Positions 1 to 64,000 of a stretch of DNA of 64,000 bases are shown here, in pieces. Position numbers and translations under genes: made by a program. Each line of letters opens with the position of its first letter. The first letter of the stretch is position 1. This DNA comes from Scyliorhinus canicula (Eukaryota). The notes under the pieces were generated by a model. That model was given only the letters and a program-made list of their open reading frames with translations. It had not been told where the DNA came from and made no database searches. The stretch spans positions 11,608,243-11,672,242 of the forward strand of contig NC_052176.1 of NCBI RefSeq assembly GCF_902713615.1, read 5' to 3'.

Positions 1-175
1 CAAACTGTGACTGTTCCCCGGTTAGGAAGAGGCAGCAACTTCCCTGTGTTTTAGTGCAGAGTGGGGGGAGAAGCCCGGTGCAGAGCATGTCAGCGAGTGA
101 GCGGCAATACTGGATTGACATTTCTATCTGAAATCTGCTCCCAGCACCGGGACAGGGATTCATTGGTCGGGGGAT

Positions 176-216
176 CAGCTCTTTCCGGAGAGATGTGGGT
201 GGCTCTGAGAAGAGCC
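176..216 (-). terminator. H1 3' stem-loop plus U7 histone downstream element
   Basis: GGCTCT-TCTC-AGAGCC at 216..201 followed by ACCCA; AAAGAGCTG at 184..176. Confidence 0.95.
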
Positions 217-252
217 TTTGGGTTCAGAGGTTTACAATTTGCTCGCGTTCTT

Positions 253-930
253 TCACTTCTTTGCTGGTTTCTTAGCCTTTGCTGATTTCACTTTGGGCTT
301 GACCCTCGATTGGATCTGCTTTTTTCCGCCCTTGATCTTTTTCACAGGAGAACTTTTCTTCGGGGCTGCTTTCTTCGCGCTCTTTTTGGGAGCTGCCGCC
401 TTCTTGGCTGCGGGTTTCTTGGGAGATTTCTTGGCTGCGGGTTTCTTGGCTGCTGCTTTCCTGGGAGATTTCTTGGTTGCGGGTTTCTTGAGAGTTTTCT
501 TGGCTGCGGGTTTCTTGGGTGCTGCTTTCTTGGGAGATTTCTTGGCTGCTGCTTTCTTCACTAAAGGTTTCTTGCCTGCTCCGGTCTTTATCACTTTCCC
601 CCCGGCTGTCTTCTTAACGATCTTGAAGGAGCCGGAGGCGCCCGTGCCCTTGACCTGAGCCAAGCTGCCGTTGTCCACACTCCTCTTGACACTTTGCTTA
701 ATCTGGGACCCCCGTTTATCCACATCGACCCCTTTGCTCCACAGCTGCTTCTTTATGGCCTGTAAGGAAACCCCCTTGCGATCGCCGCTATCCGCCACAA
801 TCTTGTGGATCAGCTCGGCCAGCCCGGGACCTTCTGGTTTCTTCCGGAGAACCGCCTTCTTCTGCTTCTTGACAGCCTTGACTGGGGCGGCGGCTGGAGG
901 AGCCGTTTCGGCGGCTGCACTTTCGCTCAT
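253..930 (-). CDS. H1: Linker histone H1 (225 aa), replication-dependent type, divergent globular domain
   Basis: Starts MSESAAAETAPP (ATG at 930, not the 1161 ORF start). Winged-helix end motif GSLAQVKGTGASGSFK; K/A/P-rich tail with SPKK/SPRK motifs; intronless; stem-loop and HDE downstream. Confidence 0.97.
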   Translation of the reverse strand: MSESAAAETAPPAAAPVKAVKKQKKAVLRKKPEGPGLAELIHKIVADSGDRKGVSLQAIKKQLWSKGVDVDKRGSQIKQSVKRSVDNGSLAQVKGTGASGSFKIVKKTAGGKVIKTGAGKKPLVKKAAAKKSPKKAAPKKPAAKKTLKKPATKKSPRKAAAKKPAAKKSPKKPAAKKAAAPKKSAKKAAPKKSSPVKKIKGGKKQIQSRVKPKVKSAKAKKPAKK

Positions 931-1004
931 GTCCGGGACTCGGCACAAATTCTCTCCGTCAATGTGAAGTGGCTGAGAAATGAAGCCTCTGGTGGCGGCA
1001 CTGA

Positions 1005-1436
1005 GCAACTTAAAGGCAGCGAGCGGACGGGGCGGAGACAACCTGCTCTCAGCTCCAGGCTGCTGCTGCTGCATCTGTGTTTTTCTCTGGTCCCAAACTC
1101 TCCAATTCCACTCAAATTCCAGCTCCACAGTGTCCCAGGATAAATCCTTCCTGTCTCTCACACTCTAATGTTTGCTGCAGGAAAGGTTTCACGCGATTTG
1201 AATGCTCCATTTCGGATTTAAACCCGTTTTACTGATGCACTGTTCGCGCTCTCTCACCCGATCGCTCTCATTTTCCCAACCTTTCCGCAGAAATCTGGAA
1301 AGCAGCATCTAAACTGCCCTGAAATCCAACTTGGGAAAGTAGGAGGGGATCAGGGGGATTGATTGAATGAACAATATTTCCATTTTGTCCCAGAGGGATT
1401 GGGAGATCTGCTGATCAGAGCGGACACACAAACACA
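1005..1436 (-). promoter_or_regulatory. H1 promoter: H1/AC box, GC box and upstream TG box
   Basis: AAACACA at 1082..1076, GC box at 1029-1035, weak TATA-like TTTAAG near 1010, TGTGTTT at 1436..1430. Confidence 0.7.
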
Positions 1437-2244
1437 GTTGGTTTCTCCTGTTTGGCCCGCCCCTTTCACTCTCTCTTCCACAATATTCACATCCACACAC
1501 AAGGTTTGGAAATTACATTTCCCAGGGCAGAATTCTCCCTCTTCTCAACATTTGTTTCCAAATCGGTGCCTTAATTGTAGATTTTCACCTCACTTACTGA
1601 TCAACTGAGTTTTCTGCTCCCTATCTTCTGTTTCCCTAAATACCCGGCAGCAGCAAGTCATATTTTTAAATCTAAACTCATTGATGACACGTTTTACTTG
1701 AATGTGGAAATACAATTGATCTCCTCTCCAACAGTGGAGATTTTCCTGATTGATGTCATCCTCCTGCACTGCCGGTAACACTGAACCCCAAACTCAACAA
1801 GCAGGGACAGACAGTTAAAGAATAGTCCCACCCCCTCTGAGAGTGGAGATTTTCACAGTGACACACAGATTCTGACCATTCTGATCCGAACAGCAAATTT
1901 AAAAAATAAAGATGGACTCAAAGAGGGAACGTGTAAACCAGGAGAACGTGTAAACTAGTGGGGAGTGTAAACCAGGGACAATAATAAATGAGGGGAGTGT
2001 GTTCACCAGAGAAATGTGTAAAATCAGTGGAAGATGCATAATCAAAGACATTCTCCCCGTGTGTGGGTTCCCCCGGGTGCTCAGACTTCCTCCCACAGGC
2101 CAAGCATAGAACAGAGAACAGTACACCACAGAACAAGCCCTTCGGCCCTCGATGTTGTGCCGAACAATGATCACCCTACTCAACCCCACGTATAAACCCG
2201 TAACCCAACTCCTTCTGCCCTGCAATAATTCTCGAGTTCTATGG

Positions 2245-4020
2245 AAAATGAAGTCAGTCGGTGAATTGTTAGTTTGCAGAAAGTATGAGTTTGAGGGGCT
2301 GAATGGCAGTGTAATAACAAACAAGCTGCAGGCAATGGCTGCAAATTGAATATCTCATTGGGACAAACACACAGCTACAAAGGTGATTGGTTGAGCCCTG
2401 GGGCGCAGGGCCACTTGCACCCACACACACACTGTCCCCCCAACACGGGCTCTATCGGAGGTTTTGCTCCAAATGTGATGACAGTGAAATGGGGAATATT
2501 CCCATTGATTCTCAATGCGGAATTGCTGCGCAGATCTGCGCATGCCCGGGGTAGCCCCGCCCCCTGCCTGTCGTCACTGAGATTACGCGCGCATGCGCAG
2601 CCCCGCCCTCACACACACTCCATTTGCTCAGTGAGTGGAGACGCTTTGTTCAAACTGAGTGAAATGTCAGGGCCCAGGTCAGCGAGGAAACAGCGTTCTC
2701 ATTGCAGCAGCCCATCCATTTGGGAGTGTGAGCAAAGAGGCTCAGAGATCATTACTGACTCGGGGGGAGTTCAGGGAGAATCGGGGGCTGTTTGCAAGAG
2801 GCGCAGCGGGAGCCCCATCTTGTTCCGGGACTTGGAGTGAGCGGGGGGAAGGGAGAGCTCTTTCTGGGCCTGGCTTATTGTCTGATTCTGGGGCAGGATT
2901 TGGACAGTATTTTCTATTTTTACTAATTATCAGTTGAAAGAATTGTTTAATTTATCATTGGCCTCATCTGACCCTGATTTACAAGAATTTTTTTTTCTTC
3001 CCAACGTTCATCAGATGAAGAGATGAGTTCCAAGATGATGATACCTCAGCAACATGAATGTGCAGCCGTCTCCTTCTAACTGACAGTAAGTACAATATTA
3101 ATCCAACATTGCAGAGACACAGACACAACATCAGCTCCACCGTCACAGGGAACAGAAGCAGCCACACTTACATTGAGCTCAAGTCCCAGATAAACATGTC
3201 CTATCCAACAGTGACACACAAGAGGGCAGGTGGGATAACTTTCCACAATTCACCCCTAGTCCATGAACTTTTTGCAGACAGTGCAGAAAGAGGCCATTTG
3301 GCCCATCGAGTCTTCACCAACCCACTTAAGCCCACACTTCCACCCTATCCCTGTAACCCAATAACCCCACCTAACCTTTTTTGCTCACTAAGGGCAATTT
3401 ATCATGGCCAATCCACCTGACCTTCATGACTTTGGACTGTGGGAGGAAAGCGGAGCACCCGGAGGAAACCCACGCAAACACGGGGAGAACGTGCAGACTC
3501 CACACAGACAGTGTCCCAGTGGGTAATCCAACCTGGGACCCTGGCGCTGTGAAGCCACAGTGCTATCCACTTGTGCTACCTTGCTGCCCTATCATGGAAC
3601 GTCGAATCAACTTGTTTTGATAACAGCTTTTCATCTGTAAATTAATCAGGAAAGTATTAATTAGGCTATAGATTGAGCAATCAACGTGGAAGTATCCATT
3701 TGCACTTTTTTGAAACTTTGTTGGGCTAAAATGTATCAGAAGCACTTTAATCTCACAAGTTGTGAACCTTAGGCACATGTAAAAAGTCAGATAGTAGAGC
3801 TGATTGAAAAATACATAATTAATCCTAAATTTGTACTGAGACAAGTCCAAAATAAAATATTGGGGGAATGTCCAATTCACATAACAAGCATGTCTTTCGG
3901 GACTTCTGGGAGGAAATGGGAGCATGTGGAGGAAACCCATGGAGACACGGGGAAAATGTGCAGACTCTGCAGAGGCAGCGACCAAGTGGGAAACAAATCT
4001 TGGACCGTGGCGCTGTGAAC
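2245..4020 (+). repeat. Multicopy promoter/exon-like cassette, copy A (contains an HE1 insertion)
   Basis: Near-identical core to 7443, 19757, 33605(-), 42630/45277 and 60895. Reverse CCAAT, NRF1-type GCGCATGCGC, GC boxes, donor-like GTGAGC (2837) and GTAAGT (3086). Confidence 0.85.
3277..3590 (-). mobile_element. HE1-like tRNA-derived V-SINE
   Basis: Core GGACTGTGGGAGGAAA..GGAGCACCCGGAGGAAACCCACGCA; absent from the paralogous position in the 46 kb cassette copy. Confidence 0.85.
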
Positions 4021-4061
4021 CTCTCCCCTGATATACACAATGCCCTGTTACAAACTGTTTT

Positions 4062-5270
4062 TTCACACTCCCCTGGTTTGCATGCTGACTTGGTTTCACA
4101 CTGCCCTGGTTTGCATGCTGACTTGGTTTCACACTCCCCTGGTTTGCATGCTGACTTGGTTTCACACTGCCCTGGTTTGCATGCTGACTTGGTTTCACAC
4201 TGCCCTGGTTTGCATGCTGACTTGGTTTCACACTGCCCTGGTTTGCATGCTGACTTGGTTTCACACTGCCCTGGTTTGCATGCTGACTTGGTTTCACACT
4301 GCCCTGGTTTGCATGCTGACTTGGTTTCACACTGCCCTGGTTTGCATGCTGACTTGGTTTCACACTGCCCTGGTTTGCATGCTGACTTGGTTTCACACTG
4401 CCCTGGTTTGCATGCTGACTTGGTTTCACACTGCCCTGGTTTGCATGCTGACTTGGTTTCACACTGCCCTGGTTTGCATGCTGACTTGGTTTCACACTGC
4501 CCTGGTTTGCATGCTGACTTGGTTTCACACTGCCCTGGTTTGCATGCTGACTTGGTTTCACACTCCCCTGGTTTGCATGCTGACTTGGTTTCACACTGCC
4601 CTGGTTTGCATGCTGACTTGGTTTCACACTCCCCTGGTTTGCATGCTGACTTGGTTTCACACTCCCCTGGTTTGCATGCTGACTTGGTTTCACACTGCCC
4701 TGGTTTGCATGCTGACTTGGTTTCACACTGCCCTGGTTTGCATGCTGACTTGGTTTCACACTGCCCTGGTTTGCATGCTGACTTGGTTTCACACTGCCCT
4801 GGTTTGCATGCTGACTTGGTTTCACACTCCCTGGTTTGCATGCTGACTTGGTTTCACACTCCCCTGGTTTGCATGCTGACTTGGTTTCACACTCCCCTGG
4901 TTTGCATGCTGACTTGGTTTCACACTGCCCTGGTTTGCATGCTGACTTGGTTCACACTCCCCTGGTTTGCATGCTGACTTGGTTTCACACTCGCCCTGGT
5001 TTGCATGCTGACTTGGTTTCACACTGCCCTGGTTTGCATGCTGACTTGGTTTCACACTCCCCTGGTTTGCATGCTGACTTGGTTTCACACTGCCCTGGTT
5101 TGCATGCTGACTTGGTTTCACACTGCCCTGGTTTGCATGCTGACTTGGTTTCACACTGCCCTGGTTTGCATGCTGACTTGGTTTCACACTGCCCTGGTTT
5201 GCATGCTGACTTGGTTTCACACTGCCCTGGTTTGCATGCTGACTTGGTTTCACACTCGCCTGGTTTGCAT
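4062..5270. repeat. 33-bp minisatellite, about 36 copies
   Basis: Unit CACTGCCCTGGTTTGCATGCTGACTTGGTTTCA; explains the 11-aa periodic ORFs. Confidence 0.97.
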
Positions 5271-7025
5271 GTCCTCCCACCCAATCTCTGTGGTTTCTGT
5301 ATGTTCTTTCCACATCATGCCCGACACTTGGTCCTCCACCTTTTGCCCTTGTCTGCACGTATAGGGCCACCATCTCCCGCCTCTTCGTCAGTCAGTTGTG
5401 TTGTGGGGGGTGGAGGAGGGGGTGAGGTTCTTTTCTCCCCCTCCCCCCTCCAATTGTTGGTTTGCCAATGCGCTGTCGCTCTTCGCCTGGACCCCTCCGG
5501 CCTCTCCTGTGGTCACGGCCCCAGCCCGCAGTCTGTGACAAACGTATCTGCTTCAGTTGGGGCCTTAAAAACAATATTTTTTGCCCTGGTATGTGACCCA
5601 GGCCTGGCTGGATATAACATTCTTAAGTGAACGCCGCTTTCGTACAGCGCTGCTTTGGCCCTGTTAAATCCAGCTCTGCACGTGGCCAGGTCAGCCCCAA
5701 TGTCCTGATAAATTCAGAGTCTGTGTCCTTCCCAATTTCAGTTCCTCATGTTTAAAAATAAAAAACCAATGAGGAGACAATAAAATGGAGTTCTGCTCCG
5801 ATCGACTGAGAAGCCCGAAGTGCCAGGACCTGCGCCGGAGACCACCCACGATGCAGTCGTCAATCACCCCAGCCCCGGAGAGAGAGAAGGTGAACAAAAC
5901 CCCGAGAAATGGAGAGAGGCCCACAATTCAAACAAGAACGAAAACAGAGAGAGAGACAAAATGGACCAAGGGGAGAGAGACCCCACGAGACAGAGAGAAG
6001 TAAAGACGGATGGGAGGAGACAAGAAGAGGGGCAAAACACACCTCCAAAAAGACGGAGTTCTCCTTTGATCAGTCCGAACTGCTGGCACCAGTGGAGGAG
6101 CCGCCCACGATGCTGGCACTATGTCTTCACTTACAATTCTTTAGTTGCTCACCCAATAGACCTTTTTTTTTCTCTTCCCCTGTACTCTGGTAAGTGCCTC
6201 CTTATGCCAAGATCTGAACTTTCCAAAATATTTGAATTGTTGCACTTGAAGGTGTTTTTGATTGTAGTGGAGAGCCTCCACGTGTGAGCTACCCCCTCTG
6301 AACTCAGCCCCCCTCTGTTTAGACTCATAACTCATTTTCCAAATTCCCCTCATTTCACACATTCACAGGTTTACATATTCCCCTTGTTTTGCACACTCTC
6401 CTTGTTTTACACAGTCCTATGTTTTACACATTATCCTGGTTAACCCACTCATCTGCTCAATACACTCCCCTGTTCCACACACGACTCTGGTTTACACATT
6501 TCCAATAGTTAACACACTCCCCATGTTTACCCACTCCTCTGTTATGCTTGGCTTTACACACTCCCCTGCTTTTACACACTCTGCAAGTTTACACATGCTT
6601 TTCTTGTCCACTCTCTCCTGCTTTTAAGCACTCCCCTGGTTCACATTCACCACAAATTCTATAAACTCCTGGTTTTAACTCCCCAGGTTTTACCCATTTC
6701 AACAAATACACACACTCATATTGTGTAATTGTCGGTTTTCACAATCCTCTCTTAAACATACTTATACACCTAGTTTTACACACACACACCTGGTATTACA
6801 GCCTCAAATTATACATGTATTGTACAATCACTGGGTTTGCACACTGCCCAGCTTACACACTTCATAGGGTTTTACACAATCCCGGTTCACAGACACCCAG
6901 CTTGCACAATCACTTACTTTTTCACACTTTCCTTGTTAACACACTTGCACCCATGGCTTTGCACGATCCATTGGTTGTACACACATCCCTGACTTTACAC
7001 ACTCCCAGTTTATGTAATTCTATTA
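5270..7025 (+). repeat. Segmental duplicate of ~56475-59625 (L1 ORF1/5' fragment plus degenerate 17-mer array), internally deleted
   Basis: 5270-5745 matches 56475-57105; 5785-6420 matches 58050-58690; 6421-7025 matches 59020-59625. Confidence 0.85.
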
Positions 7026-7029
7026 CAGG

Positions 7030-7420
7030 AGAGTGAGTGAACAAGGGGAGCGAGTAAAGCAGGGAAGCGAGTAAAGCAGGGGAGCGAGTCAAGCAGGGGA
7101 GCGAGTCAAGCAGGGGAGCGAGTCAAGCAGGGGAGCGAGCCAAGCAGGGGAGCGAGCGAAGCAGGGGAGTGAGCGAGCAAAGCAGGGGAGCGAGCGAACC
7201 AGGGGAGTGAGCGAACCAGGGGTAGTGTGTAAAACAGCACAGTATTTAATTCCCGGATATGATAACAAATAGCCGTGTGTGTGAAGAACCAGAGTGTGTG
7301 AGCAGGGGTGTGTGTTAAACCAGGCAAATGTATAAACCAGGGGCTGTGGAAACCAGGAGAGTGAGAAAACTAGGAATGTGCTAAACCAGGAGTGTGTGCA
7401 AAATTAGGGCAGTGAGTAAA
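7030..7420 (-). repeat. 17-bp motif array, reverse orientation
   Basis: GCAGGGGAGCGAGTCAA repeats grading into GTGTGTAAACCAGGG units. Confidence 0.8.
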
Positions 7421-7442
7421 GCAGTTGATTGTCTCAATCAAA

Positions 7443-7738
7443 TTCACTTTGAAATTGGAAATGGGTGATAATGAAGTGAATCAGTGAAATGGTAGTTTGC
7501 AGAAAGTGTGAGTTTGAGGGGCTGAGTGACAGTGTAATAACAAACAAGCTGCAGGCAATGACTGCAAATTGAATATTTCATTGGGACAAACACACAGCTA
7601 CAAAGGTGATTGAATGATCCCTTGGGCGCAGGGCCACTTGCACCCACACACACACAGTCCCCCCAACACGAGCTCTGTAGGAGATTTCGCTCTATATGTG
7701 ATGACAGTGAAATGGGGAATATTCCCATTGATTCTCAA
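7443..7738 (+). repeat. Cassette copy B, 3'-truncated
   Basis: Matches 2260-2516 and breaks after CCCATTGATTCTCAA. Confidence 0.85.
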
Positions 7739-10172
7739 AGTACCAGGGACTGATACATACAGGATAGATCTGGCACAGAGGTTTTGGCAAAGAATGAAAA
7801 CTGCTGATGAAATGTCAAATTCACACTCACTACCAGTGGCAACCTCACAATGAGCTGTTGTTTGTGTATCGGACCACACCCCAACATTCGTTAGGATACC
7901 GGACAAGAAACTGCAAACATCTTTTTCAATTTGTAAATTGAAAATTGTACATTAACTCAATGTACAGCTCATATATACAGAATAAACTCGATGTACAGCT
8001 CAAATGTACAGAATAAACTCTATGTACAGCTCAAATATACAGAATAAACATGAAGGTGACATCACATACCTGAAAAGAGGAGGTGCAGATCATAATCCAC
8101 ATTCGCTTACCAAAAACACACTTGTAATAAATTTAAAACGTGACAATTACTTTTCAGAAACCAAAAGACGCAGACAATATATTCATATACTTGTGACAGA
8201 AAAGTGCACAAATATTCAATTTTGTCACATCAGAATGGATAGGAGTAGAGAAAACTATGTCTTAATGAATCAGAAATTTAAAAAGATGGAATAGTTTACT
8301 TTAATGTTTTCAGGAACTCAAATGAGTGGATAAAACAAAATAAGATACTGAGCTATGAGAGATTGAGGTGAACATATTAACACATAGAGCCACACTGAAA
8401 ACTGTGATAGATGCACGATATAACACAATGTTCCAATTCACTGCAATATACAGAGTGAAAACAACACTCACATGGCAGCAGTGGACATTCTCAGTGAATA
8501 GCGGGACAGATATACCACATACTGGCAGCTTTATGAGTATAAACATGCTTCCATTCATCTATTTAAAGAAATAGAGATTAATATCTACCCTTTTCTGAAA
8601 CATAAGGTTGCAGCACAAACCCAGAATCTATGCATCAGAAACTCTGGGAAACAGAGTACAATAGACAGTGACATATACAGACTCGGCTGACTCATGGGAC
8701 GTTAGACCTAATACAATTGTAGTTAGAAGAACGACAATCAACTTTCTTAAAAGATATAGGTATCAGAGAGGATGTTGCTGTGAAAATCCTACTTTCCTAC
8801 ACAGTACCATCTGTGACAGATCAAGAAGGGAAACAGTAATGACATACTGTTCCGGAGACTGAAACATACAGGATAAATCCGGCACAGAGATATTTGACAA
8901 AGAATGAAGACTGCTGATGAAATGTCAAACTCACACTCACTTTCCGTGGCATCCTCACAATGAGCTGTTGTTAGTGTATCGGATCACACCCCAACTTTTG
9001 TTAGGACACCGGACAACAAACTGCAAACATTTTTTTCAATTTGTAAAACTGTGAGGAAAGGAAATTTGTCCCCAGGAGTGATGACACTGACCAATATATT
9101 AAAACAAACTTTAATTTAAACACAGAATTAATCACGTTAACATTAAAGCACCAGCTTTACAATTAACAGTCAATCCTATACTCTCACAGATTGTCAGGTA
9201 AAGAATCAATTACATATTCACAAAGAAAAAAAACATATGATAGAGAGAGAGAGAGAAATACAGCACAGAACAGCCCCTTTGGCCCAAGATGTTGTGCCGA
9301 ACTTTTGTCCTAGTTTTATCATGGAAGTTTGGACACCAAGGGCAATTTATCATGGCCAATCCACCCAACCTGCGCATCTTTGGACTGATATTGACAGTTA
9401 TGTGAGAAATTTCACTCCAGTGCACCTGAGGAAACAAGAATTTGCAGTATGAGTCACATGGTTGCATTGCTTTCAGAGACAGTCTTACAAAGAATCATAT
9501 CCATATCGAGATTCCAGAAAATGACAGATCCAGACAGGAATGTAGGGGGTTATGGATTAGTGCAAAACGCACATTCTGAATCAGAAAATGCGTGAATCGA
9601 AAACAAAAACCAGAACAATTCATTTGCAGCGAATAATAGATGCAGAATGACTTGGATACTGACATTGTGGCCCAGTGGTGAACCGATACTGGATAAACAT
9701 ATTTCATATACAGACCACTATTGGTTTTAGTATATATGTTTGAATGTGGGCATTATCAAAAAGTACCTTCCTAATAGCTGTGTTTAAGGTGGCTGTGGAC
9801 TGCCTTCTTTCACCCTCGTAGCCTGTCTGCCGAAGCTACATCGATAGAACAAGGGCACAACAAAGAACACACCAACAATAAACATGCAAACACACAAAAA
9901 CCCCACAGTTGCATCCCAATAACTGATAGGGTAAATAAAACAAACATTCAAAAACAGATGCAGATACTGAGTTATCACAACATCCACATTCCCTGACTGC
10001 TAATTGAATGTGGAATTTACTCTGAATATTTCAGAGTAAAGAACAGGCATCAAGTAAACCTCCATTGTGTTGCAGTAACTGACACATGCAGCACAGAACC
10101 AACATTCTGACATTGGGAACAGACAAGTGAAGATTAAAACGCATTGTTACATAAAGGAAACTGACAGAGACT

Positions 10173-10511
10173 TAGAATTTGCAGAGCCGAAGGAGGCTAT
10201 TCGGCCCATCGAGTCTGCACCGGCTCCTGGAAAGAGCCACGATCCACACCTCCACCCTATCCCCATAACCCAGTAACCCCACCCAACATTAAGGGCAATT
10301 TTGGACACTGAGGACAATTTAGCATGGCCAATCCCCCTAACCTGCATGTCTTTGGACTGTGGGAGGAAACCGGGGCACCCGGAGGAAACCCACACACACG
10401 CACGGGGAGGATGTGCAGACTCCGCACAGACAGTGACCCAAGCCGGGAATCGAACCTGAAACCCGGGAGCTGTGAAGCGATTGTGCTTTCCACAATGCTA
10501 CCATGCTGCCC
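10173..10511 (-). mobile_element. HE1-like SINE, full length
   Basis: tRNA-like head GGGCAGCATGGTAGC, V-SINE core, CR1-like tail. Confidence 0.88.
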
Positions 10512-10974
10512 TTAATACACATTCACTTCCCGTATAACAGGCACAGGAGAAAAACGACTTTCCATCCATGGCAGAACTAACCTGTGGAGAGAAAATAGAC
10601 AATGAGACAGCTGTACAGCAGAAAATACTGATTCACAAACTGGAAACTGTCAGCTCAATAGTAAATGAGCAAAACAAACTCATATGAAACTGTAATGGGT
10701 TTGCAGTGATCCCATTCACTGTCCAAAAATTACAGAAAAAGTGTAAGGTGTTTCCTTCTACATTGAAAATACAGGTAAACCCAAATTCACACATAATAAA
10801 TTGAGAAATTCAAAGTGCAGCCAGCATTTACTACGGTACGAATATGACAAAAATAGAATAAGATAGTCACCAAATAATGGCACTCAAAATAAAATTGACA
10901 TGAAGCTAGTAGAAATGGAATACTAGATTAATATCTCCAATCACAGATTAGAAAGTCGGTTCACCCCGACACTC

Positions 10975-11110
10975 ACACACTGAATCAGAGAGTGAGTAAA
11001 TCCCACACTCACACTGCATCAGAGAGTGAGTAAATCCCACACTCTCACACTGTATCAGAGAGTGAGTAAATCCCACACTCTCACGCTGTATCAGAGTGTG
11101 TAACTCACAC
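10975..11110. repeat. ~35-bp tandem repeat, about 4 copies, upstream of H2B
   Basis: CAGAGAGTGAGTAAATCCCACACTCTCACACTGTAT units. Confidence 0.8.
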
Positions 11111-11174
11111 TGACAAACTTGGACTGGAGACATTCTTTCTGAAATGCATTTGCTGTTTGTCGTAAGGAGGTTAC

Positions 11175-11330
11175 TGATTGGTGGAAAATCCTAAATCTGA
11201 TTGGTCTGTTCAGATATCCAATGAAATAAGCAGAACATAACTGGCTGTTCTCATTTTCACAATGTCCAATCACAATCATTCCTTTCCCCATTCCTCATTA
11301 GCATAGATGTGAGGCTCTGTCTATTTAATC
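11175..11330 (+). promoter_or_regulatory. H2B promoter: CCAAT boxes, octamer-like H2B element, TATA-like box
   Basis: GATTGG twice, CCAAT twice, CCTCATTAGCAT (ATTAGCAT at 11297-11304), TATTTAA at about 11322. Confidence 0.7.
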
Positions 11331-11373
11331 AGCGCTCGGAAGGGGTTTGCTTTATTTCTGAGTGAAACTGAAG

Positions 11374-11760
11374 ATGCCTGACGAGAAGAAACAAACATCG
11401 AAGCCAGCTGCCAAGAAGGGAGCCAAGAAAGTCATTAAGAAACCGGCAGTAAAGGGCGGCAAGAAGCGGCGAAGGTCGAGGAAGGAGAGTTACTCCATCT
11501 ACATCTACAAAGTGATGAAGCAGGTTCACCCCGACACCGGCATCTCCTCCAAGGCCATGAGCATCATGAACTCGTTCGTCAGCGATATTTTCGAGCGTAT
11601 CGCGGGTGAGGCTTCCCGCCTGGCCCATTACAACAAGCGCCACACCATCAGCTCCCGGGAGATCCAGACCGCCGTGCGCCTGCTGCTGCCCGGGGAACTG
11701 GCCAAGCACGCCGTGTCGGAAGGGACAAAGGCGGTCACCAAGTACACCAGCTCCAAGTAA
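11374..11760 (+). CDS. H2B: Histone H2B (128 aa)
   Basis: MPDEKK...[26 protein letters not shown]...[10 protein letters not shown]. Confidence 0.98.
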
Positions 11761-11796
11761 AACTGCACAAGGACTGAAAACCACCCCAAACACAAC

Positions 11797-11812
11797 GGCT
11801 CTTTTTAGAGCC
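11797..11812 (+). terminator. Histone 3' stem-loop (H2B)
   Basis: GGCTCT-TTTT-AGAGCC followed by ACCCA. Confidence 0.95.
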
Positions 11813-12584
11813 ACCCACAACTTCTGTAAAGCAGCCAAACCATATTTTAAATTATCGGTGTGTTTCTATTATGAATAACCAAATCCGTTTTAATAGCGTT
11901 TCACTACAACAATATCCTGTATAATGCCGAGTTATCGTCATGTCGATCATTGTACGTTGTTTATAAAATCCCATCATTTAGTGATGCTCGGTGACCGCTT
12001 CATACTCGGCCGCTGTGGCTGGATTTGGAGAGAGAATCGAACACCAATACCTCCCGTAGCATTTGTGTTCAGCCTTACAAATTACTCTCTTTCCATTTAT
12101 GTTCATGTTCACACTCAATGATCGAGAGCACCCCGGTGGTGTGGGTAAACTCCATTTCAATACTGACACTAGCTCCAAATTGCTCACTCCACTTTTAACA
12201 CTGAGGAAGCGGCAGCAGTCTACAATATGAATCAATGTTATTATGTTTGCAGATGGCTGTGAATTAGACAGTGTCGGCGGCTGAGAGCATTTTAAACAAC
12301 AGCCAGATTAAGCCTGTGGAGTCAGTTCCCCTTCTACAGATCCTAAACGTTTCTCTCCACAGATGCTCCCAGACACGCTGAGTTGATCCAGCATTTTCTC
12401 TTTAATTCACATTTGCAGCCTCCGCATTATTTTGGTTTAATTTATTTTGGGTTTATTGTCAGTTAGAGACAAAATCAGAAACTAACAGATAATGGGAAAC
12501 TAGACGCGGGAAAGAGAGAAAAAATCCAACAATCTTTCAACTCAAATGGTTTAGTCACATTTTTTATTCAATTTTATCTGTTAT

Positions 12585-12795
12585 ATCTTTTCGCGCCCAT
12601 TTAAGATTTGAAATAAATATTCGGTTGGAATCTGAACATTTGGCGCCCAAAATTTCCGCCCTCAGCACCGTGGATTCTCCTGATTGGTGCTTCAAACAGA
12701 TATCTGATTGGTCACTTTGTAGCCGGCTCCACAATGTTGTTGAGATAACCAATCAGCAATGTGTGCACCGCCATTCCTCCTGAAGCTATAAGAGA
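12585..12795 (+). promoter_or_regulatory. H2A promoter: E2F-like sites, three CCAAT boxes, TATA
   Basis: TTTTCGCGCC, TTTGGCGCCC, GATTGG twice, CCAATC, CTATAAGA; mirrored near-identically at about 38290-38500. Confidence 0.7.
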
Positions 12796-12800
12796 AGTGA

Positions 12801-13232
<432 letters not shown>

Positions 13233-13262
13233 AGCGACCATTCTTTAATCTAATAACCCAAA

Positions 13263-13278
13263 GGCTCTTTTCAGAGCC
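13263..13278 (+). terminator. Histone 3' stem-loop (H2A)
   Basis: GGCTCT-TTTC-AGAGCC. Confidence 0.95.
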
Positions 13279-13695
13279 ACTCACTTTATCTGAATAAGGG
13301 CGACCTGTTCTCAATCCGCTTAGTGCCGTGTTTGTGAGAATTTCCCTGAGGCTTCAGGCTGGAATGAGAGCTTTCCCCGGTGTTGGTATTTACCGGAGGG
13401 CCGGCAGTTTCTGGCGGGCTGGCTTTCTGAAACTGTCCATTTATGTGCAATGGGTCTGCGGGGTTTCAGAATTCATTCCCGCTCTCATGACAATGTCAGT
13501 GCTCACTGTGCGTTTACAGGGCTGACTGCGGAGAAAGGTTTTGTGTTTCCCTCTGCAGCACGTTCATATCGCCGTGAACAGAGAAATATTTGTCTATTAT
13601 AACGCGAACACTTTGCCTCCCCAATCGCGAAACCAGCTCCATGCGATATTCTGCTGCCATTCAGAGGTCAGTGCTCTCAATGTGAGGGTTTGGGC

Positions 13696-13711
13696 GGCTC
13701 TTAAAAGAGCC
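13696..13711 (-). terminator. Histone 3' stem-loop (H4)
   Basis: GGCTCT-TTTA-AGAGCC on the minus strand. Confidence 0.95.
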
Positions 13712-13745
13712 TTTGGTTTATGTTATAATTGTCAAATGGAGTTTC

Positions 13746-14066
<321 letters not shown>

Positions 14067-14301
14067 TCAGTCAAATCGCTGCTGAATGAGAGACGAGCTG
14101 CTGCACTTTCCTTTATTATACAGCCCTGCCCCGACCTGACTGAGAAAGAGAGAGAGGCGGGGAGCAGACTGAGTGACAGACAGAGCAGTGAAATGTCTTT
14201 GACCATCCAGCTCCTCCTCCTGCCTGCTCCAACCCACATTTTATATTCCAAACAGAAGTGAACAGAGCGCGCTGAACAACATGTACAATCTGCAACATGA
14301 T

Positions 14302-14565
14302 GGGCTGCACAGTGGTCAGCACTGCTGCCTCACAGCGCCAGGGACCCGGGTTCACTCTGACCTTCTGACATTCTGTGTCTCTGTGGGTTTCCTCCCACAG
14401 TAAAGATTCGCAGGTTAGGTGGATTGGCTGTGCTAAATTAACCCTTTGTGTCCAAGGGTGTGGATGACAGAGGGGAGTTGTGAGGGAGTGGGCCTGGGTA
14501 GGGTTGCTTTTTCAGAGAGTCGCTCTGGACTCGACGGACTGAATGGCCTCCTTCTGCACTGTAGT
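14302..14565 (+). mobile_element. Old HE1-like SINE, mirrored at 35180-35440
   Basis: tRNA-like head, GGGTTTCCTCCCACAG, GGTTAGGTGGATTGGC, GAATGGCCTCCTTCTGCACTGTA tail. Confidence 0.75.
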
Positions 14566-14579
14566 AATTATATGGGAAG

Positions 14580-16505
14580 GATCTCGGTGTTGCTGGACGT
14601 GGTGCAGGTCTGGCACATTACCCAGTCCTGCGCGCAGCAGTCACCCGAGCCATCATCAAGTTCATCTGGAGGTCACAGGGACCCATATACAAAATATACA
14701 AACAGAAGGGACAGCATATACAGATCTCTGGATAAGGGAGGGACAAACATACCCAAGGCCGTCCTCACCTTGCTGTCCACCTGTGTGTGTGGCTACATCA
14801 AGCTGTGCGTGGGCCCCCAGTACACAAACACCAAGTGTCACTACGTACTGAGGTTCTATCTGTCCCGGGTGTTACGAAGGATGGATCTGGCTTTGTTGCA
14901 GCAGGATGCTCTGGTCCTGGTACCGTGTCGTAACACCTGTCCCTCAAGGAAACATTTGTTAAGCAAAACACCTTGGACCACAAGGCAATCAAGCAGTGGT
15001 CTGCACGTAATGTCTTGGAGGCCCTTAGGGTAAAGGAGATGGTGGATCATGTCAGATGGTTCCCCTGAGCAGACTGTCAGAGGCATCTGGCAGATCATCT
15101 CATCACCAGAACTTTCAAACAAGCTTCAATACCCAGCTTGGATGGTGGTGAGTAGGGTCCCCCCGACATACCCTTCATGCACACAAAGTCTCAACACCGT
15201 CTCACACTGCCCTCAAACTGGCTGCTCCATGTGGTTACTCACCTCCATGTGGAATGTGCCTTTCCAAAGAATGTCTGAAGAGAGAAAGTTCATGGACGAC
15301 AACAAGGTTGGTGGAGTGGCAGATAGTGTTGAGGATTGTCAGAGGATACAGCAGGACAAACATAGGTTGGAGACTTGGACATAGAAATGGCAAATGTAGT
15401 TTAATCTGGACCAATGGGAGGGAATGCATTTTGGTCAGTTTAACATAGAGGGGAAATATATCGTAAATGGCAAAACTGAGGAATATAGAAAGTCGGAGAG
15501 TTCTGACTCGCAGGTCCACAGATCCTTGAAGGTGGCAACAGAAGTGTACAAGGTAGTCAAGAAAACATACGGAATGCCTGCTTTCGTTGGGCGGAGCATC
15601 AACTATAAAAACTGACTAGTCATGCTACAGCTGTATAGAACCTTGTTAAGGACGCACTTGGAATATTGTGCACAATTCAGGTCGCCACACTACCAGAAAG
15701 ATGTGGATGCTTTGGAGAGGATGCAGTGGAGATTTATCAGGCTTTTGCTTGGTCTGGAAAGTGTGAGCTATATGGAGAGGCTGAATAGACTCGGACTGTT
15801 TTCATTAGAAAGACAGAGTTTGAAGTGTGATCTGATAGAGGCTGACAACATTCTAATGGGCATGGATAGAGTGAATGGGCAGGCAATCTTTCCCAGGGTG
15901 GAGGGGTCAGTCACCAGGGGGCATAGATTTAAGATGCTCGGAGAAAAGCTTACAGAGGATGTGCGAGGCAGGTTTTTTAAGCAGACGGTGGTGAGAGCAA
16001 GGACCGCGTTGCCAGGGAAGGTTGAAGAAGCAGATAGATTACGGCGGTCAAAAGTCATCTTGACAAACACATGGATAGGATGGGTATAGAGGGATATGGC
16101 ACAAGGAAGTGCTGAGGGTTTTGGCAAAGGTTGGTATCATGACTGGTACAGGTTTGGAGGGCCGAAGGTACGGCTCCTGTGCTGTATTGTTATTTGTTTG
16201 AGAGATGCAGTGGTATTTGTCCAGGTTTATCACGAGCAGCTCTGTGACACAGGACTCTGTGCTCTCCGGGCTATTCCCAGGGACACACGCTGAGACTAAC
16301 ATCAACTGCTGCTGGAGGATCATAAACTCTGTGTAAGACTCTCTTTGATCTGCCCGAAACCTGTTGAAATTCCAGGGTAAAGAATTGTCCTTGACTGAGT
16401 GTTGCAGATGGGCACATTCCAAAGTCCAGGACTACGTGCTGAGGGACACACTCAGGTTTGGGGTACCCAGCATCAAGGCTCAATGGGGAAAGGCCACTGT
16501 GTAAG
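14580..16505 (+). mobile_element. Decayed Tx1/L1-clade LINE 3' fragment, interrupted by a CR1
   Basis: ORF2 C-terminal-like remnants (PQYTNTKCHYVLRFYLSRVLRR; Cys/His knuckle remnant near 15200) that resume after 16195. Confidence 0.55.
15290..16195 (+). mobile_element. CR1/HER1-like LINE, 5'-truncated and decayed
   Basis: RT C-terminus DDNKVGG...LYRTLLRTHLEYCAQF.SPHYQKDVDALER..RLNRLGLFSLE..TRGH; 3' tail resembles the HE1 tail. Confidence 0.88.
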
Positions 16506-16526
16506 TTCTTCCAGCAAATGTACATC

Positions 16527-16740
16527 GAGGGGCTGGTAACTGGGTAACCCCCCCCCCCCCCCCCTCCGTTCTGTGTGATGAACACTTAAGAGGGGCTGGT
16601 AACTGTGGAAAACCTGGGTGTGTGTGATTAATACCAAAGAGGGGCTGGTAACCATGATAAACCCCCCGGTGTGGGTGATTAACACTAAAGAGGCGCTAGT
16701 AACTGTGTAAAAAAAACCCGGTCTGTGTGATTAGCGTACA
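16527..16740 (+). repeat. ~48-bp tandem repeat, continuing at 18036-18140 and 18895-19115, split by Penelope, HE1 and CR1 insertions
   Basis: GAGGGGCTGGTAACTGTG(T)AAACCCC..GGTCTGTGTGATTAACACTAAA units. Confidence 0.75.
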
Positions 16741-16756
16741 ACAGGTTTGTTTCAAA

Positions 16757-16795
16757 CACAAGCTTTCGGAGCACTGCTCCTTCCTCAGGTGAATG
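16757..16795 (-). ncRNA. Minimal type-I hammerhead ribozyme motif (Penelope pseudo-LTR)
   Basis: CAC-CUGAGGA-A-GGAGC(AGU)GCUCC-GAAAGCUU-GUG. Confidence 0.7.
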
Positions 16796-17913
16796 GAGAG
16801 GTATGAACGGGATATGGCGCTCGACTCATCGATCGACAGTTCCAACGCACCACAGCAAAAAACCGCACCGACCTCCTCAGAGAACAAACATGGGACACAA
16901 CTGACAGAGTACCCTTCGTCGTCCAGTACTTTCCTGGGGCGGAGAAACAACAACATCTTCTTTGCAGCCTTCAATACATCATCAATGAAGATGAACATCT
17001 TGCCAGGGTCATCCCCACACCCCCACTACTGGCCTTCAAACAACCGTGCAACCTCAAACAAACCATTGTTTGCAGCAAATTACCCAGCCTTCAGAACAGC
17101 GTCCACGACACCACACAACCCTGCCAGGGCAATCTCTGCAAAACATGCCAGGTCATCGACATGGATAGCACCATTACATGTGGTAACACCACCCACCAGG
17201 TACACGGCACATATTCGTGCGACTCGACCAATGTAATCTACCTCATACGCTGCAGGAAAGGATGTCCCGAAGCGTGGTACATTGGCGAGACCATGCGGAC
17301 ACTGCGACAATGAATGAATGGGCATCGTGCGACAATCACCAGGCAGGAATGTTCCCGTCCAGTCAGGGAACACTTCAGCAGTCAAGGGCATTCAGCCGCT
17401 GATCTCCGGGTAAGCATTCTCCAGGTTAGGTGGATTGGCAATGGTAAATTGCCCTTAGTATCCAAAATTGCCCTTAGTGTTGGGTGGGGTTACCGGGTTA
17501 TGGGGATGGGGTGGAGGTGTTGACCTTGGGTAGGGTGCTCTCTCCAAGAGCCGGTGCAGACTCGATGGGCAGAATGACCTCCTTCTGCACTGTAAATTCT
17601 ATGAACTAAGGCAGTCTTCAGGACACGCGAAAATGTAGAATTGCCGATCAAAAACTGATAGCTAAGTTCCGCACGCATGAGTGCAGCCTCAACCGGGATC
17701 TTGGATTCATGTCGCATTACATTCACCTTCCACCATCTGGCCTGGACTTGCAAAATCCTACCAGCTGTCCTGGCTTGAGACAATTCACACCTCTTTCACC
17801 TGGGATCACTCCCTATCTCTGGATCTGTAATGATTTGATTACCTGCAAATGCTCGCATTCCAAGCATTGTCTGGCATCTCTGACTTTGTCTATATGAATG
17901 TTTCTGGAACATT

Positions 17914-17948
17914 CACCTGAGGAAGGAGCTGCGCTCCGAAAGCTTGTG
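17914..17948 (+). ncRNA. Minimal type-I hammerhead ribozyme motif (Penelope pseudo-LTR)
   Basis: CAC-CUGAGGA-A-GGAGC(UGC)GCUCC-GAAAGCUU-GUG. Confidence 0.7.
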
Positions 17949-18159
17949 TTTGAAACAAACCTGTTGGACTTTAACCTGGTGTTGTAAGACTTCTTACTGT
18001 GCTCACCCCAGTCCAACGACGGCATCTCCACATCATGTGTGATTAACACTAAAGAGGGGCTGGTAATTATGTGAACCCCCCGGTCTGTGTGATTAACACT
18101 CATGAGGGGCTGGTTAGGGTTAGTAACTGAGTAACTGGGCCGGTAATTGAGTAAAACTC

Positions 18160-18440
18160 TGAGGCACAGCGCCAGGGTTCCAGGATCAATTCCCCGCTGG
18201 GTCACTGTCTGTGCGGAGTCTGCACATTCTCCCCGTGTCTGCGTGGGTTTCCTCCGGGTGCTCTGGTTTCCTCCCACAGTCCAAAGACGTGCATTGGCCA
18301 TGCTCAATTGCCCTTAGTGCTTAAAAAGTTTTAGGAGTGGTAATTGGGTTAAGGGGATAAGTTTGAAGTGAAGGCTTAAGTGTGTCAATGCAGAATCTCT
18401 GGGCCGAATGGCCTCCTTCTGCACTATATGTACAATGTTA
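18160..18440 (+). mobile_element. HE1-like SINE, mirrored at 34631-34910
   Basis: V-SINE core GGGTTTCCTCCGGGTGCTCTGGTTTCCTCCCACAGTCCAAAGA. Confidence 0.82.
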
Positions 18441-18479
18441 AACACACCGATCTGCGTGATCAATGAAGATGAAAATCAC

Positions 18480-18895
18480 TTAATGTCCCTGGAATGAAGA
18501 ACGTTTGGGAACTCTGGGTCTTTACTCGTTGGAGTTTAGAAGGACGAGGTGGGATCTTTTTGAAACTTACAGGATGCTGCGAGGCCTGGATAGAGTGGAC
18601 ATGGAGAGGATGTTTCCACTTGTAGGAAAAACTAGAACCAGAGGACACCATCTCAGACTATCAATTTAAAACAGAGATGAGGAGGAATCTCTTCAGCCAG
18701 AGGGTGGTGAATCTGTGGAGGCCAAATCACTGAGTGTCTTTAAGACCAAGATAGATAGGTTCTTGATTAATAAGGGGCTCAGGAGTTATGGGGAGAAGGC
18801 AGGAGAATGGGAATGAGAAAATATCAGCAATGATTGAATGGCGGAGCAGACTCGATGGGCCGTGTGGCCTAATTCTGCTCCTGTGCCTTATGGTC
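18480..18895 (+). mobile_element. CR1 LINE 3' fragment, mirrored at 33913-34370
   Basis: LGLYSLEFRR..TRGH..RRNLFSQRVVNLW remnant and GATGGGCCG..GGCCTAATTCTGCTCCT tail. Confidence 0.8.
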
Positions 18896-19209
18896 TCTGT
18901 GATTAACACTAAAGAGGGGCTGCTAACTGTGTAAACTAACCCCGTCTGTGTGATTAACACAAAAGAGTGGCTGCTAACTGTAAAACCCTCAGATCTGTGT
19001 GGTTGAGATTAAAGAGCGTGCTGGTAACTTGGGTAAAACCTTCCAGTCTGTGAGATAAACACTAAAGAGGGGCTGGTAACCATGTAAACCCCCTCGGTCT
19101 GTGTGATTAACACTGAATGTTTAAAATTATTGAAGCTTCACAGAGTGGAACATGACCAATGTAAATATTTTGAGAAGAATTGTAATGTGAATATTGAAAT
19201 TCATAGAAG

Positions 19210-19560
19210 TTCATAGAATTTACAGTGCAGTAGGAGGCCATTCGGCCCATCGAGTCTGCACCGGCTCTTGGAAAGAGCACCCTACCCAAGGTCAACACCC
19301 CCACCCTATCCCCATAACCCAGTAACCCCACCCAACACTAAGGGCAATTTATCATGGCCAATCCACCTAACCTGCACATCTTTGGACTGTGGGAGGAAAC
19401 CGGAGCACCCGGAGGAAACCCATGCACACACTGGGAAGATGTGCAGACTCCGCACAGACAGTGACCCAAGCCGGAATCGAACCTGGGACTCTGGAGCTGT
19501 GAAGAAGTTGTGCTATCCACAATGCTACCATGCTGCCCTACAATGCTACCATGCTGCCCT
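19210..19560 (-). mobile_element. Young HE1-like SINE, left arm only
   Basis: Full-length copy; the mirror site near 33790 is empty. Confidence 0.88.
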
Positions 19561-19756
19561 GTGTGTAATGTCCTCATTATCCAATTAAAGAAATTCAAGT
19601 AAATCTGGACCTCTGGAGAAAATGTAAATATTATTGTACGATACGATATTATTGTGATGACAATTTGAAATGTTTGACAATGTTTGTTTCAAGGGATTTT
19701 ATAAATGAATTATATTTTTGAAAATAAATTGTTTGCTTCTGTGAAAAATGTAGCAA

Positions 19757-21180
19757 GTCTGTGAAATGGTTGTTTGCAGAAAGTGTGAGTTTGAGGGGCT
19801 GAATGGCAGTGTAATAACAAACAAGCTGCAGGCAATGGCTGCAAATTGAATATCTCATTGGGACAAACACACAGCTACAAAGGTGATTGGTTGAGCCCTG
19901 GGGCGCAGGGCCACTTGCACCCACACACACACAGTCCCCCCAACACGGGCTCTATCGGAGGTTTTGCTCCAAATGTGATGACAGTGAAATGGGGAATATT
20001 CCCATTGATTCTCAATGCGGAATTGCAGCGGGGATCTGCGCATGCCCGGTGTAACCCCGCCCCCTGGTTGTCGTCATTCTGAGGGTGAGAGCGCATGCGC
20101 ATCCCCGCCCTCACACACACTCCATTTGCTCAGTGAGTGGAGACGCTTTGTTCAAACTGAGTGAAATGTCAGGGCCCAGGTCAGCGAGGAAACAGCGTTC
20201 TCATTGCAGCAGCCCATCCATTTGGGAGTGTGAGCAAAGAGGCTCAGAGATCATTACTGACTCGGGGGGGAGTTCAGGGAGAATCGGGGGCTGTTTGCAA
20301 GAGGCGCAGCGGGAGCCCCATCTTGTTCCGGGACTTGGAGTGAGCGGGGGGAAGGGAGAGCTCTTTCTGGGCCTGGATTATTGTCTGATTCTGGGGCAGG
20401 ATTTGGACAGTATTTTCTTTATTTTACTGATTATAAATTGAAAGAATTGATTGATCTATCATTGGCCTCATCTGACCCTGATTTACAAGAGATATGCTTC
20501 CTTCTCCCTAGTTCAACTGATGAAGAGATGAGTTCCAAGATGATGATTCTTCAGCAACATGAATGTGGAGCCGTCTCCTTCTAACTGACAGTAAGTACAA
20601 TATTAATCCAACATTGCAGAGACACAGACACAACATCAGCTCCACCGTCACAGAGAACAGAAGCAGTCACACTTACATTGTGCTCAAGTCCCAGATAAAC
20701 ATGTCCAATCCAACAGTCCAATTGAAGAAATTCAAGTAAATCTGGACCTCTGGAGATAATGTAAATATTATTTACAGATACACGAGAGGACAGGCGGGAT
20801 AATTTTCCACAATTCACCCCTACTCTCTCATGGAATGTTGGATCAACTTTTGATAACTGCGTTTCATCTGTAAAGTAATCAGTATAGTCTTAATTAGGCT
20901 ATAGATTCAGCAATCAATGTGCAAGTATCCATTTGCACTATTTTGTAACTTTCTTCATTTAAAATGTATCACAAACAAAGCACTTGAATAAGGCATTAAC
21001 AGAAAAATTATACATTTAAATAGTTCTCCAAAAGGACAATTACCAGATTGTAAGGCCGTCCTTTCATCTCACAAGTTGTGAACCTTTGGTGCACGTAACA
21101 GGTCGGATAGTACAGCTGATTGAAAAGTGCCGAATTAATCATAAACTTCTACCAAGACACCTCCCAAAACAAAATATTAA
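19757..21180 (+). repeat. Cassette copy C, pointing into the palindrome centre
   Basis: Homologous to 2260-3860 and the reverse complement of 32160-33605. Confidence 0.88.
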
Positions 21181-21539
21181 ATTCCAATCCAAATATCTCT
21201 CACAATCTCAGATATAACGGTACAGTGTCATTTTCATGAAACAGACATGGAAATAGATCATTTAACATATCAATGTTGTCACTAAAAGTAATAATGGAAG
21301 ATCAATACTGAACAGAATGTTCTCCATTAACTCACAAAACAGATATTGACAAGTGCAGAAAATACAATAAAATCACATATCAGAGAGGTGAACAGATAGA
21401 GATTAAATGCAGAATCCCATAACCAGGACAGACAGCTACAAATGCAAGCATACAGAACAGAGACAGAGAGTTACAGGATGAAATTATTTTTTTCATAATA
21501 CTTGACACATAACAGAGGCAGACAGCTACAGTGGAAAAC

Positions 21540-24500
21540 ACACTCACACACATTCAGACACCAACAACTGCACAGGAGGCAGTAAAATATGCCATATATC
21601 ATACACAGACATTGAGGGTAAAACAGACTCACACATTCTCTCTCACAGTATGCAGTAAATATACATTATCTATCACAGAGCGACAGTGAGGGTAAAACAT
21701 ACATTCACATTTTCTCATGCACAGGCTCACTCACAAGTAACTTAGCAGTAAGCACTAAATATGAATTTTATATCACAGATTCTGAGGGTGAAACACACTC
21801 ACTCTCACAGCAATAACTGAGCATTGAGCAGTAAAATATATGCCCTGTATAGCACAGAGTAACAGTGAGGTTTATACACACTCACTCACACTCTGCCTCT
21901 CTTACACCCTCTCACAGACACCCAAGCACTGTCTCTCCCACACATACTCACAAATCAATAACTGATCAATAATATATTAATTATATGTCAGAGAGAGACT
22001 GTGTGGTTAATACTCACTCACTCTCACTTTCTCACACACACACTCTCCCTCTTTCACACACTCACCAGTCACTGAGCAGTAATCAATTAAATATGGTAGA
22101 TATACCAGAGATACAGTGAGGGTAAACCATGCATTCACTCTCTCACTCAATCTCTCACTCAGACAGTCACACAGCAGTAACTGAGCAGTAAGCTGTAAAA
22201 TGTGTTATACATCATAGAGAGACAGTGAGGGTAAAGCACACACACTGACGGGGTCTCTCAAACACTGTCTCACATTTTACTGAGAAATAAGCAGTAAAAT
22301 ATTTGTTATATATTGCAGAGAAACAGTGAGGGTAAAACATGCGCAAACACACAGACACACACACTCTCTCTCTATCTCTCACACTCTCTCTCATAGAAAC
22401 CCTACAGTGCAAAAAGAAGCCATTCAACCCATCGAGTCTGCATTGACCTTTTGAATGAGCATGCTACCTAAGACCAATCTCCCACCTTCTCCTTGTAACC
22501 CCACCAAGGGATAGTTGAGCATATCAATTCCACCATTTTTTGTACTGTGGGAGGAAACTGGAGCACCCGGAGGAAACCCTAACAGACACGGGAAGAATGT
22601 ACAAACTCCGCACAGACTGTCGCCTGAGGTCGGAATCCAACCCGGGACTCTGGCGCTGTGCCACCCTGCTGCCCATCAGCAGCACATACACTTTTCACCC
22701 TATTGCTCCCACACACACTCACCATCCCTCACACATACTCACAGACTCTCCCTCACACACATACACCCACTCACTTTCTCTGACACGCACACCTCTCACA
22801 CATTCATACATTCTCTCACACATACTCTCTCACACCAGCAATTGACCCACAAGCAGTAAAATATGTGTACTATGTCACAGAGAGACAGTGAGGATAAAAC
22901 TTACACTCAATCTCTCTCATACACACTGACACTCACACACACCATTAACTGAGCAGTATGCTTTAAAATGTGTGTCCATATGATAGAGAGAGAGAGGACA
23001 AAAATCTCACTCACCCTCCCTCCCTCTCACACACATACTCACCATTAACTGAGCAGTAAGCTGTAAAATATTTGTTATATATCACAGAAAAGCACACACT
23101 CACACACTGTCACACACACGCTCTTTCTCACACACAGATGTTCCCTCTCTCATACACACTCTCAGACTCTCTCTCACACACTCACAGACTCTCTCTCACA
23201 CACTCACAGACTCTCTCACACAGTCACAGACTCTCTCACACAGTCACAGACTCTCTCACACAATCACAGACTCTCTCTGACACACTCAGACTCTCTCTCT
23301 CTGACACACTCATAGACTCTCTCTCTCTCTCACACACTCACAGACTCTCTCTCTCTGACACACTCACAGACTCTCTCTCATGCACTCACAGACTCTCTCT
23401 CACGCACTCACAGACTCTCTCTCTCTGACACACTCACAGACTCTCTCTCTCTGACACACTCACAGACTCTCTCTCTCTCACACACACTCAGACTCTCTCT
23501 CACACAGACACGCAGACTCTCACACACTCACAGACTCTCTCACACAATCACAGACTCTCTCTCTCTGACACAGTCAGACTCTCTCTCTCTCACACACACA
23601 CTCACAGACTCTCACGTGCACTCAGTCACTCTCACTCACATACATTCCAGTCACAGAGCAGTAAGCAGTTAAAAATGTGTTATCTATCACAGATACATAG
23701 TGAGGGTAAAACTCACACACATACCAGTAAGGGAAAAATATGTGTTATATATCAAAGCGAGACAGTGAGGGAAAATACACACATACTCTCACACATACAC
23801 AATCTCTCATACACACGCAATCACCAGTAACAGAAGCGATCACTAAAATATGTGTTGTATATCAAAGACAGTGAGGGTAAAACTGACAGCCAAACTCACT
23901 CACTCACTCTCTAACACATTCAGCCAACAATACCTGAGCAGTAAAATATGTTATCTGTCATAGAAACACTGAGCATAAAACTCATTCACAGACTCTCACT
24001 GACCAGTAAATGAGCAGTCAACAGTAAAATGTGTTCCATATCACAAGAGGTATTGAGGGTCAAACGCACACTCACACACTCATGCACACACCAGTAACTG
24101 AGTAGTACAATAATCATTAAATATCAACTTTCTCTCTCTCTCCTCTCTCTCACTCTCTTTCTCACACACTCCCATTCACTCTCACACACCAGTAACTGAG
24201 CAGTAAGCAGTCAAATATGTGATATATATCATGGAGAGACATTAAGGGTAAAACGCGCACACACTCTCTCCCACGCACCAGTAACTGAACAGTAAGAATA
24301 AACACACACACACTCACTACTTACTAATATACTCACACACTCTCACTCACAGACCCACACACCAGTAACTGAACAGTAAGCAGTAAAATATTCATTATGT
24401 TATCACAGACAGACAGTGAGCTTAACACACACACACATAGATAGAGTCATAGATAGACTCTGTGACTCTATCTTATAATAATCTCTATTGTCACAAGCAG

Positions 24501-25250
24501 GCTTACATTAACACTGCAATGAAGTTCCTGTGAAAATCCCCTAGTCACCACATTCTGGCGCCTGTTTGGGTACAGGGAGGGAGAATTCAGAATGTCCAAA
24601 TTACCTAACAGCACAACTTTTGGGACTGTCTATCAATGAGTGTGTATAGTAACCTCACTGTCTCTCTGTGATATATAATGAATATTCTTGTGCTTTCTGC
24701 TCAGTTACTGATTTGTGTGTATGTGAGACAGATAGGGGAGTGTTGAGAGAGAGTGTGTGTCTTTACCCTCACTGTCTCTCTTTGCTATATAACACATATT
24801 TTATTCTCTCACACACACACTTGAACACTATCTCATTCACACACATACCAGTAACTGAGCGGTAAAATATGCATTATACATCGCAGAGAGACAGTGAGTG
24901 TAAAACACACACACACACTCTATTTCTCGGGCAAACACTAACTCTCACACACACTCGCACTCTCTCACTCACTCATGCTTCCTTTCTCACAGACTCTCTC
25001 ACACACACCTTCACTGAGCAGTAAGCAGTTAAATATGCGTTATATACCGCAGACGGACAGTGAGGGTAAAACACACTCTCGTCACTCTCACACTTCAGTT
25101 ACTGAGCAGGAAGTGGAAAAATATGCATCATATATCACAGAGACTGTGATGGTAAAACGCACTCTCTCTCACACACACACACCAGTAACTGAGCATCAAC
25201 AGCAAAATATCTGTTATGTATCAAAGAGACAACGAGGGTTAAATACACAT
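21540..25250 (+). repeat. Motif-spacer satellite, left arm: about 24 degenerate ~70-bp motifs separated by CA/CT-rich spacers
   Basis: Consensus CAGTAACTGAGCAGTAAGCAGTAAAATATGTGTTATATATCACAGAGAGACAGTGAGGGTAAAACAC. Confidence 0.85.
22393..22680 (-). mobile_element. Old HE1-like SINE, mirrored at 30642-30933
   Basis: V-SINE core; present in both arms, so it predates the duplication. Confidence 0.8.
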
Positions 25251-25279
25251 AAGCTCACTCGCTCACACACACCCACACT

Positions 25280-27829
25280 CACTCGCGCGCGCCCACTCTC
25301 TCTCGCACGCTCCCACTCTCTCTCGCGCGCGCCCACTCTCTCTCGCGCGCTCCCACTCTCTCTCGCGCGCTCCCACTCTCTCTCGCGCGCTCCCACTCTC
25401 TCTCGCGCGCGCCCACTCTCTCTCTCGCGCGCCCACTCTCGCGCGCGCCCACTCTCTCTCGCGCTCGCCCACTCTCTCTCTCGCGCGCCCACTCTCTCTC
25501 GCACGCTCCCACTCTCTCTCGCGCGCGCCCACTCTCTCTCGCGCGCGCCCCACTCTCTCTTGCGCGCGCCCACTCTCTATCGCGCGCGCCCACTCTCTCT
25601 CTCGCGCGCCCCACTCTCTCTCTCGCGCGCCCACTCTCTCTCGCGCGCGCCCACTCTCTCTCGCGCGCGCCCACTCTCTCTCGCGCGCGCCCACTCTCTC
25701 TCGCGCGCGCCCACTCTCTCTCGCGCGCCCACTCTCTCGCGCGCGCCCACCTTCTCTCTCTCACANNNNNNNNNNNNNNNNNNNNNNNNNNNNNNNNNNN
25801 NNNNNNNNNNNNNNNNNNNNNNNNNNNNNNNNNNNNNNNNNNNNNNNNNNNNNNNNNNNNNNNNNNNNNNNNNNNNNNNNNNNNNNNNNNNNNNNNNNNN
25901 NNNNNNNNNNNNNNNNNNNNNNNNNNNNNNNNNNNNNNNNNNNNNNNNNNNNNNNCTCTCACAGACACCCACTCTCTCTCACAGACACCCACTCTCTCTC
26001 ACAGACACCCACTCTCTCTCACACACACCCACTCTCTCACAGACACCCACTCTCTCTCACAGACACCCACTCTCTCTCACACACACCCACTCTCTCTCAC
26101 AGACACCCACTCTCTCTCACAGACACCCACTCTCTCTCACAGACACCCACTCTCTCTCACAGACACCCACTCTCTCTCACAGACACCCACTCTCTCTCAC
26201 ACACACCCACTCTCTCACAGACACCCACTCTCCACACACACCCACTCTCTCTCACACACACCCACTCTCTCACAGACACCCACTCTCTCTCACACACACC
26301 CACTCACTCTCACACACCCACTCTCTCTCTCTCTCACACCCACTCTCTCTCACAGACACCCACTCTCTCTCACACACACCCACTCTCTCTCACAGACACC
26401 CACTCTCTCTCACAGACACCCACTCTCTCACAGACACCCACTCTCTCTCACACCCACTCTCTCTCACACACCCACTCTNNNNNNNNNNNNNNNNNNNNNN
26501 NNNNNNNNNNNNNNNNNNNNNNNNNNNNNNNNNNNNNNNNNNNNNNNNNNNNNNNNNNNNNNNNNNNNNNNNNNNNNNNNNNNNNNNNNNNNNNNNNNNN
26601 NNNNNNNNNNCTCTCTCACAAACACCCACTCTCTCACACACACCCACCCACTCTCACACACCCACTCTCACACACCCACTCTCTCACACACCCACTCTCT
26701 CTCACACACCCACTCTCTCACAGACACCCACACTCTCTCACACACCCACTCTCTCTCACACACCCACTCTCTCACAGACACCCACTCTCTCTCACAGATA
26801 CCCACTCTCTCACACACACCCGCTCTCTCACAGACACCCACTCTCTCACANNNNNNNNNNNNNNNNNNNNNNNNNNNNNNNNNNNNNNNNNNNNNNNNNN
26901 NNNNNNNNNNNNNNNNNNNNNNNNNNNNNNNNNNNNNNNNNNNNNNNNNNNNNNNNNNNNNNNNNNNNNNNNNNNNNNNNNNNNNNNNNNNNNNNNNNNN
27001 NNNNNNNNNNNNNNNNNNNNNNNNNNNNNNNNNNNNNNNNNNNNNNNNNNNNNNNNNNNNNNNNNNNNNNNNNNNNNNNNNNNNNNNNNNNNNNNNNNNN
27101 NNNNNNNNNNNNNNNNNNNNNNNNNNNNNNNNNNNNNNNNNNNNNNNNNNNNNNNNNNNNNNNNNNNNNNNNNNNNNNNNNNNNNNNNNNNNNNNNNNNN
27201 NNNNNNNNNNNNNNNNNNNNNNNNNNNNNNNNNNNNNNNNNNNNNNNNNNNNNNNNNNNNNNNNNNNNNNNNNNNNNNNNNNNNNNNNNNNNNNNNNNNN
27301 NNNNNNNNNNNNNNNNNNNNNNNNNNNNNNNNNNNNNNNNNNNNNNNNNNAGTGGCGCGCGCGAGAGAGAGTGGTGCGGGGCGCGAGGAGAGAGTGGGCG
27401 CGCGCGAGAGAGAGTGGGCGCGCGCGAGAGAGAGTGGGCGCGCGCGAGAGAGAGTGGGCGCGCGCGAGAGAGAGTGGGCGCGCGCGAGAGAGAGTGGGCG
27501 CGCGCGAGAGAGAGTGGGCGCGCGCGAGAGAGAGTGGGCGCGCGCGAGAGAGAGTGGGCGCGCGCGAGAGAGAGTGGGCGCGCGCGAGAGAGAGTGGGCG
27601 CGCGCGAGAGAGAGTGGGCGCGCGCGAGAGAGAGTGGCGCGCGCGAGAGAGAGTGGCGGCGCGAGAGAGTGGGCGCGCGCGAGAGAGAGTGGGCGCGCGC
27701 GAGAGAGAGTGGGCGCGCGCGAGAGAGAGTGGGAGCGCGCGAGAGAGAGAGAGAGATTGGGTGCGCATGAGAGAGAGAGAGTGGGTGCGCGTGAGAGAGA
27801 GAGAGAGAGAGAGTGGGTGCGCGTGAGAG
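25280..27829. repeat. 20-bp central minisatellite in CG-rich and CA-rich forms, with assembly gaps
   Basis: CCACTCTCTCTCGCGCGCGC (25280-25750), CCACTCTCTCTCACAGACAC (25956-26850), reverse-complement CG form (27351-27829). N runs at 25766-25955, 26479-26610, 26851-27350 and 27830-27983. Confidence 0.85.
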
Positions 27830-29297
27830 NNNNNNNNNNNNNNNNNNNNNNNNNNNNNNNNNNNNNNNNNNNNNNNNNNNNNNNNNNNNNNNNNNNNNNN
27901 NNNNNNNNNNNNNNNNNNNNNNNNNNNNNNNNNNNNNNNNNNNNNNNNNNNNNNNNNNNNNNNNNNNNNNNNNNNNNNNNNNNTGAGAGAGAGAGAGTGG
28001 GTGTGTGTTTCTGAGAGAGAGAGAGTGGGTGTGTGTTTCTGAGAGAGAGAGAGTGGGTGTGTGTGAGTGTGGGTGTGTGCGAGTGAGCTTGTGGGTATTT
28101 TACCCTCATTGTCTCTTCGATATATGACAGATATTTTGCTGTTGATGCTCAGTTACTGGTGTGTGTGTGAGAGTGGGTGTGTGTGTGAGAGAGTGGGTGT
28201 GTGAGAGAGAGAGTAGGTGCGCGTGACAGAGTGTGGGTATGTGTGAGAGAGAGTGGGTATGTGTGAGAGTGTGAGCGAGTGAGCTTATGTGTATTTAACC
28301 CTCATTGTCTCTTTGATATATAACAGATATTTTGCTGTTGATGCTCAGTTACTGGTGTGTGTGTCAGAGAGAGAGAGTGCGTTTTACCATCACAGTCTCT
28401 GTGATATATGATGCATATTTTTCCACTTCCTGCTCAGTAACTGAAGTGCGAGAGTGGCGAGAGTGTGTTTTACCCTCACTGTCTCTCTGCGGTATATAAC
28501 GCATATTTAACTGCTTACTGCTCAGTGAAGGTGTGTGTGTGAGAGTCTGTGAGAAAGGAAGCATGAGTGAGAGAGAGAGTGTGAGTGTGTGTGAGAGTTA
28601 GTGTTTGCCCGAGAAACAGAGTGTGAATGTGTGTTTTACCCTCACTGTCTCTCTCCGATGTATAATGCATATTTTACTGCTCAGTTACTGGTGTGTGGGT
28701 CTGTGAGTGAGAGTGTGTGAGTATATTAGTGAGTAGTGAGTGTGTGTGTGTTTATTCTTACTGTTCAGTTACTGGCGTGTGAGAGAGAGTGTGCGCGTTT
28801 TACCCTTAATGTCTCTCCATGATATGTATCACATATTTGACTGCTTACTGCTCAGTTACTGGTGTGTGAGAGTGAATGGGAGTGTGTGAGAGAGAGAGTG
28901 AGAGAGGGAGAGAGAGAGAAAGTTGATATTTAATGATTATTGTACAACTCAGTTACTGGTGTGTGCATGAGTGTGTGAGTGTGCGTTTGACCCTCAATAT
29001 TTCTTGTGATATGGAACACATATTTTAATGTTTACTGCTCATTTACTAGTCAGTGAGAGTCTGTGAATGAGTTTTATGCTCAGTGTTTCTATGACATACA
29101 AAATATTTTACTGCTCAGGTATTGTTGGGTGAATGTGTTAGAGAGTGAGTGAGTTTGGCTGTCAGTTTTACCCTCACTGTCTTTGATAAATAACACATAT
29201 TTTAGTGATCACTTCTGGTACTGGTGTGTGTGTATGAGAGATTGTGTATGTGTGAGAGTGTGTGTGTATTTTTCCTCACTGTCTCGCGTTGATATAT

Positions 29298-29634
29298 CAT
29301 AGAATTTACAGTGCCATTCGGCCCATCGAGTCTGCACCGGCTCTTGGAAAGAGCAGCCTACCCAAGGTCAACACCTCCACCCTATCCCCATAACCCAGTA
29401 ACCCCACCCAACACTAAGGGCAATTTTGGACACTAAGGGCAATTTATCATGGCCAATCCACCTAACCTGCACATCATTGGACTGTGGGAGGAAACCGGAG
29501 CACCCGGAGGGAACCCACGCACACACGGGGAGGATGTGCAGACAACGCACAGACAGTGACACAAGCCGGGAATCGAACCCGGGACCCTGGAGCTGTGAAG
29601 CAATTGTGCTAGCCACTGTGCCTCCGTGCTGCCC
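29298..29634 (-). mobile_element. Young HE1-like SINE, right arm only
   Basis: Inserted into a satellite unit (GATATAT^AACAC); the mirror site near 23745 is empty. Confidence 0.88.
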
Positions 29635-29802
29635 ACATATAACACATATTTTTCCCTTACTGGAATGTGTGTGAGAGTTTTACCCTCACTATGTATCTGT
29701 GATAGATAACATATTTAACTGCTCACTGCTCTGTGACTGGAATGTATGTGAGTGAGTGTGTATGAGAGAGCCTGTGAGTGTGTATGAGAGAGGGAACATC
29801 TG

Positions 29803-30117
29803 GTAGTGGTTAGCACAAATGCTTCACAGCTCCAGGGTCAAATCCCGGCTTGTTCACTGTCTGTGTGGAGTCTGCACGTTCTCCCCGTGTGTGGGTGGGT
29901 TTCCTCCGGGTGCTCCGGTTTCCTCCCACAGTCCAAAGATGTGCAGGTTAGGTGAATTGGCCAGGCTAAATTGCCCTCAGGGTCCAAATTGCCCTTAGTG
30001 TTAGGTGGGGTTACCGGGATAGGGTGGAGGTATGGGCTTGGGTAGGGTGCTCGTTCCAAGAGCTGGTGCAGACTCGATGGGCCGAATGGCCTCGTTCTGC
30101 ACTGTAAATTCTATGAT
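29803..30117 (+). mobile_element. HE1-like SINE, right arm only
   Basis: Inserted at GGAACATCTG^TGTGAGAAAG; the mirror site near 23135 is empty. Confidence 0.85.
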
Positions 30118-32159
30118 AATCTGTGTGTGAGAAAGAGCGTGTGTGTGACAGTGTGCGAGTGTGTGCTTTTCTGTGATATATAACTAATATTTTACAGCTT
30201 ACTGCTCAGTTAATGGTGTGTATGTGTGGGAGTTTGTGGGAGTGAGATAGTGTGTGTGAGAGGGAGGGAGTATGAGTGAGATAGTGTGTGTGAGAGGGAG
30301 GGAGTGAGTGAGATTTTTATCCTCCCTCTGTCTCTATGACATGGACACACATTTTACAGCAGACTGATCAGTTAATGGTGTGTGTGAGTGTCAGTGTGTA
30401 TGAGAGAGATTGAGTGTAAGTTTTATCCTCACTGTCTCTCTGTGACATAGTACACATATTTTACTGCTTGTGGGTCAATTGCTGGTGTGAGAGAGTATGT
30501 GTGAGAGAATGTGTGAGAGGTGTGTGTGTCAGAGAAAGTGAGTGGGTAAGTGTATGTGTGTGAGGGAGAGTCTGTGAGTATGTGTGAGGGATGATGAGTG
30601 TGTGTGGGAGCAATAGGGTGAAAAGTGGATGTGCTGCTGATGGGCAGCAGGGTGGCACAGCGCCAGAGACCTGGGTTTGATTCCGACCTCAGGCGACGGT
30701 CTGTGCGCAGTTTGTACATTCTTCCCGCGTCTGTTTGGGTTCCCTCCGGGTGCTCCAGTTTCCTCCCACAGTCCAAAAAATGTGCAAGTCAGGTGGAATT
30801 GATATGCTCAACTATCCCTTGGTGGGGTTACAAGGAGAAGGTGGGAGATTGGTCTTAGGTAGCATGCTCATTCAGAGGGTCAATACAGACTCGATGGGTT
30901 GAATGGCTTCTTTTTGCACTGTAGGGTTTCTATGAGAGAGAGTGTGAGAGATAGAGAGAGAGTGTGTGTCTGTGTGTTTGCGCATGTTTTACCCTCACTG
31001 TTTCTCTGCGATATATAACAAATATTTTACTGCTTATTTCTCAGGGAAATGTGAGACAGTGTTTGAGAGATGGCGTGAGTGTGTGCTTTACCCTCACTTG
31101 TCTCTCTTTGATGTAGAACACATATTTTACAGCTTACTGCTCAGTTACCGCTGTGTGACTGTCTGAGTGAGAGAGTGTGAGTGAGAGAGTGTGAGTGAGA
31201 GAGTGAATGCATGTTTTACCCTCACTGTATCTCTGGTATATCTACCATATTTAATTGATTACTGCTCAGTGACTGGTGTGTGTGTGAGAGAGGGAGAGTG
31301 TGTGTGTGAGAGAGTGTGAGTGAGTGAGTATTAACCTCACAGTCTCTCTCTGATATATAATTAATATATTATTGTTCAGTTATTGATTTGTGAGTATGTG
31401 TGGGAGAGACAGTCCTTGGGTGTCTGTGAGAGGGTGTATGTGAGACAGAGTGTGAGTGAGTGTGTATAAACCTCACTGTTACTCTGTGCTATACAGGGCA
31501 TATATTTTACTGCTCAATGCTCAGTTATTGCTGTGAGAGGGTGTGTTTCACCCTCAGAATCTGTGATATAAAATTCATATTTAGTGCTTACTGCTAAGTT
31601 ACTTGTGAGTGAGCCTGTGCATGAGAAAATGTGAGTGTATGTTTTACCCTCACTGTCTCTCTGTGATAGATAATGTATATTTACTGCATACTGTGAAAGA
31701 GAATGTGTGAGTCTGTTTTACCCTCAATGTCTGTGTATGAGATATGGCATATTTTACTGCTTCCTGTGCAGTTGTTGGTGTCTGAATGTGTGTGAGTATG
31801 TTTTCCACTGTAGCTGCCTGTCTCTGTTATGGGTCAAGTGTTATGAAAAAAATAATTTCATCCTGTAACTCTCTGTCTCTGTTCTGTATGCTTGCATTTG
31901 TAGCTGTCTATCCCGGTTATGGGATTCTGCATTTAATCTCTATCTGTTCACCTCTCTGATATGTGATTTTATTGTATTTTCTATACTTGTCAATATCTGT
32001 TTTGTGAGTTAATGGTGAACATTCTGTTCAGTATTGATCTTCCATTATTACTTTTAGTGACAACATTGATATGTTAAATGATCTATTTCCATGTCTGTTT
32101 CATGAAAATGACACTGTACCGTTATATCTGAGATTGTGTGAGATATTTGGATTGGAATT

Positions 32160-33605
32160 TAATATTTTGTTTTGGGAGGTTTCTTGGTAGAAGTTTATGA
32201 TTAATTCAGCACTTTTCAATCAGCTGTACTATCCGACCTGTTACCTGTGCCAAAGGTTCACAACTTGTGAGATGAAAGGATGGCCTTACAATCTGGTAAT
32301 TGTCCTTTTGGAGAACTATTTAAATGTATAATTTTTCTGTTAATGCCTTATTCAAGTGCTTTGTTTGTGATACATTTTAAATGAAGAAAGTTACAAAATA
32401 GTGCAAATGGATACTTGCACATTGATTGCTGAATCAATAGCCTAATTAATACTATACCGATTACTTTACAGATGAAACGCAGTTGTCACAACCAGTTGAT
32501 CCAACATTCCATGAGAGAGTAGGGGTGAATTGTGGAAAATTATACCGCCTGTCCTCTCGTGTATCTGCAAATAATATTTACATTATCTCCAGAGGTCCAG
32601 ATTTACTTGAATTGCTTCAATTGGATAATGCGGACTGTTGGATTGGGCATGTTTATCTGGGAATTGAGCTCATTGTAAGTGTGGCTGCTTCTGTTCCCTG
32701 TGACGGTGGAGCTGATGTTGTGTCTGTGTCTCTGCAATGTTGGATTAATATTGTACTTACTGTGAGTTAGAAGGAGACGGCAGCACATTCATGTTGCTGA
32801 GGAATCATCATCTTGGAACTCATCTCTTCATCTGTTGAACGAGGGGGAAGAAAACGTATCTCTTGTAAATCAGGGTCAGATGAGGCCAATGAGAGATCAA
32901 TCAATTCTTTCAATTTCTAATCAGTAAAATAAAGAAAATACTGTGCAAATCCTGCCCCAGAATCAGACAATAAGCCAGGCCCAGAAAGAGCTCTCCCTTC
33001 CCCCCGCTCACTCCAAGTCCCGGAACAAGATGGGGCTCCCGCTGCGCCTCTTGCAAACAGCCCCCGATTCTCCCTGAACTCCCCCCGAGTCAGTAATGAT
33101 CTCTGAGCCTCTTTGCTCACACTCCCAAATGGATGTGCTGCTGCAATGAGAACGCTGTTTCCTCGCTGACCTGGGCCCTGACATTTCACTCAGTTTGAAC
33201 AAAGCGTCTCCACTCACTGAGCAAAAGGAGAGTGTGTGGGGGAGGGGATGCGCATGCGCTCTCAATCGCAGAATGACGACAGGCAGGGGTGGGGCTACCC
33301 CGGACCTGCGCAGATCCGCGCAGCAATTCCGCCTTGAGAATCAATGGGAATATTCCCCATTTCACTGTCATCACATTTGGAGCAAAACCTCCGATAGAGC
33401 CCGTGTTGGGGGGACTGTGTGTGTGTGGGTGCAAGTGGCCCTGCGCCCCAGGGCTCAACCAATCACCTTTGTAGCTGTGTGTTTGTCCCAATGAGATATT
33501 CAATTTGCAGCCATTGCCTGCAGCTTGTTTGTTATTACACTGCCATTCAGCCCCTCAAACTCACACTTTCTGCAAACTTACATTTCACTGACTGAATTCA
33601 TTTTT
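32160..33605 (-). repeat. Cassette copy D, convergent with copy C
   Basis: Reverse complement of 19757-21180. Confidence 0.88.
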
Positions 33606-34441
33606 CATAGAAGCATACAATATATTTTCAAAAATATACTACATTTATAAAATCCCTTGAAACAAACATTGTCAAACATTTCAAATTGTCATCACAACAA
33701 TATCGTATCGTACAATAATATTTACATTTTCTCCAGAGGTCCAGATTTACTTGAATTTCTTCAATTGAATAATGAGAACATTACACACATTTCAATATTC
33801 ACATTACAATTCTTCTCAAAATATTTACATCGGTCATGTTCCACCCTGTGACGCTTCAATAATTTAAAACATTTTCCACAGTTACCAGCCCCTCTAGAGT
33901 GTTAATCATACAGACCATAAGGCACAGGTGCAGAATTAGGCCACTCGGCCCATCTGGTCTACTCCGCCATCCAATCATGGCTGATATTTTCTCATCCCCA
34001 TTCTCCTGCCTTCTCCCCATAACCCCTGAGCCCCTTATTAATCAAGAATCTATCTATCTCGGACTTAAAGACACTCCGTGATTTGGCCTCCACAGATTCA
34101 CCACCCTCTGGCTGAAGAGGTTCCTCCTCATCTCTGTTTTAAATGATTGCCCCTTTAGTCTGAGGTGATGGATGTTGTCCTCTGGTTCTTGTTTTTCCTC
34201 CAAGTCGAGACATCCTCTCCATGTCCCCTCTATCCAGACCTCGCAGTATCCTGGAAGTTTCAATAAGATCCCCCCTCGTTCTTCTAAACTCCAACGAGTA
34301 CAGACCCAGAGTTCCCAAACGTTCTTCACATGACAAGTTCTTCATTCCAGGGATCAATCTTGTGAACCTCCTCGGGGTGGGGGGGGGGGGGGGGGGGGGA
34401 GGTTTACAAAGTTACCAGATCCTTTTTAGTATTAATCAGCG

Positions 34442-34610
34442 GCTGGTTCGGCACAGGGCTAAAGAGCTGGCTTTTAAAGCAGACCAAGGCAGGCCAACAG
34501 CACGGTTCAATTCCTTATCAGCCTCCCCAAACAGGCGCTGGACTGTAGTGACCGGGGCTTTTCACAGTAACTTCATTTGAAGCCTACTTGTGACTTTCAT
34601 TTTCATTCAT
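34442..34610 (+). mobile_element. Second, short tRNA-derived SINE family; other copies at 24478-24630(-), 42060-42228(-), 56570-56676(+) and 61882-61942(-)
   Basis: A/B-box-like head and shared GGGGCTTTTCACAGTAACTTCATTGAAGCCTACTTGTGAC with a simple-repeat tail. Confidence 0.75.
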
Positions 34611-35519
34611 CGCACACCCCGGTCTGTTTAACATAGAACATACAGTTCAGAAGGAGGCCATTCGGCCCACTGAGTCTGCATCGACCCGCTGAAGCTCTCA
34701 CTTCAACCTTATCCCCTTAACCCAATAACCTCTCCTAACATTTTTGAGATCTAAGGGCAATTTAGCATGGCAATCCAGCTGCGTTGCCTGTCTTTAGACT
34801 GTGGCAGGAAACCGGAGCACCCAGAGGAAACCCACGCAGACACGGGGAGAATATGCAGACCCCGCACAGTCAGTGACCCAGCGGGGAATCGAGCCTGGGA
34901 CCCTGGCGCTATGCATAGGTATTTTACTCAGTTACCAGCCCCTCTCGGGCAGCACAGTAGCATTGTGGTTCGCACAATTGCTTCACAGCTCCAGGATCCC
35001 AGGTTCGATTCCTGGCTTGGGTCACTGTCTGTGCAGTACCACATCCTTCTGGTAGTGTGGTGACCTGAACTGTGATCTCCAGATGAACTTGATGATGGCA
35101 CGGGTGACTGCTGCGCACAGGACTGGGGAATGGGCCAGACCTGCGCCACGTCCAGCAACACAGAGATCCTTCCCATATTACTACAGTGCAGAAGGAGGCC
35201 ATTCAGTCCATCGAGGCCACAGTGACTCTCTGAAAGAGCAAACCTACCCAGGCCCACTCGCTCGCAACTCCACCTAACATCCACACCGTTAGACACAAAG
35301 GGATAATTTAGCACAGCCAATCCACCTAACCTGCGAATCTTTACTGTGTGAGGAAACCCACAGAGACACAGAATGTCAGGGTCAGAGTGAACCCGGGTTC
35401 CTGGCGATGTGAGGCAGCAGTGCTGACCACTGTGCAGCCCATCATGTTGCAGATTGTCCGTGATGTTCAGCGCGCTCTTTTCACTTCTGTTTGGAATATA
35501 AAATGTGGGTTGGAGCAGG

Positions 35520-35630
35520 CAGGAGGCGGAGCTGGATGGTCAAAGACATTTCACTGCTCTGTCTGTCACTCAGTCTGCTCCCCGCCTCTCTCTCTTTCTC
35601 AGTCAGGTCGGGGCGGGCTGTATAATAAAG
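35520..35630 (+). promoter_or_regulatory. H4 promoter: site II-like element, GC box, TATA
   Basis: TTCTCAGTCAGGTCGG resembles vertebrate H4 site II (TTTTCAATCTGGTCCG); GGGGCGGG; TATAATAA at 35621; mirrored at 14110-14220. Confidence 0.65.
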
Positions 35631-35674
35631 GAAAGTGCAGCAGCTCGTCTCTCATTCAGCAGCCATTTGACTGA

Positions 35675-35995
<321 letters not shown>

Positions 35996-36029
35996 GAAAC
36001 TCCATTTGACAATTTTAACAAAACCCAAA

Positions 36030-36045
36030 GGCTCTTTTAAGAGCC
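36030..36045 (+). terminator. Histone 3' stem-loop (H4)
   Basis: GGCTCT-TTTA-AGAGCC. Confidence 0.95.
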
Positions 36046-36459
36046 GCCCAAACCCTCACATTGAGAGCACTGACCTTAGAATGGCAGCAGAATAACCCAT
36101 GGAGCTGGTTTAGCGAGTCAGACCCTGGGAACCTCGATTTCCTGTTAAGACGGGTGACGTTATAGCAGGAAATCCTTTATTATCATTCATTTGTTTTCTC
36201 ATTAGAAGGCGACATAGATTTGCTGTACAGTCTGAAACAACCTTTCTCCGCAGTCAGCCCTGTAACCGCACATAGTGAACACGGACATTGTAATGACAGC
36301 GGGAATTCTGTGCCTGCTCGGTTTTAATCATCCAATATCGGTTGAGTCGAATCCGAGACAAAAATGGGAACAGGAATCATTGAGATGTTTTTGATATTCA
36401 CAACTAGAGATTGATTTTTTTTTAGTTTTCTCAAATATCCGTTCCCTGTCCCTGTGAAA

Positions 36460-37082
<623 letters not shown>

Positions 37083-37111
37083 AACCCGGCTTCACCAATA
37101 ATAACAACAAA

Positions 37112-37152
37112 GGCTCTTTTAAGAGCCACCACGTCTGTCAGGAAAAGAGCTA
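37112..37152 (+). terminator. H3 stem-loop plus histone downstream element
   Basis: GGCTCT-TTTA-AGAGCC at 37112-37127; AAAAGAGCT at about 37143. Confidence 0.95.
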
Positions 37153-37195
37153 CAACACCCAATCCCTCATTTGCGTTGCTGTCATTTCGAATATA

Positions 37196-37414
37196 GTAAG
37201 AAGTCTTACAACACCAGGTTAAAGTCCAACAGGGTTGTTTCAAACACGAGCTTTCGGAGCACGGCTCCTTCTTCAGGTGAATGTTGACCTGAAGAAGGAG
37301 CCGTGCTCCGAAAGCTCGTGTTTGAAACAAACCTGTTGGACTTTAACCTGGTGTTGTAAGACTTCTTACTGTGCTCACCCCAGTCCAACGCCGGCATCTC
37401 CACATCATGGCTAC
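37196..37414 (+). mobile_element. Foldback Penelope pseudo-LTR insertion with a 13-bp target-site duplication and a hammerhead motif on each strand
   Basis: TSD CATTTCGAATATA at 37183-37195 and 37415-37427; palindrome 37195-37370; same family as 17910-18035. Confidence 0.85.
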
Positions 37415-37800
37415 CATTTCGAATATAAGCATCGTCAGTGTCTCATTGCATTCGGAAGCTTGAGTGACATTCTCACATGCCAGTGAATGATCACCCTTTT
37501 ACGGAGGGAGCGGGTGGTCTGAAAGACATTTTAGATTATTAGAGTCTTCCCGGTCCCACTGCTGGTTAAGGGTCGCTAAATTGACAAATAAAACAGCTCT
37601 GGTTAGTCGCACTGACATTGTAATGAAAGTGGGAATGAATTCTAAAACCCCATGGCACATAAATGGTCAGTCTCTATCGCCCTCCTGCAAATACCAACAA
37701 CAGGAATGCTCTCATTCCAGGCTGAAGCCTCAGGGAAATTCTCACAAACACGGCACTAAGCGGATCGAGAACAGGTCACCTTTTTTCAGATAAAATGAGT

Positions 37801-37816
37801 GGCTCTGAAAAGAGCC
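37801..37816 (-). terminator. Histone 3' stem-loop (H2A)
   Basis: GGCTCT-TTTC-AGAGCC on the minus strand. Confidence 0.95.
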
Positions 37817-37846
37817 TTTGGGTTATTAGATTAAAGAATGGTCGCT

Positions 37847-38284
<438 letters not shown>

Positions 38285-39279
38285 TCACTTCTCTTATAGC
38301 TTCAGGAGGAATGGCGGTGCACACATTGCTGATTGGTTATCTCAACAACATTGTGGAGTCGGCTACAAAGTGACCAATCAGATATCTGTTTGAAGCACCA
38401 ATCAGGAGAACCCACGGTGCTGAGGGCGGAAAGTTTGGGCGCCAAATGTTCAGATTCCAACCGAATATTTATTTCAAAGCATAAAAGAGCGCGAAAAGAT
38501 AAAACAGAGAAAATTGAATAGGGACCGTAAAAAATGTGACTAAATAATTGAAATTTGAGTATAGGATTGTTGGCTTCTCTCTCTTTGACGAGTCTACAGT
38601 TTCCCTTTATCTGTCAGTTTCCGATTTGGGGATTTCTTTGTAACTGACGAACCCAAAACAAAATAGTAGTAAAAATAAAAGTAAATAATGCGGATGCTGC
38701 AAATTAAAGAGCTGGAGAAACTCACCATGTCTGTGAGTACCCGTTTCGGATTTGATCTCAGAGATTTTTACAACTTGGATTCGAATCGAGTTTAATCTAG
38801 CTGCTGTTTAAAACGCTATCAGCCGCAGACAGAATGTTTTATTTACAGCCAGCTGCAAATATTATAAAAAAGGTCCATATTGTAGACTACTTTAGTGCCA
38901 AAAGTGGAGTGAGCAGTTTGGAGCTAGTATCAGTATTGACATGGAGTTTTCCCACACCACTAATGTGCTCTCGACATAAATCGAAAGGAGATTTTTTCGA
39001 ATCCCGAACACAAATTGAAAGGGAGGTTTTGGAGTTCTATTCTCTCTCCAAAGCTAGCGACAGATACCGAATGTGAACAAGTCAGAAACCAAAGACACAG
39101 TGTCACCGAGCGGTCACCAAATGATGGGACACGTAGATCGACCGGGCGATAACTGGACATCACCCAGAATGTTATGTTTTTGTCAAACCCGATTTGAACG
39201 GATTTGGCTATTCCTAATAGAAATAAACTAATAATTGTTTAAAGTATGATGGTTTGGCTGCTTTCCAGAAATTGTGGGT

Positions 39280-39295
39280 GGCTCTTAAAAGAGCC
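39280..39295 (-). terminator. Histone 3' stem-loop (H2B)
   Basis: GGCTCT-TTTA-AGAGCC followed by ACCCA. Confidence 0.95.
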
Positions 39296-39332
39296 GTTGT
39301 GTTTGGGGTGGTTTTCAGTCCATTGTGCAGTT

Positions 39333-39710
39333 TTACTTGGAGCTGGTGTACTTGGTGACCGCCTTTGTCCCTTCCGACACGGCGTGCTTGGCCAGTTCCC
39401 CGGGCAGCAGCAGGCGCACGGCGGTCTGGATCTCCCGGGAGCTGATGGTGCTGCGCTTGTTGTAATGGGCCAGGCGGGAAGCCTCACCCGCGATACGCTC
39501 GAAAATATCGCTGACGAACGAGTTCATGATGCTCATGGCCTTGGAGGAGATGCCGGTGTCGGGGTGAACCTGCTTCATCACTTTGTAGATGTAGATGGAG
39601 TAACTCTCCTTCCTCGACCTTCGCCGCTTCTTGCCGCCCTTTACTGGGATCTTCTTCTGGGTTTTCTTAGCGCCCTTCTTGGGAGCTGGAGCTTTTTTGT
39701 CATCAACCAT
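39333..39710 (-). CDS. H2B: Histone H2B (125 aa)
   Basis: [16 protein letters not shown]...KYTSSK; TATAAAAG near 39770 and octamer-like CTCATTAACAT near 39795 upstream. Confidence 0.98.
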
Positions 39711-40019
39711 TGTGACAGCAAACTGCAGACACACAATAACTGGGAACTGCCAGATAACTGCCCTTTTATAGACTAACTCAGTGAACTATGTTAATGAGGA
39801 TGGGAGAGAGACCAAGTCACCAATGGTGAATTTAGAATGCTGTGACGTTTATGTGGATCTGATTGGTTGTTTCAGGCAGCCAATTACAGCAACTGCTCCT
39901 CCCATCCACAAACTCTGTGGCCAATCAGATTGCCCCTAATTGACACATTGCTCTGACTCTGGGCCTCCCTCTGCCGGCAGCAGCACATTCTCTCTGCTGG
40001 TAATAACACGTCACTCTCC

Positions 40020-40190
40020 AGGGGCTGTCCCTGCGCATGCGTGCCCACTCAGCCCGATCAGGCAGTGCGCAGGCGCGGCTCTCAGCGTCCGGACCGCCTC
40101 TTCCTGACGTCACCGGGCTGTCCAGGGGCAGCTTCTTTGAAGCAACACCAGGTTGAAGCGGCGCTGGAGAGCAGATCCTCCATTTTGTAG
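40020..40190 (+). promoter_or_regulatory. CpG-rich promoter-like segment beyond the H2B promoter
   Basis: NRF1-type TGCGCATGCG (40032) and TGCGCAGGCGC (40066); full CRE TGACGTCA (40105-40112) overlapping CTTCCT. Confidence 0.5.
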
Positions 40191-40209
40191 CTGGCAGCTG
40201 GGAAGAATT

Positions 40210-41635
40210 GAAAATGGATGGTTTTGTAATAAAGAAGAGAGGGTCAGAGACACAAACAGGCCCGGATCTCACAACTAAATCTGTGGGAGAGTCGCCCAGG
40301 GGAGTGACAGCAACACAAAGCAGAGCTGGTGTCAGCTCCACGGCCTCTGCTCAACAACCCATTCAGAAGGAGCTGAAATCAGGAACACAGCAGAATAAAG
40401 GGGATATTTGAAGGTATGTCTTTATAAATTGTGCCAATGCAAATCAGGATCCCCTCCGGCTGATTTATTTGGAGATGAAACGTGGATGCTCTCTCATAGA
40501 ACATAGAACAGTACAGCACAGAACAGGCCCTTCGGCCCTCGATGTTGTGCCGAGCAATGATCACCCTACTTAAACCCACGTAACCCATATACCCGTAACC
40601 CAACAATCCCCCCATTAACCTTACACTACGGGAAATTTAGCATGGCCAATCCACCTAACCCGCACATCTTTGGACTGTGGGAGGAAACCGGAGCACCCGG
40701 AGGAAACCCACGCACACACGGGGAGGACGTGCAGACTCCACACAGACAGTGACCCAGCCGGGAATCGAACCTGGGACCCTGGAGCTGTGAAGCATTGATG
40801 CTAACCACCATGCTACCTGGAGCTGTGAAGCATTGATGCTAACCACCATGCTACCGTGAGGCCTGTCTTACCTTGCAGACATCTTTTCAATTCTAAACAC
40901 ACTGAACCTCAAATTGCAAGGAAAGGAGGAGGATTGCTTTTGGCGCTGTGAAGAATTTGATGCTTTCCAAAAGTAATTGAATGTTAGGCAACTGCGAGTA
41001 GAAAGCCAAACCTACTACATGTTCCCCACGCTGTAAAGACATATGAAAGGAAATAGTTAGTAAAGGAACTGTCGATAGACTGGATGCGCTGATCAACAGT
41101 TTTTATCGCTTTTTTCCAGAGGAGAAGTTTCAGATTTTGAGAGAGAATTGGTTGGTGAAAACTCCTTTTGAGTTCGAGACCCCTGACTCAATTACAAACT
41201 GATAGCTGACTCCAAATGTACAAACTGAGCTTCTGCACCTCACCTGTGACAGCACATAAAAAATACGCCACAACCCCATGAGGTTTTCAGAATTCTGGCG
41301 TCACGTCGACGAGGAGTATCCAGTGCTGAGTAAAACAAGCATTCTGTTGCTATTACACATCACAAGGATGTACTTGTTAAAGGTTTGGATTTTCATCCTC
41401 AAAAGGATGAAGACAGCACAAAGGAACCAGCTGAACTCTGCACCTGATACACGCGCTGCCCTCTCCACATCTGAACCTGATTGAAGTGAGAGCAGAAGGA
41501 CCAAGCAAGCTCATCTGCTGCATTAAAGGTAAGAGGACATATATTGGATCGTGGTGGTCAGCTGGAGTGGGTCCCAAAAGACGGACAGTTGGTTAAAATG
41601 GGTCGCAGGTATAAACCAGTTTAAAAGTACTGCTC
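40210..41635 (+). mobile_element. hAT (Charlie/Buster-like) transposase remnant, interrupted by HE1
   Basis: FWRHVDEEYPVLSKTSILLLL...MKTAQRNQLN..PDTRAALSTSEPD resembles the hAT C-terminal dimerisation domain; the 5' boundary is tentative. Confidence 0.7.
40496..40860 (-). mobile_element. Young HE1-like SINE with an internal head duplication
   Basis: Full length; CCTGGAGCTGTGAAGCATTGATGCTAACCACCATGCTA occurs twice. Confidence 0.9.
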
Positions 41636-41987
41636 TGTAAAATACTACTGATTCAGTTCATCCATTTTCCTTCATTTACCATGAATAACTGATCTAATGT
41701 CATTGATGTAGTACATATGTTACAGATAAGAACATTTATAACTTAATCAGAATGGTAAAGGCAGTTTCAGACATCAAGACGAGACAAGAAGAGACCTAAG
41801 CAATGACATATTATAATAATTATTATTGGTAAACATGCAGTTACTGAAGAAATATTTTAAAATCCAGGTTTGGCAGTATGTCATGGTGCGCGTTACAGAG
41901 AAAGTGCTGCAAGCTGCTCAGAACTGGATGTTAACTATTCAAGTGGAGACTGGAGAAGCTTTTAACTGGAGCTAAATTCATCGATTT

Positions 41988-42415
41988 CATAGAATCTGCA
42001 GTGCAGAAGGCAGCCATTCAGCCCATCGAGTCTGCAACGGCCCTTGGAAATAGCATACTAATAATAATAGCTTATTGTCACAAGTAGGTTTCAATGAAGT
42101 TACTGTGAAAAGCCCCAGTCGCCAGATTCCGCCGCCTGTTTGGGGAGGCCGGTACGGGAATTGAACCCACGCTGCTGGCCTTGTTCTGCATTACAAGCCA
42201 GCTACTTAGACCACTGTGCTAAACCAGCACCCCAAGTACCGAAGCCCACACCTCAACCCTATCCCCACACCTCCACCCTCTCCCATAACCTTCCCTCGCC
42301 TTTTTTGGACACTAAAGAAATTTTAGCATAGCCAATCCACATAACCTGCACATCTTTGGACTGTGGGAGGAAACCGGAGCACCCGGAGGAAACATGGGGA
42401 GAATGTATAGACTCC
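41988..42415 (-). mobile_element. HE1-like SINE with a nested short SINE at 42060-42228
   Basis: HE1 tail and core are separated by the second SINE family. Confidence 0.8.
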
Positions 42416-42889
42416 GTTGACTGTGTAAACCAGCGGAGTGTTCAAATCATATTCTATTACAAATTGGAAACCAGGGGAGTGAGTAAATCAGTGGTGTGGG
42501 TAAACCAGGGAGTGTGGAAATCAGGGGAATGATTCAAACCAGGGGACTGTCCAAGACAAGACAATTGTCTAATGCCTCTGAAATGTATCAACCAGCGCAC
42601 TGTGTGAACCAGAATAGTGTACAAACCAAATTCAGTTTCAACTATGAAAGGTGTTAAAATGAAGTCAGTCAGTGGAATGGTAGTTTGCAGAAAGTGTGAG
42701 TTTGAGGGGCTGAGTGACAGTGTAATAACAAACAAGCTGCAGGCAATGGCTGCAAATTGAATATCTCGTTGGGACAAACACACAGCTACAAAGGTGATTG
42801 GTTGAGCCCTGGGGCACAGGGCCACTTGCATCCACACACACACAGTGTCTCAGAGTTGCGGGAGTGGAGCTGCTGCTTTGCTGCTGGAG

Positions 42890-43440
42890 GTGAGAGTGGG
42901 ACCACCTGGGGCCTGGTGCTGTTCCCCATCCCGGGGTGAAGACCCTGCCCTCTGTCCTCCCATCCCGGTGCCCGAGGTGGGACCGGGACCGCCTGGTGCT
43001 GTTCCCCCTCCCGGGGTGAAGACCCTGCCCTCTGTCCTCCCATCCCGGTGCCCGAGGTGGGACCGGGACCGCCTGGGGCCTGGTGCTATTCCCCATCCCG
43101 GGGTGAAGACCCTGCCCTCTGTCCTCCCACCCCTCTGAGTGAGGTGGGACTGGGACCACCTGGGGTCTGGTGCTGTTCCCCCTCCCAGGGTGAAGACCCT
43201 GCCCTCTGCCCTCCCGCCCCTCTGAGTGAGGTGGGAGTGGGTCCGCCTGGGGCCTGGTGCTGTTCCCCCTCCCGGGGTGAAGACCCTGCCCTCTTTCCCT
43301 CCTGCCCCTCTGAGTGAGGTGGGAGTGGGTCCGCCTGGGGCCTGGTGCTGTTCCCCCTCCCGGGGTGAAGACCCTGCCCTCTGCCCTCCCGCCCCTCTGA
43401 GTGAGGTGGGAGTGGGTCCGCCTGGGGCTGCTGTGAAGAC
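42890..43440. repeat. ~87-bp GC-rich tandem repeat, about 6 copies
   Basis: GAGGTGGGAGTGGGTCCGCCTGGGGCCTGGTGCTGTTCCCCCTCCCGGGGTGAAGACCCTGCCCTCTG units. Confidence 0.9.
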
Positions 43441-43609
43441 AAAGGACTTTGCCTTGGGCCCTCACAGGGCTGAAGAGCGCAGTCCGCCCCCCCTTTTTCA
43501 CCCCCTGTGGTGGGTGTGTGGCAGCTGCCACTTTGCTTTAGGCCACTCCGGGGCTGAAGAACGCTGCCCGGCTTACAGTGACTATCTGCTGCTGCCCTGT
43601 GACACCTGC

Positions 43610-44030
43610 TGTTGTGCTGCCTTCCCCTAGTCCCCTGATTTCAGTTACATGGTTGTGCCATACCAAGGGTGGGCATAGCCAGTACCCCAGGGGCATCCCC
43701 AGAGACCTGCCACTTTTGCGGCCTGGTGGAGACCGTGGAGCATGTGTATGTTGTCTGTCCTCGGCTGCATTCCCTTTTTAGTTTTTTGACGACATTGTTG
43801 TTTTTGTCTTTGCACTTTAGCCCCACGTTCCTGACCTACGGACATCCGGAGCAGGGGGGAGGGTGGAAGGTGGAGGGCCTCCTTGTGAACCTGCTCCTGG
43901 GCCTGGCCAAACTTGCCATTAATAGGTCCAGTTAGTGGGCGACCGAGGGGGTCATCCGGCCTGACTGTCTGCCCCTCTTCCACGGCCCTGTTCGTGGCCG
44001 TGTGTCCCTGGAGCTGTAGCATGCGGTGAC
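43610..44030 (+). mobile_element. Tx1/L1-clade ORF2 C-terminal fragment
   Basis: CHFCGLVETVEHVYVVCPRL (CCHC knuckle) followed by LLLGLAKLAI. Confidence 0.72.
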
Positions 44031-46411
44031 CAAATACAGTCACAAACATCCCCCACCTTTTGTTTTTTTTGATAGTAGTATTAAATAATCAGCACAGTTG
44101 CTTTCCGGAAAACAAAATGTACTTGGCTATTCCCGTCATTTGTGGAAGAGGTGCTGCTAAATTGACTTAATTTGAGGTTAATCTGTTCAGCAATTTTATT
44201 TGTTGATGGTATTCGGCAATTGGTATGGCTCAGCAAATGAGACCTGTCGACCCATCATCCAGTTTTTCTTTCTTCAGAAAAGTACTATTTGTGGTAGGAT
44301 GAGATATAAGGAGATTTTGCCTTTTGATTTGCCAGCACGGTAAATGGTATCTAGAAATCGCTATAGCTCTGATTATGGCCTGTGGCCCTTACTCATTAAT
44401 ATGATGGGGCTATTCCCAGCATGGCATAAGTGTCTAAATCGGTGTTCCCACTGGCAGTAATATTGCTTTCTGCTCTCTGGATTCCTGGCAGCTTCTGAAG
44501 TAAATGACTGTTGTCCTGTGAGAAATGTACTTGGTAAACATGGAAAATTCTGAGTTAAAAGTAATTGTCAAGTGGCAGAGTCATCAACAAATGTGGAGAT
44601 AAATCTGTGACAAACCATGTCCTTAGTTCATTCACCTTATTATCTGCATGCCTGTATTCTCTTCAAAAGCCATTTTGTGTGCTTCAGCAACCTGCATCAG
44701 TATAGCGTTAACAGCAGAGAAAGGGATTTTGTGAGGACACCTTGCAGACCCTTATGAATTTGGATACTGTTTTGGTTTTTTGACCGGATTACCACTCAGA
44801 ATCCAGCTTTATCAACAGCTTAACTCATTAGAAGATGCACCAATGAAGAATTGGCAAATTCTACAAGATTTCAACCTTCAACCCCATATTGACTGCTTAC
44901 AACAGTGGTGTAACTTGCAGAAATGTCAGTAGTCACTTAGGCTTTCTCATATTGAAGCATTAGTTCATCACTGGGCTTTAGTTCATCAGTGGCAAATTAC
45001 CCTCCAATATAGGCAGTCTGTTTGATCTTGAAATCATTGCAGCCATGCCTAATCTGACCTTCATTCAGTGTTTGTGCACTTGTACTTTGTAAAACTAGCC
45101 GTAGAGCATCAATCAGAGGAATCACACTTTTCATCTCTCACTGATCCAGAAACACAGCCTGTTGCCAATCTGCTGAGAGCAGATAACAAACTAGGGTCAA
45201 ACCTGGAATCTTATTGGCTCAGCCTCTCACTGAATTACCTTTCTGAGCTACCGCGGGGACTTGTAGTTTTTGACTACAACACGGTCTCTATAGGAGGTTT
45301 TGCTCTATCTGTGATGACAGTGAAATGGGGAATATTCCCATTGATTCTCAATGCGGAATTGCTGCGCGGATCTGCGCATGTCCGGTTTAGCCCCGCCCCC
45401 TGCCTGTCGTCACTCTGAAGCTGACAGCGCATGCGCAGCCCCTCCAGCGAGGAAACAGCGTTCTCATTGCAGCAGCTCATCCATTTGGGAGTGTGAGCAA
45501 AGAGGCTCAGAGATCATTACTGACTCTGGGGGAGTTCAGGGGGAATCGGGGGCTGTTTGCAAGAGGCGCAGCGGGAGCCCCATCTTGTTCCGGGACTTGG
45601 AGTGAGCGGGGGGGAAGGGAGAGCTCTTTCTGGGCCTGGCTTATTGTCTGATTCTGGGGCAGGATTTGCACAGTATTTTCTTTCATTTACTAATTATCAG
45701 TTGAAAGAATTGATTGATCTCTCATTGGCCTCATCTGACCCTGATTTACAAGATATTTGTTTTCTTCCCCCTAGTTCAACAGATGAAGAGATGAGTTCCC
45801 AGAACAAGATGATGATTCTTCAGCAACATGAATGTGCCGCCGTCTCCTTCTAACTGACAGTAAGTACAATATTAATCCAACATTGCAGAGACACAGACAC
45901 AACATCAGCTCCACCGTCACAGGGAACAGAAGCAGTCACACTCACATTGAGCTCAAGTCCCAGATACACATGTCCAATCCAACAGTGATACACGAGAGGG
46001 CAGGTGGGATAATTTTCCACGATTCACCCCTACTCCATATCATGGAACGTTGGATCAACTTGTTGTAATGACAGCTTTTCATCTGTAAAGTAATCAGGAT
46101 AGTATTAATTAGGTTATAGATTGAGCAATCAATGTGGAAGTATCCATTTGCACTTCTTTGTAATTTTGTTGGATTAAAATATATCCGGAAGCTCATTCAT
46201 CTCACAAGTTGTGAACTTTAGGTGCAAGTAAAAAGTCAGTGCTGCTGATTGAAAAGAACAGAATCATTCATGAGATTGAACTGAGACAAGTCCCAAAGCT
46301 AAATATTGGGGGAATATCCAATTCTCCTAACAAGCATGTCTTTCGAGACTTGTGGGAGGAAACCGGAGCATCCGGAGGAAACCCATGCAGACATGGGGAA
46401 GACGTGCATAC

Positions 46412-49400
46412 TCTTTACACAGTGTCCTGCTTTACACACTGCCCTGCTTTACACACTGCCCTGCTTTACACACTGCCCTGCTTTACACACTCCCCCGCTT
46501 TACACACTGCCCTGCTGTACACACTGCCCTGCTTTACACGCTGCCCTGCTTTACACGCTCCCTGCTTTACACGCTACCCTGCTTTACACACTGCCCTGCT
46601 TTACACACTGCCCTGCTTTACACACACCCCTGCTTTACACGCTGCCCTGCTTTACACGCTCCCCTGCTTTACACGCTCCCTGCTTTACACGCTCCCCTGC
46701 TTTACACACTGCCCTGCTTTACACACTGCCCTGCTTTACACACTGCCCTGCTTTACACACTGCCCTGCTTTACACACTGCCCTGCTTTACACACTGCCCT
46801 GCTTTACACACTGCCCTGCTTTACACACTCCCCTGCTTTACACATTCCCCTGCTTTACACACTGCTCAGCTTTACACACTGCCCTGTTTTACACACTGCC
46901 CTGTTTTACACACTGCCCTGCTTTACACACTGCCCTGCTTTACACACTGCCCTGCTTTACACACTGCCCTGCTTTACACACTGCCCTGCTTTACACACTG
47001 CCCTGCTTTACACACTCCCCTGCTTTACACACTCCCCTGCTTTACACACTCCCCTGCTTTACACACTGTCCTGCTTTACACACTGCCCTGCTTTACACAC
47101 TGCCCTGCTTTACACACTGCCCTGCTTTACACACTGCCCTGCTTTACACACTGCCCTGCTTTACACACTGCCCTGCTATACACACTGCCCTGCTTTACAC
47201 ATTTTCCTGCTTTACACACTGCCCTGCTTTACACACTGCCCTGCTTTACACATTTTCCTGCTTTACACACTCCCCCGCTTTACAAAATGCCCTGCTTTAC
47301 ACACTCCCCTGCTTTACACACTGCCCTGCTTTACACACTGCCCTGCTTTACACACCGCCCTGTTTTACACACCGCCCTGTTTTACACACTGCCCTGCTTT
47401 ACACACTGCCCTGCTTTACACACTCCCCTACTTTACACACTCCCCTACTTTACACACTCCCCTGCTTTACAGACTCCCCTGCTTTACACACTCCCCTGCT
47501 TTACACACTGCCCTGCTTTACACACACCCCTGGTTTAAACACTGCCCTGCTTTACACAATTTCCTGCTTTACACAATTTCCCGCTTTACACACTGCCCCG
47601 CTTTACACACTGCCCCGCTTTACACATTGCCCCTCTTTACACACTCCCCTGCTTTACACACTCCCCTGCTTTACACACTGTCCCGCTTTACACACTGTCC
47701 CGCTTTACACACTGTCCCGCTTTACACACTCCCCTGCTTTACACACTGCCCTGCATTACACACTGCCCCGCTTTACACACTGCCCTGCATTACACACTGC
47801 CCCGCTTCCCACACTGCCCTGCTTTACACACTCCCCGGCTTTACACACTGCCCGGCATTACACACGCCCCTGCTTTACACACTCCCCTGCTTTACACACT
47901 CCCCTGCTTTACACACTGTCCCGCTTTACACACTGTCCCGCTAAACACACTGCCCCGCTTTACACACTGCCCCGCTTTACACACTGCCCCGCTTTACACA
48001 CTGCCCCACTTTACACACTGCCCCTCTTTACACACTGCCCCGCTTTACACACTGCCCCGCTTTACACACTGCCCCGCTTTACACACTGCCCCGCTTTACA
48101 CACTGCCCCGCTTTACACACTGCCCCGCTTTACACACTGCCCCGCTTTACACACTGCCCCGCTTTACACACTGTCCCGCTTTACACACTGTCCCGCTTTA
48201 CACACCGTCCCGCTTTACACACCGTCCCGCTTTACACACCGCCCCGCTTTACACACCGCCCCGCTTTACACACCGCCCCGCATTACACACCGCCCCGCAT
48301 TACACACCGCCCTGCTTTACACACCGCCCTGCTTTACACACCGCCCTGCTTTACACACCGCCCTGCTTACACACCGCCCTGCTTTACACACCCCCTGCAT
48401 TACACACCCCCTGCTTTACACACTGTCCTGCATTACACACTGCCCCGCTTCCCACACTGCCCCGCTTTACACACTCCCCGGCTTTACACACTGCCCTGCA
48501 TTACACACGCCCCTGCTTTACACACTGTCCCGCTTTACACACTGTCCCGCTAAACACACTCCCCCGCTTTACACACTGCCCCGCTTTACACACTGCCCCA
48601 CTTTACACACTGCCCCTCTTTACACACTGCCCTGCTTTACACACTGCCCTGCTTTACACACTGCCCTGCTTTACACACTGCCCTGCTTTACACATTGCCC
48701 TGCTTTACACACTCCTCTGCTTTACACACTGCCCTGCTTTACACACTGCCCTGCTTTACACACTGCCCTGCTTTACACACTGCCCTGCTTTACACACTGT
48801 CCTGCTTTACACACTGTCCTGCTTTACACACCGTCCTGCTTTACACACCGTCCTGCTTTACACACTGTCCTGCTTTACACACCGCCCTGCTTTACACACC
48901 GCCCTGTTTTACACACCGCCCTGCATTACACACCGCCCTGCATTACACACCGCCCTGCTTTACACACCGCCCTGCTTTACACACTCCCCTGCTTTACACA
49001 CTGCCCTGCTTTACACACCGCCCTGCATTACACACTCCCCTGCTTTACACACTGTCCTGCATTACACACTCCCCTGCTTTACACACTCCCCTGCTTTACA
49101 CACTGTCCTGCATTACACACTCCCCTGCTTTACACACTCCCCTGCTTTACACACTGCCCTGCTTTACACACTCCCCTGCTTTACACACTCCCCTGCTTTA
49201 CACACTGCCCGGCTTTAAACACTGCCCTGCTTTAAACACTGCCCTGCTTTACACACTCCCCTGCTTTACACACTGCCCTGCTTTACACACTGCCCTGCTT
49301 TACACACTGCCCTGCTTTACACACTGCCCCGCTTTACACACTCCCCTGCTTTACACACTCCCCTGCTTTACACACTCCCCTGCTTTACACACTCCCCTGC

Positions 49401-49487
49401 TTTACACACTCCCCTGCTTTACACACTGCCCTGCTTTACACACTGCCCTGCTTTACACACTCCCCTGCTTTACACACTGCCCTGCTT
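46412..49487. repeat. 17-bp minisatellite, about 180 copies
   Basis: Unit CTGCTTTACACACTGCC; explains the 998-aa periodic ORF. Confidence 0.97.
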
Positions 49488-49709
49488 GAACCACTTCCTA
49501 TCATTTCGAAGCTCCACTAGTTTACACACTTTCTTGTTGTGCGCACCCCTCTATTTTTACACACTTCTTCCTAAAAAATCTCTTTTCCGGCATTTTTGAA
49601 ATGAGATACATTGCCGTTTGTTTTCATTTATTGTACAGAACACAAAGGCTTCTTCTCAGGTTTCTCTAATAACAGGCTGTCGCCGTCTGCTCAGCAAACA
49701 ATCCTCCCT

Positions 49710-50570
49710 ATTTCCCCCCACCACCCAGCTCCCCTCTCCCTCACCCCCCCCCCCCCGCTCAGCACCCCTCTGCCTGATCTCCCCCACCCAACTCCCCTCT
49801 CCCTGACCCCCTCCCCCCCACCCAGCTCCCCTCTCCCTGACCCCCCCCCGCCCAGCTCCCCTCTCCCTGACCCCCCCGCCCAGCTCCCACCCCTACCCCC
49901 CCTCCAACCAGCTCCCCTCTCCCTGACCCCCTCCCCCCGCCCAGCACCCAGCTCCCCTCTCCCTCACCCCCCCCCACCGCCCAGCTCCCCTCTCCCTCAC
50001 CCCCCCACCACCCAGCTCCCCTCTCCCTCACCCCCCCCACTGCCCAGCTCCCCTCTCCCTCACCCCCCCCCCCGCTCAGCACCCCTCTCCCTGATCCCCC
50101 CCACCCAACTCCCCTCTCCCTGACCCCCTCCCCCCTCCCTGACCCCCTCCCCCCACCCAGCTCCCCTCTTCCTGACCCACACCCCCGCCCAGCTCCCCTC
50201 TCCCTGACCACCCCCGCCCAGCTCCCCTCTCCCTGACTCCCCCGCCCAGCTCCCCTCTCCCTGACCCACACCCCCGCCCAGCTCCCCTCTCCCTGACCCA
50301 CACCCCCGCCCAGCTCCCCTCTCCCTGACCACCCCCGCCCAGCTCCCCTCTCCCTGACCACCCCCGCCCAGCTCCCCTCTCCCTGACCCCCCCCGCCCAG
50401 CTCCCCTCTCCCTGACCCCCGCGCCCAACTCCCCTCTCCCTGACACCCCCACCCAACTCTCCTCTCCCTGAACACCTCCTCGCCCAGCTCCCCTCTCCCT
50501 GACCCCCCCCACCCCCCCCACCCAACTCCCCTCTCCCTGAACACCTCCACCCACCCAACTCCCACACAAG
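49710..50570. repeat. C-rich ~29-bp minisatellite (G-quadruplex/i-motif potential)
   Basis: CCCAGCTCCCCTCTCCCTGACCCCCCCCG units with extreme strand skew. Confidence 0.92.
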
Positions 50571-51748
50571 CTCTGGGAAATATACCCGGACGGGATGGGT
50601 CTTTCCTCCCCTCTCTTCTTTCCTTTTCACTGACCATCTAACTGGGTTATTGCTCGTTCCCTTTCCCGTTTTTCTTCGTGTTCCCTCACCGTGCTGTGGT
50701 TGCTGCCTTTGTTGTCTCCCCCTGTGCCCCCCCCCCCCACGTTATTGTTTCCTTATCTGTTCCCCCTTCTGGCTCCCCATTTTTCATCTTCCCCCTTGCT
50801 GCCCCCCCTTCTTCACTGCTGCCCCCATTCTTTCTTGCTGGGTTTTGATACATCATCTTGCTCCCCCCCAACCCCCAGGTCCTCCCTCGCTTTCCTCTGT
50901 CTGTCTCGTCCCGGCTATTTCTCCCTGGCTATTCGCTATTTATTCATGTATTGGCCACAAACAGGTCTCGGAACAGTCGGGTGAATGGCTCCCATGTTCT
51001 GTGGAAGCTCTCTCCCTGACCCACAGATGGTGAATTAGATTTTCTCCATTGGGAGAAATTCCGAAAGCCAGTCTGCAGCTTTAGGTGGTGCTGCTGATCA
51101 CCAGCCGAGCAGGATTCTACGGCGGGCGATCAGGGAGGCACGGGCATCCGCCCTCCTGCCCATGAAGTGATCAGGCTGGTCTGATACCCCGAAGGCCGCC
51201 ACTTTCGGGCATGGCTCTACCCTCATCCCCACCAGCTTGGACATTGCCTCGAAGAAGGCTGTTCAGTACCCACCAAGTCTGGGGCAAGACTAGATCATGT
51301 GGGCATGGTTGGCTGGGCCTCCTTGGCACCGTTCACATCTATCCTCCACCTCTGGGAAGAATCTGCTCATTCGGGTTCTGGTCAACTGGGCCCTATGTAC
51401 CACTTTTAGCTGCGTCAGGTTGAGCCTCGGGCATGTGGAGGGAGAGTTGACCCTGTGCAGTGCTCCGCTCCAGAATCCCTAGTCTATTTCTAACCCAAGC
51501 CTGCCTCCCATTTCCTCCTTGTCGTGTCCAGTTCGGTGTCGGTTCTCTCTAGCTGTTATTCGTACATGTCTCTACAGTTCCTTCTGCCTAGGATGTCTGC
51601 GTCCAGTAGCTCTTCTAATAGTGTCTGTCATGGTGGTCGCAGGTATGCCCTTGTCCCCTTCCAGAGGAAGGTTTTAAGCTGCAGGTATCTGCGTTTGTTG
51701 TCTTTAGCTAGTTGGAATCTCTGCATCAGTTCTTCCAGTGATGTGACC

Positions 51749-52630
51749 CTACCGTCAGTGTATAGGTCCCTGACTGTCAGTGTCCTCCCCATCCTGTCTC
51801 CACCTACCATCAGTGTATAGGTCCCTGACTGTCAGTGTCCTCCCCATCCTGTCTCCACCTACCATCAGTGTATAGGTCCCTGACTGTCAGTGTCCTCCCC
51901 ATCCTGTCTCCACCTACCGTCAGTGTATAGGTCCCTGACTGTCAATGTCCTCCCCATCCTGTCTCCACCTACCGTCAGTGTAAAGGTCCCTGACTGTCAA
52001 TGTCCTCCCCATCCTGTCTCCACCTACCGTCAGTGTATAGGTCCCTGACTGTCAGTGTCCTCCCCATCCTGTCTCCACCTACCGTCAGTGTATAGGTCCC
52101 TGACTGTCAATGTCCTCCCCATCCTGTCTCCACCTACCGTCAGTGTATAGGTCCCTGACTGTCAGTGTCCTCCCCATCCTGTCTCCACCTACCGTCAGTG
52201 TATAGGTCCCTGATTGTCAATGTCCTCCCCATCCTGTCTCCACCTACCGTCAGTGTATAGGTCCCTGATTGTCAATGTCCTCCCCATCCTGTCTCCCCCC
52301 ACCGTCAGTGTATAGGTCCCTGACTGTCAATGTCCTCCCCATCCTGTCTCCACCTACCGTCAGTGTATAGGTCCCTGACTGTCAATGTCCTCCCCATCCT
52401 GTCTCCACCTACCGTCAGTGTATAGGTCCCTGACTGTCAATGTCCTCCCCATCCTGTCTCCACCTACCGTCAGTGTATAGGTCCCTGACTGTCAATGTCC
52501 TCCCCATCCTGTCTCCACCTACCGTCAGTGTATAGGTCCCTGACTGTCAATGTCCTCCCCATCCTGTCTCCACCTACCGTCAGTGTATAGGTCCCTGACT
52601 GTCAATGTCCTCCCCATCCTGTCTCCACCT
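51749..52630. repeat. 55-bp tandem repeat (about 16 copies) expanded from L1 ORF2 sequence
   Basis: CGTCAGTGTATAGGTCCCTGACTGTCAATGTCCTCCCCATCCTGTCTCCACCTAC; the unit encodes L1 LTVRDLYTDG and L1 continues on both sides. Confidence 0.95.
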
Positions 52631-53895
52631 TTTGAAGGTGGCGTCGGTGAGTGCTGGTGTGAACCTGTGGTTATTCCACATGGGGCTTTGTCAGATATTT
52701 TGGTCAGCCCGAATTGCTGCCGCAGTTGGTTCCACGTCTGGAGGGTGGCTATCACCACTGGGCTGCTGGAGTGTTTCTTGGGCGGGGATGGGAGAGCCGC
52801 CGTGGCGAGGGCCCGGAGGGAGGTCCCCTTGAGGGGGCCTCCTCTGCGCACATCCACTCAGCTTCTGTCCCCTTTGTCCATCCCATTTCTCTTTCCGCTA
52901 TCGCTGCCCAGGGTTAGAATTGAAGGTTTGGGAGGGCTAGCACTCCCCTGGATTTTGGTTTCTGTCAGACCTTCTTTGTGATCCTAGCATTCTTTCCCCC
53001 CATGCAAACGCCATGTTTAACTTGTCCAGTGAGTTAAAAAAGGCCTTGGGGATATAGATTGGGATGGATCTAAATCGGAAGAGGTATCTGGGCAGTATGT
53101 TCATTTTGATCGTCGGTATTCTCCCCAGCATGGTGAGTGGGAATGTGTTCCATCTCTGTAGGTCCTTTTTGAGTTCCTCTGCCAGACTGGTCAGGTTCCA
53201 TTTGTGGATCCCTGCCCAGTGATGAGTGATTAGGATCCCCAGGTAGTGGAATTTGTGTTGGGCTTGTTTTAGCGGCAGTCCCACCAGTGCTGCCCCTCCC
53301 CCTTGCCGGTTCACCGGGAAAATCTCACTTTTGCTCATAATGAGTTTGCAGGCAGAGACGGCACCAATCTCTTTCAGGATGCGATGATTCCTTCCATGCT
53401 GCTTTGTGAGTCCGAGATGTAGAGGAGCAGGTCACCTGCATAGAGCGAGACTCCATGCTCTCTGCCTCCTCATTGGAGCCCCCTCCAGTTCACTGCTGTT
53501 TTGAGTGCGACCTGTAATTGTTCGATCGCTGGAGTGAACAGCAGCAGTGACAGCGGGCATCCCTGCCTGGTGCCCTTGTGCAGCTGGAAGTACTGGGAGC
53601 TGGTGTTGTTTCTCCATACGCTCACCATGGGAGTGTTGTACAGGAGCTTCACCCAGGAGGTGAACCCTGGTCCAAACCTGAAACGCTCCTATACCTCTAT
53701 AAGGAACTTCCACTTGACTCTGTCGAAGGCCTTTTCTGCGTCCAGGGAAACTATTATCTTAGGTGCTCTGTCCCCGGATGGGGTCATGATCACGTTCAGC
53801 AGGCGCCTGATGTTCAATGTTAGCTGTCTACCTTTGACAAAGCCCATTTGATCCTGTGCGACCAGCTCTGGTACGCAGTCTTCTCGTCTTTTTTT

Positions 53896-54228
53896 TAGAA
53901 CAGTACAGCACAGAACAGGCCCTTCGGCCCTCGATGTTGTGCCGCGCAATGATCACCCTACTCAAGCCCACGTATCCACCCTATACCAGTAACCCAACAA
54001 CCCCCATTAACCTTATTTTTTAGGACACTAAGGGCAATTTAGCCTGGCCAATCCACCTAACCCGCACATCTTTGGACTGTGGGAGGAAACCGGAGCACCC
54101 GGAGGAAACCCACGCACACACGGGGAGGACGTGCAGACTCCACACAGACAGTGACCCAGCCGGGAATCGAACCTGGGACCCTGGAGCTGTGAAGCATTGA
54201 TGCTAACCAGCATGCTACCGTGCTGCCC
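53896..54228 (-). mobile_element. HE1-like SINE inserted in the L1 RT
   Basis: Full length; inserted in a T-run. Confidence 0.9.
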
Positions 54229-54896
54229 ACTTTTTGGCCAGGATCTTGGCCAATATTTTTGTATCTTCGTTCAGTAGTGAGATGGGTCTGTATGAATCGT
54301 ATTCAGTCGGGTCTTTCTTAGCTATTAGCGAGATTGAGGCTTGTGCTGGCATAGGTGGCAGTCTGCCCCTTGCCAGCGAGTCTGTGAACATCTCCCGCAG
54401 CTGTGGGGCCAGTGCTGTTGCAAATGTTTTGTAGAAGTCCGCCAGGAACCCATCTGGCTGCCTTCCCCGCCTGCATGGAGCTTATACTCCATGTCCTCTC
54501 CCAGTTCTAGCGGTGCTCCCAGGCCCCATTTACTGTCCTCCCCCACGACTGGCATGTCTAGTCTATCAAGGAACGGTTTCACCCCCGAGCCCCCTGTTGG
54601 GGGATCTGAGGTGTACAGTCCCCAGTCAAAGTCCTCGAAGGTCCTGTTAACCTTGTCTGGGTCTGTTTCTAATGTGCCTCTGTTGTCCCTAATTTGTGCG
54701 CTTTGTCCCCGTGTTTGTGTAGGGTTCCCCGTGCCTGGCGGAGTTGGTTCACTGCTTTCCTCGTGGAGAGCAGGTCAAAGTCCATTTGTAGCTTTTTCCT
54801 TTCCGCTAAGAGCTCTGCTGTTGGGGCCACCTGCTGCCGAGCCTCTCTCTCCTCTCTATCCCTTCGCACTTTAAAGGCAATCATTTCCCCTCTATT

Positions 54897-55127
54897 TTGA
54901 ATTTAGAGTACCCAACACATTTTTAATTTTATTTTTCAAATTAAGGGGCAATTTAGCGTGGGCAATCCACCTGGCTTGCACATCTTTGGGTTGTGGGGGC
55001 GAAACCCACGCAAACACGGGGAGAATGTGCAAACTCCACACTGACAGTGACCCAGATCCGAGATCGAACCTGGGACCTCGGCGCAAGTGAGGCTGCAGTG
55101 CTAACCCACTGTGCCACCATTCTGCCC
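54897..55127 (-). mobile_element. HE1-related SINE inserted in the L1
   Basis: tRNA-like head and core; flanked by ATTTCCCCTCTA on both sides (TSD). Confidence 0.8.
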
Positions 55128-58100
55128 AATTTCCCCTCTAATCACGGCCTTTAGCGCCTCCCAGAACGTGGAGGATGAAACCCCCACCATCTTGTTTGTT
55201 GTCTACTCCGCTATGGCCTGCGATACCCTCTCGCTGAAGTCCTTGTAGGGCAGTGTCCAACCTCCATGTGGGGCGTTGGGTGCTGCCTGTCTCTAAACTC
55301 ATGTCCATATAATGTGGAACGTGGTCGGAGATTCCGCTTGTGGAGTACTCTGCCTTGACCAGCCCTGGGAGCACCCATTTTTCGACCACAAAGAAGTCAA
55401 TCCTCGAGTATATTAGTGGACTGGGGAGAAGAAGGAGAACTCCTCTGCCCTGGGCGGATGATCCTCCATGGGTCCACTGTCCCCATCTGCCCCATGAAGT
55501 GACCGGGTTCCTTTTCCATCTTCCAAGATGTTCCCCATTCTGGGGTTTGACCTCTCTGTCCTTGGGTCCTGTACACAGTAAAAGTCCCCCCACCCCCCAC
55601 CATGATCAATCGGTGCGTCGCTATGTAGGGTATTCCCACCATGGTCTTTTCAATCCATTTTGCGTTGTCCCAGTTGGGAGCGTACACATTGACATTACTA
55701 CCGCTGCGCCATCCAGCCATGACGGACCATCCCCTTGGGTCCATTACCGTCTTTGTCGCCTTAAACATCGTCCTGTTCTTTAACAGAATCACTACCCCCT
55801 GCCACTCATCCCATAGCAGGAACGGTAAGTCTGTCCCACCCAGCCCTTCCTTACCTGCTGCCTGTGCTGGTCTCTCGGGTGTCTGTCTTGGAGGATAACT
55901 ATGTCGGCCCTCATGCTTCTTCGGTGGATGAAGACTCTGGATCTTTTCACTGGGCCGTTATGTCCCTGACATTCCGGGTGGCTATTCTGGTGGGGATTTT
56001 TGTCCCCCTGCTCCTGTGGGATTAACCATACTTACCTGGTGGATGCGCCCCTGCACTCCGGGGTTTCCCTTTGTCCAGGGGGCACCCAGCACGGCTGCCA
56101 ACAGTGCGTCTGCCACATAGTTAGGCCCCTGTACTCCAGGGTCTCCCTTCGCCCAGAGACTGTACTGGAGACCGTTCTGCGGTGCTCCTTTGTTGCGGGC
56201 CCCTGGTTGCAGCCCTATGTAGCCATATTATCCATTTTGCTCCATTCCTGTCCCTTTCCCCATAACCCCCCCTTCCCCTCCCCCTCTGTCCCTCTTCCCC
56301 CAGCTCTTTTTCCCCTATACTTCTCCGTCCCTGCTGTTTGTTCCCACTCCCCCTGCCAGGCACTGCCCCCCCCCCCCTGTTGGAAGACAGCCACGGCCTC
56401 TATCTGCTGCATGTTCCCGGCGTTAGCTCTCCCGCTAGTGTGCTGACCCTCCTCCCGGGAGTTACTGTCCCGCTGTCCTCCCACCCAATCTCTGTGGTTT
56501 CTGTATGTTCTTTCCACATCATGCCCGACACTTGGTCCTCTGCCTTTTGCCCTTGTCTGTACGTATGTACCAGCCTCCCCGGACAGGCGCCGGAATGTGG
56601 CGACTGGGGTCTTTTCACAGTAACTTCATTGAAGCCTAATCGTGACAATAAGCGATTTTCATTTTCATTTCATTTCTTTCCATGTGGCCACCATCTTCCA
56701 TCTCCAGCGGTCACTCAGATGGCGGCTCATAGTTCGGCAAGTCGGTTGTGTTGTGTGTGTGTGTGTGGGGGGGGGGGGGGTGGTGGAGGGGGTGAGGTTC
56801 CTCCCCCCCCCCCCCCCTTGTTGGTTTGCGTTGCCGCTCTTTGCCGGGACACTTCCCCCGCCTCTCCTGTTGTCGCTGCCCCAGCCCGCAGTCTGCAACA
56901 AACTGATCTGCTTCAGGCAGGGCCATAAAAAATGGTCATTGCCCTGGTATGTGACCCAGAGCTTCGCTGGATATAACATTCTTAAGTGTTCGCCGCTTTC
57001 GTACAGCGCTGCCTTCGCCCTGTTAAATCCAGCTCTGCACGTGGCCAGGTCAGCCCCAATGTCCTGATAAATTCAGAGTCTGTGTCCTTCCCAATTGCAG
57101 TTCCTGGACTGCCTGGCCCAGAGCAGGATTCTTTCCCAGTGCTGGTATTGCTGTACTTTGGCTTTGATGGCATTTGGTTATTCCCCAGCCTTGGGATTCG
57201 GTCGCAGCGACTGGTGATCCCTGTCTATTTCTGGTGGGTTTGGGAAGATCACCCTTCCCACCAGGTTGCCCAGTATTTGGGCCATGTAGTCCGTGGGCTC
57301 TTTGCCTTCGGTTCCTTCTGGTTGGCCCACGATTCACAGGTTCTGCCTCCTGGACTGAGTTTCCTGGTCCTTGACCTTCCCACTCAGGTTACCCTGCGCT
57401 GCGACCAGTCTCTCCACCTCCTTTTCCAGAGCCACCATCGGTGGGTTTGGTCGGTTGCGGCTCTCTCAAGGCCTTTGATGGTGGCTTCCTGAGCCTCCAG
57501 TTTCTTTTCGGCCCTGCTCAGAGCTATCTGTATTTGCAGCAGAGTTTCAGCAAATGCCTCTTTCATCGCGGCCTGTATGTCAGTTTGAATTTCTTGATGA
57601 TGCTCTTTCAGTGCCTCTGAGAGGGATGCCACCGTCCAGTTCCCTCCCAGTGAGGGAGGGGTTTGTACTTGGCTGTTCCGCCTTTTTTGCTCCGGCTTGT
57701 GCTCCGCTGCCTCGTGCGCTGGTCCCCAATCCGATTGCCTCCGCTCCAGATCCCTTCCACGTCTGGTCCCCGTGCAGCTTCTGGCCTGGCCTTTTCCCAT
57801 CATTTTATTTCTCCTCCTTTTGTCTCCCGTGTTCTTCACATTTGGGGAACAGATCAGTGGTAGGTTTGGCAAGTTTTTATTGATAAAAGGGTGATTGTTT
57901 CACGGTGCTGTGGGAGGAGAGCGAGAAAAAGAGAAAAAAAAGGGGGAGAGAGAGAAAAAATGGAAGAAAAGAAAGAAAAAAGAAGAGAGCCCCCTAAGAA
58001 ACAAACAAAAAGGAGAAGAGAACTGAGAAAACAAAATCCCCGATGAAAAAAACTGAGATCTGCTCCAAACGGGCTGACAAGCCCGAAGTGCCGGTACCTG

Positions 58101-58694
58101 CGCGGGAGGCCACCCACGATGCAGTGGGCAATCACCCCAGCCCCGCAGAGAGAGAAAAGGAAAAATAAACCCCCGAGAAATGGAAAAATAAGCCAACAAG
58201 ACAAGCAACAAAGAAAACGGAGGAAGTCAAGACCATGGGGAGAGAGATCCCATGAGAGAGAGGGGGAGAGAGAAATAAAGACCCACGGGAGGAGACAACA
58301 AGAGAGGAAAAAAAACACCTCCAAAAAGACGGAGTTCTCCTTTGATCAGCCCGAACTGCCGGCACCAGTGGAGGAGCCGCCCACGATGCTGGCACTGTGT
58401 CTTCACTTACAATTCTTTAGTCGCTCACACAATAGTTCTTTCTTTTCTTCCCCAGTACTCTGGTAAGTGCCTCCTTATGCCAAGTTCGGAACTTTCCAAA
58501 ATATTTCAATTGTTGCACGTAAAGGTATTTTTGATTGTAGTGGAGAGCCTCCACGTGTGAGCTACCCCCTCTGACCACAGCCCCCCCTGTGTTTAGACAC
58601 TTAACTCATTTTACAAATTCTCTCATTTCACACATTCACAGGTTTACACACTCCCCTTGTTTTGCACACTCTCCTTGTTTTACACAGTCCTATA

Positions 58695-59014
58695 ACATAG
58701 AACATAGAACAGCACAGAACAGGCCCTTCAGCCCTCGATGTTGTGCCGAGGAATGATCACCCCACTTAAACCCACGTAACCCGTAACCCAACAATCCCCC
58801 CATTAACCTTACACTACGGGCAATTTAGCATGGCCAATCCACCTAACCCGCACATCTTTGGACTGTGGGAGGAAACCGGAGCACCCGGAGGAAACCCACG
58901 CACACACGGGGAGGACGTGCAGACTCCACACAGACAGTGACCCAGCCGGGAATCGAACCTGGGACCCTGGAGCTGTGAAGCATTGATGCTAACCACCATG
59001 CTACCGTGAGGCCC
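58695..59014 (-). mobile_element. Young HE1-like SINE
   Basis: Absent from the paralogous site near 6420. Confidence 0.9.
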
Positions 59015-60189
59015 CATAAGTTACACATTATCCTGGTTAACACACTCATCTGCTTAATACACTCCCCTGTTCCACACACCATCCTGGTTTACACATTTCC
59101 AATAGTTAACACGCTCCCCAAGTTTACCCACTTTTCTGTTATGCTTGGCTTTACACACTCCCCTCGTTTTACACACACTCCAAGTTTACACATTCCCCGC
59201 TTTTCACACTCACCTGTTGTCCACACTCTCCTGCTTTTAAACACTCCCTGGGTTACATTCACCACTAATTTTACACACGCTCCTGGATTTAAACTCCCCT
59301 GGTTTTACCCAATCCACGATATGCACACACCCATTTTATGTAATTGCTGCTTTTACACAATCTCCCTTAAACACACTTACACACCTGGTATTACACCCTC
59401 CAATTCTAAAGAATCACACAATCATTGGGGTTTATACATTGCCCGGCTTTACACACTTCATTGCTTTTGCACACTCCTGGTTCACACACGCCCAGGTTGC
59501 ACAATCATTTGCTTTTTCACACTTCTCTTGTTAACACACTTACACCCGTGGCTTTACACGCTCCATTGGTTGTACACATGTCCCTGGCTTTACACATTCC
59601 CAGTTTACATAATTCTATTATACTATTACCAGCAAAATCCATCTCCATCACTGTGCCATAGACAGTCTCGGTGCTTGATGAAGTTCATGCTTATGTCATT
59701 GATGCAGCCCATATGTTACAAATACGAACATTCATAACTTAAGCAGAATGGGAAAGGCAGCTTCAGACATAAGGACACGGCCAGGTCTCATGGTACAAGA
59801 AGAGACTGAAAGCAATGACACACATTGTAAGAATTGCAATTGGTAAACGTGCAGGAACTGAATAAGAATTTTAAAATCCAGCTTTGACAATTTGTCATGG
59901 TGCCCATTACAGAGAAAGTGCTGCAAGCTGCTCAGAACTGGGTGTCAACTATTCAAGTGGAGACTGGAGAAGCTGAGTTCTTTCACAAGAGTATTAGATT
60001 TGTTCAGAGATTGTGTTGACTATGAGAGCGCAATAAGGAAGATTTTAATGTTTTTTTACCCGTACAATATGTCCCACACCAACACGATGAGAAGCCTTGA
60101 TATATTTGGTATTGAGATATTGAGTCAGATGTGCTTCATATTCGAACAAGGGAACAATTAAATCAAATCTATCATAATATAATGGAATT

Positions 60190-60885
60190 ATGTAAACTGG
60201 GAATGTGCAAAGCCAGGGAAGTGTACAACCACTGCTGCGTGTAAAATCAGGTGTGTAAGTGTGTTAATGAGGGGAGTGTATAAAAACAGGTGATTGTGCA
60301 ACCTGGGGGTGTGTGTAAAACAGTGGAGTGTGTAAAGCATTGGAGTGTGCAAACCCAGTGATTGTGCAATGCAGATGTCTATAAAACTGGAGGGTGTAAA
60401 GCCAGGGGTGGGTGAAAACCAAAGGTAAAGTGTGTTTCAGTATGGATTGTGTAAAAGCAGGGAATTGGTCAATATGAGTGTGTGAAAATCAGTGGAATGT
60501 TTAAGAGTATGTAAAATTAGTGTGTGTGCAAAGCAGGAGTGTGTGTAAAACCAGGGGGTGGGTAAAGCCAGTCGAGTGTGCACAATTATCAAGTGTGTAA
60601 ACTTGGAGAGTGTGGTACCCAGGTGGGTGTAAATGTGCAGCGTGTATAAAACCAGGAGAGAGTGTAAATCCTGGGAGAACAGAGGAGTGGGTACACCTGG
60701 GGTGTGTGATACCCAGGGATGTAACTAGCGGTGTGCATAAATCCAGGGAGAGTGTAAAACTTGGTATATCAGAGGAATGTGTAAACCAGGGAAGTGCGCG
60801 AAGCAGGAGAGTGCGCGAAGCAGGAGAGTGCGCGGACCAGGAGAGTGCGCGAAGCAGGGCAGTGTGCGTGCCAGGAGAGTGTGTC
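60190..60885 (-). repeat. Degenerate 17-bp motif array, reverse orientation
   Basis: GTGTGTAAAACCAGGGG and GTGCGCGAAGCAGGAGA units directly upstream of cassette F. Confidence 0.7.
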
Positions 60886-60894
60886 CAAATCGAA

Positions 60895-61320
60895 TTCACT
60901 TTCAAATTGTAAAGGGGTGAAAATGAAGTGAATCAGTGAAATGTTAGTTTGCAGAAAGTGAGAGTTTGAGGTGCTGAATGGCAGTGTAATAACAAACAAG
61001 CTGCAGGCAATGGCTGCAAATTGAATATTTCATTGGGACAAACACACAGCTACAAAGGTGATTGGGTGAGCCCTGGGGCGCAGGGCCACTTGCACCCACA
61101 CACACACAGTCCCCCCAACACGGGCTCTATCGGAGGTTTTGCTCCAAATGTGATGACAGTGAAATGGGGAATATTCCCATTGATTCTCAATGCTGGATTG
61201 CTGTGGGGATCTGCGCATGCTCGGGGTAGCCCCGCCCCTGCCTGTCGGCCTGAGGCTGAGTGTGCAGGTGCAGTCCCTCCCCCACACTGTCTCTCAGCTC
61301 CATTGAGCCAGTGAGCGGAA
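60895..61320 (+). repeat. Cassette copy F: core joined to a different downstream region
   Basis: Core matches 2260-2570; sequence after about 61250 diverges; donor-like GTAAGT near 61689. Confidence 0.85.
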
Positions 61321-63034
61321 TGGGCTTTCATTCAGCAGCGGTCGGAGACATCACTGCCCCACAGGGAAGTGAACAAACAGCATCTGTTCACAGCAGCGCA
61401 TGGCTTTAGAATGGCGGCTGCCCATTGCCTCAGAGAATGGCATTGAGCGCCGGGCCGGACAATCAGGCGGAGGCAGCCGCTGTTTGGGATCTGCCCCCTG
61501 GAGCAGGAGCTGCTCCCGGAACTGGAGTTAGTGGGAGGGAAGGAGAAGCAATTCTCACCCACTGTGTGGACAGGGGCAAAAGCTCTCGCTGCTGAGGATC
61601 ATTGCTGCTTTCTCTCCCTCAACCAGGCGCCAGCTGAGAAGTGACAAAGTTCTATTTTAAACAGTTTCTGCTTGTTTGCTGTTGCACAGTAAGTTCAAAG
61701 TGAATTGCCAAGAGAAATCTGTCCCTCCCAGAGTTACTGCTCCATCGCATTGTCCAGCTCAAGAAACAGTGCGCGGGATGGACTCTGCGTAAATGTCTGA
61801 AAATTGTTGTAACATCGCTCCAAACACCAGATCAGCAGGAACAGATTGCTGCAGTATTGTGGTGGGCTCACACACTGATGTAATATAATAATCACTTATT
61901 GTCACAAGTGGGCTTCAATTAAGTTACTGTGAAAAGCCACTAGATGTGCCACTGGTTTCGCTTTTATGATTGTTCATTACAATAATTATTGGGAAAAAAT
62001 GCATTGATTCCATTTCTATCTTCCAGCTCACCTATTCTTCCGATATCGGAGTTACGTTTTCTTTATGCACGGAAAACAATGATGGAAACAGATGATACGT
62101 CGACAGAAGGAGAGGTTCAGCGAGCTGGTTCCAGCACACAATAGGTACAGTGTCACTCATACAGCACACAGATACTGCCAGATCATTAGGTCTACAGTCC
62201 AACAAAAATACAATTAGAGACATACACAGATACAAATGTTGCCAGGCAACCTTTCAGTAAATTAGTCAAACAGAGCAGTTAAGAGGGAGGTTGTATTCAT
62301 TCCTCTCCAACCTCGTACACCTGTGAGCTGGACACATCAATCTCGGGGCGAAAGCAACACATCCGTAGATTAAATTGCACGGTATCACATTGGTTAAAAA
62401 TTAAGTAGATTAACTTCAACACATTGTCTCAGATATTCGTTATGTGGCAGTGCAGCAGAATTCCACAGTTGCACACAACACCAGGGACACAGGACAAGAG
62501 ACTGACAAAGGCAGAGTGAAGACAACATTGTTGCACCTTGGAGGAAACTGAATCCAGCAGAGAAAGATACACACATGTTCTCACTTCACCAGAGTAATAC
62601 AGAAACCGAAGAAATCCCTCGCACACAATATCAGAGAATGACAGAGTAATTCCAGAGTAAATCCTGCATTTACACACAATACCACCAGTGACAGATCCAG
62701 AAGGAAAACAGTATCTGTGTACAGTACCAGAGACTGGTGTGTACAGAATGGTTCAGCACCACAGTTACTAAGGCAGAGAATGACGATTGCAATACTAATG
62801 GAAACTTTAGACTCACTTCCAACACTGACATCAATGAGCTGCATATTCATATGTAATTCAGAAACTAGACCACATAATTTATCTCAAATTCACATTCAGT
62901 TTCCATAGGTACACAATTCACCTCATGCCTCCATACAGCACCCTGGATAGACAGCCAAAAATTCAAACTTCCTTCAGATGAAGTGCACTAGCCTGACAGA
63001 TACAGAAGTAAATTTAGTCTCACATTCCAGATTA

Positions 63035-63330
63035 GGGGGTGGCCCAGTGGTTTGAACTGCTGCATCACAGCTCCAGGGACCGAGGTTCAATTCCGGCTTT
63101 GGGTGACTGGTGTTTGCACTTTATCCCTGTGGGTTTCCTCTCACAGTGCAAAGATGTGCAGGTTAGGTGGATAGGTCAGGATAAATTGTCCCTCAGTGTC
63201 TAAAAAAGTTAGGTAGTTACTGGGTTATGGGGATAGGGTGGAGGCTTGGGCCCAGGTAGGTTACTCTTTCCAAGGGTCAGTGCTGGCTCGATGGGCTGAA
63301 TGGCCTACGCCTGCACTGGAGGGATTCTAT
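63035..63330 (+). mobile_element. Old HE1-like SINE
   Basis: Degenerate head, AAAGATGTGCAGGTTAGGTGGAT, CTCGATGGGCTGAATGGCCT tail. Confidence 0.75.
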
Positions 63331-64000
63331 GATTCTGCGACAAGAAAAGGCAGATGGAGAAAATAGCTGACACTGACCGGCATGAACAGATACAGAATAT
63401 ATTCCACACACACATCCAAAACCACAGACTTTCAAATCTAGAATTAAGCCCATTAAACACAGTTCCAGTGAATGGTAGTAAAATAATTAAACTGTAATGT
63501 ATGAGAGACACAGATTGTCTCTGTGTCCACACTCTCAAACTGCCAGGGATTGAAGATCACTGAATGTATCCCACAGTCACACACAATACCTCTGGCTGAC
63601 AGAGAATAGAAACACACTCACAGAGCAGTGCAGAGACTGGGAGGTACAGATTGATAACAACACTCACACACACCAAACAGAGATTGACAAACCACAATTG
63701 ATCTCTCACACATTCAGTTCAGAGACTGACTGATGCAGAGTGAATCCTAAACTCAGACATATCATCAGATTGTCAGATAGAGAATCAATTCCATAATCAC
63801 AAAATGTAAAAAAATGATAGCGCCAGACAGATACGTGAGAAATTTCACTCAAAACATCTGAAGGAACTAGAATTTGCAACACAAATTCAATGGTTGTCTT
63901 CCTATCAGACACAGTCTCATAAAGAATGATGTCTACGGCCATATTCCAGCAAATGGCAGATACAGACAGGTAATTAGTGGATGATGGACTAGTCCAAACG

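What the first reader, a model, noticed from the sequence alone, without database searches (positions are those of the whole stretch)
2245..3100. Six-copy conserved cassette with promoter grammar and splice signals interleaved with histone genes
Seen: a ~250-bp core (GTTTGCAGAAAG...CCCATTGATTCTCAA) is nearly identical at 2270, 7495, 19772, 33575(-), 42684/45277 and 60948, while the flanks differ. It has a reverse CCAAT, NRF1-type GCGCATGCGC and GC boxes. Four copies continue into a donor-like GGA|GTGAGC (2837), a ~170-nt intron-like stretch with a pyrimidine tract and AG, a ~75-nt exon-like block and ACA|GTAAGT (3086). No transposase, LTR ends, poly-A tail or Pol III boxes are visible. Inference: an amplified Pol II promoter with first exons for a lncRNA family, or for the 5' UTRs of a distant multigene family such as C2H2 zinc fingers. 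Copy F joins the core to different downstream sequence, like a portable promoter.
Basis: partly seen in the sequence, partly recalled or inferred. Interest (0 to 1): 0.72.

Follow-up and report, generated by a model that had tools for sequence, protein, structure and literature searches.

The report
Spliced non-coding passenger among histone genes
About thirty near-identical gene starts (a promoter-like stretch plus two short exons with no conserved protein frame) lie between the histone genes of this probably shark genome, were likely copied along with the histone blocks, and likely make a spliced non-coding RNA, as two intron-lacking copies on other chromosomes suggest; its job is unknown and no RNA reads could be checked.

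Summary
The repeat is real. The window holds six copies. The genome holds 30 exon-bearing copies, all inside two histone-gene sub-clusters (C31, C27) or on one small histone contig; 39 of 39 exact core matches lie in the two sub-clusters. It is not a dispersed transposon: it moves inside 6-10 kb duplicated histone blocks.

Both GT donors are kept in 30 of 30 copies, and each keeps an AG acceptor. Two copies elsewhere look retro-processed. One lacks intron 1 at the exact spliced length. The other joins exon 2 at its donor to a CR1 LINE acceptor. This is indirect evidence of past germline transcription and splicing. No protein constraint was found.

A third paralog sits 3' of H2B genes.

Best reading: the 5' end of an old spliced non-coding Pol II unit, amplified as a passenger of the histone cluster. 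Low exon-1 diversity may be gene conversion rather than selection. No reads were laid; the 3' end and function are unknown.

The parts
2244..2515 (+). Conserved upstream 'core' of copy A, with reverse CCAAT at 2386-2390
   Evidence: ATTGG kept in 35 of 46 aligned copies; 24-mer exact at 39 places, all in the two sub-clusters
2516..2614 (+). CpG-rich promoter-like stretch: two NRF1-type motifs, GC box, CGTCA half-site (motif names recalled)
   Evidence: CpG o/e 0.75-0.81 against 0.45 for the window; motifs kept in 28, 25, 21 and 24 of 29 copies
2631..2836 (+). Inferred non-coding exon 1; 5' end not mapped (an outside fragment begins at the position matching 2631)
   Evidence: (pi 0.014 over 2690-2836)
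2837..3014 (+). Intron 1 (GT..AG). First 55 nt (to 2891) are as uniform as exon 1; in 12-14 of 30 copies a TAG acceptor ends at the position matching 3006
3015..3085 (+). Exon 2 (71 nt; 79 nt from the upstream acceptor)
   Evidence: joined forms in outside copies
3086..3866 (+). Donor 2 and shared downstream body; a SINE-like repeat is inserted at about 3266-3590 in A-type copies
7467..7738 (+). Copy B: core only, joined to the far-downstream body of an F-type unit (likely deletion derivative)
19737..20717 (+). Copy C: full; CAG acceptor lost, upstream TAG kept
32634..33612 (-). Copy D: full; part of a 3.5-kb inverted duplication with C
42656..46038 (+). Copy E: core split by about 2.4 kb of other DNA, ZNF143-type site at 45256 (motif recalled), 72-nt deletion before exon 1
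60919..62260 (+). Copy F: core and promoter 92% like A, followed by an old paralog of exon 1 (donor-like GGA|GTTAGT) and of the exon 2 region; 4 F-type copies in the genome
253..930 (-). Histone H1, head to head with copy A (context)
11374..14057 (.). Histone block H2B(+), H2A(+), H4(-) (context)
35684..39710 (.). Histone block H4(+), H3(+), H2A(-), H2B(-) (context)

Best explanation
The cassette is likely the 5' end of an old spliced non-coding RNA polymerase II gene that sits in the gaps between histone-gene blocks and was likely multiplied to about 30 copies as a passenger when those blocks were duplicated and rearranged. Shown: copy number and confinement to two histone sub-clusters, block duplications carrying it, kept splice sites, lack of coding constraint, mosaic haplotypes, and two outside copies joined at splice sites. 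Inferred: a CpG/NRF1-type housekeeping promoter starts RNA near 2600-2680; exon 1 splices to exon 2; exon 2 splices on to whichever acceptor lies downstream of a given copy (once a CR1 5' UTR), so 3' ends would vary; such RNAs were made in the germline and occasionally retro-copied by LINE machinery. Conversion between copies likely keeps exon 1 as uniform as the neighbouring histone coding sequences. If anything is selected, it is most likely the act of transcription and splicing in cis, not a product.
For: Exon-1 query: 33 of 33 candidates scored, 30 in the two sub-clusters or contig C392, 3 outside; exon-2 query 31 of 31 candidates scored, one outside. Core 24-mer: 39 of 39 exact matches in the sub-clusters, control 0. 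Copies recur with whole histone blocks, 6-10 kb blocks at 98-99%. GT at both donors in 30 of 30; an AG acceptor in 30 of 30, the 6 that lost CAG all keep TAG. C10:134038240-382: exon 1 and exon 2 are adjacent, with 7 nt between anchors, exactly the number that donor 1 to TAG splicing predicts. C1:1027116-340: exon 2 ends at ACA|GT and continues into a CR1 5' UTR at a point preceded by AG in 9 of 11 other CR1 copies; one G at the join fits splicing, not ACAG microhomology; a LINE-type 3' tail follows. No coding signal: ATG missing in 14 of 30, 14 non-synonymous against 7 synonymous variants; no protein homolog. Variable sites 16 of 147 in exon 1 against 29 of 94 in distal intron 1 (Fisher p 1.6e-4, copies not independent). 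Four-gamete conflicts in 236 of 1128 site pairs.
Against: No read, cap or chromatin evidence was obtained. H3 and H4 third positions are as uniform (0.003, 0.018), so exon-1 uniformity need not mean selection. The first 55 nt of intron 1 are as uniform as the exon, and the C1 copy keeps them and joins at a non-canonical point (GG), so that join may be a deletion. In the C10 copy 4 of 7 letters at the join differ, and no tail or target duplication was seen. The CR1 that supplied the C1 join was not found in the two fetched sub-clusters, so its source copy is unidentified. DNA 0.5-2 kb downstream is A>T and C>G on the sense strand, opposite to the usual transcription skew (recalled). Loss of CAG may be one or two events, which weakens the acceptor argument. 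Unspliced fragments of histone 3' flanks are also scattered over other chromosomes, so outside fragments as such are common here. GCGCATGCGC also occurs at 10 places outside the cassette in fetched DNA, several in repeats.
Confidence: 0.62

Rival explanations
1. The cassette is the orphaned or still-used 5' leader of a C2H2 zinc-finger (or other protein-coding) gene family; the coding exon was lost or lies far away.
For: Promoter type and two short non-coding exons fit such genes (recalled). Three zinc-finger remnants mark the edges of the sub-clusters; the one at C27:353585 lies 31 kb downstream of a same-strand copy.
Against: The remnants are 2-4 fingers broken by stops or frameshifts. The two on C31 are on the opposite strand to the copy that points at them and have no cassette upstream. 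No run of two or more fingers in a further 400 kb and 200 kb. 150 of 295 listed frames were scanned (histone frames and others left out): no family above cut-off except one LINE endonuclease. Exons under 95 codons would be missed.
Confidence: 0.14
2. The cassette is a distal, cell-cycle-independent promoter whose exons splice into a downstream histone gene (mostly H2B), giving polyadenylated histone mRNA outside S phase.
For: The next histone downstream is on the same strand in 29 of 29 copies that have one, and is H2B in 22. A paralog of the exon region lies 0.2-1.3 kb after H2B stop codons. Spliced polyadenylated H2B mRNAs exist in mammals (PMC5100578, passages).
Against: Histone blocks here point inward, so any element in a gap sees a divergent gene behind and a same-strand gene ahead; the geometry is largely forced, and copies are related. 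Distances are 6-54 kb. H2B genes keep their own CCAAT/octamer/TATA-like promoters, and I saw no clear acceptor in the 230 nt before them (by eye). H2B has 247 candidates (40 scored) over 9.5-12.1 Mb of C31, and the fetched ones outside the sub-clusters have no A-type cassette nearby. Neither outside copy contains histone sequence. In mammals the splice is in the 3' UTR, not a 5' leader.
Confidence: 0.12
3. The cassette is now a silent or noise-level relic (decayed gene head or very old repeat) kept uniform only by the concerted evolution of the cluster.
For: No reads; uniformity matched by histone third positions; many copies are deleted, split or interrupted; reversed strand skew downstream; no fold signal (z -0.19).
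Against: CpG excess over the promoter. Sharp diversity steps at the exon-1 block and at donor 2. The C1 copy is 99% identical in exon 1 and its LINE parts about 95% like their families, so transcription was fairly recent. Not dispersed like a transposon.
Confidence: 0.12

Closest known systems
Non-histone genes interspersed in histone arrays (5S or rRNA cistron in Artemia, Mytilus, boll weevil, Potamopyrgus; PMC13525598, passages read)
   Same: A second multicopy transcription unit is amplified together with the histone blocks.
   Different: Here the passenger is a spliced Pol II-type unit of no known family, present only in a sub-domain of the cluster; the review's text has 0 hits for shark, cartilaginous or lncRNA.
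Primate core duplicons and segmentally duplicated promoters (PMC6920530, first of six parts read; PMC3371713 and PMC13333887, abstracts and outlines)
   Same: A promoter-and-first-exon module shared by mosaic duplication blocks with varying flanks.
   Different: No protein family or positive selection; copies are on two chromosomes; the module is ancient (paralogs at about 60%); nothing shows that it drives the duplications.
First-exon capture by a retrotransposon: SVA_F1/MAST2 and pt_SVA_D6/STK40 (PMC6139936, passages)
   Same: The C1 copy has GC-rich host exons joined at their donor to an acceptor in the 5' part of a non-LTR element.
   Different: A single copy, 5'-truncated and without the promoter; it founded no subfamily (exon queries found one such copy); the element is CR1, not SVA.
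Spliced polyadenylated replication-dependent histone mRNAs (HIST1H2BC/BD/BK, H2AC; PMC5100578, passages)
   Same: Extra exons inside a histone cluster; the G paralog puts a donor-like site about 400 nt after an H2B stop.
   Different: The cassette has its own promoter and no histone coding sequence; no join to a histone gene was found.

Membership tests
Multi-exon Pol II lncRNA | Present-day transcript with mapped start and end | tested here: inconclusive
   No reads were laid; only indirect support from two outside copies.
Multi-exon Pol II lncRNA | Canonical splice sites that are used | tested here: met
   GT/AG kept in 30 of 30; joins at donor 1-TAG by length (C10) and at donor 2 (C1).
Multi-exon Pol II lncRNA | No conserved reading frame | tested here: met
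   longest ATG frames over exons 1-2 are 58 or 81 codons, closed.
Transposable element (SINE, LINE, LTR, MITE) | Dispersed copies with sharp shared ends | tested here: not met
   39 of 39 core matches and 30 of 33 exon-1 matches in histone blocks; carried in long duplications.
Transposable element (SINE, LINE, LTR, MITE) | Match to Dfam or Repbase | not testable with these tools
   No such library is offered.
Transposable element (SINE, LINE, LTR, MITE) | Terminal repeats and target-site duplications at the cassette ends | not tested
   No dedicated search; ends vary between copies.
Core duplicon | Shared by most duplication blocks of the region | tested here: inconclusive
   True within the two sub-clusters; not of histone blocks fetched elsewhere.
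Core duplicon | Encodes a fast-evolving protein family | tested here: not met
5' UTR of C2H2 zinc-finger genes | Intact same-strand finger exon downstream | tested here: not met
   1 of 30 copies has a broken remnant 31 kb on, beyond an H2B; none intact.
Spliced histone mRNA (HIST1H2BC type) | Donor in a histone 3' UTR joined to downstream exons | tested here: inconclusive
   Not so for the cassette. For the G paralog, 0 of 9 dispersed fragments examined were joined at its donor.
Known structured RNA (Rfam) | Covariance-model match or stable fold | tested here: not met
   Only 5 histone stem-loops in the window; best E 3.4 over 2150-3400; fold z -0.19.
Processed retrocopy (outside copies) | Intron loss at splice sites plus LINE-type tail or target duplication | tested here: inconclusive
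   C1: donor-2 join and tail present, first join non-canonical. C10: intron 1 absent at exact length, no tail seen. C1:139.11 Mb is unspliced.

The most novel reading that the evidence does not exclude
Cartilaginous-fish histone clusters carry their own ancient family of spliced Pol II non-coding units (paralogs A, F and G, one fused to the H2B 3' flank). Their constitutive transcription keeps the cluster open outside S phase, seeds the rearrangements that rebuild it, and traps downstream CR1 elements into mobile chimeric RNAs.
Probability: 0.2. Interest if true: 0.75.

Novelty: new variant of a known kind. Interest (0 to 1): 0.45.

Why it matters
Known passengers of histone arrays are rRNA genes. 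A spliced Pol II unit with about 30 copies and much older paralogs would be a different kind of passenger, and it raises a testable question: how a housekeeping-type promoter coexists with S-phase, intron-less, stem-loop genes in one locus. The C1 copy also records host exons captured by a CR1 element. If reads show only low-level, variable transcripts, this is ordinary duplication debris with a live promoter.

Tried and rejected
Sequencing runs: no RNA holder listed. 14 runs guessed to be RNA held 0.34-0.46 of the words, but none was laid, so this is no evidence either way. No reads or contigs were laid on the cassette, which leaves expression, start site and exon 3 open.
Orientation to histone genes (27 of 30 head to head upstream): rejected as evidence because block polarity forces it.
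Small protein from the ATG at 2664: rejected.
Structured RNA: rejected; one search gave no result.
Search for a shared third exon by downstream conservation: shared DNA runs about 430 nt past exon 2, then splits by lineage; no common exon or poly(A) signal was identified.
Spliced retrocopies of the G paralog: 0 of 9.
Further weak paralogs in 400 kb of flanks: one G-type copy, nothing else.
Literature: no paper on this element (0 hits; 3, unrelated by title; 0; 0); the library lacks most subscription journals, and no supplements were read. The genus name used as a search term was my guess; no call names the organism.
Earlier-findings look-ups by place and by sequence found nothing.

Full report
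Observation. Self-comparison confirms six related stretches in the window: full copies A (2237-3264), C (19737-20717) and D (33612-32634, minus), a split copy E (42656-42846 and 45277-46038), a core-only copy B (7467-7738) and copy F (60919-61287 by BLAST). They lie between histone genes, marked by five Histone3 stem-loops and the H1, H2A, H2B, H3 and H4 frames. The motifs and splice signals are at the stated places. The NRF1-type and GC-box motifs lie just 3' of the core. Motif names are recalled.

Where it occurs. The genome is 4.22 Gb. An exon-1 query gave 33 candidates, all scored: 30 lie in C31:11.43-11.75 Mb, C27:0.12-0.56 Mb or contig C392, and 3 lie elsewhere. An exact core 24-mer occurs 39 times, all in the two sub-clusters. 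Maps of 450 kb of C31 and 600 kb of C27 show the cassette recurring with whole histone blocks; duplicated blocks reach 10 kb at 99%. The histone region is much larger: H2B has 247 candidates (40 scored), spanning at least 9.5-12.1 Mb of C31, and 200 kb fetched around other H2B genes held no A-type cassette. So the cassette is a passenger of one sub-domain, not a transposon and not a part of every histone block.

Relatives. F is not a promoter on foreign DNA. Its downstream sequence aligns with exon 1 (score 158; shuffles max 87), at 63-66% over 2631-2836 against a 55% shuffled baseline, falling to near baseline beyond. It has four copies. Core-only copy B continues into sequence 85-89% like the far body of the F unit, so it looks like a deletion derivative. 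A third class, G, lies 0.2-1.3 kb after H2B stop codons: F against G scores 218 (shuffles max 166), C against G 169.5 (max 161), and A exon 1 against G only 59 (max 62.5, not significant). G has about 30 near copies among the 40 of 79 candidates scored. The unit is therefore old and tied to histone spacers.

Evidence for splicing. Both donors keep GT in 30 of 30 copies. Each copy keeps an AG acceptor: 24 have the CAG ending at 3014, and the 6 without it have a TAG 8 nt upstream; these losses may be few events. At C10:134038240-382 an 80%-identical copy has exon 1 next to exon 2 with 7 nt between anchors, the number that donor 1 to TAG splicing predicts, though 4 of the 7 letters differ. At C1:1027116-340 a copy runs from the position matching 2747 to 2891, jumps to 3007, and ends exactly at donor 2, where a CR1 5' UTR begins. 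That point is preceded by AG in 9 of 11 other CR1 copies, one more is a base off and one lacks it. The following frame is 49% like an esterase-type ORF1 that precedes an endonuclease ORF, and a LINE-type tail follows. This resembles first-exon capture in SVA_F1 (PMC6139936, passages). The first join of the C1 copy has no canonical donor and may be a deletion. The source CR1 was not found in the sub-clusters. The third outside copy (C1:139.11 Mb, 82%) is unspliced and starts at the position matching 2631.

Constraint. Diversity among copies is 0.014 in exon 1, 0.009 in the next 55 nt, 0.070 in distal intron 1, 0.033 in exon 2, 0.047 in intron 2 and 0.137 in the promoter stretch. Promoter motifs are nonetheless mostly kept (21-28 of 29), and CpG is enriched there. 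H3 and H4 third positions are as uniform as exon 1 (0.003 in 15 genes, 0.018 in 19). Distances in exon 1 do not track those in the intron, and 236 of 1128 site pairs fail the four-gamete test. Conversion is thus active and could explain the uniformity without selection on the RNA. There is no coding signal, no Rfam family and no fold excess.

Downstream. Shared sequence ends about 430 nt past exon 2 and then splits by lineage. No common third exon was identified. Zinc fingers occur only as three broken remnants at sub-cluster edges; one has a same-strand copy 31 kb upstream. A Pfam scan of 150 of 295 unmasked frames found one LINE endonuclease above cut-off and nothing else. H2B is often the next same-strand gene (22 of 29), but block polarity forces the strand, and H2B genes have their own promoters. 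Strand skew downstream is opposite to the usual sense skew; degenerate satellites may cause it, and it is unexplained.

Mechanism and verdict. Most likely this is the head of an old spliced non-coding Pol II gene in the spacers of the histone cluster. Block duplication, deletion and inversion multiplied it; conversion homogenised it; it was transcribed in the germline and spliced on to local acceptors. Copying and sequence features are shown; present transcription, the start, the 3' end and any role are inferred or unknown, because no reads were laid. Earlier AI notes on other shark genomes describe similar passengers; they are untested leads, and a look-up by sequence found no match. My searches found no paper on it. 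I rate it a new variant of a known kind, interest 0.45.

Noticed in passing
G000 C4:222146933, C10:50427969, C13:17003175, C9:84154585, C26:17269005, C16:74068638, C20:67278255, C18:95612314, C4:53409512 (L222-L230): Short (100-340 nt) unspliced fragments of the H2B 3' flank are inserted on other chromosomes without H2B coding sequence; two begin just after the stem-loop, as a downstream cleavage product would.
   Followed up: partly
L208:1050-2130 (C31:10941050-10942130) and about 30 similar places: G paralog of the exon region directly 3' of H2B, with donor-like GA|GTAAAG about 400 nt after the stop and an acceptor-like CAG about 660 nt further.
   Followed up: partly
C31:11417993-11421422, C31:11794851-11798305, C27:353585-356921: Broken C2H2 remnants next to a divergent H1 (58-61% to the window's H1) mark the edges of the sub-clusters.
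   Followed up: partly
H3 and H4 genes on C31 and C27: Coding sequences are almost identical across two chromosomes (third-position diversity 0.003 and 0.018) while spacers differ by 5-15%.
   Followed up: partly
L048:1388-2300 and about eight like places: A CR1-type ORF1 remnant lies on the same strand 2-3 kb after exon 2 in A-type units; it is absent after the window's copy A.
   Followed up: partly
window 4061-5271, 46413-49487, 51748-52630, 42887-43428: Minisatellite arrays of 33, 17, 55 and 87 bp; related 17-bp units recur near most cassette copies.
   Followed up: no
window 19561-23003 and 33788-30315: 3.5-kb inverted duplication (91%) in which copies C and D face each other across a CA/CT-rich tract; a similar facing pair lies at C31:11511055 and 11528957.
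   Followed up: no
0.5-2 kb downstream of exon 2, and upstream of H2B genes: A over T and C over G on the cassette's strand, which could reflect opposite-strand transcription from histone promoters or satellite content.
   Followed up: partly
CR1 5' UTR copies L145-L155: The UTR contains 88-bp repeats, each with a GT..AG pair only about 33 nt apart; L150 has another non-CR1 sequence joined at the same point as the C1 copy.
   Followed up: no
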